64,000 nucleotides of DNA, taken from NCBI RefSeq assembly GCF_037042905.1, contig NC_087251.1, forward strand, positions 43,030,001 through 43,094,000, read 5' to 3'. Source of the DNA: Lytechinus pictus. Its lineage: Eukaryota. Below the pieces are notes generated by a model. It was not told the DNA's origin. It was given only the letters and a program-made list of their open reading frames with translations, and searched no databases. A program made the position numbers and the translations under genes. Below, in pieces: positions 1 through 64,000 of this stretch; position 1 is the stretch's first letter; every line of letters starts with the position of its first letter.

Positions 1-509
1 AGTACTTATAAGGTATTTATGTCTATGAATAATCATAGATTTTCTTTTGAAGCCCATTTTCTACGAAAAAAATTTAATTGGTAATTTTTTTTTTGGGGGG
101 GGAGACATCTGCATTGGTTCGAAAAGTTGATAGATATTTGTTTTGAATACAAATATACCATCAAGCATGGTATTGATGACTTTGAGAGCCAATATATTCT
201 AGACTAGTATCATGATGTGTAACTATTTTTAATGGTTTGCTTTAAATCGAGAGCTGAAAGAGTGATTTTGATTGCTTGACGAAGTTGCCGTTGAATGATG
301 CATTGGTGTATGTCCATTTAAGATGTTCTTTTGTTGGCATTGATATAAATTGTGCAAAATAGTCCACAGTACTTGGTCATGACTGACATAAAGATTGTCT
401 ACACGCATACTTCAAGCTTTTCAATATTACTTATTTATCTCACTCATCCACTATACTCTGTAGTATTCATTGCCATTTGTTTGCATGAGTCAAAATTTCA
501 TAGATTTAA

Positions 510-905
510 AGCTAAATTACAGTAGTTGCAGTAAAACACTGATTTCGTAAGAAAGTCTGTAAAACCAAGGTTAAGTATTACTATATCATCGTCGATCTAG
601 ATCTGGTACAGTTACATAAACTGAACTTTGTGAAATCATAAAATCTAAGCTGAAAAACAATCACACTGAAGATCGCCAACACAGATAGGCACACGTTGGA
701 CAGTGTATATTATATTGCTGGAATAAAGACCCGACGGAAGTGCCCGAATCCGCGCTTATTTTGCTTATTTCTCAGCAATTACACAATTTCTTCCAGAATC
801 CTTCGGCACAAATTTTTTATTCATATCTACAGACACTTGGGTGGTCATTATATTGGATTCTATAAAAAGTCATTTTGAGATCGTGACCACAACTGGCATT
901 TATCT
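510..905 (+). mobile_element. ~395-bp MITE with TTAA TSD and AG..CT ends (Kolobok-like), copy 1
   Basis: ttaa|agctaaattacagtagttg...caactggcatttatct|ttaa; homologous to 11705-12067 and 15162-15555. Confidence 0.8.
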
Positions 906-3185
906 TTAATATACACCAAAGCGAAAGGAATTTTACGTGCCAGGGGGATGTTTCATAAAGCTGTGCATAAACGACTTCATGCACAGTTGAAGACACTGTC
1001 TTGTGCTCAGGGGCGGATCCAGGAATTTCCGACTGGAGGGGGGGGGGGCAGCTTTTTTGTTCACAAACATTTTGACGAGCAAAAAAAATATATTCCTACA
1101 CTCCTGAGTGATATGGTAAAAAAAATTAAGCAAAGCAAAAATGGTCTTCACTTGCATGTAAACAACATTTACAACTAACAACATTTTTATGGCTCTCAAA
1201 GCGGGGGGGGGGGGGGGGGGGGTGGCATAAGACGGGTGCGCTGGAACTGCCACTGCTTATGCTATAAATGAGATATCTCTATGTAGCTATGTCAGATTTC
1301 ATAATCAAAATTTGTTTATTGCCGATTTGTAATTCAAACATAGTTCTTTGGTCCCACAATATTTGATCGAGGCAGATTCATCTAAAAAAAAAAAATCACT
1401 TTGATAATGTACTGGTATCTAAAAAAAAAAGTTTCTTTATGCAATCACATTATACGTTTAGAATGTAATTTCATGGACTATAAATGAGTGAATCATTGAT
1501 TGTTCTTGTGACAAGAATGTGTAATATTTATCACTAAAAACTGCCAAGTGTTCCTATTAAGTAGGAAAATTATCCGTTTAATCAGTGGCTGCATGTTTCT
1601 ATTTTCTGCCAAAAAATTAGTACTAGTACTGAATAGAAATTCATGGAATTTTTCTTAATTTTTCTTGCTTTCAGGGTTGGCAGGTATGATGTATGTTATG
1701 ATTATTGGTTTTTCACCACCAATAGAATCATATTGAAACATGAATGTTGTAACTTAATGTTTGAATATATTCTGCAACACATGATTATATTTTTATATCA
1801 TCTATATTTTTATATATGCTACAATAGATGTATGATTGATTTAATACGGTGCAATGAAATGAGTGACATTTAAAAAAATAAAATCCATTATTAAATTCAA
1901 TATGAATTAGTGTTTGTGGTTATTGATAAACACATGTGTTTGGTTGATAATTTTTGCAAAAAGTTCAAGAGATTTTCAATATTTGTCCTATTCTAAACTT
2001 CCCTTAATATTTTGGAGAATAATTGGATGTTGGCAATATGTCTGTGATCAGCTGAATAAGTAGATTTGCCTTTTTATCTTAACAGACTATTTGACTATTT
2101 TGGCTTGTTTTAGAGTAGTACTGGTACAAAAAGGTCCCTCTATTCTATAAATGATGTTCCAATTATCAATCAACACATAACTTTCTTTACAACATGAAGA
2201 AGTTGGTTTTAATATTGTGGAATTCAAAGCTTTTATTAAAGGTATTAGGGATATTGTATATTTTTTGGCAAAGAAAAATTCTAAATTGCCTGTACATTAA
2301 AAAAATTGAGATTTTATATTTAATTTGTATTACGTAGTGTCTACAAACTTATGCCTACTTAAGTGCTGCTCTGTTTAATCATTTATATAGTTTGTTGATT
2401 CGTTTGATTTATATTGTAATCATTTATATTTTGATCAATAAAGAAAGATAAACAAACGTTTGGTTACGTATTGACACAATTTCACAAACAGCTAGACGCA
2501 TCCTGGTGGGTATGCAAATGAGGGGACTGATGACGTCACTCACTATTTCTTTTGTATTTTATTATATGAAATATTCCTCTTTTCTCTTAATTACGATATG
2601 AAACAAAGTTTTATTCTTTCCTGAACATGCATTATTTAAACATTTTATTGTTCATTCAAGTTGGTCCTTATATTGTCAAATCTGTAAAATTTGAAATATA
2701 TAATTTAAATTTAAAAAAAGAAATAGTGAGGGACATCATTGACTCTCATTTGCACATTACTGATTTGTACATATAGATCTGTTTTATGGAAAGTAAGTGA
2801 AACTTTGAAATGTCATAACTCTTATTTTACATACGATTTTAATGAATTTTTTAGCAATGTGCTTGTTTGATTTTTCTCTATTCATTCATATCAACATTTT
2901 TTTGGGGTGGTACTTGACATTAAAAAGTATACAAATACACTATCATCAAGGGCATTACTACAGATCAGATAAAGTTTTTAAACGTGCTCGCGTTCTGTTT
3001 ATTTTTTTTTTCATTTTGCCATTGGTAGATCGCCGACACTGATATTGGCCGCGCCATATTTCAAAAGGGAGCTAGTGTTGCAATGAAGCTGTTTTCTACT
3101 TTTTCGACGATTCTCAGCAGGATCCATAAGTCTGGATGAATCAGGGACAACTTCGGACCGCGGGCCGAGTTGTCCCACCTGCTTT

Positions 3186-3445
3186 GTGATTTTTTTTCTC
3201 ACAAATTGGAGTATATTTTTTCGTCATTTCGAAATTTCTTGTTACGATTTTCTAGGGATAGACTTGAAGGTAATTCTTTACTTTTCTAACTTTATGACTT
3301 TGTTTTCGCTGAAATATACTTTTATATATTTCAGTGAAAACAGAATATGAGAAAGTGAAGAATTAACATTACCATCAGACCATATCCCTAGAAAATCGTA
3401 CAAGAAATTTAGAAAGGACATAAAAATTTGTGAAAAAAAATCACG
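3186..3445. repeat. Imperfect inverted repeat upstream of NAA20 coding exon 1
   Basis: aaatttcttgttacgattttctagggata / tatccctagaaaatcgtacaagaaattt. Confidence 0.65.
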
Positions 3446-3829
3446 ATGTAGAGGAGGGGAGGGGAAGGGAGCTATGGAGCTGTTAGAGGAAAGAATAACA
3501 TTATTTGGTCATTTATCGAGAGTTTAAAGACAGAAACAAGACAAGAAAAATGCCTCAGCCTTCATGAAAAATAAATGAATAGGAGAAGAATAAGTAAAAA
3601 GAGAAAGTAGTATTGAAACACCCCCCCCCCCCCCCAACAGTGCTGTGCAGTACCAGTGGGCCGGCCGGGTGGCCTGGGCCTATATCGACGTATGCGGTAT
3701 ACCGGGCCGGCCCGGCCGGCATTGCTAGGATTAGTAGGGCCTACAGCTAAGTTACGTACCGTACTGGGGCGGTAGTGCTGCTGCACAGTTCCACTTTTGT
3801 TTCTGTAGACGTGAACCGATCTATGCAAA

Positions 3830-3882
3830 ATGACGACAATACGACCTTTCACGTGTGACGATTTATTCAAGTTCAATAACGT
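3830..3882 (+). CDS. NAA20: NAA20 coding exon 1 (MTTIRPFTCDDLFKFNNV)
   Basis: aaaATG start, donor GT|gtaagt; an upstream acceptor (ttttgtttctgtag, AG 3807-3808) suggests a further 5'UTR exon. Confidence 0.95.
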
Positions 3883-6800
3883 GTAAGTATTTTGTAAAAT
3901 TTAAGTTTTGTTTTGGAATGGAAAATCTAAAACCAAACTTTTGTTGGGGCTTATTTTTTTGTTTAGTCCTACGTGTAGTAAATGTTGTTACCATTCCACT
4001 CGCACTGTCTCGTTTAACGTAATATCGACAGCCGGCAGCCGTCACTCTAGGCCTAGGCGACACCCCAATACTTACCCGTGCTAATAAACTGGGACTCCAC
4101 TCACGCGCATTTGGGCCGCCCTAGCTTAGAACTAAGCTTTGTTTTACTAAAAAATAAATCTTGTAATGATTCAATAAATGTTACTTAATAAATTAGTACT
4201 GTTATGTTAAATCGGTACTCACCGGTTCTTTTCTTGAATTTTCTGGCAATTTCCCACGCTTCTGGCTTCAATTCTGCGGCTGTTCCTGTCGCGGTAGACA
4301 GCTACATATGCAACTTTATTTATAAATAGAGCGCCCCTTACGATAGTTGTTAAGAACGCGGCCAAATTGTTAGGTTTTTTGCACTGTGTCCAAGGCGTTT
4401 TTATTATGTTTGATTTTTTATTTTTAATAAATATTTTGTTAAATAGCGATTTTTACGTCAAATATTAAATTCATATCACAAAATATTTTTAATTGTAGAA
4501 ATATATATAATATCATGCAATTATTCATTCTATATATATTTTATAATAAAATTTATAATTGTTGCGGTCTTTAAAAAAGGATAGTCGATTGATCAGGTGA
4601 TGACCACACGTATCACGTGATCTGAAAATCAGCTTCATACCGCTTTGATCGCACTCGACGGTGACCGGACTGACTGCCAAAAAAAGATCGAAAAATGACT
4701 CAAATGTAAGTTTCCCTTTATTTTATTAAATTCAAATTAGGAATAGGAATATATTTAATGGGCAATCTTTTAATAAATGATAAACAAACGAGGACAAAAC
4801 TCATATTTTGGGAGTAATATCATACTTGGGTGCAGGAAACAGTACGTTTAGAAGTTCTAACCTGTTTTTAACGCATTGTCGCCTATGAGGTCCATACATG
4901 TTAATGTTTGGACCTCATTGGTACTAGGAGTGGGCAGCCGTCTGTTTCGAGGAGTTTAATTATTACCGGATGTACTGGAAAAGTGCAGAAAGCTGCAGCC
5001 ATGTTTCCAGGTCGAGCTTTCGTCCAAGCTTCTCGTACACAGATGGCTCGCGATTGTGCAGCCGCCATTATTACTAAATATTAGCATGATTAGGGCCTAG
5101 GCTTAGCCTTAGGGGGTTAACAATGCAAAATCCCCCAATGTAAATCATGGGATATAAGTTCATTTCCAACATTTCTACGCTATCGATTTCATTTTTAAAC
5201 AAGTCAAGAATTCATCAAAAAAATGAGAAAAATATGAAAAGACGGGGGAGACTTGCCCGATGTTTACGTCGCCATCTTGTTTCTCATTGTTGATCGCTAA
5301 CGTTACGGATGTGCGCTTGTTTAAAAATGAAATCGATAGCGTAGTATTTAATGTCGGAAATGAAGTTGTATCCCATTTACATGATTTAGGGCTAGATCTT
5401 TTTCGGCGCCGGTTTTAGAAGGAAAGTAGAAATCTCAGGGGCAAAAGTTTGAGGTTTTTTAGCGGTACATGCAGATGAATGCAATGGAATCTCTGGCTCC
5501 GTGGAGAGTAAGCATACCGTACGTTAGTAATGATTTTTGTCTTGCCTGCATAGCAGAGCCAGACTAGGCACCGCTTTTCAGATGGCGGCGGTGGCGTCGT
5601 CAACATGAAATCTTAACCAAGGTTAAGTTTTTGAAATGTCATATAAACTTAGAAAGTATATGGACCTAGTTCATGAAACTTGGACATAAGGGTGATAGCG
5701 TAACATTGAATATCTTGTGCTCGTTTCAGGTCTCATGACCAAAATCAAAGGTCATTTAGGGTCAATGAACTTTGGCCATGTTGGGGGTATTTGTTGAATT
5801 GGCATCATAACTTAGAAAGTTTATGGATCTATACATGTAGTTCATGAAACATAAGCTTAATCGAGTTGTTTTGCACATGTCTGAGGTCACATGATCATAG
5901 TCAAAGGTCATGTTGGGTAAATGGACATAGTATTTTATTATCATATGAGTGTTTTCTTTTATGAATAATTATTTAATAGCTGTTTTCAAAGTCAGCACTG
6001 CTCATATTGCGTAATGCAGGCAAGACTGCCAGAGGCGTTCCACTTACTCTCTAGTAGCCTCCTTGCTATGTCTACTTAGGCCTAGATCTAATTGGACTAA
6101 AAGTCTCAAAACAAAAATACAATCATATTGAATCAGATAAAAATCATGTTTATTTCCGTAGTACAAATGTTGAATTTTAATGTCATAAAAAAATAGAATT
6201 GAAAAATTACGGTAAACAGAAATTATTTATTTACTTACTACCACTGTACTTGCCCTGGGGACCTCAACACGTCTTCAGACAGTGTCGAGGTCCTGAATGC
6301 CACCACTCATTCCCACCAGAGTGCATCGATGCACTAGATTAATCTCGAAATTACAAAAACATGGATGATAAAAAGAAACCCAAAATACGACAGTTAGGAT
6401 TGACCTTACCTAAACAAACTGTTACAGTTGAATGAATATGCATTACAAGAAGAGATAAGAAAACTTCAGGCGAATCACAAACTTGCTTTTCAGTTAAATC
6501 GCGATTTAGGTATTTCAATACTGGATCGATTTTGCTTGCATTTAACATAGATAAAAATACATTATTTAAAAAAAATTAATTTAATTAAAATTATATTTAT
6601 CTCAATCTATATATGAACAAACATAACTATGCGTTTACAAAATACATTTTTAAAATGAGAGTTGTAGAATCTAGGTCAATATTATCAAGAGTCGAGAATC
6701 AAATGAAAATAACACAATATTTAACCACATTTGCTTGTATGGTAATACCTGAACTATATAGGTAGGCCTATACTTCCCATTGCATGTTAATTGGGCTCAT

Positions 6801-9800
6801 GCATTTCTCATAATATTAATAGTAATTAATTCTCATTTTTCCTGCAAAAACAATTGCATTTATAGGCCCTAATTTGATCTAGACAAATAAAAAAAAAAGA
6901 GAAATCAATTCTGACTGAAAAAATCACATAGAGGGGATCTAGACCTACCTCGATCTTGATCATCACTGCCACTATCAGTGATTTTCTTGCCTTAGGCGAA
7001 ACCTTGGACAAAGCTCTGACACCTTCCAAATATTCATATTCAATTAAATAGTCAATAGCTTTTTGAATAAGCAAGGGTAGTCTTTCCTGCCTGTCTCTTC
7101 TTTCTCTTACATCCTCTTCATCTCCACTTTCCACATCAGAATTAGCGCCTGGGGCTTGAACACCCTGGTTTTCATCTTCCTTATCAAATTGAACGTGTAT
7201 CTGTTCGGGTGTGTCAAAGATGGCTCTCTTCTTTGGCATTGGTGTTGGAGAGCCGATAGGATTTTCCACATATTCAAGCCCATCATTTCCTCCCGGCGTT
7301 TTCCCAGCTATCGATGTCCGTGTCTTCCCTCTAGATCCTTTTCGAACAATAGTGTTCCTGACGAGGACACGCTCACACTTCCTACAAACACAATTGTCAC
7401 GATGTACAGTTTTGGGACAAAGTCTAAAGGCTGTCCTTGGGGAGGTAAATGTAGCAAGATTTCTCCGAGCATATCCCTTTGGTCCTTTTAAAAATGGAGA
7501 CAAGCACATCGCACATTTTGAAGAATTCATTTAACAGTTTAATGGCAAAAGCTTTAATGTCACTTGGTGATGAATGCCGGGTGATTTTTTTTCCAGCCGC
7601 TTCGACAAAGCTCCAATCAGCGTTTGTTTATTAACTTGCTGCAGCGCATACAGTGCACCAATATTTGTTTTTAAACCCGGTGGAATTGGGATCAAAGTCG
7701 ATGGCTGCATGTTATGCTATAAACAACAGGTCTATTTATGTCAGTCCTGATTTTCCATGCTTGAAATTATAATTATTGCTATAAATAGATCCCATGTAGG
7801 AAGGTGTGGAAATGTTAATATATCCAGGCCGGGATGTACCCACACACAAATGAGTGAATAAAGGAAATTTCATTGAACAAAAACGATTGTTTAATCCTCA
7901 TTTGCTTGTTGTCATATGATGACCTTATATTCATTTATCATTTTCTTTCTGAAGTTTCATTTCAGTACGTCTGACAGTCGACCCTCATTTTACTCAGTGA
8001 TTCGTTTTCAAACTTGAACGACCGTAATCAAGTTTCGGATTTCAGGCTGCAATAATTATGCAACCCTGAGAAAGACGTTTTACAACCGTGAACGAAGCCA
8101 AAGGGTCAGTAATTCCATAAAATGACCAACCCTTTGTACGTGATCCGACCCCCATTTGTCTCAATTCTTAATTCTCTTCATATATGCCCCCGGACCACTC
8201 ATTGTCATTTATTGGGAGTATACAGACTGTCAAAAGAAGAACAAGAGATCAGAGACAGAAAATCTCATTAATGAAGGTCCAACATACAGGAGGTCGGACG
8301 TAGGCCTACATAGGCCTATTTAATGGAATTTCCCCAAAGAGGATTTGTTTGTGTTCTCGCTCGCTTAGCTCAATCGCAAATTGATATAGATATAGGCCTA
8401 GTATAATTCTAGATCTCGATGTGTGCAGTGCCGGACCATTTTGGTATAGTGCACCGGATGAGAGAGAGGGCTTATGCAGATTAGCAGTACTGGAGAGGGT
8501 GGTCTTCAACAGCTGCCTTGAAGGTTGCAACTGTCTGTGGAGTTGCTATGGTGGCTGGAAGATGCTTCAAGTCCACCGTTGTTTGTACGAAAAATGAGTT
8601 CTTATATTGATCAGTATTGAAATTCTCCACTGCAAAACAGATATTATGGTTTTGGACTTGCCTTTCAACCTTTCAACTAGGTTTGTTGATGCAAACCCAG
8701 CAAATTTCTTTGCTTTTATTTGCCTCTTTTGTCTTGAAGGTTTTAAGAAATTATTCAAAGGGAGGACTGGTACCAACCCCCCCCCCCCCGACCAATTGGA
8801 AGTAGGTTGAGAGTCTTGCACATTTCCTCTTGATGCTAGTGTTGGCAGTTTGAGGTTTTTAAGCATCTGTGTCATACTACCAGGGTCTCCTGATCTGTAG
8901 TCTTTCGTGATAAAGCGGGCTCCTCTGCGATGGATCCTTTCGAGGGCATCAATGTTTTTCCTCAAGTAGGGATCCCATACAATGGCTCCGTATTCCATGA
9001 GAGATCTTACAAGGGCAATGTAGGCAGTTCTCTTGTAGTCTTCTGGGCAGAAGCTCGGGTTTCGCCTAAGGAGTGAGCACTAGTACTGCACCTGCTTTAC
9101 GAGTTGTGATGACACTCAATGTGGTGCATTTACTTGTGTTAAACGTCATGCCCCATGTTTCAGACCACTCATCCAGTTTGTTGAGGTCATCCTGGAGTAT
9201 CTGGTGATCTCGTTGTTGTCTAATCTGCCGGTATAGTAGGCAATCATCAGCAAAAAGGCGTACTTGAGACTAGACGCAGGGTGGAAGGTCATTAATATAG
9301 CAGAGGAAGAGCAAAGGCCTGAGGACGGTGCCCTGCGGCACGCCTGATGTGACCTATACCGCTGTAGATCGATGACCGTCCACTACAACCGACATTTCTC
9401 CAGTGGTGAGAAATGTTAGCAGCCATTGATGTAGCGGACCTCTGATCCCATAGCTGGTTAGCTTGTAGTAGGCCTGTATTACATGAAAACATTAAAAACT
9501 ATCAAAATATCCATCAAAGTAAAATAAATGGTCATTCTTTAAATGTTCTTTAACTTGGATCTACTGTGTGTGCAGTTCAATAGCAGGTATGTTCATGTAT
9601 CTTATGCATGCAAGTCCCCTGCCAGTGCGGGTCCCTTAAGTTATGGGGAGGGAGTTGAAGTCATTTTCGTCCAACATTTGGAACAGTCCGATGTTTGGGG
9701 ACTTTACTCTATAAAAAGAACTGGACCAAATAAAGATTATTATTCCGTTTTGGCCTGAAATGCACCAAAACGGGAAAAAATAAACTTAAAAGGAAAAAAC

Positions 9801-12800
9801 AGTGACTTTGGCTGTCGCGAAATTCCTACTTCCCTGGTTTATCCGAACTTAATACATAAACATATGGCCATTGAGTTCCTGTACAGATCGAGTTAGAAGA
9901 ACTTTGATCTCTGTAATTGGTGAGCGAGTGGAGCCAACAGAGTACAGCGGAACAAACCAATAAAACAGAGACCAAAGCTTTTGGTCTATGTCTCGTTATG
10001 CTCGCCTCTAGATCTAGTCTAGAATCTATTTGTGTTACATACATGACATAATAGGGATCCAGGATTTAGCTCCTGTGCAATCCAAATGACTGTATCACTT
10101 AATCCAGAAATATGTGATATAAACTACAAATTTATGCATTGGCTGTAACTGTCTGAACAAAAAAAGAAACAAAGATCAGATTTATAAATTATGATTCACT
10201 GTCATGACAGCTGTTCATGTTGCATAAGCTTGCAAAGGTTAATTTAAGAAAAACATAAAAAATGATAATTATGTTTTGTTTGTTTGATTTTTTTCACAGG
10301 AATATGGATTATCTCACAGAAACCGTATCCTTATTGAATAAATTTGGATTATTGTAATGAATGTGTACCATATATATACAGAACAAATGTTTTTAATTCT
10401 TTGAATTATCAGAACTTACATGAAATCCTGTGGGGAGGGGTGGGGGAGGAGGAGGCCACTTATGATTGAGTGAACATAATTTGCACCTATTTAAAAAATA
10501 TCATGAAGATGATTTTTGATCAAAAATTTCTCACAGTTCACACAAAATTAATTAAAATCATGAATACCAAATGGAATTCAAGATCCTGAACTTAAGTCAA
10601 ATTTGCTTGATGGAATTATAAAGTAGGTCAAAGGTTTCGCTGGTATTTTTGCCCCAACACTAAGTGTTTAGAGTCCGATTTGAGCGAGGTGTGAAAGCTG
10701 GGACGGTACTAAGCCCAATGGAAGTAAAAGTAAAGCTGACGTCTGTGATCACGTCAAGCGTTGGGTTTCACATGCCAAGACTTGTTAAGGGGTGCATTTT
10801 CAGAATATGGAAAATACTTGTTAAGGGTGCTTTTTGAAACCCAATGGTTGTGCCTGGTATCCACTCGTAAATGGAAGTGCCCCCCCCCCCAGAGTGAAAT
10901 ACACATTTAAAAAAATATTAGGTGAATCCCTAATTCTCTGGTATATTCTTGCAGGTTTTATATATCTTGAATCAAAATAATATTGAAATCAATGATCAAT
11001 AGTTGTATCTATTTGGACTCAGAAAATATATCTAATTATCTATTTTTTTATCATTCTAATAATGTGATAAACAAGTCATCCATGATACAATAAATTATTG
11101 TGAAACCTTTATTCCATGAATTCTCATCAAAGAGAACATCTGATCTTGTGATAGACTAGATAAAGAGAAAATCTAAGTAAATTGTTTAATGGGAAAGTTG
11201 GACATGTGTGACATCATAGATCTTGGTAGTGCTGGGAGGATTTAAATACCATTATTGATCTCATTATTCAATTGCTCGTAAGCTTTCATATTTTTTTTAT
11301 TCAAACTTCCTCGTACATTCTTTGATTTGTTTCTTTGATTTTCCCTTTTTTATATGAAATCAACTAGTTTAAAGGGTTTTGAGAAATTCCTCAATGAACA
11401 TCAGAGTTATGGATTTCTAAAGATTGATTTTTGTAATGTAATATCTGTTCCCTTCTATATCATACATGTTCTGCCTTTCCTTAACTGAATATGTGATGAC
11501 CAGTATGGGATTCCATTCTATCTCCAATACTTGGCACATTGGCCGGAGTATATTCAAGTTTGTGAAGCGCCCGGAGGTCAGATCATGGGATACAGTGAGT
11601 AGTCAGGGTCATGTTTCGTAAAGAATCGTTATAATGACAAATGCACAATTTCTATAACAAGTGTACTATCAGCCAATCAGATTGAAGGATCTCAGTAGCT
11701 TTAAAGGTAAAAGACAGTAGTTGCAGCAAACAATTATTTCATGAGAAAGTCTTTTAAAATTAAATTAAGGTTAATAGTCAAAATATTATAATACATCTAT
11801 ATCCGGTACATTAATGTAAACTTATCTTTGTAAAATCATGAAATCTTAGCTAAAAATCGACAATTCTGATGATCACTAACACAGAAAAGCATATGGGGGA
11901 TCGTGTATTAATATTGCTTTGAAAAATACCCGACATTTGATGGAATGGCGTGTTTATTTTGCTCATTTCTCAGCAATTACGCTTTCTCTTCCAGAGTCAT
12001 TTGGCACATATTCATTGGATTCTGTTCGAATTCATATTGAGATCGTTACCACAACTAGTATTTAACTTTAAACTGTTATTGTAAATTTGTTATAACAAGT
12101 TTTATGAGATAGGCTTGAGAAGTTTAATTCCAAATTTTAGATAATGGATTGGATACATAGACATTTATGTTCAGTTTACATAATAAAATCCCCTCTCAGC
12201 CCCTAATAAAACAAACAAAAAGAAGGGTAGCGCTATCAAATTAGCTAATGTATTAAAGAGTTTTAAAATGTATAAGAATTACAACCTTAAAATTTACTGT
12301 TTGTAAAAGTGAATAATTTCAGTGTTAAATAAAAGGAGAGAAGTCACAAGTTAGTTACTGAAGGAAAGACAAAAAATCATTGTGCAGTTTTAATATGATA
12401 CATGACTTGATGAATGAAAAAATTATTTAATTAAAGATTGAAATAGTATTGTGGATCATGAGTATATCATCTTTCAGCTACTAGTGTATTGAAATGATCA
12501 ATCATCTTTTCCATATTTGTAAGAATACATGTACTCAGTGTTAAATTGGAATATCTTTTGTTTCATCTGTTCTTCATTAAATAGTCATGGGCAAAGCAGA
12601 AGGATCTGTTGCCCAAGAGACGTGGCATGGTCATGTGACTGCATTGTCCGTTGCCCCAGAGTATCGGAGACTGGGATTGGCTGCTATCATGATGAATATT
12701 CTGGAGGAGGTATCAGAGAGGTAGGATTCACTGGTGGGCGGGGGGGGGGGGGCTTGGGGTAATTCAACAGATACTCCCAACATGGCCAAAGTTCATTGAC

Positions 12801-15800
12801 CTTTGACCTAGGTCATGTTCAGTGATACTTGATTACTCTTATGTCCAAGTTTCATGAATCAGATCCATAAATGTTAAAAGTTATGATGGTAATTTAACAA
12901 ATACCCCCAACTTGGCCAAAGTTCGTTGACCTTAAATGAGCTTTGACCTTGATCATGTGACCTAAAACTCGCACAGAATGTTCAGTGATACTTGATTACT
13001 CTTATGTACAAGTTTCATGAATCAGATCCATAAACTTTCAAAGTTATGACATTTCAAAAACTTAACCTTAGGTTAAGATTTTGATGATGATTCCCCGAAC
13101 ATGGTCTAAGTTCCTTGACCCCGAATGACCTTTGACCTTCGTCATGTGACCTGAAACTCAGGTAGGATGTCCAGTAATACTTGATTAAGCTTATAGCCAA
13201 GTTTCATGAACTAGGTCCATATACTTTCCAAGTTATGCTGTCATTCCAAAAACTTAACCTTCGGTTAAGATTTGGTGTTGACGCCGCCACCGTTGGAAAA
13301 GCGGCGCCTATAGTGCTTCGCAGGTGAGACAAAAAAGAGAAAAGGAAATTAAAAAGTTGAATATGATATCGTTTACCAAGGCTCCACACTAACTTTCCTG
13401 GTGGCCTGATCAGTCCACAGAAATCATCAATTTCATATTTTTGATGGCCCGCAAAGCAAATTTGGTGGCCCTAAAACAATAAAAAACATTACAATTTATC
13501 AAAACTTTGGTAGCCAAACAAGGCCGCCAAGTGTGGGCTTTTACAGAAGTTTGGTGGCCCGACTCTCATTTCTGGTTGCCCCAGGCCACTGAAATATTAT
13601 GTCCACAGTCTTACAAAATTTGTCTTTTTATCAATATAAGGTCCGATAACTATCTTGCTTGTTTGGGTTTTTGTCTCACCTGCAAAGCAGACTATAGGCG
13701 CCGCTTTTCCGACGGCAGCGGCGTCAACACCAAATCTTAACCGAAGGTTAAGTTTTTGAAATGACAGCATAACTTCGAATGTATATGGACCTAGTTCATG
13801 AAACCTGGCTATAAGATTAATCAAGTATTACTGAACATCCTGCCTGAGTTTTGAGTCACATGACCAAGGTCAAAGGTCATTTAGGGTCAATGAACTTTGG
13901 CCACATTGAGGGTATTTGTTGAATTACCGTCATAACTTTAAAAGTTTATGGATCTGATAAATGAAACTTGGACATAAGAGTAATCAAGTATCACTTAACA
14001 CCTCGTGCAAGTTTCAGGTCACATGATCAAGGTCAAAGGTCAATGGACTTTGGCCATGTTGGGGGTATCTGTTGAATTACCATCATAACTTTGAAAGTTT
14101 ATGGATCTGATTAATGAAACTTGGACATAAGAGTAATCAAGTATCACTGAACACCTCGTGCAAGTTTCAGGTCACATGACCATGGTCAAAGGTCATTTAA
14201 GGTCAATGAATTTTGGCCATGTTGGGGGTATTCGTTGAATTACTGTCATAACTCTGTAAGTGTATTGGTCTAGTTCATAAAACTTGGACACAAGAGTAAT
14301 CAAGTATCACTGAACATCCTGTGAGAGTTTCAGGTCACATGATCAAGGTCAAAGGTCAATGGACTTTGGCCATGTTGGGGATATCTGTTGAATTACCATC
14401 ATAACTTTGAAAGTTTATGGATCTGATTCATGAAACTTGGACATAAGAGTGATAAAGTATCACTGAACACCTCGTGCAAGTTTCAGGTCACATGACCAAG
14501 GTCGAAGGTCATTTAAGGTCAATGAACTTTGGCCATGTTGGGGGTATTTGTTGAATTACCATCATAACTCTGTAAGTGTATTGGTCTAGTTCATAAAACT
14601 TGGACATACATGTAAGAGTAATCAAGTATCATTGAACATCTCATGTGAGTTTCAGGTCACATGACCAAAGTCAAAGGTCATTGAACTTTGGCCATTTTGG
14701 AGGTAATTATTAGCTTGCTGTCATAACTTTCAAAGTTTTTATATTTAGTTTATAAAATGTGGATATAGGGGTAATCAAGTATCACTGGTGTTTTTTTGTG
14801 AATAATTATTTCATAGTAGTTTTCAAAGTCAGCACTGCTGCTATATTGAATCGCGTGATGCAGGTGAGACTGCCAGAGGCGCTCCACTTGTTTTGAAATT
14901 TTTGCCCCACATGCCATGTCTGGCCCCCTCAAAAATGCAATGGCAATAATATCCTTAATAGTAAAATAGATCCATTTATCAGAATCTAAATGTGGAAGCA
15001 TGACAGATTCTCAAAATCCAAAATTGCCATCATGATTGCTGTTGATTTGCACTTCAATTCACTCATTATTGCAAATTAAGTTTCAATTCCATAATATTGG
15101 TGTGTATGTTTTCCAATAATCATATAACTTACATCTTTTTACCCAAATTTGCTTTTCTGGAAGAGAAATGCCAGTAGTTGTGCACAGTAAACACTGATTT
15201 CATGAGAAAGTCTGTAAAACCAGGCTTAATTGTCAGTATATCATCGAGGATCTAGATCTGGTACAGTTACATAAACTGAACTTTGTGAAATCTTGAAAGC
15301 TATGCTGAAAAATGTTCACACTGAAGATCACCAACACAGATAGGCACACGTGGGACAGTGTATTATTATTGCTGGAATGAAGACCTGACGGAAGTGACCA
15401 AATCCGCGCTTATTTTGCTTATTTCTCAGCAATTACACAATTTCTTCCAGAATCCTTTGGCACATATTTTTTATCCATACAGACACTTGGGTGGTCATTA
15501 TATTAGATTCTGTAAAAAGTCATTTTGAGATCGTTACCAGAACTGGAATTTACCTTTAATATCAGAATGAAATAACACAATATAATCAGACAAGTTTGAA
15601 GCACCTTTATCTTAAGTATAATTATTACATGTATACTAATAAAGTGGTTACTTAATTGAAAAGAGGATTATTATAACGATTGATCATTGATGCCTATTCT
15701 ATTGTTGTTTTGACAGGAAAGACTGCTTCTTCGTTGACTTGTTCGTTCGTGTATCAAATGAGATAGCAACCAACATGTACGCTCGGCTTGGGTACACTGT

Positions 15801-18009
15801 GTATAGGAAGGTCTTACAGTACTACTCGGGTGACCCTGATGAAGATGCGTATGGTAAGTTTGTGCAGCAGTCAATGATATCAGTTATTTGTGATTATCTA
15901 CTAGGGGTGTCATGGTCTAGTGGTTACAACTCTCTCCTTTTAACTGAGGGTCATGGGTTTGAATCCAAGCCATTGCATTATTTCCTTCAGCAAGAAATGT
16001 ATGTACATTTTGCTGCACTCAACCCATGTGTAGTAAATGGGTACCTGGCTAGAATGTTAATTCTTTTTAGCGTTTTTTGTGTCTGGAAGTTAGCCGGCTA
16101 CCGTCAGGGTAATTAATTATACAATTTACAATAATTATACAATATTGACTGGCCTTGAGGGGGACATCAAATATGTCGCCCACAACAGAATCATTTTGGC
16201 CCGAGTCTTTCGAGCAACATATTTGATGTTTCCCGAAAGAAGAGCCAGTCAATATTATTATTATTACCTAATGCTGTACAATGTGTAATTTAAGCTATTA
16301 TTTGGAACAATTTATATGCCTGTTTAATTATCACTACTTCTGATTTCAGGTTGTTCACGAACTTAGCGAAGTAACCCTTAATATTAAGCAATTGTGGCAT
16401 AAATGGTTACCTTGCAATTGCGCATCATGCATGGCGCGCGCATACACTCAACGTGTAGAAATCTTGCGCTTGTGTATGCACATGTCACCGGAATTAGGGT
16501 GACATGGGTAAAATAAAGTCGCTGTCATTGTCGCTGTCATTGTCACTGGCCGCACCACACATTATCTACAATGGATTGGTTCATAAACTGGTTCTAGCCA
16601 GATTTCTCAAAAACTGAAATTTATTAGCAATCAAAATTGGCTCCTACTGCGCAAGCGCACTATAAACAGATATATGGCCAATATTGCCCTCTGTTTTGTG
16701 CAGGATTCCTGTGGGCAATGCCAGGGGAGGGCAACATGGCAAATGTTTACCTCATTGGTCTCGGATTGAAAGTAGCGAGCGAAATATGACTATTTATTTA
16801 TCTGCTAAAATGCCTTTACCTTTACCTTTACCCGAGATTCTGGAAGAGTGCTGTGGATCCCAGCAGTCAGGCTTCCAGTTCTGTGCCATTTTCATCCGTC
16901 TCAATGATTGGTGTGGTGTCTGCTCAGTGTGGTTTTGGCTCAGATCTCTACCTTCTATAAGATGTTTGCTACTCATATGGTGAGCAGAACCGCTGGTCTG
17001 CCCACACTTTGTCCAGTCTGATCTTAAGCTATTCACAGTCTGAGCTGTAACTACTTCTTCAGGGAGTGAGTTCCAGTCATTTATAACCCGCTGGCTGAAT
17101 GAATCTTGCCTCAGTTTGGTCAAGCATCTGGGTTTAGAAAGCTTCAGACTGTGACCTCTTGTATTGCCTGCTGAAAGTTCAAAGAAGGCATCACTTGGGA
17201 TGCGTTCAAATCCATGAACAATTTTGTACACTTGGATCATGTCTCCACGACGTCTGCGGTACTGAAGGGATGGGAGGTTGAGTGCCTTCAGTCTCTCTGT
17301 GTATGAGTGATTCCTAATAGCATAGATCATTTTGGTTGCTCTCTTTTGAACTTTCTCTATGGCTTTGGCATCACCCTTGAATCTGGGGTACCATACAGAG
17401 TTGCCATAATCCAAGATCGGTCTGACAAGTCCTTTGTAGAGTCTTGGGATTGTAAATTTATCTCTGCATTCAAAACTACGTCGTATACATGAGAGTACGC
17501 CGTTGGCCTTTTTCACAGTACTTGCAACATGGTTATGAAATTTAAGTTCATCGTCAACCAGTATGCCAAGATCTCTTTCTTCTGAAGTGTGCTCAAGTAA
17601 ATCGGATCCAAGAAAATATGTGTGCTTAGCATTTCCTGGGCCGATATGTATAGGTAATAATGATAATTAGTGCCTTGAGCGCTCTGCAGAGTGAATATAA
17701 AAGCTTAACAAGATGCACCATCGTCGTCATCATAATAATCAACATCATCATTATTTATTATCATTATTATAATTATAATTATTAATATTAGTATTATCAT
17801 TATAATTATTATTGCTGTTGTTTTATTGTCATTATCATTATCATCATCACTACTACTACTTTTACGACTACCAACACTATGACTAAGTTAATTATCCTGT
17901 ATGTTAATTTCTTTGTGTTCTAGACATGCGCAAGGCTCTGAGCCGAGACAAGGATAAGAAGTCTGTGATCCCCCTCAAGAATCCCGTCAGACCCGAAGAT
18001 GTGGAATGA
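3830..18009 (+). CDS. NAA20: N-alpha-acetyltransferase 20 (NatB catalytic subunit), whole CDS join(3830-3882,10300-10324,11504-11594,12585-12720,15717-15853,17924-18009), 175 aa
   Basis: Spliced translation MTTIRPFTCDDLFKFNNVNMDYLTETYGIPFYLQYLAHWPEY...WHGHVTALSVAPEYRRLGLA...FFVDLFVRVSN...DEDAYDMRKALSRDKDKKSVIPLKNPVRPEDVE* is near-identical to metazoan NAA20; all junction phases match; 528 nt total. Confidence 0.97.
5140..5390. repeat. Inverted repeat (MITE-like) with central gccatctt
   Basis: ctacgctatcgatttcatttttaaacaag / cttgtttaaaaatgaaatcgatagcgtag. Confidence 0.7.
5533..6046 (+). mobile_element. HINE-like element, short copy in NAA20 intron 1
   Basis: ttttgtcttgcctgc...gcaggcaagactgccagaggcgttccactt. 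Confidence 0.72.
6949..7530 (-). CDS. Antisense 194-codon first exon nested in NAA20 intron 1; uncharacterised Cys-motif (CxxC...CxxC) protein, possibly transposon-derived
   Basis: ATG-initiated open frame MNSSKCAMCLSPF...CVCRKCERVL...KARKSLIVAVMIKIE ending at donor GAG|gtaggt; higher GC than flanks; CCAAT motif near 7613. Confidence 0.5.
8410..9400 (-). mobile_element. 5'-truncated, decayed CR1-group LINE (reverse transcriptase C-terminal part)
   Basis: PLLFLCYINDLP..QVRLFADDCLLYR..LQDDLNKL..W...FNTSKC and LVRSLMEYGAIVWDPY..LERIHRRGARF, with stops and frameshifts. Confidence 0.88.
10300..10324 (+). CDS. NAA20: NAA20 coding exon 2 (25 nt, NMDYLTET)
   Basis: tttttcacag acceptor; followed by U12 donor GTATCCTT. 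Confidence 0.93.
10325..11503 (+). other. U12-type (minor spliceosome) GT-AG intron, NAA20 intron 2
   Basis: 5'ss GTATCCTT; branch site TTTCCTTAAC at 11476-11485; short distance to AG and no polypyrimidine tract. Confidence 0.92.
11504..11594 (+). CDS. NAA20: NAA20 coding exon 3
   Basis: YGIPFYLQYLAHWPEYIQVCEAPGGQIMGY; donor gtgagt. Confidence 0.96.
11705..12067 (+). mobile_element. Kolobok-like MITE copy 2, nested in another MITE
   Basis: TTAA at 11701-11704 and 12068-12071; similar to 510-905. Confidence 0.78.
12585..12720 (+). CDS. NAA20: NAA20 coding exon 4
   Basis: MGKAEGSVAQETWHGHVTALSVAPEYRRLGLAAIMMNILEEVSE, includes the GNAT acetyl-CoA-binding RRLGLA motif. Confidence 0.97.
12758..13335 (-). 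mobile_element. HINE-like element, partial, inverted relative to 13668-14894
   Basis: Reverse-complement tandem units ending ggcgcctatagtgcttcgcaggtgagacaaaaa. Confidence 0.75.
13668..14894 (+). mobile_element. Helentron-associated (HINE-like) element with internal ~120-130-bp tandem array
   Basis: T-rich ends; subterminal IRs GTCTCACCTGC / GCAGGTGAGAC; GGC microsatellite after the 5' IR; short 3' palindrome. Confidence 0.75.
15162..15555 (+). mobile_element. Kolobok-like MITE copy 3
   Basis: High similarity to 510-905; 3' end aactggaatttacct|ttaa. Confidence 0.8.
15717..15853 (+). CDS. NAA20: NAA20 coding exon 5
   Basis: KDCFFVDLFVRVSNEIATNMYARLGYTVYRKVLQYYSGDPDEDAY; ag/gtaagt boundaries. 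Confidence 0.97.
15903..16055 (+). mobile_element. tRNA-derived SINE (5' head and core)
   Basis: A-box-like TGGTCTAGTGG and B-box-like GGTTTGAATCC, followed by a non-tRNA body (gctgcactcaaccca...aaatgggtacc). Confidence 0.75.
16812..17650 (-). mobile_element. CR1 LINE 3' fragment in NAA20 intron 5
   Basis: EKDLGILVD..LYKGLVRPILDYGNSVWYP..IEKVQKRATK..RRRRGDMIQVYK..FSQRVINDWNSLP; (GGTAAA)n tail. Confidence 0.92.
17718..17880 (+). repeat. Degenerate (ATT/ATC/ACT)n microsatellite
   Basis: Direct inspection. Confidence 0.85.
17924..18009 (+). CDS. NAA20: NAA20 last coding exon
   Basis: DMRKALSRDKDKKSVIPLKNPVRPEDVE* with TGA at 18007-18009. Confidence 0.97.
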
Positions 18010-18143
18010 CAATGAGCTGGTAAACTTGACTTGGAGCATTACAACTTAGGACCTACCACAACAAACTAATCCAAATCTTGATTGCTATATAAGCAAGTCA
18101 TTATCTAATTAGGTACTCAAATCATTACAAAATGTCTGTATGT

Positions 18144-18345
18144 AATAAATACAATATTTCCTTCACCATTCAATTATGGGAAAGATCCAGGGATACTCGC
18201 AGGAAGGATACAATGCAATCAAATTCTTGACACTATTGGATTCGGATCATGGTTTGAGCTGATCCAGAGGTTAGAACATCGGCCCGTAAATTTATTCTTT
18301 TGAATATATACCTCAAGATAACTAAAGAAAAACCATTAGAATAAA
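18144..18345 (+). terminator. Candidate NAA20 polyadenylation signals
   Basis: AATAAA at 18144-18149 and 18340-18345 downstream of the stop codon. Confidence 0.45.
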
Positions 18346-18633
18346 AGTACTTCCTTTGATCCGTAATATGTTTATATAAACACCATAAAAAATTGATAGG
18401 TCTGATGATGTCAAATCAAGATTCAATCCTGCATTTTTAGAAGACATCCATTATGGTATTTGATTGCAACTGTTTCTCAATTAGATAATGTTGACTGATT
18501 ATATGGATATGTTCTAATTGCAGGGTCTAAACTGATCCGTGGCCACTGAAGGCCATGTCATTTGAAGCTTTTAATTAATTTGCCTCAATGCCCCACACAT
18601 TGGCCAGAGATTGGTTGTGTCCCTTTTTTTTAA

Positions 18634-19389
18634 CCCTAACTCTCCCGGGGTATTTTGATTCTTGTCCTTCCCGGGGGGGGGGGGGGGGCCATTATGGCCC
18701 CCCCTTAAGATCTCGGCCGCCGATCGCGCGAGCGACGCAAAAATTTGCACGCTGGTAGTGTGCGATGTAATCTACAAGGCTGTATGGTAAAATTTTCCAA
18801 AATAATGAGATTTTATTTTATATGAATTAGTTATGCAAATTTATGCATAAATCATACTAAATAAAGCTTCTAGAATGCTAATTTTTGGTAAAAATATTCT
18901 TTGTAGCATTCTTAACAATCGCAATTAAAAAAAACTTCAGTTTGGAAATTAATTTCTTATGTATTTTATTGTTTTATGAATTTCTTATGTATTTCTTTGT
19001 TTTTTTACTTTTTGTTTTTTATTGTTTTTTCAATGGAAATTGTTCCAGACTTAATTCTGATCATAAACAAGGCAAAATTAATTAAGTTTAATCAGTAAAA
19101 GTAGAAATAATGATACATTTATGAATTTTGGCTAAATACACAATTTGCATTGGATTTGTAAATGAAATCACGTTTATGAGCAATTTTGGGTCTGACATGC
19201 ACTTACATAATGTTGCGTAATGTCGTAACCGTGTACTCGGGCGTCACAAATTTGGGCTCAAAATTTGCGCGAGACTTGAAAGTAAAAAGTCAGTGAGCGG
19301 CGAGGTCAAAAAATTTTGCGCAGCAGATATATCGCGAAAATTGTCGAGGGGGGGGGCCATAATGCCCCCCCCCCCCGGGAGAATTAGGG
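18634..19389. mobile_element. Non-autonomous piggyBac-like element
   Basis: TTAA|CCCTAACTCTCCCGGGG...CCCCGGGAGAATTAGGG|TTAA. Confidence 0.9.
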
Positions 19390-20123
19390 TTAAACACAAT
19401 TTCCATTTGTGCATATATAGAAGTGTGTCCAATAGAAAATTGGCCTTGCCCCCAAATATCAAAATTTAAGGACTGTAATATCCTCTGCCTCAGTGGCATT
19501 GCACTTGTTTTACCACTGTATATATTAATCATTTCATGAATGTATTTCAAGGATTTATCTATGTGGTTACATCAAGCTTGAAAACTTTTTAGTATTGCAT
19601 TGAAAATCATGAATAATTTGGCCATGTTGTATGAAGTCATGTTTTTGTCCTAAGTGATATGCTCTAAAAGTTAGGTTTACCAATGAATATGTTGCAATAT
19701 TTTATAGAGGTTTTTTTAAAGACCTCGCATCTAATGTTTTTGTATCAAAAAACAAAAGTAAAGTACATGTATCATAACATCACCATACCTTATCAAGTGA
19801 ATTGCAATTTTGTATTTTACTACTGATAAAATGTTCACCTTACCTAAATATGTGATGACTTTGTGATTGAATAAGCTGAATTCATTTGCTCACTTTTTCT
19901 TCAATATGAAATTGATTTAATTTGTGAAGTTATCGATCTTATTCATATTTATTTTAACATTAATTTTTTCTAATTGTCAATTACATGTACACTGTCAATG
20001 ATTTTTTTTTGGTACTGTTATTAAAAGCAAGGATTTGTAGAATCCCTAATGTAAATATCCTAAAATCTGTTTACGTATTCATTCATCTGTTGGAAGTTTT
20101 AATAAGGGAAATAAAACCTTTAA

Positions 20124-20819
20124 CCCTATCTAGGCCAGAGGGGGGGGGGGCTTGGAGGCTCCCCTCAGTATTTGGTGCAATATTTTCGCCACGCAAATTT
20201 TTTTACCTTGCTGCTCTCTGACTCTCTTTCAAGTCTTGCACATCTTTTGAGACCGTATTTGCGACGCCTGGTTATGCGGTTTCAAAATTACGCAAAATTA
20301 ATGCAAATTGTGTTTTCAACCAAAAGTCATAAATCTATGATTATTTTTACTTTTGCTGGTCTAAATGGATTTATTTTATGCTGTTTATGATCTCAAAAGT
20401 GTCCCTGACAAAGTTCATTGAAAAAAACAATAAAAAACAAAGAAATACATAAGAAATTGTAAAAACAATATAATACATAGGAAATTGAGCTGATATCGCA
20501 ATTTCTTTCACATACATTTGCAAAAAATACCACATACAATTCCTACACCAAAAACTAGAAAATTTAGAGCCCTGTTTTAGGAGTTGAAGGAAAAATTACG
20601 ATTTTGCATACTAATTATGCATAAATTAGCATTATCAATTAATAGCTATTTTTATGAAATAAATTACTATACAGTTTTATAGATTATGTCCCAGACAACA
20701 TGCATGCACGCCAATTTTTAGTGCAAACACACATTTGAGATCTCAAGGGAGGTTGGGAGCCCCCCCCCCCCCCCCCCCACGGCCATATGATCTCTCAAAA
20801 TACCCCGGCATTGATAGGG
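20124..20819. mobile_element. Non-autonomous piggyBac-like element (diverged, opposite orientation)
   Basis: TTAA|CCCTATC...GATAGGG|TTAA; internal similarity to the reverse complement of 18634-19389. Confidence 0.85.
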
Positions 20820-21279
20820 TTAAGAGACTGGAAAAAATTAATCTCACTGGATAGGTTTAGAAGATTAGATTTTGGTTTTTGATTTTTTTTTTTGGGGGGG
20901 GGAGGAAATTTGTAAACTATGTTGAACAATCATGGCATTGCCCTCTTACATGTTTGTTGTGATTATCATAAAATGCACAGAATTGATATGGAACAATTAA
21001 GTGCATTTCTATTTTTATGAAGTCTCGAAAAGACTTGTGCACATTTCATAATCACTGCGATCGAATTATCGAGAAGGCCGTCCCAGTCTCTTTTACACTA
21101 AGACCATATCAGAAGTCAAAGCAATATGTTATTGGAAAACCGAAGAACTAGAATACAACAATGCAAGTTTCATGCATCTTGCTGTATTAAACACTTGAAT
21201 TTGTAATTCTTGATTTAGGGGCTTCATTGCGCTTCTCAATGACCCAAATTCTATGTCATCCATGTGGTCGAAGTTGTAG

Positions 21280-21755
21280 GACATAAGGTCAATCAAGTAT
21301 TACTGAACATCTTGCCCGAGTTTCAAGTCACATGACCAAGGTCAAATGTCATTTGAGGTCAGTGAACTTTGGCCATGTTGGGATAATTATTTTCAAAATC
21401 TTAACCGAAGGTTAAGTTTTAGAAATGACATCATAACTTAGAAAGTATATGGACCTAGTTCATGAAACTTGGGCATAAGGTTAATCAAGTATAAGTGAAC
21501 ATCCTGCTCGAGTTTATTAAATTGCCGTCATAACTTTCAAAGTTTATGGATATAGTTTATGAAATGTGGACATAGGGGTAATCACGTATCACTGACAAGT
21601 CTTAGGTCATATGATTAAGGTCAAATATCATTTAGGGTCAATGAACATATATGAATGGTGTTTTTAGTTAATTTTATAGTAGTTTTCAAAGTCAGCACTG
21701 CTGCTATATTGAATCGCGTAATGCAGGTGAGACTGCCAGAGGCGCTCCACTTGTT
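21280..21755 (+). mobile_element. HINE-like element, 3' part
   Basis: Same tandem units and the gcaggtgagactgccagaggcgctccacttg end. Confidence 0.72.
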
Positions 21756-23207
21756 TATTTTATTATTATTTTTTTTAATTTTAGCCCATACACCATCTCT
21801 TGACCCCTTTTTTCTTTTAGCTTATTACGCTGCATGCCTACTAAAGATTAAGTCTAATTGCGATTTTGATCCCTTTACCATTTTGTCATATAATTAGGCA
21901 ATACCCATTCCATCTAATATTAATTTGGTCTAAAACCACTTAGTTTATATGGTTAGATGAACTGTTTAGGAACCCAATTTTTTTATATTGAAAAAATAAC
22001 GAATAACGGTAGACGAAAAAGAAATTAGACTCGGTGGGTATTAGATGTAGTGCAGTGTAGACCAAAAGTCAAGTAGGTCAAATTGATAGTAGACCAAATG
22101 GGTTTATCCAATGCGAAGACTATCTGAGAACAAGAACAACTGCACTGCTTGTAGACCAAATGAAAATGAACCAAAACTGCAGAGGCAAAAATTACAGCTT
22201 AAAGAGGCAGGGGTTAAAATGGTAGAGATGAAAATGGCGGAGGAATAGCAGCTGTAAAACGAGACAGGTAAAAGATAATTGCATACTGAGACCTACATCG
22301 ATAAGTCAACAGTAAATATCACAAATTTTCAACTAAAATCATGAACTAATTCCTTGCAAGTTTCCTCAGAATAAAGTTATGATTTTTGTTAAATTTGTTA
22401 AAAGTGCTCTAAACGCGTTTTACCAAAGCGGCAAGGGATTAGTTTAATGATTTAAGCTAAAAATATGGGGGGGGGGTATTGGTATTATCTTTTTCTCACA
22501 TAGAGATGGATTGCCATTCCTATATTTAAGAATTATTAGGGCGTTCAGGGCACTTTTTAGAAAATTTTAAAAATCATAACTTATAATTCTGAGGAAACTC
22601 GTCATGGCTTTAGTTGGAAATGTAGTTATTTTTTTAATAGCGAAGAGACAAACATAGCCGAACCTAGGGGGGGGGGGTGAAATATCGCACATTTTCAATT
22701 AAATTCATGAACTAATCACTTTGCCATTTTGGAAATAAAATTTTAATTTTTGTTTAAGCATTTTGGGGGGAAATTGTCATTCACTTTTCGGAGGTGAAAA
22801 AATAGGGTGAAAAATTATTTAAAATATTTCATATCTTACGTAATAAAACAAAAGAAATAATGAGTGGGGGATGTCATGGCTACCCACGTTTGCATACCGA
22901 ACTTTCATTTAAAATTAATTAAGCGAAACTATGTAATAACTTTCATATTTCTAATCTAATTTTGATACAAACCAAGGCGATGGACTTCCCTTTAACATTT
23001 TATCAAACCAAAGAAACATGCAGTATTTAATTTTATTGAAACGACATTGACGGAGACAATCTCTATGAATCTACTCACAATAATCAAATAGTCAAATTGA
23101 CTGGTTGCCAAATAAAAAGAAGACTCCCCCCCCCCCCCTCACAAAACGACGAATGTCCATCCTTGATATGTCTATTGTTACGCACTGAGGCGAAATCTAG
23201 CGATCAA

Positions 23208-23224
23208 TGGCGGGAAATTTTGAA
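23208..23224 (+). promoter_or_regulatory. CDE/E2F + CHR tandem element (DREAM/MuvB-type cell-cycle promoter motif)
   Basis: TGGCGGG-AAAT-TTTGAA with canonical 4-nt spacing, just upstream of an exon ending CAG|gtaagt at 23430. Confidence 0.55.
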
Positions 23225-23839
23225 AAGCTGCGTTGCAGAAGAGAGTGAATGAATTTCGCCAACAGGACAAGTACGACAACTAAAAACTTTAATAGGCCTA
23301 CATGAATAAAACAGCGACAGCGAGAGAATGATTTAAACAGCGGGCATGTATTCTCAAACAAAAATGGGCACCCTTGTGATAATTATTACTGCGTATACGA
23401 TCGAGAGTTAAAAGGTTTGGTGATAATCAGGTAAGTGGCATTATTATTTCAATGTCATAAACATTGTTTTAAGGATGTCTTTAGAAGTTGCTCAAGTGGT
23501 GTTTTACAATCACCGAGATTCACTCTTATTATGTACAAGTTTATGACATAACATTGTGCTCAGTAGGAACCACTGTGTGGTGAAATAAGATTGGTAATGT
23601 TTGGCTTAATAGTGGGTAAATGCTTGACTTCGGGGCACAGTCAGTTTAATTTCTACTACAGTTATTCATCATTATATGCCTTGGTCAAAAACTAGATTGA
23701 ATCGTTTAAAATGTTTTTTTTCTTATCAAAATACAAATTCCATCGATCATAGGGGCCTCACGAAAATACGCTCATGCAATTTTTTTCAGCGCTTTGGTAT
23801 GTTTGGTTAATACATAAAAATAACAACCCCAAGATTGTA

Positions 23840-24078
23840 CACTGTAAAAACGGTGGTGTTAAAACTGACACCAGTTGGTGATAATAGAGGACCACACCCC
23901 GAGGTGTTAAAATTACACCCTAGGGATTGAACGTAACACCAAAGAGTGTAAATGTAACAACCAAAAGTGTTGTAATAACACCTATAGGTGTTAAACTAAC
24001 ACCATCAATTTAACACCGGAGTAAAATAACTGGTGTGGTCCTCTATGTACACCGGTTTACACCACAGTTTTTGCTGTG
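23840..24078. mobile_element. CACTG-type MITE, related to 45214-45454
   Basis: ta|CACTGTAAAAA...TTTTTGCTGTG|ta; many aacacc/ggtgtt subrepeats. Confidence 0.8.
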
Positions 24079-24197
24079 TAGAGAAAAACAGGTCATAAAT
24101 GAATAAACTTTAGTACTTGTCTGTTTAAAAAAATGATATCTTGATTATTATGTTTTGGTTTGTGTTGTACATGTATATTGCAGTAAAAATGTTGTTA

Positions 24198-24803
24198 AAA
24201 GGGGAACCCAGCCTTGATCATAAAATGTTATGTTGGGAAGGAGAAAAATAAATTGAACAGAATGGTGAAAGTTTGAAAGAAATCGGACAAGCAATAAGAA
24301 AGTTATAGCTGCTTTAAAATTGAGATCACTAATAGTATGTAGATTTCAAATTGGCAACTGTGTAAGTAAATTATGACAAGGGGCAAGGACAACTTTTCCA
24401 TAGACCATGTACTTTATTATCAGGGATTTGTGGTTTTCTCCTAAGTACACATTCCCCTGCATGGGGCAGTAATCTAAATATAACCCAGATAGTATATTGT
24501 TTTATGTCCTCATGAAATAAAAAAATATAATTTGAAATAAAACTTTTGGGAAAAATGACATATTCTAGCCATAATATGTACTGGAGTACATGCAAGAGTA
24601 GTCCTTGCCTTACATCACTATGACATCACATATGCGGCCATTTTGAAGTCTCCATGGGTATAGTGATTATCAATAATTACAACTTTAAAATAATCATAAC
24701 TTTCTTTTTGTTTGTCCGATATTGTTAAAACTTTCACCTATCAACTTGTCTGATTTTTCTTTTTCTTATAACAACAAGTTTTTATTTGGGTTGGATTCCC
24801 CTT
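24198..24803 (+). mobile_element. TTAA-flanked AGGGGAA..TTCCCCT MITE (Kolobok-like family 2)
   Basis: TIR aggggaacccagcc / ggttggattcccct; homologue at 51038-51620. Confidence 0.8.
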
Positions 24804-25409
24804 TAATATCTCAAGGACGTTGTTTACGACCTTCACTCTAAGTTACAAGTATTGTTTAAACTTTTAAAACAATTTGTTTAAATTTTAAGCAAGTTGTTTA
24901 AAATAAGATGGACAACTTGTTAAAAAGTTTGATCAAGTTATCTTGAGTAAAAAAAAAACACGTTAAAAAGTTTGAAGCGCGAGCAGATTCTTCTGTATAC
25001 CGACCTGAAAACGGGCATTTCACGTGCCATTTGGATTTATTAAGAAGATATGTATAAGTTTATCACTAAACAAATAATGCGAGCGCGAAGTTCGAGCTGA
25101 TTTTTTTTTCATATCAAGATCTGAAAACGGCCCACATCTCATTTAAAATATTGCAAAAACAAAGCGCGAGTTGAAAGACTTTGATATATATTGACTTGAA
25201 AAAAAAATTATTGTAGACATGGATACGATATGTCCTATCTCATCGAACAAACATATGCAGACGTGGAGCATAATACTGTACTGACCTTAATACGAAATTT
25301 TTCTAGCACTCTTTGTAATCGTCAATGTGATATCTATTCCAATAAAGGAATATACCTACCTCAAAAGCAGTTTGGACAATTTTACAAATTCCTACAAATA
25401 CTATATTTT

Positions 25410-25970
25410 TAGTAAACAAAAAATCCAACAAGCATAACACTGAAAATTTCATCAAAATCGGATGTAAAATAAGAAAGTTATGACATTTTAAATTTTCGCT
25501 TAATTTCACAAAACATTTATATTCACATCCTTGTCGGTATGCAAATGAGGAAACTGATGACATCACTCACTATTTCTTTTGTATTTTATTCTGTGAAAAT
25601 ATGAAATATTCCAATTTTCTCCCTGTTGTCGTGTGAAACAACGATTAATACCTCCATGAACATGTGCAATTAGCATTGTTTAATACTATATGGTTCAATC
25701 AAGTTGGTCCTTATTGTCAAATCTGTAAAAAATGAAATATTGTATAATTCAAAAAAAAAAAAAAAAATAGTGAGTGAGGGACATCATCGACTGTCTCATT
25801 TGCATGTCTCTGAGTTGTGCATTTCATTGTTTTGTGAAAAATAAGCGAAACTTTAAAATGTCATAACTTTCTTATTTTACATCCGATTTTGATGAAATTT
25901 TCAGCATAATGCTTGTTTGATTTTTCTCTATTTATTCAAATCAGCATTTTTCTGGGGTGGACTTGACCTT
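25410..25970. mobile_element. Copy of the 29980-30583 palindromic MITE, 5' end eroded
   Basis: Colinear similarity; 3' end ggggtggacttgacct|ttaa. Confidence 0.8.
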
Positions 25971-26354
25971 TAATGAAAATATTGTTATCTTATTTATTAA
26001 TGTAATGAACCCAATGAAAGCGCGAGATTTGATGATATTAATGCCTGAAAACTGGACATTTTAAAACACTTTTGTAATGAGGAATAGGAAGCATGTTTTT
26101 TTATATATATTTTAAACATTTAATGCGAGCGCAAATCGCGAGCAGAAAATAAAACGGACATTTTACAGATCACTGTTTATAATTTTGTAAATCAAACAAA
26201 ATAATGAAAGCTCGATGTCCGAGCTAAAATATTGTTTGCATATTGACTTCAAAACTTGACATTTTAAGCTCCATATCAGCCTATTCATTTAGCAAGATAT
26301 GTAGGCCTATCTTTTGATATAGTGATATGAAGATTTTCAAAAATTATTTTCCAG

Positions 26355-26929
26355 GGGAGCGTTTCATCAACATTTTCGTCTGACAAGTTGTCAGATCTGA
26401 CAATTTTCCTTCATTCTGATTGGCTGAGAGGCACTGTTACTATGGTAACTGTCGGATAAAAGAGGACTTGTCGGACAAAACGTCTGACAAGTCCTTTCAT
26501 GAAACGCTCACCAGATCTGACATCTTTCCTTGAATCTGATTGGCTAAGAAGCTCTGTTACTATGGTAACTGTCGGATAAAATGGGACTTGTCGGAAACAC
26601 TCTCCTGGGGGGCGTTTCATGAAAGGACTTGTCGGACGTTTTATCCGACAAGTCCCATTTTATCCGACAGTTACCATAGTAACAGTACCTCTCAGCCAAT
26701 CAACATCAGAGAAAGATATCAGATCTGACAACTTGTCAGATGAAAATGTTGATGAAACACTCCCCTGGGGAGCGTTTCATCAATATTTTCATCCGACAAG
26801 TTGTCGGATCTGACATCTTTCTCTGATGTTGACTTGATTGGCTGAGAGGCACTGTTCCTATGGTAACTGTCGGATAAAATGGGACTTGTCGGATAAAACG
26901 TCCGACAAGTCCTTTCATGAAACGCCCCC
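26355..26929. mobile_element. Array of four ~160-bp Harbinger-like MITEs in mixed orientations
   Basis: TIR GGGG(A/G)GCGTTTCAT; units separated and flanked by CAG/CTG. Confidence 0.8.
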
Positions 26930-28019
26930 CAGGTCTTGATCCCCTCACCTTATTTCATTCACTCGTCTTCCTCCTCTTTTTTCCTCTCCTTTTTTTGTTC
27001 TCCTCTCTTTTCCCTTCTTTTTCTCCCCCCCCCATTCTTCCCCCTTTTTTGATCTGCCAATAGGGGGAGGGGGCCGGGCCCCTCGCCCCCTGGATCCGCC
27101 TATGGATTTTTCAATTTCTTTTTTGGTCTGGTCTGGGTCTTCAAGGCACGTTTATAGGATTATTCTTACAATCCCCCCCCCCCCCTTCATTTAGGAACAC
27201 TTGTTCTCAAAGAAAAGGAACGCCACCAGAACGTACATTAACAGAACCATGGACCTAATAGGTCCATGACAGAACAAACTAGAAAAGAAAAGGGGCATTT
27301 ATCAAAAGTATATAATAAGGGTATTTTTAAAATAGGGCATTTGATTCCACTCTCCCTTTTCCTACTCTTTCCTTATCTTCTATTCCTTACATTCGTTTTC
27401 TTTCCCTCCCTTTCGTCCTTTCCTTTTCCCTAATTTCCTTCTCTTTCTCTCTCCTTTCTCCTTCTTTCCCCCCCTCTCCATTTCCCTTTTCCCTTTTTTG
27501 TTGGGGGGGGGGGGGGGGGAGTGGTGCCTTGTACATAGGATGTTTCGTAGATTTTTGAAAGAATATTAGCAAAGTTACTAAGCTCCGCCTCTAGAAGGGA
27601 AGCCCACCTCAACAAAATTGGTTTGAATAAGCAGAAAAAAGTGCAACAATATGCAGAATAAGAAAGTTGCGCCATTTTTAATTTTCGAATTTTCACAAAA
27701 TAGTTATGCATATCCTTCTTGTAGACCAATGACGAAAAAGATGACGTCATGCACTCACTATACATTTTGTATTCTACTTTCGGTTTTATAAGAAATAAAA
27801 AATGTTTAAATTCATACCTCATTACAAAGCATATGAAATAAGTTGATTCCTTCCATAGACATGTGGATTTACCATTGTTGTAATTGTGATTAAATGAAGA
27901 GCTTCCTTATTGTCAAACCTAGCTGCAAAAATCAAAATATTGTACAATACATTTAATGAAATATTAAATGAATAGTGTTCGTGTGACACCATCTCTCTCA
28001 TGTATTGCATATCACCGCT

Positions 28020-28640
28020 CACTTCAAGTTGAAGGCCTCCTCAAAGTGGTGCTAAAGGCGCTTGTCTTGTGCTGATGCAATCCAATTTATGCCAATGAAA
28101 TTTGTGAGCTCGTCACTCCATCTCAATTTTTGTCTACCCCGATTGTGTGATCCATGGTCTCCATTCTGTGATGCGTTTGGTCCATCTATTGTCATGTGAT
28201 CGATCTTGCAAGGTGGCCAGCCCATCTCAATTTCATTTGATTTAATTGCTTTGATTATGTATATTACTCTAGTCTGGCTCCTAATCCATTATATGGTTTT
28301 CCTGTCACGTTTTAATATCCGTAGCATTGTATGTTCCATACTGTGTTGAGTGGTTTTTAGTTTCTGTTCCATTTACTTTGTTACAGACCAGGTTTCGGAA
28401 CCATAGGTCACTGCCGGTAGAACACCCCGGTAGAACACATTGGTTATTTTTTTTTCTCTTAAGGCAAATTGGCATATTGCTCTTAATAATGTCATTGAAA
28501 TTCCCCAAAGCGTTCCATCCGGCCCTTGTCCCCCTTTTAACTTCTTCTAGTTGTTCGTGATCCTTTCTGACGTGTTGCCCAAGGTAGATATAGTGATCTA
28601 CTCTCTCAAATTAAGAGTTATCCATTATTATGCCCCGTGG
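28020..28640 (-). mobile_element. RTE-clade LINE 3' fragment (decayed)
   Basis: ERVDHYIYLGQ..EVKR..AGWNALG....IIKSNMPICLKRK..QCVLP, then WAGHLAR..DNRWTKRITEW. Confidence 0.85.
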
Positions 28641-29979
28641 CAATGTATTTTAATGTATCTTTAGCTTATTTTTATGAAAAATGAACAATTTTTTAAATGT
28701 ATCTTTTTTTGTTTTACATTAGATTTTGATAAAAATTTCATTGTGCTTGTTTATTTTGCTCATTTTATGCAAATTGCAAACTTATATATTCGAGTTGTCT
28801 TGAACAGCAATTATGTGTGTTAACAGGAATCAACTTAATTTGGTTGCAGGGATTTTTCAGATTGATACGAGAGTAACGAGACACTAGAAAAAAAAGGGTA
28901 GAGTCTGTGTTAAAACTATGACAACTTTTTTTAACTACCACTGAAACCATGATTTTCATTGGCAGATGGAAGTTGACAGATAAATGCAAAACCATAGTTG
29001 TAGCTCTTTACCAATCGGGCTCTAGGTTTGTTATTTTGTTCGATGACATAGAAGAAAAACGGAACATGTATCAGATTGTTTTATTTGTTTTCTGTTCTGT
29101 TTTGTTTTTCCTTCAGCAAAAAATTAGTCCGGAGTGGTCCAAGACTTTCAATAAGATCGATTGCCATCTGTTGCAAGTACACCCTGAGCCACAAATGAAA
29201 GTGGAATAGATCAAGTCTTCACATCACCATCCATGCGGCCTGGTCAGCGAAGAAATTCATGGAGCAGGTTTTCATCAGGAGATTATGGCTGGTATGGTGG
29301 GTTAGTTGTATAGGAGAAAGTTGCTTGGAACTTGAAAGGCATCCGCCCTTCTGCACGCAGCTATCTGATGGTGAGATGAGGTCTGATGATGTCACTGTTG
29401 AATGGCCATGCAAGTCGACTGACTTCCTCCATGCACGAAAGGACCCAGTTTTACTATGAGAAGGAGTAGGACGTGGATGGTAGACTTCTGTCGACGAGTA
29501 TCCTGAAAATACTATGGTGGAAAGTTCTCCCGATGTAGTCCATCATGGTGAGGAGATGATCAAAATCAAGTTGATCTTCCGCTTGCCTGAGGAACCCTGG
29601 GAAGGGAGCTCAGGGGGAATGGAGGGGGGGGGGGGGTACTGCCATTTAAGGTGGACAACAACATCATGCTCTTCCAGAAAAGCGTGAAAAAGCTCGCTTT
29701 TCCTGGCCAAGCGATGTAGGAGCGTAAAGTAAAAAGGGTATATAAAAATTTCCAAACTCAAGAAGTAATCTCCAACTCTGGATACGTGAAAATGGTATTA
29801 TAAAGGCTAGGGAAAACATGAAAGAATACTTGTTTAGGGTATGAGTCCCTTTGAGAAGGAATCTGAAATGAAGAATGTTTACTTTAGGGTCAATTTTGAA
29901 AGTCCATGGATGAGCATCCATCCATCCATTCACCCATTTATTCATTCATCTATCCATCCATTCATTCATCCATTCATTA

Positions 29980-30583
29980 AAAGACAAGTCCACCCCAGCA
30001 AAAGTTGATTTGAAAAAAGGAGCAAAATCCAACAAGCAAAACACTGAAAATTTCATCAAAATCGGATGTTAAATAAGAAAGTAATGACATTTTAAAGTTT
30101 CGTTTATTTTTCACAAAACAGTTATATGCACATCCTGTTCGGTATGCAAATGAGGGAACTGATGACATCACTCACTATTTCTTTTGTATTTTATTATATG
30201 AAATATGAATTATTCTAATTTTCTCCACATCGTCCGGTGAGACAAAGTTTTATTCCTCCCTGAACATTTGGTATTACCATTGTTATAACATCTTACGGCT
30301 CAGTTAAATTGGTCCTCAATGTCAAATTGGTGAAAATTGAAATATCGTATAATTCAAACAATAAAAAACAAAAGAAATAGTGAGTGATGGACATCATCGA
30401 CTCTCTCATTTGCATGTCACTGAGTTGTGCATATAACTGTTTTGTGAAAAATAAACGAAACTTTAAAATGTCATTACTTTCTTATTTAACATCCGATTTT
30501 GATGAAATTTTCAGCACTATGCATGCTAGTTTGATTTTTCTCTATTTATTCAAGTCATAATTTTCCTGGGGTGGACTTGACCT
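29980..30583. mobile_element. Palindromic ~600-bp MITE (caagtccacccc...ggggtggacttgacct|ttaa)
   Basis: Long internal inverted repeat; further copies at ~25410-25970, ~2480-2920 and ~27590-28010. Confidence 0.82.
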
Positions 30584-30587
30584 TTAA

Positions 30588-30915
30588 TTCATGTATGCTC
30601 GCATACATGCATTCATTCATTCATCTATCCATCCATCCATTCATCCATCCATCCATCCATCCATTCATCCATTTATTCATTCATATATCCATTCATTAAT
30701 TCATGTATGCTCGCATACATGCATTCATTCATTCATCCATCCATTCATTCATTCATTCATTCACTCACTTAGCCATTCATTGATTTGTGTATGACCACAT
30801 GCATTCATTTATTTATTCATCCATCCATCCATCCATCCATCAATTCATCCATCCAATCACTCATTTGTTTATTCATTCGTTCATTTATATATACGAATGT
30901 CAAATGAACAAAAAT

Positions 30916-30947
<32 letters not shown>
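30588..30947 (+). repeat. (ATCC/ATTC)n and (TA)n microsatellites; the tract starts at 29915 and is split by a MITE
   Basis: Direct inspection. Confidence 0.9.
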
Positions 30948-30948
<1 letters not shown>

Positions 30949-31469
30949 CTTCGGGAATTCTATCCTTGTATAGAGTGCTCGATGTCCTTCACAGGAAGAG
31001 CTTTGAATAATAAACACAAGTTCGCAAGGTTGACTGGAGGTTCATCAAATTTAATTTCAGGTGCGATCTTCAGGCAACTAAATATATATATATTGTAATT
31101 TTTTATATGCTGTTTGATATTGATTCCTTCCTCTTGGATTAATGCTTCTCTCGGGATGCTTCTTCAGTGCTTCTGGTATATTTACTTTTTTTATTCACTT
31201 CATTCACTCTTGGTGGGCTTGGTGCACAGGTTAGATGCAGAAGTGTAGGAAATTTGTAGACCATATCCCCTCTCAGATGCAAATTCAGATTACAGATTAA
31301 AAAAAAAAGACTGCCGGTGATAAGGCAAATATTTCAATAGACCGTTTTGAAGTGAATTAATTTCATGGACATTTCTATCTATTTTTTGGGGGGGGGGGGG
31401 GGGATTGGGGTGCTGGGACTATAAGTAACGATATATTTCTGATATCTGCTCTTGATGAATTAGTCCATT

Positions 31470-31669
31470 CTGTACCGACCGCACAGAAACGTTGTAAGTC
31501 TAACAGAACGTTAACAGTAAGCCCAGTCACATCTTCCGGATTGTGAAGTCAAAACATTTATTTCAATGTGTAAATAATGTATTGTTGTAACATTAGGCAT
31601 CGCTGCCACATTACCTGTTGTAACATGGCCTCTGTTAGCGCTAACAACGTTTCTTTGCGGTCAGTACTG
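31470..31669. repeat. Small palindromic MITE-like hairpin
   Basis: gtaccgaccgcacagaaacgttg / caacgtttctttgcggtcagtac. Confidence 0.65.
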
Positions 31670-33142
31670 GTGATTATCACCTGACAAACTTTAAAGTCTT
31701 CAAAAATAAGTTTTATAGGTATAGAATTTGACAAGTAAAAATGTTTCGTTGTATCCTTTTTATTGCTCCCATCTCCCCGAAAATAAAATACGGTAGGGCT
31801 ATTTTTATAAGTGCACTTGCTAAATCCGAACTATTAGTTGCTGTGTAAATGAAATATGGCCAAATTTTTAAAGAATTTGTTATTTTGCCTTGATGATTTA
31901 TTAATAAATGATTGTGTTACTATTGGCGGTGATTCCAAGGAAAGGGAACATGTCTCCCTTCCTCTTTGATTTTTAAAATTTTGTACAGTAGTTTATTGGA
32001 GAGGGTTGTCTCATCCACCCCCCCCCCATATGGACCAAATATCCCATGAAATTGCCGCCAATGGTTAAGCTCCTTTCGGCTACTTGTATTTATTCTAGTA
32101 CAAAACTTTTTCCTCTCTGCCATTTCTCCCTCTCTTTCTTTCTGTCCATCCCTCTCTTCCCCTCTGTCTCTTTCTTCCATTGTCTCTCTCCTCCCCTTTC
32201 TCAACCCCCCCTGCAGATCTTATTTGCTCATGAGCAAAGAAGATGATCTACCTCTGAAGGGACTTTCACACTTAGTTTTGCGACCGTTTGGTTACATTAA
32301 AATTTGCACATGATAGTAATGCCCGCAACGGTCGAATGACTAATTTTTAAATCCCCTTTATGTATATTCTGCCTACCTCATTTTCTTAAAGATTTTGGAA
32401 AATAAAGTAAACTTAGTGAAATGCATCTTCACATGAATTAACCATATCAAAAACTTGAGCAAAACATCTTATGATAGATGTTACAAACTTTGGAAAACTC
32501 AAATTTGTCTAACTAAAAATAACCTTGAACATTGCCAATTTGAAATAGTATTCATTTTTGTTTTGTAAATTCCATTATTTAAAAATATGAATCAAATAGG
32601 TGACAAAATAGAAAATACAGCACATCTTGAAATAATATTCAAGCAAATTTAGAATCGTTTCAAAATCAAAATGTATTTAATAAATTTTTTCATTTTGTGA
32701 AGTTCACTTCACTTCTAAAATATAAAAATTGAAGATAATTTTAAATGTCGAACTGACAAGATTCTCGAAACTTATACTCTGAAATTGTTGTGGATCTGCA
32801 TTTCACTAATGTTACAAGATAATCTTGCAAACCTGCAAAATTGCCACTAACTTGAATATTTGGTTTATACAGTGCAGAAGGTAATTTGAATTGTGAGGGT
32901 CATTGAAAACAAAAAGGAACTCGCCTACTCCTGATTACAAATATTCAGTGACATATCACTCGGTTAATTCATAACTTAAAATTTCATCTCGGCCTTTCTT
33001 CTCAAATCTTGGAAAAGATGGAAATTGCACCTGGAAAATGTAGGCCTTAGAAATTTTCTTTAAAAAAAAAAAAGGAATACAATAGAGCATAAGCCTTCTA
33101 ATTTTTGGTTTACCTTCTGCACATTGTACAACCTAAAAGCTG

Positions 33143-33930
33143 GCCGGTATTCTGAAAATTGTGTTTCTTTGCATTACCTTTTCTATATTGAATGCCATTA
33201 CAAATTTTAAAATGGTATTTCTGGCTGCTTTATATCCTTTTTTTTTGCTTATTGCCTATATTCGATATGAAAAAAGGGGAAGTACAATGAAAATAAGTCC
33301 AGGTTACTTAATATTTTATTTTAAGGAAAAGTACAGAAATGTGATAAATAATGACATTCTACATAAGTTAACAACGGGGTTGTAAAAATGACACAATTTT
33401 TCAGAATACAGGCCCTGGGCCCTGTTGCATAAAAGATCATATAAAATGGTGATATGGACCCTAATCAAATGATTGGCTGAAATCTATCACATGATCAGTA
33501 ATACATTATAGCTAACAGGAAAAATTACCAAAATTGGTGCTACTTATGATCATATTTTCTATATAGCGCATATCAAACATCACTATGACTATTTCTCTAT
33601 GCGCTCGGGGAAAAAACCGGTCCTTTTGACTGGTCATGGTGAAGAGATGATGGTTTATCAAATAGAAATCCATATCACTATCTTATAAAACAAATAATGC
33701 ACATCATGTTGCTTGGGCATTAGAATAATTGCACACACTTGTTACTTTAGAAACATTCCAAACACTCGGCTCTGCCTTGAGGATATTGGAACTTCCAGTT
33801 ACATTGTGTGTATGATTCTTTCTAATGCCCTCCATGATGTGTATTGTATAAGGTCATACCATCCAATGGTAGCTAACATGGAAACATTAGATGGCAAAAT
33901 GACTATATAGTAATTTTATGCAACAGGGCC
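33143..33930. mobile_element. Two abutting GGCC-ended MITEs sharing a CTG site
   Basis: ggccggtattctgaaaa..ttttcagaatacaggcc, CTG, then ggccctgttgcataaaa..ttttatgcaacagggcc. Confidence 0.7.
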
Positions 33931-34153
33931 CTTGGCACCCCCACCCCCCCAAAAAAAAAGGGAAAAGGGGGTGTCAAAATGGATGAAAAAGGGGCAGGTT
34001 GAAATTGGGGGGGGGGGGGGCAAGGCGGGCACGTCAAATTGATAAGGGAGGGGGGAATTTGTCGGTATATAGGTACACAAATGAGGCTAAAATAAGTTTT
34101 AATTTCTAAGATTTTTAATTTATTTTCACAGTAAGAGTGAACAAAAAAAAAAT

Positions 34154-34383
34154 GACCAGCAGCCAAGAAGATTCATTCAAGTATACAGGATACCATAGCA
34201 GCTGACCTCTGAATTCAATGGGGCAAACCCTACCCCCTCACAAAATGACCAGCAGCCTTGTCTGAGCTGGGGTCTTCCTGACAAAATCACACAATATGTG
34301 ACATCACCACTGAGAGACCTATTTTTCAGTGCACAGAGAAGGACATTGGATAATGCTGTGCATGGTAAACAACTTGCCACAAT
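34154..34383 (+). pseudogene. Decayed coding exon, paralogous to 39199-39427
   Basis: Gap-free 123-nt alignment to the minus-strand copy with 7 synonymous changes, 3 in-frame stops and a dead donor (aat|gaaagg). Confidence 0.55.
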
Positions 34384-35439
34384 GAAAGGGCTTTGTTAAT
34401 GATTTTAATGATATTTTATGTAGCCAATAGTATGCAAGACAATCCATCGACTTTCCAAGTGATTGTGTTCCTGGGGGCAACAGTTACTTTTTTTTTTTGG
34501 GGGGGGGTGAACTTAATTCATATTCATCTGAAATTTGCCTCAAGAAGAAATTTCTTTTACCCCCCCCCCCTCAATCTTTCCAAACTACTCCCCTTCCTTG
34601 CCATAAGAATCGGTCTGTCAATCTCCTTTGTATTCTTTTCATTTGCCCTTGAACAAAACCACCACCCTTTCTTACAACCATCTCCCCCTCCCCCATTCAA
34701 TACAAATAGCATTTAATCCACTGATTGTGCTCTCTTTCCATACCTCCCTGTACTATCCATCCAGGGAAGCATTTCATGAAGATTTTTGTCAGTGATTTTC
34801 ACCAACAAATCCTTGCATCTGATTGGCTTAGAGCAAATCAGTGATAATCACTAACTCCCTGTATCTGCCCATTTTCAATCATTTCACATCCTTTCAACAT
34901 TAACTTTCCATGACTGACCCTACAATTTAATATTTAGCATCAATTACTAATTATTTTCATTAAACAAGTCAATTTATATCATCACATTAAAAAAAAAATT
35001 CATCGGCTATCTTTTTTTTTTGGGGGGGGCTTTTTTTTCAAAAGAGCAAATGGAATATATCAAAAATACATTGCAAATAAATATACCCTTTTCTGTACAA
35101 GGTGCAATAGCATTTCAATGAATTTCAATGAACACTACATTTTGATCAAAATAGAAACCAATAGGGAAAAGAATTGATGAATTTTCCCCCTGTCAATTGT
35201 CAAGCTAATTTATTTATTCACCATCATACATGAACCAAATGTTTGCTTGCCTACTGTATCCATCATGCTACCATGAACTCTGAGAGATCAGGCGAGGCAC
35301 CGACAATGAAAGATAGATCTAATGGGTTATGACCTCAACATAGGCTTGTCCTGAGGGAGTACACTTCATATTCCACAATGGTTTATAATCCCCCATCAAT
35401 CGTTACAATACAATGCATGAACCCTAGTAGTGAAGCGAA

Positions 35440-35730
35440 ATTTCAAATTTCAAAAAAAAATCTTTCCATGGATATAAGGAACCATATTCATCAAGAACCA
35501 ATGGCAACTCTCACAGAAAGCACCCAATAAAATTGCCAAAACTTGTTCCAGACTGGATGGACGAAACCATTTCTTTAGCCAAAGGGTCATGGAGAGTTGG
35601 AACAATCTACTAAAACATGCAATGTCAAATCTAACAGACAGCACCCAATAAAATTTCCCAAACTTGTTCCACACTGGATATAGGAAACCATTTATTTAGC
35701 CAAAGGGACACTTGGAAAAATCAACCAGTC
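35440..35730 (+). repeat. ~120-bp tandem repeats derived from a CR1 3' end
   Basis: 2-3 copies of cacccaataaaatt..aacttgttcca.actggat...aaaccattt.tttagccaaaggg (SRLD.RNHFF-like). Confidence 0.6.
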
Positions 35731-36040
35731 ACTGCCCTACCAACAGATCAGAAGATGGATGAATGAACAGCCTAGCACCACTTCATGTCGTCAAGCTCCA
35801 GGACCTGGCTGAGAAACTTCTCTGACATGATCAGAAGAACTATAAGCAAGAAGGAAATAATTCTGATGGTCTGCAAATTATGCATTGTATGATCAGTGCA
35901 AAGAAAGTGAAAGACTTGCAAGTTCCCATGAAAGAGTTTTAGATGGCACAAGATCAAAGGATATTGAAATTCAGAATCATTGAGTGGAGGCCCTTCTCCC
36001 AAAATAACTGGCAATGATAACAGGTACATGCATAACTTAA

Positions 36041-36506
36041 CCCTATCTAGCCCGGGGGGGGGGGGGGGGGGCTTTATTTTAAAACTCATATTTAGATCAC
36101 ATCTAAGTATTTTACTTCATACAGCCAAATTTAAGCAAAATACTAACAACCATTTTGACATGAAAAAGTTTGAGCCAAATAACGCGCAATGTATGTTATC
36201 ATCTGAGCACAGAATGTATGACTGGGCATATCACGTTTGTAAACTATACGCAAGCCAGACTTAAGTCTGATATGTGGCCGACTTATATTAAAGCCACATA
36301 CAATTGAATACCAAAGATGGATAAGTGTATTTTTTTTTTTTTTTAAATGCAAAATACTGAGTAAAATACTAGTATTTAAAATTCTGGCCCAAGCATCAAA
36401 TTGAATACCGACCCTAATCAACGACCAAGATTTGGGGGGAGGGGGGGGTGGCTAAAAAGCCTTACGCCCGGCTATGCAATTTCAAAATAGCCCTGGCTAT
36501 ATAGGG
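36041..36506. mobile_element. Non-autonomous piggyBac-like element
   Basis: TTAA|CCCTATCTAGCC...GGCTATATAGGG|TTAA. Confidence 0.82.
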
Positions 36507-36818
36507 TTAAACACAGTAACTTCCCCTCGCTTTAAGGGATTACATTTCTGAACACCTGAATGTGATGAAGTTTCCTCTCCACAGGAAATCTATTCAAAAT
36601 TCTTTCCAAAGAAAGCATTTCCTCCTGGACACAGAAAATGAATGTTGACAAAGACCTCAAGAACCTGCCTTATTAGGATTCAAACAAGTGCATTGTGGTT
36701 TAATAATAGAGTTACAGACTAAGCCAGAAAATGTACCAGATGTATGAAGCTTCCCTTTTGGTGACAATATCGGCACGCATGAGGAGCAAAAAAATGGTCT
36801 TTATTGACTCTGACTCTA

Positions 36819-37763
36819 CAGTGCGTATCAAAAAAAAGTTTACACTTAGAAAAAGTCCTTTAACATCATACATTTGTAATATCTTGAAGATTTTTTGACA
36901 TTTTAACATTGGTACAGATCCATTAAATCAGATGACGATATAACTGTCAAAAAATATTTCCGCTTGAGTGAGCACCACTTACTTTTGAAAATGTAGTGAA
37001 AAATGATTTGCGCAGAACTTTGAAATAGTTATGTGGAATTTAGCTAGTGAAATTGATTTGTAGATATCTTTTACCTTTTTAAATTTGTTTTCTTGCCCAA
37101 AACACTTCGAAGAGTGCCATTGCGCCCCACCCCACTCCCCCACACACCGAGGCCATCATGATGATATTTGCTTTACACTGAGCTGTGATTTTCATGAAAT
37201 GGCTTAGGCTTGATTTTAATTTTGTTAATCATTGTTAAGCTTGGGAAAAGTGTGGAGAAACAAGTATTAAATGAAAAATGAAATGTAAACCCACATTAAA
37301 TGATAAAAACTTAGTAAAAAGATGTTGGAGATGTATGATACAAGCTTTTGTTTGGATTTAGTTATGTCCTCAGATCCAGCTGGCACAAAAAGCGTAAAGG
37401 TTGTGCTTACTAAGTGTTAAAATTTTAATTTTGGTGGCAAAATTGTTACAAAATGCTTACATGTTGTATCCATTTGACTTCAATTGACTCAAAGTGCAAG
37501 AGAAATGTTTCGCAGGGTAAGTTTGATTTCGCCTTTTTCCTTGACACAGCGTGAAAACGAGCATTTCTGCGCAAACAGATTTCTGCGAGCTTTACACAAA
37601 TGGACAGTGCTCATTCAAGTGTAACATTCTGTCAAAATTTTTACTCTCATTAGATAGATGAGACCCAAACCCAAGAATATATGTGAAAAAAATACCCACA
37701 TGTTGTATATTTTTCAATTGCCAGGGCTTTTTCAAAGTGTAAACTTTTTTTTGATATGCACTG
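36819..37763. mobile_element. Non-autonomous Tc1/mariner-like element
   Basis: ta|CAGTGCGTATCAAAAAAAAGTTTACACTT...AAGTGTAAACTTTTTTTTGATATGCACTG|ta. Confidence 0.88.
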
Positions 37764-39198
37764 TATAATACCAAGACTTCACATTGCCTTTCATTTCATC
37801 AGAGTCAATTAATCTAGGAAAATATCCACAAATGACCACCTCGAACAAGATCCATTGAGAATTCCTCTAATGCCACTACGAAGAGGCCATCACTCTCACA
37901 AGATATCAGCGTTTGTGAGTCCAAGAAGTGTGTGAGTTTCATGAGGTTTTGAAGAGCTCCGGATATCAAGTTGAAAGGAGCACCATTCCTTGTGGTCAGA
38001 CAGTACTTGAAGATTATCGCAACATTACCAGATTCCAAACACCAAATATAAAGATGTCACATGCAACTTTAACAAACTTCTGGAAGTCAGTATCCCTCTC
38101 TTCAAACATACGTTGCCTGTTCCTCATTCTTCTCTTTGTGCAGAACAAAATGGTTACCTGCGTCAATTTGGAGTGCAATCCAGTTTTGATCGATCTTGAC
38201 AAATGTCACCGAGCTTAAAAGCCATATTGGCTAAACCGCTCCATCAATATTTCAAATATCAATATGGGTCAACTTGAAACACTATACTGGCAAGGCTCTA
38301 GAAATCAAAATTTGACATTGCACTTCTAAAACAAGATTCCAGACTTACATATATTACTTTGATTGAAGGAGATTTTTTTTTTAACACACCGTAGAAAAAC
38401 CATTCAGGTGCATAATCCTCATAAAAATGGGTGAAAAATTCATATCCGAAGTTAAAGATTTGGGCAAACAAACCTATATTGAGAATCTACCTTATCATCA
38501 CATATCTTAACATTCGTGCAGTCCACATTATCTCTTCTCATTCTGTGATTTCATGATGGATACACACTCGGCACACCTTATGTTTCTGGTGGTGCCATCG
38601 GCTCTAGCAAAACATGAGGTTCAAGAAGGTAAATGGTGAAATGACCGCGATAAAGTTTAAAAATATTAATTCAAATTAGTCTGACCCCAAAAATAACACA
38701 TAGGGAAAAAGAGAATAAATATTTTGCACCATAATTCACATTGCTCTATCATTGCTCTGCAATTAAAAAAAAAAACTAGATCAAAGTCTGTATATAGAAA
38801 TATATATATATAAATTTCTTATAAAAAATTGTTTATCCTTTTATCAAATTATTAAATCAGTCATGGCAAATATCATGTTGCAACAATGTGAAACAAAGAT
38901 AAAGTCCGAACAGCTAGAACAGATAGTACTTGGAGGTATATAAAGAAAGACTGTAATCAATGGATTGACACATACCCAACAAAAGGATACAGGGATGGGA
39001 AGATATAAATGTAAAGGTCAAAAGAAGGGATTACAGTCATTAATTAAAGAGAGAAAATCCTGATATGGGGAAAATTGCCACCCAATATTTTCACAAATGT
39101 TTTTGCCATCAGTACATAATTACTGGAAAACCGATTGCATTGTCTTGCATACTCTAGGCTACACAAAATATCATTGAAATCATTATTAAAGCACTTAC

Positions 39199-39427
39199 AT
39201 TGTGGTCAGTTGTATACCATGCACAACAGTGACCAGTGCCCTTCTCTGCATACTGAAAAATAGATCTCTCGGTAGTGACGTCACTAATTGTGTGATTCTG
39301 GCAGGAAGATCCCAGCTCAAACCAGACAGGAAGCCATGTTTGTAAGGTTTAGGGCCTACCACCATCAATCAAAGAGGTCAACTGCTACGGTCCTGCAACT
39401 TGAATAAATCTTCCAGGCTGCTGGTCT
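39199..39427 (-). pseudogene. Decayed or unannotated coding exon, inverted paralogue of 34154-34383
   Basis: FELGSSCQNHTISDVTTERSIFQYAEKGTGHCCAWYTTDHN followed by an intact donor gtaagt; in-frame stops further upstream. Confidence 0.5.
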
Positions 39428-39659
39428 TACATAATTTTATAAAAAAATAAGTATAAAATCATGAATATAAAACAAGTACATAGTACAGACAAGCAAACAT
39501 TATTGGGCAGGTCCAAGCTATCTGGCATTATATGTGACATAAGACATTTGTCTCTTATGTGACATAAGAGACAAATCAAAGAAGTGTTTCACAAATATTT
39601 GAGAGTGACCAAAAAATCGCTCTCAATTTCTACTTGCATGTGGAAAGTAACAGATCACC

Positions 39660-40321
39660 CCCGGGGGGGCCACTTACATTGACGAGTGGATACCATGCGC
39701 GACCAAAAAAACACGTAAAAAGGATGTCATTTTCAAGATAGGGCACGTTACGTACGTAACGTGATAAGGGTGTCAAAAACACAAAAATATTGAAAAAAGG
39801 GTATCTATTTCGCTCGGAAAAATATACGTGTTTAGGGTCAAATATGCGGGGATGATAAAACAAAATCAAAATGTTTTATAAAGGATGTCCTTTTTGCCCC
39901 AACACTACGTGTTTAGAGTCCGATTTGCGCGAGGTGTGGAAGGTGGGGCTGTACTAAACCAAAATAATGGTGTCTAAAGGTAAAACCGACGGACGCGTGA
40001 CATAATCAATAAAATATCTCTGTACTTGTTTAGGGGTCATTTCAGGGAATACTTGCTAAGGGTATCGTTTTTTTCCAATACTTGTTAAGGGGTGCATTTT
40101 CAGAATATGGAAAATACATCGCTGTACTTGTTTAGGGGCTCAGTTCTGGGAATACTTGCCAATAGTATTTGTTTCCAATACTTGTTAAGGGTAGGGTTTC
40201 ACACGCCAATACTTGTTAAGGGGTGCATTTTCAGAATGTGGAAAATACGTGTTTAGGGTGCTTTTCAAGACCCCGTGGTCGCGCATGGTATCCACTTGTC
40301 GATGGAAGTGGCCCCCCCGGG
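39660..40321. mobile_element. Non-autonomous DNA transposon with 8-bp TSD and CCCGGG termini
   Basis: TSD AGATCACC at 39652-39659 and 40322-40329; ~45-bp TIR; internal aatacttgttaaggg subrepeats; eroded copy at ~10430-10890. Confidence 0.88.
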
Positions 40322-41194
40322 AGATCACCATATTGATTGGATCACCCACAGAAGATGCACTCTATGGCGTATGAATCAATGAGACTGCAAATTAAATATC
40401 ATATGCACATTAACAATTAGGCAGGACTTTCAGTCAGATTAATATATTCATGTAACGGTTCCAAGAATTATTTTGCTAGATTCATAAACACCATGACTAT
40501 ATACTCTGGATATAATGAAACAAAAAGAAAAATACATCACTAGCAGTCTAGCACGATATATTACTGGGACTAATGAAACTTTGATATAAATTAGATGGAT
40601 TCATGATCTTTGTCACACCCATACGCCAGATGTAAGTTTGAAGTTGAATCTTCACACGGTTATTTATTTTTTCATGAAGGATATTTTGGGGTAAAAAATG
40701 ACCTCTGTGACCTTTGACCTTTTGCATCTTGCACATCTTTGGACCAATTTAGTTTACTTTTTCAGGTTACTTCTTTTAATCTGATATTTTGTCAAAAAGA
40801 TATTCTTTCCAAAACATGTGTTATCCTGCAAAGAAATTTTCCTGGGTGTTTGTTGTTGTTGTTTTAATTCGTGTTAATGACATCATTGAATCCTTTGAAA
40901 TAACAAATTTCATCATCTATGCAGATGATACAAAAATATTTTGTAAAATTAAAATAAAAAATAGACTGAATTAGCTTAGAACAAACTTTGCTATTCCTGC
41001 ATTTGAAATAATCTTAATCTCTAATTTAGAATATGAAATTTTTTTTTTTCATAAACTCTTTTTGTATCATAATGATTTATGAAACTGGACAGAACACATT
41101 AATGATATTCATGGAAAATAAGTGTATATGATGCTATTGTGCTGCATTGCGCACAAATTCAAATGGGGGGGGGGGGGTGGGGGTCTTTGTGTTA

Positions 41195-41783
41195 AAGGGG
41201 AACGCAAGTCATAAACCATGGTGAAGCCCTCTGTGGAACTTTCAAGCAGCCTGCAGAAAAAAACTAATGTCAAAGAAACTCTTGTATCTCTTTTTTTTTT
41301 ATTTAACTTTTCTAATCTTAAATTTTGACAGTATGAAGAAGCTAATTTTTTTCATTTGAGGATCAAATTTACTATTTTGGCCATTTACAGAGAAGCTTCC
41401 CTGGCAACTTATTGTTGCTTTGTGGGTGGCTGGTCACATGAAAAAGCAATTGCAAATAGAATCTGAAAAATAATAATAATAATTGACGCAGAGCCATCAA
41501 GATGCAAAGTAAATTTTCACTTTGAACATATAAGTGTAATACTAGTACATGACGTTTATTTGGATTAACAATCAAGAGACCAGTTAAGAGTCTAGGACGA
41601 AGGAATGAAGAGAACTTCGGCAACTCAAAATAAATGACGACCCTGGGATGGGTTGAATTTGCGCTTCCCAATTTTTGATTTCATTAATTCAGTATAGTAT
41701 TATTACTGTGTGCTTAAAGTAAACAAGCCTTTTGCAAATTGCTTACGATCCAATTTCCCCATGGTCCGGGACTTACGTTCCCC
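41195..41783. mobile_element. TTAA-flanked MITE (aggggaacgcaagtc...gacttacgttcccct)
   Basis: 15-bp imperfect TIR and TTAA TSD. Confidence 0.7.
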
Positions 41784-42032
41784 TTTAAACAATTATTCTA
41801 TGACAAGTAGATCCAGGGTAAAAAAACAGAGATAATATTCATTCGGGGAAAACTCTGGAAAACCTTTGGGTCCACTTTTGCAGAATAGTAAACACAAATA
41901 CTAACTTCATGTAAACCGAGTTAACTCCACAAAAACCTACAAGTCATAATTAATTATAAACCTCACAATACTTGAAAATCATTTGTAACCTTGTGAACAT
42001 ATCATTTTCTCCTAGTAATCATGCCCTACATA

Positions 42033-45000
42033 TAGTCTAGGAGATGGGGGGCTTTATTCAGAATTTTTGGTGGGGAAGGTTTGACAGGCTTATCCGGGGT
42101 AAAATTGTGTGCTGATTCCAAAAATGTCAGTCTTATTGACCGTACTCACGACATTTTAGCCATTTTGGCCAATTTTATTGACCAAAAATGACCAATTTGA
42201 CCATGCTTTGGAAAATGGTCCCTTAACAGAATGCTTATGTGCCCACATCCAATTAAAAGGGTCTATCCTAAGTAAAAATTCACCCAGATTTGAGATAAAG
42301 TGGTTTCATTTGCCAAATCACAATAGAAGTGGTCATTTTGGCCACGTTTTGACCAAAAATGACAATTTTCCTGAATTTTTTGTCCGAAATGTGTTACACA
42401 TATTAATCAGAATTACGATTGGATGTCTTTAGAAATCCACATTTATTTTTAAAATGTGCGCTAGATCATAACAATCAACCTCATGTAATTTATTCCGTCA
42501 GTTTTGACATATGAGGGTCATTTTGGGTACTTTAGACATAACTGACCATTCGCTCAGTTTTGCATAATAAACTGTGCAAATCGGAAGGAATTTGAGGTCT
42601 TCAGCTTGTTTTATATTCTTCCCTTGTAAAATGGGAATGCACTTAAAGATCTGTCTTGTGTAGAATTCTATGTTGATTCCAAATATATCAGTCTTAATGA
42701 CCTTATCCAAGAGCTTATGTCATTTTGGCCACTTATGGCCCTCAAAATGACCAATGACATCAGTTCAATTTATTTAAAAATATTTTCAATGTTACCAGAA
42801 TCGTAACAAGCCTGTGATGTGACACCAAATATTGATGTGTTAATTCTTTAAATTGAACATCTCAAAAAGTATTTTGATCTCATGTAACTTATTCCATCAG
42901 GTTTGACATAATTGTGAGGGTCATTTTGGGTATTTTAGACATTACTGACCATTCGCTCAGTTTTGCAATATAAACTGTTCAAATAGGCAGGAAATTTAGG
43001 TCTTTAGCATGTTTTTCTTCTTCCCTTATAAAATTAAATGCATTAAAAAGTCCTTCTTGTGTAGAATTTTATGCTGATTCCAAATATATCAGTCTTATGA
43101 CCCTATTCAACAGCGTGTGGTCATTTTGACCACTTCTTGCCCTCAAAATGACCAATGACATCAGTTCAGTTTATCCAAAAATACTTTAAATGTTACCAGA
43201 ATCGTAACAAAGTGTGTGCTGTGGCACCTAACATTGGTGTATTAATCCTTTGAATTGAACATCTCAAAAGTATTTTGACCTCATGTAAGTGACCTAGGGT
43301 CATTTTGGATACTATAGACATATATGTATCTGACCATTCGCGCAGTTTTGCATAATAAACTGTGCAAATAGGTGGGGATTTTAAGGCCTTCAGCGTATCT
43401 TTTCTTCTATGGAAATGCATTTAAAGGTCAATCTTGTGTAGAATGTTATGCTGACTCCAAATATATCAGTCTTAACAAGCCTATTAAATAGCTTATGGTC
43501 ATTTTGGCCACTTTTTGTCCCTCAAAATGACCAATTCCATCAGTTCAATACTGAAATTTATCCCCCAAAAAAATTGAATGTTACTACAATCGTTACAAGG
43601 AAGTGCCGTGACACCTATCACTGGTGTTTATGAATCCTTTAAATTGAGCATCCAAAAAGTATTTTGAACACCTTGGTCATTTTGGCCACATTGACCACTA
43701 CCCAATGTGTATACTAATTAAGCCTATATCGAACATGGCGAGGAGACATTCAGGATTGCGTTAAAATTAGCATCAATTATTGTTAAATGTGAATAGTTTG
43801 AAAGTTACGGGGTGTAAATCAATGCAATGATTCCATATAAGCCAGTGTTATTGGCCTATTACTATTGGACCCTGTGGTCATTTTGATCATTTTTTCCTCA
43901 ATATGACTAGTAACCACACATTCTTTGGTTTGAAAAGGGCTCAAATGTTGCTTAATATCATTATCAGCGTGAGCTACGACAACAATAATCAAAAGTGTTG
44001 AAAAATATGATAAAACCTTCAAATCGAGTACCTATACATAAGGTTGTTTGACCATGCACTTTGGTCATTTTCATGATTTTAGGCTCACTGACCTCTTCGT
44101 AAATATTAATGGAAACTTCAATTATAGCGGGTAGCAAATTCAGGAATTAGATATTTTTACATAATTTAATGCTAGATAGGACATATAACCAAACTTTCTG
44201 AAGTAGATTAATACAATGATTCCAAATATATCAGTCTTAATGACTATTTACAAACTAGTGGTCATTTTGGTCGCTTTTGGTCCCTGCAATTACCAATTAC
44301 AATTGCATGAATAAAAAAAATCAAATTTTGTTGTGTATTTTTGAATCAGTGACAAATCGTTTAATTCAATATGGTATGATCAATGGTACATAATCAAAAT
44401 TTGACAATTTTGGTCATTTTGGCTACTTTGACCATTTATCCAATGTGTGAATTTTGAAATAAACATGATTGAGCAGCAATTGTAGGTCTATGAAAGTGTG
44501 TTCAATCCCTTTTATTGAAAATATTTAAAGGCTCACCTTGAGTAAGAATTGTACCAAATATCTTGCGACTGTTTACCGTGGCCCCTTTGGTCACTGTATG
44601 GTCCTAAAAAGCCAGCAATATTTACCTTCTTTAAAGTCAAATTATACTGAGAATCTTTACAAAGCAATATTGGTCACAGTGGACTTCATTAAGAGTTTTG
44701 ACCATCATTCATTTTGACCATCTTGGAGTTTTTTGTACAACGCTTCAAAAACCTCATATTTACCCTGAATTCTTTTGAAGAAATGCTTGGTAATAAAACA
44801 CATTCTATATGAAATTATTCTCTGTGCCGATTTTTGGCCACTCTAACAATTTAGGGCAAGTTTTCCACTTTCAACTTCACCAATCATGCCAATGTGAGGT
44901 TTGTGAAACATTATACATATGGCAAAGGTGGTAGAATGCATGATAGTTAAATCTATTCATGAAATTCACTTTGACCAATTGCTTTGTAATGACGCACCTT

Positions 45001-48000
45001 TGAATTGAGGATTAGTGCCTTCATCCAGAACATATGGAATGATGTTCTGGCTGTTGAAGGACCAGGCAGTGACCAATTGGGCCACAATAGACCGTAGATA
45101 GGTATTTGGAAAAAAAGTTACTCAATGTGAGCTTGTAATATTTCTAATCGAAAGGGATTGAACGCATTTGCATAATTGCTCCACAGTCATGTTTATTTAC
45201 TGCTAAAGTTATACACTGCAAAAACTCTGCATGGTGTTGATTTATCATTAGCCCGGAATTTATATATGTCCACACCAGATAAGTATTGAAACAACACCAG
45301 TTTTGAATCAAGCCGATGCTGTTTTAATATGCTGTTGTATAAACACCTTTCTGGTGTTAGACCAAAACGTAACTGGTGCTGTTTAACACTTCTCTGGTGT
45401 GGACATATATAAATTCCGGGCTGGTGTTAAATCAACACCGGAGTTTTTGCAGTGTACATTATATAAAATGGTCAAAGTGGCCCAAATGACCAAAATGGTC
45501 ACAACATTTTGATTACGTACTGTTAGTAATATTATATTGAAATCAATAAGTAATTCGTCACTTATTATAATTGATATAAAACATCTTATTAACAACACAG
45601 AGCAACAACAACATTTGAATCTTTTTTGATACATTTAGATGTCATTGGTCATTGTCGGGACCAAAATGACCACTAGCTCATAAATGGTCATTAAGACTGA
45701 TATATATATATGGAATCATTAAATTAATCTACTTCAGAAAGTTTAGGGTTATGTCCTAACACTGAATGATGCTAAAATGTCTCATTCCTGAATTTGCTGT
45801 CCCATATATGTGAAGTTTCTATTTACATTTACTATATGGTCAAGGTGGCTAAAATCATGAAAATGACCACAGTGCATAGTCAAACACCTTATATGCTCGA
45901 TGTAAAGGATTTTATCACATTTATCAACACTCTTCACTGATTATTGGTAGTTCTTGCTGATAATGATACTAACCAACATTTGAGCCCTTTTTTAATCATC
46001 AAAGCATGAATGGTCTCTGGTGAGGATAAAGTGGTCAAAATGACCACAGGGTCCAATAGTTAGGCCAATAACACTGGATTATGTGGAATGATTGTACTGA
46101 TTTTCACCTAAAAGCTTTCAAACTTTCCCCATTTAACAATAATTGAAGCTAATATTAACGCAGTCCTGATTGTCTCCTCACCATGTTCGCTACAGGCTGA
46201 ATTAACATTCACATTGGACAGGGGTCAAGCCCAGGGGTCAAGGTGGCCAAAATGACCAAGGTAGTCAAAATACTTTGGGGATGTTCAATTTCAAGGTTTC
46301 TTACACAAATGTTAGATCCTACAGCACACCCTTGTTACGATTCTGGTAACATCCGAAGTATTTTTTGATAAAATGAACTGATGTCATTGGTCATTTTGAG
46401 GGCAATAAGTGGCCAAAATGACCATAAGCTGTTGAATAGGGTAATTAGGATTGACATATTTGGAATCAGCATAAAATTTTACAAAGGTTAGAACCTTAAA
46501 TGCATTCCCATCTTATAAGAGAAGAATATAATACACGCTGAAGACCTCAAATTCTTGCCTATTTGAACAGTTTATTACGCAAAACTGCGCGAATGGTCAG
46601 TAATGTCTAAAGTACCCAAAATGAACCCATATGTCAAAACTGATGGAATAATTTACATGAGGTCAAAATATTTTTGAGATGTTCAATTTAAAGAATTAAT
46701 ACACCAATATTTGGTGTCACAGCACACCCTTGTAACGATTCTGGTAACATTCAAAGTATTTTTTGATTAATTGAACTTATGTTATTGGTCATTTTGAGGG
46801 CCATAAGTGGCCAAAATGACCATAAGCTGTTGAATAGGGTAATTAGGATTGACATATTTGGAATCAGCATAAAATTTTACACAAGATAGACCTTAAATGC
46901 ATTCCCATCTTATAAAGGAAGAAAATAATACACGCTGAAGACTTCAAATCTTTGCCTATTTGAACAGTTTATTACGCAAAACTGAACGAATGGTCAGTAA
47001 TGTCTAAAGTACCCAAAATGACCCTCAAATGTCAAAACTGATGGAATTAGTTACATGAGATCAAAATACTTTTGAGATGTTCAATTTAAAGAATTAATAC
47101 ACCAATATTTGGTGTCACGGCACACCTTTGTAACGATCCTGGTAATACTGAAACATTTTTAGATAACTTGAACTGTTATTGGTCATTTTGAGGGCCATAA
47201 GTGGCCAAAATGACCATAAGCTGTTGAATAGGGTAATTAGGATTGACATATTTGGAATCAGCATAAAATTTTACACAAGATAGACCTTAAATGCATTCCC
47301 ATCTTATAAAGGAAGAAAATAATACACGCTGAAGACTTCAAATCTTTGCCTATTTGAACAGTTTATTACGCAAAACTGAACGAATGGTCAGTAATGTCTA
47401 AAGTACCCAAAATGACCCTCAAATGTCATTTTGAGGGCCATAAGTGGCCAAAATGACCATAAGCTGTTGAATAGGGTAATTAGGATTGACATATTTGGAA
47501 TCAGCATAAAATTTTACACAAGATAGACCTTAAATGCATTCTCATTTTATAAGGGAAGAATATAAAACAAGCTGAAGACCTCAAATTCCTTCCGATTTGC
47601 AGTTTATTATGCAAAACTGAGCGAATGGTCAGTTATGTCTAAAGTACCCAAAATGACCCTCATAGGTCAAAACTGACGGAATAAATTACATGAGGTTGAT
47701 TGTTATGATCTAGCGCACATTTTGAAAATAAATGTGGATTTCTAAAGACATCCAATCGTTACGGTAGTTCTGATCAATATTTGTAACACATTTCGGACAA
47801 AAAATTCATGAAAATTGTCAATTTTGGTCAAAACATGGCCAAAATGACCACTTCTATTGTGATTTGGCAAATGAAACCACTTTATCTGGAATCTGGGTGA
47901 ATTTTTACTTAGGATAGACCCTTTTAATTGGATGTGGGCACATAAGCATTCTGTTAAGGGACCATTTTCCAAAGCGTGGTCAAATTGGTCATTTTTGGTC

Positions 48001-48145
48001 AATAATTGGCCAAAATGGCTAAAATGTTGTGAGTACGGTCAATAAGACTGACATTTTTGGAATCAGCACACAATTTTACCCCAGATAAGCCTGTCAAACC
48101 TTCCCCACCAAAAATTCTGAATAAAGCCCCCCATCTCCTAGACTA
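42033..48145. mobile_element. 6.1-kb foldback non-autonomous DNA transposon, Academ-like
   Basis: Ends TAGTCTAGGAGATGGGGG...CCCCCATCTCCTAGACTA; TSD ATA at 42030-42032 and 48146-48148; mirror symmetry runs almost to the centre; ~395-bp internal tandem units. Confidence 0.9.
45214..45454. mobile_element. CACTG..CAGTG MITE with TA flanks, nested in the foldback element
   Basis: ta|CACTGCAAAAACTC...GAGTTTTTGCAGTG|ta; ACACC subrepeats. Confidence 0.85.
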
Positions 48146-48556
48146 ATAGTATACATCCATTAATGAAACAACAGATACTTCAGATAATTTGGAAAGTCAG
48201 CAAATAATAAGGGACAGTGATTTTCTGTTTACCGGTAAATCAAAACGAAAAATCTGTTTTGGTTCTATACTTTTAAGGAGAAGACTCATTGCAAAATGGA
48301 ATTCATGGTTTTTATGTGTACGTTTTCTCTCAAAAACAGAATTTCATTCTCAATCAAGTTTGAAACAGAATAAAAGGTTTCAAGAAAGAGAAAAGGATTT
48401 TTTTTTAAATTTAAACTGAAAATCACTGTTCAGAGATAATAGCTTGGACCTGCTTCTTTGAGATGCACAAAAGTCATCATAAAATACCTAAAAATGGGTT
48501 CATGACAGTGTTGGAAAATTCACAAAATTGAACACTTTGGGGTGCTAATATTGTCT

Positions 48557-49545
48557 AACAAGTGGAATGCCTCTGGAGTCTCACCTGCATTACGCGATTC
48601 AATATAGCAGCAGTACTGACTTTGAAAACTACTATAAAATAATTATTCACAAAAAACACCATTCATATAATGATACAATACTACGTTCATTGACATTTGA
48701 CCTTGATCATGTGACCTAAAACTTGTCAGTGAAAATTGATTACCCAAATATCCACATTTTATACACTATACCCATAAACTTTTAAAGTTATGACAGCAAT
48801 CTAATAATTACCTCTAAAATGGCCAAAGTTCAATGACCTTAAATGACCTTTGACTTTGGTCATGTGAACTGAAACTCGGACAAAATGTTCAAAGATACTT
48901 GATTATGTCCAAGTTTCATGAATCAGATCCATAAACTTTCAAAGTTATGATGGTAATTCAACAGATACCCCCACATGGCCAAAGTTCATTGACCTTTGAT
49001 CTGGGTCATGTGACCTGAATCTCGCAAAGGATGTTCAGTGATACTTGATTACTTTTATGTCCAAGTTTCATGAATCAGATCCATAAACTTTCAAAGTTAT
49101 GATGGTAATTCAACAGATACCCCCAACTTGCCAAAGTTCATTGACCCTAAATGACCTTTGACCTTGGTCATCTGACTTGAAGTTCAGGCGGGATGTTCAG
49201 TAATACTTGATTAACCTTATTTTCAACAAGTTTCATGAACTAGGTCCATATATTTTTTAAGTTATGATGACATTTCAAAAACGTTACCTTAGGTTAAGAT
49301 TTTGATGTTGATTCCCCCAACATGGTCTAAGTTCATTGACCCTAAATGACCTTTGACCTTGGTCATGTGACTTGAAACTCAGGCAGGATGTTCAGTAATA
49401 CTTGATTAACCTTATTTCAAGTTTCATGAACTAGGTCCATATACTTTCTAAGTTATGCTGTCATTAAAAAAATTTAACCTTTGGTTAAATTTTGGTGTTG
49501 ACCCCGCCGCCGCCGTCGGAAAAGCGGCACCTATGAGACAAAAAT
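48557..49545 (-). mobile_element. HINE-like element, near full length
   Basis: acaagtggaatgcctctggagtctcacctgc...tandem units...gccgccgtcggaaaagcggc. Confidence 0.75.
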
Positions 49546-50204
49546 TAAGGCAAAGATAATGAAAAGGTCAAAAGGAAGTCTGCAGATTAGCAAGAAGTAC
49601 GATCATTCGTATTGATCATTTTATGCCATTTTGGCGCAAGCCTCCTTTTTAACCCCACACAAAAAAACATTCCATGTTCGCTCAAGCATGAACGAAACTA
49701 AATTTATCGAATGGCATTTGAAAGACTTCAGAGCACCTATTAACACCAAAATATAGTCATCAAAATTTGAAAAAAAAACTTAATAGACTTTTCAAATCTG
49801 TCCCGTTTTTTTATACGCACTGTAAAATTATATTTGGCTCGACTACAAGTCATAAGCCTACATGGGGTGAGTTCCTTTCAAACACTTTGTTGCTGAGTTG
49901 TCCCTACACTCTATACAAAGTTTCTCTAGTCCAAATATGATTAAAGCAGAGTGGTTCCAACTGAATGCACATCTCTTCATCTCCCCTGTAGACAGGCTTC
50001 ACGAATATCCCGCATGAATGAAATTCCATCGCGTCCAGTAGCCTCTGCATAGCTCGACCTTCCACAAGTCTAGCAACTGCCCCACTCAAAGCATCATTTC
50101 AGACCAGGATATGGAAAGCGTGTTTCTACATCTTCTAAGTCAGAATTTGACTAAGTCAAACAGATTTGTGTCGTTCCAAGAGGTTTGACTTCGGCACTTT
50201 CCCC

Positions 50205-50530
50205 TATACTTTCATGTTTCACAGGAACTGTGCAATGGTATGGATTTTACCTTGTGAGTGACCATCAGGGTCAATCGTCACCAGGATGGGTTTTCACCTG
50301 TACTGTCATGTTGTACAAGAACTGCAATGGAATGGATATGACCTTGTAAGCGACCTTGAGAGTGACCTTCTGAGCGACCTTGAGAGTCAATGGTCACCAG
50401 GATGGGTTTTCACCCGTACTTTCATGTTGCACGGGAACTATTGCAAAGGTATGGAAGCAACTTCGTGAATAACCTTGTAAGCAACCTTGAGAGCGACCTC
50501 CTGAGTGACCTTGAGGGTCAATGGTCATCA
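50205..50530 (-). repeat. Three ~90-130-bp tandem units with 12-nt subrepeats in the proximal CRNKL1 3'UTR
   Basis: Recurring gtcaat(c/g)gtcaccaggatgggttttcacc and gaccttgagagt blocks. Confidence 0.8.
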
Positions 50531-50541
50531 ACTTGGGTTCC

Positions 50542-50673
50542 TCATGAGTTGTCATTGGTTTCAGCCATCTTCTGTTTCCACATCTTAGCCATAGCAAGCA
50601 GCTTGAGGTTGGACTGGTTCGTTTCGTCTGAGGGGAAGATGTAGTCGTAGTACTCCTCCCATCCTGCATCCGA
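50542..50673 (-). CDS. CRNKL1: CRNKL1 last coding exon ([14 protein letters not shown]...NDNS*)
   Basis: Conserved C-terminal motif; TGA at 50544-50542. Confidence 0.96.
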   Translation of the reverse strand, partial: SDAGWEEYYDYIFPSDETNQSNLKLLAMAKMWKQKMAETNDNS

Positions 50674-53600
50674 CTGTAAGAGAAGAGAATACATAAATCA
50701 GTTGATAAGTCAACTTCAATCATTTTTTTTTTAAAGTAAAAGTCCATCCAAAATATGTGCTCAGTTTACAGAATAGGGTAAAATTATGCAAAACCATGAA
50801 AATTTCAGCCAAATATGATGTAAAGATGTAAATGGGAATGAAAATTTTGACAACTTCAAATGTTTGATCAAATTGTAAACATGTGTAATATATAGGGTGC
50901 GCATAATATTGGCCGTGTACAGATCTGAGTTCATTTATTGATTTATATTCTTTTTACAATGAATTATTATCATCATCATTATTCTTTTTTAAAAACTAAT
51001 GTTGAATCCATAGAAGGAAATATGTTCAAAGGAGTTCAAAGGGAATTCAACCTTGGTCATAAAATGTAATGTGGGATAGGAGGGAAAAAAAAGTAAAGAG
51101 AATGGTGAAAGTTTGAAATAAATCGGACAAGCAATAACAAAGTTATGGCTGCTTTAAAATTGAGATCCCTTAGACTATGAATATTTCAAATTGGCAACTG
51201 TGTAAGTAAATCATGACAAGGGGCAAGGACAACTTTTCCATAGGCCATGTAATTAATTATCATGGACTTGTGGTTTCCTCCAAAGTACATATTCACCCGG
51301 GACAGTAATCAAAAATATAACCCAGGTAGCATATTACTGTATGTCCTCATGAAAGAAAATATAATTTGAAGTAACATTTTTGAAAAAATGAGATTTTAGC
51401 AATTATTTGTATAGGAATACATGGAAGAGTAGTCCTTGCCTTACATCACTATGACATCACAAATGCAGCCAATTTGAAGTCTCCATTGATATAGTGATTA
51501 CCATTTTTTAAAACTTTTAAAAATTATCATTTATCCGATATTGTTCAAACTCTCACTTATCAACTTGTCTAAATTTGTTTCCCTCAAAAAACAACTTTTT
51601 ATTTGGGATAGATTCCCCTTTGAAACAAAACCCAATTAAGCCCATACCATATATTATTGTTAACGCCAGAATTTCATGGGGAATTTTCCTGAATCGATCA
51701 AATGGCCAAATAGTTTTTACTACCCGTAATCAATAGCAAATGAGCCTTAGGCAGTTCATTGATACAGTGAAGAATTTATCATATAATTTCCTCAAATTTC
51801 TTTTAAGTCTCAAAAATCGTTAGATAACGCCCAATGGGCTTCCACCTAAATATAATGTTTTCCTGTAGGTGGGGTCAGTCCCTCAAGGAGTTTTGACATG
51901 ACCTTACAAAGGCACGACTGCAATGGATAGTTTTCTACTTACCCCATCTTCTGTTTGGACCTTTCTCCTCTTCTTGACCTTGTTTGGCATCTGCTCTTGA
52001 ACCTTTGCTACGCTCTCATCATCTCCAAATTCATTCTGGAAAGAAAAAAAATGGTATTGATAAAAAATAATCATTTAAGGTCTGGCCTTGGAAGGGTCTG
52101 GTGGAAGGATAGCACAAAATATACTTTGGGGGTCAAACTAACATTTCACAACATGAATGCTGGAAAATGTTTATGAAACTGAAAATTGGTAAATTGAAAT
52201 TGAATCGCAACACAAGGGGAAAAATACACAATGGCTCAGGGCATTTAGTTCCCAAACTATACAATATGGCCCCCTTATGGAGTAAAAAAGGTATTTTGAA
52301 ATGAGTAACCATTTAAAAATTACAGAATATATCAATATCTTCCCTGCTTTAGTAGGGTAAAAGTAAGGGAAACACAAGGGCTTGCTAAAGAGATACATAC
52401 AGGTAACTTAACCCTAAAAGAGCCGGGTTATTTGGACCCATCTCCGCCCCCTCCCCTCTGAGATCTCGCCTTTGATCACACAAGCGCCGCGAAAATTTGC
52501 ACAGTGGTAGTGTGCGAAAATAATCTACAAGGCTGTATGGTTAATTTTTTTTTGAAAGAATAAGATTTTTCATTTAATGAATTAAATATGCCAATTTATT
52601 CATGAAATAAAACATTTTCTCTAATCAACTATCATACGGCCCCAAAACTGCTAATTTTTATTCACAGACTCTTGTAGGATCCCAATCAAATGTACTTTAA
52701 AAAAAAAATTGGTATCGCAAGTTTTTTCTCATGTATTTTTTTTTTTATAAATTTCTTATGGATTTCTTTTATTATTGTTTTTTCAATGGAAATTGTTGCA
52801 GACTTAATTCTGATCATAAACAAGACAAAATTAATTGAGTTTAATCAGTAAAAGTAGAAATAATGATACATTTATGAATTTTGGCTAAATACACAATTTG
52901 CATTGGATTTGTACGTGAATTCACGTTTTTGAGCAATTTTGGGTCTGACATGCACTCATATAATGTTGCGTAATTTCGTAACCGCGTACCCGGGCATCGC
53001 AAATTTGGTCACACAAGTTGCGTGAGATCTGAAAGTAAAAAGTCAGCGAGCGGCGCGGTAGTAAAAAGTCAGCGAGCGGCGCAGTTGAAAAATTTCTCGC
53101 GGCGGATCTATCGTGAAAAATGTAGAGGGGGAATCCGCCCCCCCGGCCTTTTAGGGTTAAAGTCAAATCCTTTTGGGCAACATCTGTTCAGCCTCGGACA
53201 AATTTGACTTATGAAGAAGATGTAAATTACACATGTTTTGCATAATCTGGAGCCTGTATCACAAAGCTTGGCAATGATTGTAGAGCATTTTTCTATGATC
53301 AATTGCATTGATTATAATGTATAATCAACAGTGAAAATCAAGCGTACAATCAATCACTAGCCTTTGTGTTACGGGACCCTGGCGTAATGGAAACTGCCTC
53401 CACCGAGACAAATATTCTACTTATGCAAGTTTGTTTACCTGTAGCAGCAACTAATACAAGCATTCCATTATCACCAAACATGGTCTAAGTTCATTTAATA
53501 TTAACCATTTGTCAAGATGATCATATCAACAAATAAGACATTATTTACTAAGGATAACTACTTACATGGATATTGCTCAAATTCAACAGAAGGAAATGGC

Positions 53601-56600
53601 AATGATCTGCAATCTTATTCAAAAACACTTGAGACTTTCACAGGAGAAGCAAGGTTGCCAGTCATCGCCATCATACCATTTACCCGATTTCCAAAACCCA
53701 TCTTACCTCAAATTCCTGCCAAGCCTCCAGTAACATCAGCCTCTCCTCTTTCTCCTCTACATGTTTCAATGCCTTGGTTGCTTCTTCATAGATCTGTCTC
53801 GATCCCAACACACAATCACCCGATCCGACCGACAGCTCACACTTGGCAAAGCTTATCCAGACCTGCGATGTATCAAAAACACATATATCAATTACTGATA
53901 AAATGATTTTAAATCAACTTGCCCTGCACAAATAGGGTTTCTACCAGCTGTAAGAACCTTAATCTTCTTCTTGTTCTTCTTCCCCCGCTTGCTTCGGAGC
54001 TCAGCAGAAAGATCCTGCAGGTATAGCAATTGAGACCTTGAGAAGGAAATTCCTCTAAATTTCTTTCCCCTATCCCTATCAATCCTCATATTTTTACATA
54101 AGCTATAGCAATAAGGAATCGGAAAAGCCATTATGGGAACCTGGATGCAGCGAAGCTGCTAAAATACATAAGACCATACTTTTGTTAATCCTAACAGAGT
54201 CAGGTTATTTAGAAAACTTCCACACATCCCCCCTCCCTAGGGCCTTTTACCAAACTAAAATACCAAATCCCTGAATAACTGTGGACGCTTCTCTTTCAAT
54301 TAAGTTGATGTGTGTGTGTGTGTGTGTTTGAGTTACCTTGACATGTTGTGTCCTTTCTAGTAGTCTTCTGTACAGACTCCTTGCGTTATCCCACTCCTCT
54401 TGCTCCACTTCGAAGTCAATGAAAGACTTCCACAAAACCTCTGGCATGTCAAGTCTAGGTTGACAAATGGCAAGTTCGTAGATGGCTCTTGATCTCTCGA
54501 TATCTCCAAGAATAGTCTCCAACTCTGCATACTAAAATTAAATGAATGATATTGCAAGGTGAGATTGATATCAATAGAGTGAACTTTGCTTTGTTCCTTA
54601 TATTCAAAGACAATTACAAACTTTTAATAAATGAATAAAAATAACTAATTACAGTTACAAATGGTGTCGTGGTATTTTTTTTGTCCTACAAACAGCAAAA
54701 TTTTCATGAAGACACCCTAAAATAATAAACCCACATGATCTCACATGTATAAAGATTAAGAAGAGTTACGGCGAACAATCTATAATTAAAAGAATATCAG
54801 ATATGTAATAGTATAATCATCATATCCAAATTTTCTTAAGGTTTTCTTAAAGTCATATCTATGCACATGCATGAATCATATATATTTTATATCCTTTATC
54901 TTTTTTTCATATAAAAATACCTTTTGCCAAATTGTTTTATGTTACTGCCAAACTGTTGAATATTCCCGTTTTTATCATACAGTAGAATAATAATAATAAT
55001 ATGCATTTATATAGCGCAAAAAATATTTCTATATATTCTATTGCGCTGCAAGAGCTTCCCAGATGCTGTACATACTATTGGAATAGATAGGTTTTTAATT
55101 TTAATTTGATATTATGTAAAGTTGTTGAATTCCTAATGTCGAGGGGAAGTTTGTTCCATAGTTGTGGGGCTGATATAAGAAATGACCTTTCTCCTAGCGT
55201 TGCTTTAGTCTTGAGTGGAGGTACTTGCAGTGTGAGTGTATCTTGTGAGCTACGTAGGTGATGGTCATGAGATCGGGATTTTAATTTCAAGAGATCTGAG
55301 ATAAAACTTGGGGCCTGACCGTTAAGACCATTAAGAATACTACAATGGCATACCCACTAGTCCTTTCCCAGACACTCAATTTACTTCCCAGTTAATATTC
55401 CATTCCAAAATTCCACAACACAAGTAATTTCAATAACATACTTTATCTGTATTATTTATTTTGTAATTATCTGTTTTATTGTGTGAACAATTTTTTGTCA
55501 TTTTTACCTTGTAAATACATCGCGATTTGGCCTTAGCCGCGATGATGTCTTGATTTTTATTAATAAACCATCTATCTATCTATCTATCTATCTATCAGTG
55601 AAATGGGGCGTTTAATAAAGCTGTGCCTTTGTCACCAACATCCTAAAGAAAAGCTTAAAATATATTGGAAGCAAAATATGATTCAGTTATAAAATAAATG
55701 TGAGAAATTCTTTGAAAGTGTAATATGTTTCTCATTATCTAATCATTCTCATCCATTTACCACAATATTATGCATAAATACTTGTAAATAACCATACCTG
55801 TGAAATTAAAAGAATAAAATAACATTCTTCTTCATATTTTCAAGTATTTTTTCACTATTTCTATGAAACAAAGCTTCCAACATGCATCCAAGTTGAAGGG
55901 GGGGGGGGTGGAATCAATCATGTCCTTACCTTCATCCATGTAGTACAGTTAGCAGGGTTGAATTCCAAGAACTTCTCATATAGAACCCTACACCGATCAA
56001 ACTCTCTAAGCTGAAGCTCCATCTCTATGTATGACTTGAACAACTTGTCTTTTGGACACTTTCCAATTGCTGTACCCTGAAGGAATCAATCAACAAAAAA
56101 TGTTTTTTTTACATTTTGATGTATACTTCTTGAAGAAGTATATGTCATTACAGAGCTGCCAACCAGCACGTTTTTAGCGTATTTAGTACGTTTTTGCAAC
56201 CAAAATACGACAGTTTTACAAAATCGTAATTTATTGAGAAAAATCATCTCTATATGTTTTTTTTTCATAAAACTTACACAAATATGGTCATTGGATCAAT
56301 GTAATTTCAGGTAACTTGTTTTTTTTTCAATCATTTTGTTAAAACCAGGGTGAGATATACATATGTTTCAATGTTTTTTTTTTAATCTGCAAGAGTAGTC
56401 TGCATTTTAGCTTGCATGCAGCTTGAGCGCCGCGATGAGCGCGCGCGCGCCACGCATTTGATTATGAAATACATTTTTTGGGGAAAAATACAGTTTTTTT
56501 TTTCACAGAATACATTTTTTTTTTATCACAGAATACAATTTTCATTCCCAGAGGTTAACAGGTCTGGTATTAGGATTTGAAAACATCACTTGATATGAAA

Positions 56601-59600
56601 TCTAAACAGTAAAAGACTTGTACAACTCGTAAAAATCTTGTATTGATAGGACACTTACAGAAAATAATTAATTTTTGTAAAAGTACACTTGACCCTTATT
56701 TTTCTCAATGTTTGCTTCACTTACATAACATGAATGACCATGGTAATATGATAGTATTGTAACTTTTCAATGAAATAGAAAAAAGAGGCAAACAATTTCA
56801 GCAAGGTCGGCAGATAATCTTCAAAATATATTTTTTTTAAACATTTTGAATTTTGTAGTAGGAGATAGAAATTCTTTCAGATATGGTGTGATTATTTTCC
56901 GGATTGATAATCATGTGATTTTCTTAAGTCTTTCATATTCACATAGACTTTAAAGCATACTCCAAAAATACACCTCTAAATCATTTCCTGTCATAACTGA
57001 TATGGACTTACATTGACCACCATGATTATTTTCAACTCTCAGAAATTGATATTATGCATCTTTTCTAAAGAACATTCAGTTTGGTTGCCAAAGTATGAAG
57101 TTCAACAATCCCAGTTTATGTTAATGTTTGTGCTGTAAATGTAACTGTTTAATCAATCATTTTGCTTTCTTTTGTTTTTAACCAATGCGCAGAACTAAGG
57201 GGATTGGCCTCGATAGGCCTTTGCCAATCTCCTACATCCACTGCATGTTGGCTTAAATTAACCCTTTCTTTTTGTCATTATAATGATTGTTCTTTTTTAT
57301 TGTTTATATATTGTATGTATTATTACCCTGTTTAAATGGATGTGATTAAAGTGAATTGAATAAAAAGCATGTTTCCTGCGATATACCTGTACATGTTGCT
57401 CGAGAACGATGCTTAATAATACTTACCATGACTCTCCTTGCTTTCTGAAGTTCTTTCTGTCTGACTTCAAACTGAGCCATCAGCACCCACATCTTAGCAA
57501 ATGTAAACTTCTTATGAGGGATCAGGTCCAGGCACGCCTTGTAAACTTCACGCGTCTTTTCCGAATCCTTCAAAAACAAGATAGCAATGAAATGGAGCTG
57601 GTCAAATGTGTCCACCAACAAATGTAGGCAAGACATAAACTAGTCTAGCTAAGATTGTTGCTTGATATATTTCAAATAATATTTATTTAACCCTGAAATC
57701 AGTGTTATCAATACGTGTTCTATGTTCACTTTCATTCATAATAATCATGAATTGGAATATAGAACTTTCCAACACTGAATCAAAAGGGGGGGGGGGGGGG
57801 ACAGGACCAAACCAAGGCATTGTCTCGCCCATCCCGTGCTGTCTTCAGTGGGACGTGTTCATCGTTTTTTTGGGCAGGGGTAATATCAATGTTAATGCCC
57901 TTTATTGACACATTTAATTCTGTGAACAAGTCACAAATTATGGTGATCAGGTTTCTTATGGACATGCAGACAAATGACCCTAAGTGACCTTTGACCTTGG
58001 TCATGTGACCTGAAACTCAGGCAGGATGTTCAGTAATACTTGATTAACCTTATGTCCAAGTTTCATTGACTACATCCTTACACTTTCTAAGTTGTGATGA
58101 CATTTCAATGTTGACGACGCCGCCGTCGCCGGCAGAACAGCGGCGCCTATAGTCTTGCTCTGCTATGCAGGCGAGACAAAAATGACAAGTTACTGGTCAT
58201 CAGGTTTCAGAAGTACATGTACACAGCCGGTTAATATCATAAGCAACAACTTACCCTGACTTCTAATTCTTCGTAGACGGCGTAGTTGATCCATAGATAG
58301 ATATATCTCCTCCATAATCTCTTCTCCTGAGCAGGTGGAATGTTAGCGATAGCTCTCTCATACAGATCTCTCACTGTCTCAATGTCACCACCAGTCTCCA
58401 TCAGACGCAGGTAGTCAAACCATGCATCGTAGTTGTGAGGGTTGGCTTTCACCTCCTACAAAAAAAACAACAAAAAAACAAACAGTGAAGACCCAGAAGG
58501 GGGAGCATACAGCATAGTCCCGAGTGTCGGCTATTACGTTCTACAAAACACAAAATAAAGAACTCTGAGGAATCGAAGCAAGAGTGTTCACATTTGTTTA
58601 CGAGTTCAAAACTCTGCTGCTAGATTAGTCCTCTCTCAGAAGGAAATCCGAGCACATAACTCCAATTCTGCGTTCTCTTCATTGGCTCCCCATACATCAC
58701 TGTATCTCTTTTCAAAGTTCTCCTTCTCACCTTCAAAATTCTCAATGGCTAATCCCCAGAATATCTTACAGATCTCATTTCTTTACGCTCTAGTACCTCC
58801 TCAAGACCGCTCCGTTCATCGTCTACAATGCAGTTAACTCCTGGACCTCGAACCTCTACAAAGTATGGTGACTGCACTTTTTCTTCGATTGCCCCTACCC
58901 TTTGGAATAGGCTACCATCTTACATTCGTAATGCCAAGTCTGTGAATCAGTTCGAAACCCTACTCAAAACCTACCTGTTTAATAGATGATTCACAGTTGT
59001 GGGTCGGTCAATCGGAGGTGCACACCAGTTTTGATTTTTTATTATTAGTAGGCCTATAGTTGCATTATTTTTTGTGTCATTTTCCCCTGCTACATTTTTT
59101 TTCCTTTTAATCCCAAGTACAAACCATAAACAGAACACAGTGCGCTTAGAAACGTCAGTAGTAAGCGCCTTATAAATGTTATGTATTATTATTAGATTGA
59201 AGGACATGTGTTAGTTGGTTGGAAGACAAATAAAATTCATTTGCAAAATTGTCAAAATTGTCAAAATAATCCTAAATCATCTTAATCAATACTTTTTTAT
59301 CATTTCTTCTTAACAGAAGTGCTTAATAACCATATATCCATGTGTCTTTTAACTTCTATTTCTTATTTATTTCAATGTACCAGATCTAGATCTATCATTA
59401 TATGGTGGCATTTAACATTGATTTTATAGACTTTCTCTTAAAAATATTTTTTTGCTGTAACTACTTTCTTTTACCTTTCACATCTAGGGGTTTGAATGAA
59501 GGTGCCTCATGGAAATGACCCAATAAGGCCTTTAACTTATTAAAAAAAAAATCCTAGGGCAATCGAGCCTTTGCTCAAAGAACTCATACTCTGCAACATC

Positions 59601-62600
59601 CTTTAAGGGCCACCTAAAATTGCATTTGTCCATTAGCAGGTACTAGATTTGAAGACAGACACCTTTTTTTTTAATGTATCTTTTCTTGTACTTATCTTCA
59701 CTTTTGTTTTTGCTGTTTTCGAAGCGCCTTAAGCATTTAATCAAAATGGAAAAGACGCTGTATAAATCCTATGTATTATCATTATTTATCATTAAAAGCC
59801 ATGATAATTTGAGAGTTCACATGAACTAGAAAACAGACAAATTGCTTCTTGAAGGTCCCACAAATTGGGGTTGAATGTGTGTACCTTAAAACAGAGTTGC
59901 CAAAAAATGTACTTCCCGAAGAGTATCAACCCGAGGGGAGCATTTCATAGAACAAATAATCATTAATTTTCACTGATAGTTTATGCTCTGAGCCAATCAG
60001 ATGCAAGGACCTCAGTAGCTTGTAACAAAAAGTGACTTACTTCTTCATATTGAAACCTTCTCTTGCTGATAATGACGTCCTCTATACCAGCCCTGTCTCC
60101 GTATCTCTTCTCATGAATGGTGTAGTTCTTAAACAGTTCTTGAGCATGCTCCTTATCCAAGTTGTCCAGTGCATACTTATAGATCACCTTCGCTCTTTCA
60201 TGCTGTGTTCAACAAACAAGCATATAACAAAATCTGTCAAAATTCATTAACTTTAAAGAACAAAAAAGTAAAATATATCAAGTTTTGTTATGTCTTTGAA
60301 ATTTTAACATTGAAATAGCAAATTCAAAACTGAATCACTTGACAATATTATAGGAATTATCATAATACATGTATCTTTATTATGCCACTGAAAATATATA
60401 AATTATACTTCTTAACTATATCTTTATTTTGTTTGTCATAGAGCCAAGAACTGATAAAGATTTCTGCAAGCGTTCAATTTCTAAATGAACCATGTGACCA
60501 AAGTTGACTTACTTCTTTCTGTCTCTCTTCAAACTTTGCAAATGCTATGTAGAGTTTCTCGTCCATGTGATCTTCATAGAACGCTACGGCCCTCTCATAG
60601 ACGCCCCTAGACAGGCTGACGTAGTTGTGGGATTCTTCAAATCCAGCAAATTTGATCCAGTTCTTCACCTCGGGATGCACATAGACAAGTGGTTCTCAGT
60701 CAAGGAAATAAATATGGTATGCAAAATATTTATAATGGAAAATATTAAGTGTGCAGAATGCTGCCTTTGCACATTTAAATGCAAATATTGTTCATTTGAA
60801 GATGAATATAGAGATATTAATGTGCTGGCCCTATTAAATACAGAAGAATTAATAACATTTACATTTGAGCTGCATGGCCCTGCATGCTATAAATTCATAA
60901 CGTAATGTGTGAATTAAGGCCTTGGAAAAAAAAAATCATACTATATGCCAAGGGCACTCACTTTTAGTGTATATAAATTAAATTTCAAATTACTTCACCA
61001 TGGCACTTCCCACTGATTAACAGAATGTTTTCATTCTCGGATATCTTTGAAGTTGCTGAAAGGGATTACTCTTCAAGGTTCAAGGGCAAAGTACAAATAA
61101 AGAAGTGAAAAGAAAGGCTACACCCCCTAACCAAAATGGATAGGCCTAAGTGTAGTTACTTTTCTGTATAGACATCACATTCAATAATTTGCCAATTCAA
61201 GCTTCTCATATTACCAAATTGCATCACACTACATTCAATATTTAATCCCACCCTTTAAAGTTTTCACAATCATCAATTATTAAAGTTGATTCAAAATATC
61301 AATTATATGTTCATTTCTAAATGAAAACAACTTAAAACAAAACAAAAAACAGAATTAAATCAAACAGCAATACCTTAATATGGTATGCTGTGTGAAAATT
61401 AAAGCTCTTGGTATAGAAAAGCAATATGCCTTCACCAACAGGTAATGAACTACAACTACGACAAATTCCAGACTGCGCACAGACAGAAAGAAGTAGGAGG
61501 GAATGTCATCGACGTGCAAGAGTTGGTAACATTTCAAGGGAAAGTGCTGATATGTAAAGGATATATCTTTCGTAGATTGCTCTAGCACGTTCCGTCTCCT
61601 TGTATCTCAGCTCCATCTTGATGTATGAGAACCAGGCTTGTTCTTCGGGTTCCCACTGCATCCATCGTTCAAACACCTGTCTGGCTCCGCCCACATTACC
61701 CACCAGCTCCTCCATGTAGGTGTACTTGTACCAGAACTGATTGACGCGAGGTAGGATCGTGATGGCTCGATCCCAGATGTTACGAGAATGGTTGATCTGT
61801 TTGTGTCTACAAGAATTAAGAACACCCAAAACTATTATTAACACAGAAATGATGAAATATATAAAAATGATAAATGATAATGATAAATCCATAATTTATT
61901 GTTCGAAATAGACATGAAATGAAATACTCCGAAAATTTGCTTTGCCCAATTGATCGTGGGCTCGGCAGCCGCTGTGCAGCGCCAGATCGACGAGGCTCTA
62001 TCCCTTTAATCGTTGAACGCCAAACACCAAATAAGTGCCTGATAAACCATAATTGGTTAAAAATATGATTTCCTCTACAATAAAAATCATGTTTTTAGCC
62101 AAACTTCATAAAATGTATGATTATTTCTACTTTTAGTCATTAAACTTAACTAATTTCATATTGTTTACTATCAGAATAAAGATAATTTCCACTGAAAAAA
62201 AGCACAAAAAAAGTATTCAAAAAAAGAAAATTAAAGTAAAACGTTTTTTTGCCCAAAGTGCATTTGATCACAATTCTTAAGTCTGTAACAAAGAAATAGC
62301 AATAAATGCAGTATTAGGGCTGTAAAAAGATAATTAGAGTATACTGTTAATTTCATGCATAAATCAGCATAAACAATTATTCATTAGATTATGGGGAAAA
62401 TTTTACTACACAGATTTAATCACTTTAATGGCACCTACATGTATAGACTTACTTCATTTCCATCTCTGCATATTTCAACCAGATTGTGACATTTCTGTGC
62501 TCCACATCCAAAGCTCTTTCCCAAATTGATCTTGCTCTGTGGAAAAAGAAAATGTATAAACAAACAAGTGGAAACTTTATATATTGAATTCTATGCGATC

Positions 62601-63459
62601 ATAAACATAACATTTGATTTTGAAGGGATCTTAATATCAGTGCTGTGAACACAAATACAAAGAACTGAATAAAATGAAAAGCTTTTTCACAGAGGAAATT
62701 ATGCAAAAAGAATAGGAAAATAATGGGATAATCACAAACAAAAAAGCTTTAAAAAATGAACTCTCACATCCATGTAATATAAAAGATTTATTCAAATATT
62801 AAGAGTTAAGTCAGATCAACCCCTATTCCTATTTCTCCAGTATTGATTTGCCATCAATATCAAGTTGAGATTTATTTTTGTTTTCTAAATCAATTAAGGT
62901 GTTTTTTTTCTTTTCTAAGTATATATAAAAATGATACATATACAGTAAAAATATATACATGGCTTGAATAATATTAGTATATATAAAAAAATATTTTTTC
63001 CTTGTAACATCGGAAACACTGTTTATCAAATCATCCATATATCGAGTTTTTATTATGCTAACATTTTTTTGTGGAAAATATATTAAACATCTCTGGACCC
63101 TTTAAAATGAAAAAAAAAATTCAAATAAACAGTTATATATCAAATTGTAGATAAGATGACAATTTGGAGATGGTAAAGAATGATCATTTTGTATACCAAC
63201 AAGAAATATTTAAACAGATAGAGACTAAAAAAAAAATAGGAAAAGCCATAAATTCGGTAAAAGCAATTCTACATACATACATTCTCTATGCTTATAATCC
63301 TTACCGAGCAATTTCATTTTGACTCTCTTCCCACTTGGCATACTTGATCCAGTTTCCCACCATAGAACGGTTTTTGCGGATGTTATCCTCAAATTCTTTC
63401 CTCTTTCTCAGTCTGTATTCTTGCAGTTCATCTGGGTCTGTAATCTTTTGCTTTGGAGG
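50542..63459 (-). CDS. CRNKL1: Crooked neck-like pre-mRNA splicing factor 1 (5'-partial; 12 exons in window)
   Basis: HAT-repeat translation [31 protein letters not shown]...[12 protein letters not shown]...[14 protein letters not shown]...[18 protein letters not shown]...[11 protein letters not shown]...[12 protein letters not shown] matches CRNKL1/Clf1; exon phases are consistent throughout. Confidence 0.97.
51038..51620 (+). mobile_element. Kolobok-like family 2 copy in the last CRNKL1 intron
   Basis: Colinear with 24198-24803. Confidence 0.8.
51943..52035 (-). CDS. CRNKL1: CRNKL1 exon (NEFGDDES...[16 protein letters not shown])
   Basis: ag/gtaagt boundaries. Confidence 0.95.
52412..53156. 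mobile_element. Non-autonomous piggyBac-like element in a CRNKL1 intron
   Basis: TTAA|CCCTAAAAG...CTTTTAGGG|TTAA; long near-identical blocks shared with 18634-19389. Confidence 0.88.
53707..53862 (-). CDS. CRNKL1: CRNKL1 exon (VWISFAKCE...LLEAWQEFE)
   Basis: ag/gtaaga boundaries. Confidence 0.95.
54337..54531 (-). CDS. CRNKL1: CRNKL1 exon ([10 protein letters not shown]...RTQHVK)
   Basis: ag/gtaact boundaries. Confidence 0.95.
55050..55330 (-). mobile_element. L2/Crack-type LINE 3' fragment
   Basis: [43 protein letters not shown]. Confidence 0.85.
55930..56076 (-). CDS. CRNKL1: CRNKL1 exon ([30 protein letters not shown]...WMK)
   Basis: ag/gtaagg boundaries. Confidence 0.95.
57427..57567 (-). 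CDS. CRNKL1: CRNKL1 exon ([13 protein letters not shown]...ARRVM)
   Basis: ag/gtaagt boundaries. Confidence 0.95.
57970..58181 (-). mobile_element. HINE-like element fragment
   Basis: One tandem unit plus the gtcttgctctgctatgcaggcgagacaaaa end. Confidence 0.7.
58255..58455 (-). CDS. CRNKL1: CRNKL1 exon ([15 protein letters not shown]...ELEVR)
   Basis: ag/gtaagt boundaries. Confidence 0.95.
58590..59195 (+). mobile_element. L2-type LINE 3' fragment
   Basis: [41 protein letters not shown], then 3'UTR and (ATT)n tail. Confidence 0.85.
60041..60202 (-). CDS. CRNKL1: CRNKL1 exon ([13 protein letters not shown]...FQYEE)
   Basis: ag/gtaagt boundaries. Confidence 0.95.
60513..60688 (-). CDS. CRNKL1: CRNKL1 exon ([14 protein letters not shown]...EERQKE)
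   Basis: AC acceptor, gtaagt donor, conserved peptide. Confidence 0.95.
60689..61564 (-). other. U12-type AT-AC intron of CRNKL1
   Basis: 5'ss ATATCCTTT (61564-61556), branch TTTCCTTGAC (60708-60699), terminal AC; splicing restores YER-F-VYVHP. Confidence 0.95.
61565..61806 (-). CDS. CRNKL1: CRNKL1 exon ([14 protein letters not shown]...RAIYER)
   Basis: HAT repeats; ends at the AT-AC intron donor. Confidence 0.95.
62453..62536 (-). CDS. CRNKL1: CRNKL1 exon ([27 protein letters not shown])
   Basis: ag/gtaagt boundaries, HAT repeat. Confidence 0.95.
63305..63459 (-). CDS. CRNKL1: CRNKL1 exon (PPKQKITD...QNEIAR)
   Basis: ag/gtaag boundaries, conserved peptide. Confidence 0.95.
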
Positions 63460-64000
63460 CTGTAATTTGTTGGAAGGGATAGATAGATTATTCATGTAAT
63501 TCCATTTTATTATTCATGGGAGTGTTTCATGAAGAGTTTTGTCAGTGATTTTTCACTGGCTAACTTGCTCTTAGCCAATCAAATGCAAGGATTTCCAGTA
63601 GCTTATAACATCTAACTATTGGTGAAAACCAATGGCAAAACTCATAATGAAACATTGGCTAATTTTGCTCTCAAGCCATTCAAATGAATTTCAAGTAGCT
63701 TAAAACATCTGGCTGTAGCTGAAAATCACTGACAAAACACTTCTTCAACTATTCCCCAGAACGTCAGTTTGTATGGATTTGGATTGTCACAATAAATTCT
63801 GAATGGATCTGATATCAACGGAAACTGTCATATTTTTTTCTGATTCTGATATGTCAATGCCCATTCTATAAGATACAAAAGTATTGAAAGAGAACTATAT
63901 GGATTACATTCTGAATATTTCCATAACAATGTGGTAGTCATCAAGAATTCTAGAGAATTCGGGTCTGTTGGGTCATTAATGTTAACAAATTAAGGAATTG

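Follow-up and report, generated by a model that had tools for sequence, protein, structure and literature searches.

The DNA that we analysed (hereafter the window) is a stretch of 64,000 nucleotides from Lytechinus pictus, and it contains, at 42033–48145, a 6,113-bp element that begins with TAG, finishes with CTA and lies next to a CRNKL1-type gene on the minus strand (Pfam HAT Syf1/CRNKL1 matches were obtained in two of the three exon frames tested). The distance from the stop codon of this gene to the element is 2,397 bp, as the original prediction had it (2.4 kb). Also in agreement with that prediction, the element has no credible coding region, the reading-frame and Pfam tests being at chance expectation or empty: the longest stop-free frame encodes 98 amino acids (shuffle mean, 97.5), Pfam searches with three element frames gave matches for 0 of 3, and an Rfam search of 41000–51000 gave 0 matches. 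Elsewhere in the window, an open reading frame at 6826–7530 was considered as an Academ remnant and dropped (no Pfam match, atlas matches below 0.9 and no terminal inverted repeat (TIR) nearby).

Both boundaries of the element are well defined. The terminal 62 bases on the left and on the right are exact reverse complements, pairing between the arms halts precisely at the TAG/CTA boundary and ATA stands outside on each side, which bears out the predicted TAG..CTA termini and 3-bp target-site duplication (Table 1). A 3-bp match at any one boundary has a probability of ~2% by chance, and ATA is all that the flanks have in common; an 8–10-bp duplication of the Mutator type is absent, and the insertion site reads C-ATA-G, so that the TNA within CTNAG of Tc4 is absent as well. 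Further inward, end-to-end comparison of the arms places a 2-bp indel at ~141 bp and a 6-bp indel at ~380 bp from the element end. A search for a second copy of the element end in the 64-kb window yielded two matches, both the element's own, and BLAST of the element end against the rest of the window gave no match outside the element.

Between these ends, the mirror symmetry that had been predicted to run from the termini inward is confirmed, and the arms (2,726 bp on the left and 3,269 bp on the right) together make up ~98% of the element, although the palindrome is imperfect and its identity graded. When the left half is aligned globally to the right half in reverse, the pairing extends to 44758 on one side and 44877–44891 on the other, that is, beyond the limits of ~44600 and ~45060 proposed earlier, and the unpaired centre is 118 bp long rather than ~450 bp. 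Inter-arm identity amounts to 593 of 609 aligned pairs (97%) in the outer ~600 bp, 1,152 of 1,333 (86%) in the middle zone and 551 of 694 (79%) in the innermost zone, falling stepwise with a best breakpoint that is sharp at ~42625 (p = 4e-16 and 6e-5). The left outer arm, which ends at this breakpoint, is likely to be the end that is kept functional. The right arm is longer because it contains a nested MITE and, at ~47290–47530, ~243 bp of a further, incomplete repeat unit; the original prediction mentions neither. Folding of the centre (44440–45210) as single-strand DNA gave z = -14.4 against 20 shuffles.

The arms are internally repetitive. Tandem units of ~400 bp lie within the TIRs in numbers that differ by arm, with three on the left, three and a partial one on the right, and decayed units further in; the right-arm block also contains an exact direct repeat of 255 bp (46780–47034 = 47174–47428). 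A profile of the unit matches decayed pieces outward to 42074 and 48105 and inward to 44664 and 45610 (in the left inner arm, at 43781–44035, 44196–44301 and 44400–44664), and most of each arm therefore appears to be one old, decayed array. The arms also share a word with a GGTCATTTT core, for which a matrix scan found 12 strong sites on the plus strand of the left arm and 14 on the minus strand of the right arm; the remaining 57.9 kb of the window contains a single site scoring above 10 bits (of the 26 element sites, 22 had been used to train the matrix). The spacing of this word, ~190 bp, approximates one nucleosome repeat and extends along 2.5 kb. The density of GGTCA/TGACC is 11.9 per kb inside the element versus 2.8 outside, and the columns of this motif are better conserved between the arms (151 of 165 versus 1,552 of 1,862, p = 0.005; rank 5 among the 75 words tested). 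By analogy with Galileo (see below), we infer that the repeated GGTCATTTT word is a candidate protein-binding site and putatively a transposase site.

Table 1. Coordinates of the foldback element, its parts and the neighbouring gene end in the window.
Feature	Position	Strand	Basis or remark
Left target-site duplication, ATA	42030–42032	+	Flank comparison; boundary of the 485-bp contig of run X4
Left outer arm	42033–42625	+	~97% complementary to 47550–48145
GGTCATTTT-core word, every ~150–210 bp, pointing inward	42329–47851	.	Matrix scan
Three well-kept ~400-bp units, left arm, mutually 81–87% alike	42478–43667	+	Repeat analysis
Left inner arm, in which the ~400-bp unit runs on in decayed form	43668–44758	+	~79–87% complementary to the right inner arm
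Unpaired centre (loop), 118 bp	44759–44876	.	Alignment; common to other copies
Right inner arm, mirror of ~43668–44758, split by the MITE	44877–46264	-	Alignment
Nested MITE, 241 bp, CACTG..CAGTG	45214–45454	.	TA at 45212–45213 and 45455–45456
Right-arm block, three full or near-full ~400-bp units and a ~243-bp partial duplicate	46265–47694	-	Alignment, profile
Right outer arm, CTA at its end	47550–48145	-	Alignment
Right target-site duplication, ATA	48146–48148	+	Flank comparison
Stop codon of the CRNKL1-type gene	50542–50544	-	2,397 bp from the element; the gene reads toward the element

Relatives of the element were found in public sequencing data. A search with 41000–46260 listed 20 runs, 11 of which contain part of this region and none half or more of it, and the contigs of four runs (X1, X2, X4 and X11) were compared with the region up to 46260 at 85% likeness; the comparison used contigs only, none of which spans the element, and runs X12–X20 have next to none of the query words, from which absence cannot be concluded. 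In X2, X4 and X11, every one of the 30 depth bins is covered. Depth at the single-copy flank site is 58, 47 and 2.5 in these three runs, respectively, relative to which the summed contig depth reaches 179×, 40× and 116× at the loop site and 1,213×, 564× and 30× at the end site, ratios that give an order of magnitude and not a copy number. To that order of magnitude only, the family comprises tens to hundreds of copies, and in X2 and X4 the ends outnumber the centres. The strand-switch joint 44758/44877 is present in X2, X4 and X11, which come from three studies; the loop is therefore common to other copies, whose inner arms are better matched than those of the present one. The MITE within the right arm is a later insertion that is unrelated to the foldback element; copies that lack it occur in X2 and X4 (joint 45215–45493), and unrelated loose ends at 45456 are seen in 343–344 contigs of public runs. 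Exact-pattern scans of metagenome contigs with two patterns gave 0 and 0 matches and brought up no autonomous partner. In X11, the bins 43288–43639, 44168–44519 and 45576–45927 have single-copy depth only, which could mean a shorter subfamily, without a contig that joins across.

Two contigs of X4 are informative with regard to insertion. One of them (485 bp, depth 34, ~92% alike) matches the flank from 41708 to 42032 and then continues with 142 differing letters. Given that it departs at 42032, whereas a parse with a TA duplication predicts 42034, this contig favours the 3-bp parse, and, judged by where its match to the left flank stops, it is likely to represent an empty site. The other contig matches 42032–42265 alone (~87%; the first 233 bp) and has foreign letters on both sides of the match (53 on one and ~1,030 on the other), and therefore comes from a relative that is inserted elsewhere and has a different interior. 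Pieces in X1 and X11 are 99–100% identical to the present copy and carry each arm's own letters; these runs may be its source, so the pieces do not count as independent. As both ends are in view for the present copy only, the length of the duplication rests on one copy and one contig end.

Differences among copies also give an indication of how the arms evolved. From a table of 833 variant rows we took the 40 best supported, of which 8 lie in the flank, 1 lies in the loop and 31 were usable. At these 31 best-supported sites, the opposite arm has the family letter in 21 cases, the letter of the present arm in 7 and another letter in 3, and the same count restricted to sites with both arms in the reference is 14 of 20 (binomial p ~5e-7 at a background of 0.18); the numbers may be inflated, as contigs from one arm can align to either arm. 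Because the opposite arm often has the family letter, the ancestor would have been more symmetric and its arms would have decayed separately, and the simplest reading is that, during this separate decay, the outer 600 bp was kept or re-matched. We also asked whether the loop prolongs the array of the left arm on one side, a pattern that would speak for an origin by end-copying, and found no significant signal (10% of 5,000 shuffles did equally well).

Elements of comparable design have been described in other animals, and one of them, Tc4, is a near-complete palindrome with a short loop. Similar to the present element, Tc4 of Caenorhabditis elegans is a fold-back with a 3-bp duplication; however, it duplicates TNA within CTNAG, in place of the C-ATA-G seen here, and is reported from ecdysozoans only (PMC11071193, excerpt). 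The Galileo 2-TIR elements of Drosophila mojavensis, which belong to the P superfamily, are likewise gene-less and consist nearly entirely of long TIRs, and their internal tandem repeats (~210 bp) differ in number by arm, as here (PMC3573991, excerpt). The internal repeats of Galileo contain transposase sites, and its TIRs have been proposed to lengthen when one end is overwritten by a copy of the opposite end (PMC3573991, excerpt). By contrast, the present element is approximately three times as long (6.1 kb versus 1.7–2.2 kb), has a 3-bp duplication with TAG ends and has inner arms that are far more diverged (the TIRs within one Galileo copy are 98–100% alike; PMC3573991, excerpt). Tetris of Drosophila virilis resembles our element in being non-autonomous, in having TIRs with outer flanking, tandem-repeat and inner domains, and in that its partner was not found; its TIRs reach up to 1,735 bp and its duplications are Mutator-like (8–10 bp), compared with arms of ~2.7 kb, a unit of ~400 bp and a 3-bp duplication here (PMC4079207, excerpt). 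The foldback class cited together with Tetris includes FB, the sea-urchin element TU and TFB1 (PMC4079207, excerpt).

Whether such a structure extrudes from the chromosome can be judged by analogy with yeast, in which lengthening the spacer from 12 bp to 100 bp lowers inverted-repeat recombination 300-fold, and in which a homology of 75% abolishes inverted-repeat instability in double-stranded DNA, although not in long single-stranded regions (PMC10164571, excerpt). Set against these data, the loop of 118 bp and the inner arms of ~79% identity weaken the predicted cruciform, which is unlikely to form in double-stranded DNA. In single-stranded form, DNA or RNA of this sequence may fold into a hairpin.

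The hallmarks of the foldback class are found together at this locus, that is, TIRs that form most of the element, internal tandem repeats, the absence of a transposase gene, dispersed copies and, seen directly in the present copy, a target-site duplication. We are confident that the element is a real, multi-copy, non-autonomous cut-and-paste foldback ('two-TIR') DNA transposon of known architecture, and the predicted non-autonomous foldback family with a 3-bp duplication is upheld by the many copies in other runs, their common centre and the likely empty site. That the locus instead represents an isolated inverted duplication or an error of the assembly, and not a mobile family, is hardly credible: although no compared contig spans the element and the exact 255-bp direct repeat of the right arm lies beyond the compared region, the arms differ at 3–21% of sites and by the MITE, unlike a mis-assembled inversion, short-read contigs (X1 and X11) fit each arm's own letters at 99–100%, many copies of the loop are present in the runs of three studies, and both the duplication and a candidate empty allele are found at the flank. 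Copies elsewhere thus largely refute an artefact, and only the number of 400-bp units in the right arm could be an assembly error. Another view is that the element acts on its host gene, either because CRNKL1 read-through gives rise to double-stranded RNA or small RNAs or because the right arm serves as the poly(A) signal of CRNKL1 in this haplotype; we consider this improbable. It would be in line with the minus strand of the 2.4 kb between the stop codon and the element, in which AATAAA/ATTAAA occurs 0 times against 3.7 expected (0 was obtained in 4% of 500 simulations), with the position of the first canonical hexamers in the right arm (47928 and 47608) and with the stability of the RNA duplexes predicted for three 300-bp arm pairs (-540, -362 and -229 kcal/mol). 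However, variant hexamers (TATAAA, AATATA, CATAAA and GATAAA) are present in the same 2.4 kb, a minus-strand transcript would need to extend ~5.7 kb past the stop codon and pass the 8 canonical hexamers of the right arm before the loop to reach the opposite arm, and the insertion is seemingly absent in another individual and would not be a fixed part of the gene. Given that an mRNA terminating in the right arm has one arm only, it cannot fold back; the original prediction of kilobase-scale double-stranded RNA from CRNKL1 read-through is unsupported, and the idea, which was drawn from sequence, is speculative.

With regard to the mobilizing enzyme, we lean towards the AcademX type, to which an affinity is plausible given the end motif and the length of the duplication in a single copy. 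Academ elements have long TIRs and TAG..CTA ends; the present element has TAG..CTA ends too, a motif that may help to define Academ. The predicted Academ-like nature of the element is partly borne out, in that the 3-bp duplication fits the 3–4 bp (PMC10045372, excerpt) or 3 bp (PMC5199201, excerpt) given for AcademX; a difference from AcademX is that the element has neither a transposase nor a nuclease gene. Repbase bases family membership on the first 11 bases matching those of a classified Academ element (PMC4455052, excerpt). The Academ end motif was sought in PMC5751038, PMC9783078 and PMC10294476, the excerpts of which give none, and Academ was sought in 12 of the 33 supplement files of PMC10294476, with no match. 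Rather less probable, although far from negligible, is that the same foldback family is moved by an enzyme from outside Academ, which could be of the Tc1/mariner type with a TA duplication (TA/GTC..GAC/TA) or belong to an unclassified group with 3-bp duplications. Because TA is self-complementary, such a parse is permitted by the sequence alone; in addition, long TIRs with internal repeats are found across unrelated superfamilies and are a poor classifier (PMC3573991, excerpt), and most foldbacks are reportedly Mutator elements (PMC4079207, excerpt). On the other hand, the match of the candidate empty-site contig stops at 42032 and not at 42034, the ATA/ATA match (~2% by chance) is left unexplained under the TA parse, and neither the 8–10-bp duplication of the Mutator type nor the TNA duplication of the Tc4 type is present.

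The history of the family can be envisioned as follows. It would have a single origin, in which the same end came to form both arms; to bring this about, either a long-TIR element would have lost its central, gene-bearing part or, as has been suggested for Galileo, break repair would have replaced one end by a copy of the opposite end. A transposase encoded elsewhere in the genome, most likely of the AcademX type, would bind the ends, probably aided by the repeated GGTCATTTT word, excise the element and reinsert it through a 3-bp staggered cut. The outer 600 bp may have stayed near-identical because the enzyme needs it or because arm-to-arm conversion renews it, with the inner arms presumably diverging independently, and the 118-bp loop and diverged centre would block cruciform extrusion in double-stranded DNA and thereby permit stable inheritance. 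An extended version of this scenario, in which an Academ-mobilized giant foldback family has a 600-bp step that delimits the part of the end in which matching is required, a GGTCATTTT array that represents phased transposase sites and a 118-bp loop that is a selected anti-cruciform device, so that its anatomy would reveal the mode of action of the Academ transposase, is offered only tentatively and we consider it rather doubtful as a whole. Taken as it stands, we infer that the element is selfish DNA, without a demonstrated effect on CRNKL1.

In summary, the element provides a large and clear-cut instance of a foldback architecture that is already known. If the Academ reading is true, this architecture would be extended to a superfamily for which we found no description of a whole-element palindrome in the literature (Repbase and Dfam, in which such families are filed, lay outside the search), and if an Academ transposase is the partner, the element would provide a candidate binding word and a minimal end for a little-studied group of transposons. 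The arms could fold back in single-stranded DNA and seed rearrangements (PMC10164571, excerpt). With tens to hundreds of copies and a stepped arm identity, the family may provide a test of how long TIRs remain matched (that is, by selection or by conversion) and of the stability of kilobase palindromes.

If the foldback element (that is, the non-autonomous DNA transposon with TAG..CTA ends) is taken out, its inferred empty target reads TAC-ATA-GTA (42027-42032 joined to 48149-48151), an interrupted palindrome centred on the three duplicated bases, which could reflect either target preference or chance. The MITE nested in its right arm is very abundant: in contigs from two public sequencing runs (X2 and X4), its bins have a summed depth roughly thousands of times that of single-copy sequence, and its flanks number in the hundreds and differ from one another. 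Its ends resemble those of animal EnSpm/CACTA elements. A relative with short ends may lie at approximately 23836-24080.

Features in and around the foldback element
Feature	Position	Strand	Details
MITE	45214-45454		CACTG..CAGTG ends, TA duplication
TTAA element, ~600 bp	41187-41792		TTAAAGGGG..CCCCTTTAA ends; neighbours foldback element
Ends similar to TTAA element	24194-24807
Ends similar to TTAA element	51034-51621
TIR element	36817-37765		TACAGTG..CACTGTA ends
TIR element	39660-40321		CCCGGGGGGGCCAC..GTGGCCCCCCCGGG ends
Tandem-repeat family piece	13668-14893
Tandem-repeat family piece	12758-13335
Tandem-repeat family piece	48557-49534
Tandem-repeat family piece	5533-6045
Tandem-repeat family piece	21279-21756
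Tandem-repeat family piece	57975-58183
Cysteine-rich ORF start	6826-7530	-	~190 aa, then likely splice site
Non-LTR-like 3' fragment	16794-17666	-	by eye
Non-LTR-like 3' fragment	8567-9079	-	by eye
Non-LTR-like 3' fragment	28305-28610	-	by eye
Non-LTR-like 3' fragment	55075-55356	-	by eye
Non-LTR-like 3' fragment	58559-58837	-	by eye
CRNKL1	50542-61895	-
NAA20 exon	15691-15870	+	E=4e-17

The TACAGTG..CACTGTA ends are Tc1-like. TTAA and RR..YY are given for Kolobok-type elements (PMC9587614), a pattern that the ends of the TTAA element beside the foldback element fit; a multi-copy contig from a further public run (X11) is 99.5% identical to a piece of this element. The window holds no fewer than six pieces of a dispersed family with internal 153-163-bp tandem repeats rich in TGACC/GGTCA, a short word also present in the foldback arms; BLAST gave no match between this family and the arms.

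The cysteine-rich ORF, which had no Pfam match and only weak look-alikes in the atlas (at most 0.86), may be the opening exon of a gene from a mobile element. Five frames resemble 3' fragments of non-LTR retrotransposon proteins, and a Pfam search with one of them gave no match.

The NAA20 exon and CRNKL1 lie tail to tail, and these genes also neighbour each other in the human genome. In the 2.4 kb past the CRNKL1 stop (48146-50541, minus strand), no AATAAA or ATTAAA was found, against 3.7 expected. With the foldback element removed, the first canonical poly(A) signal past the stop would lie at 41560, within the nearby TTAA element.
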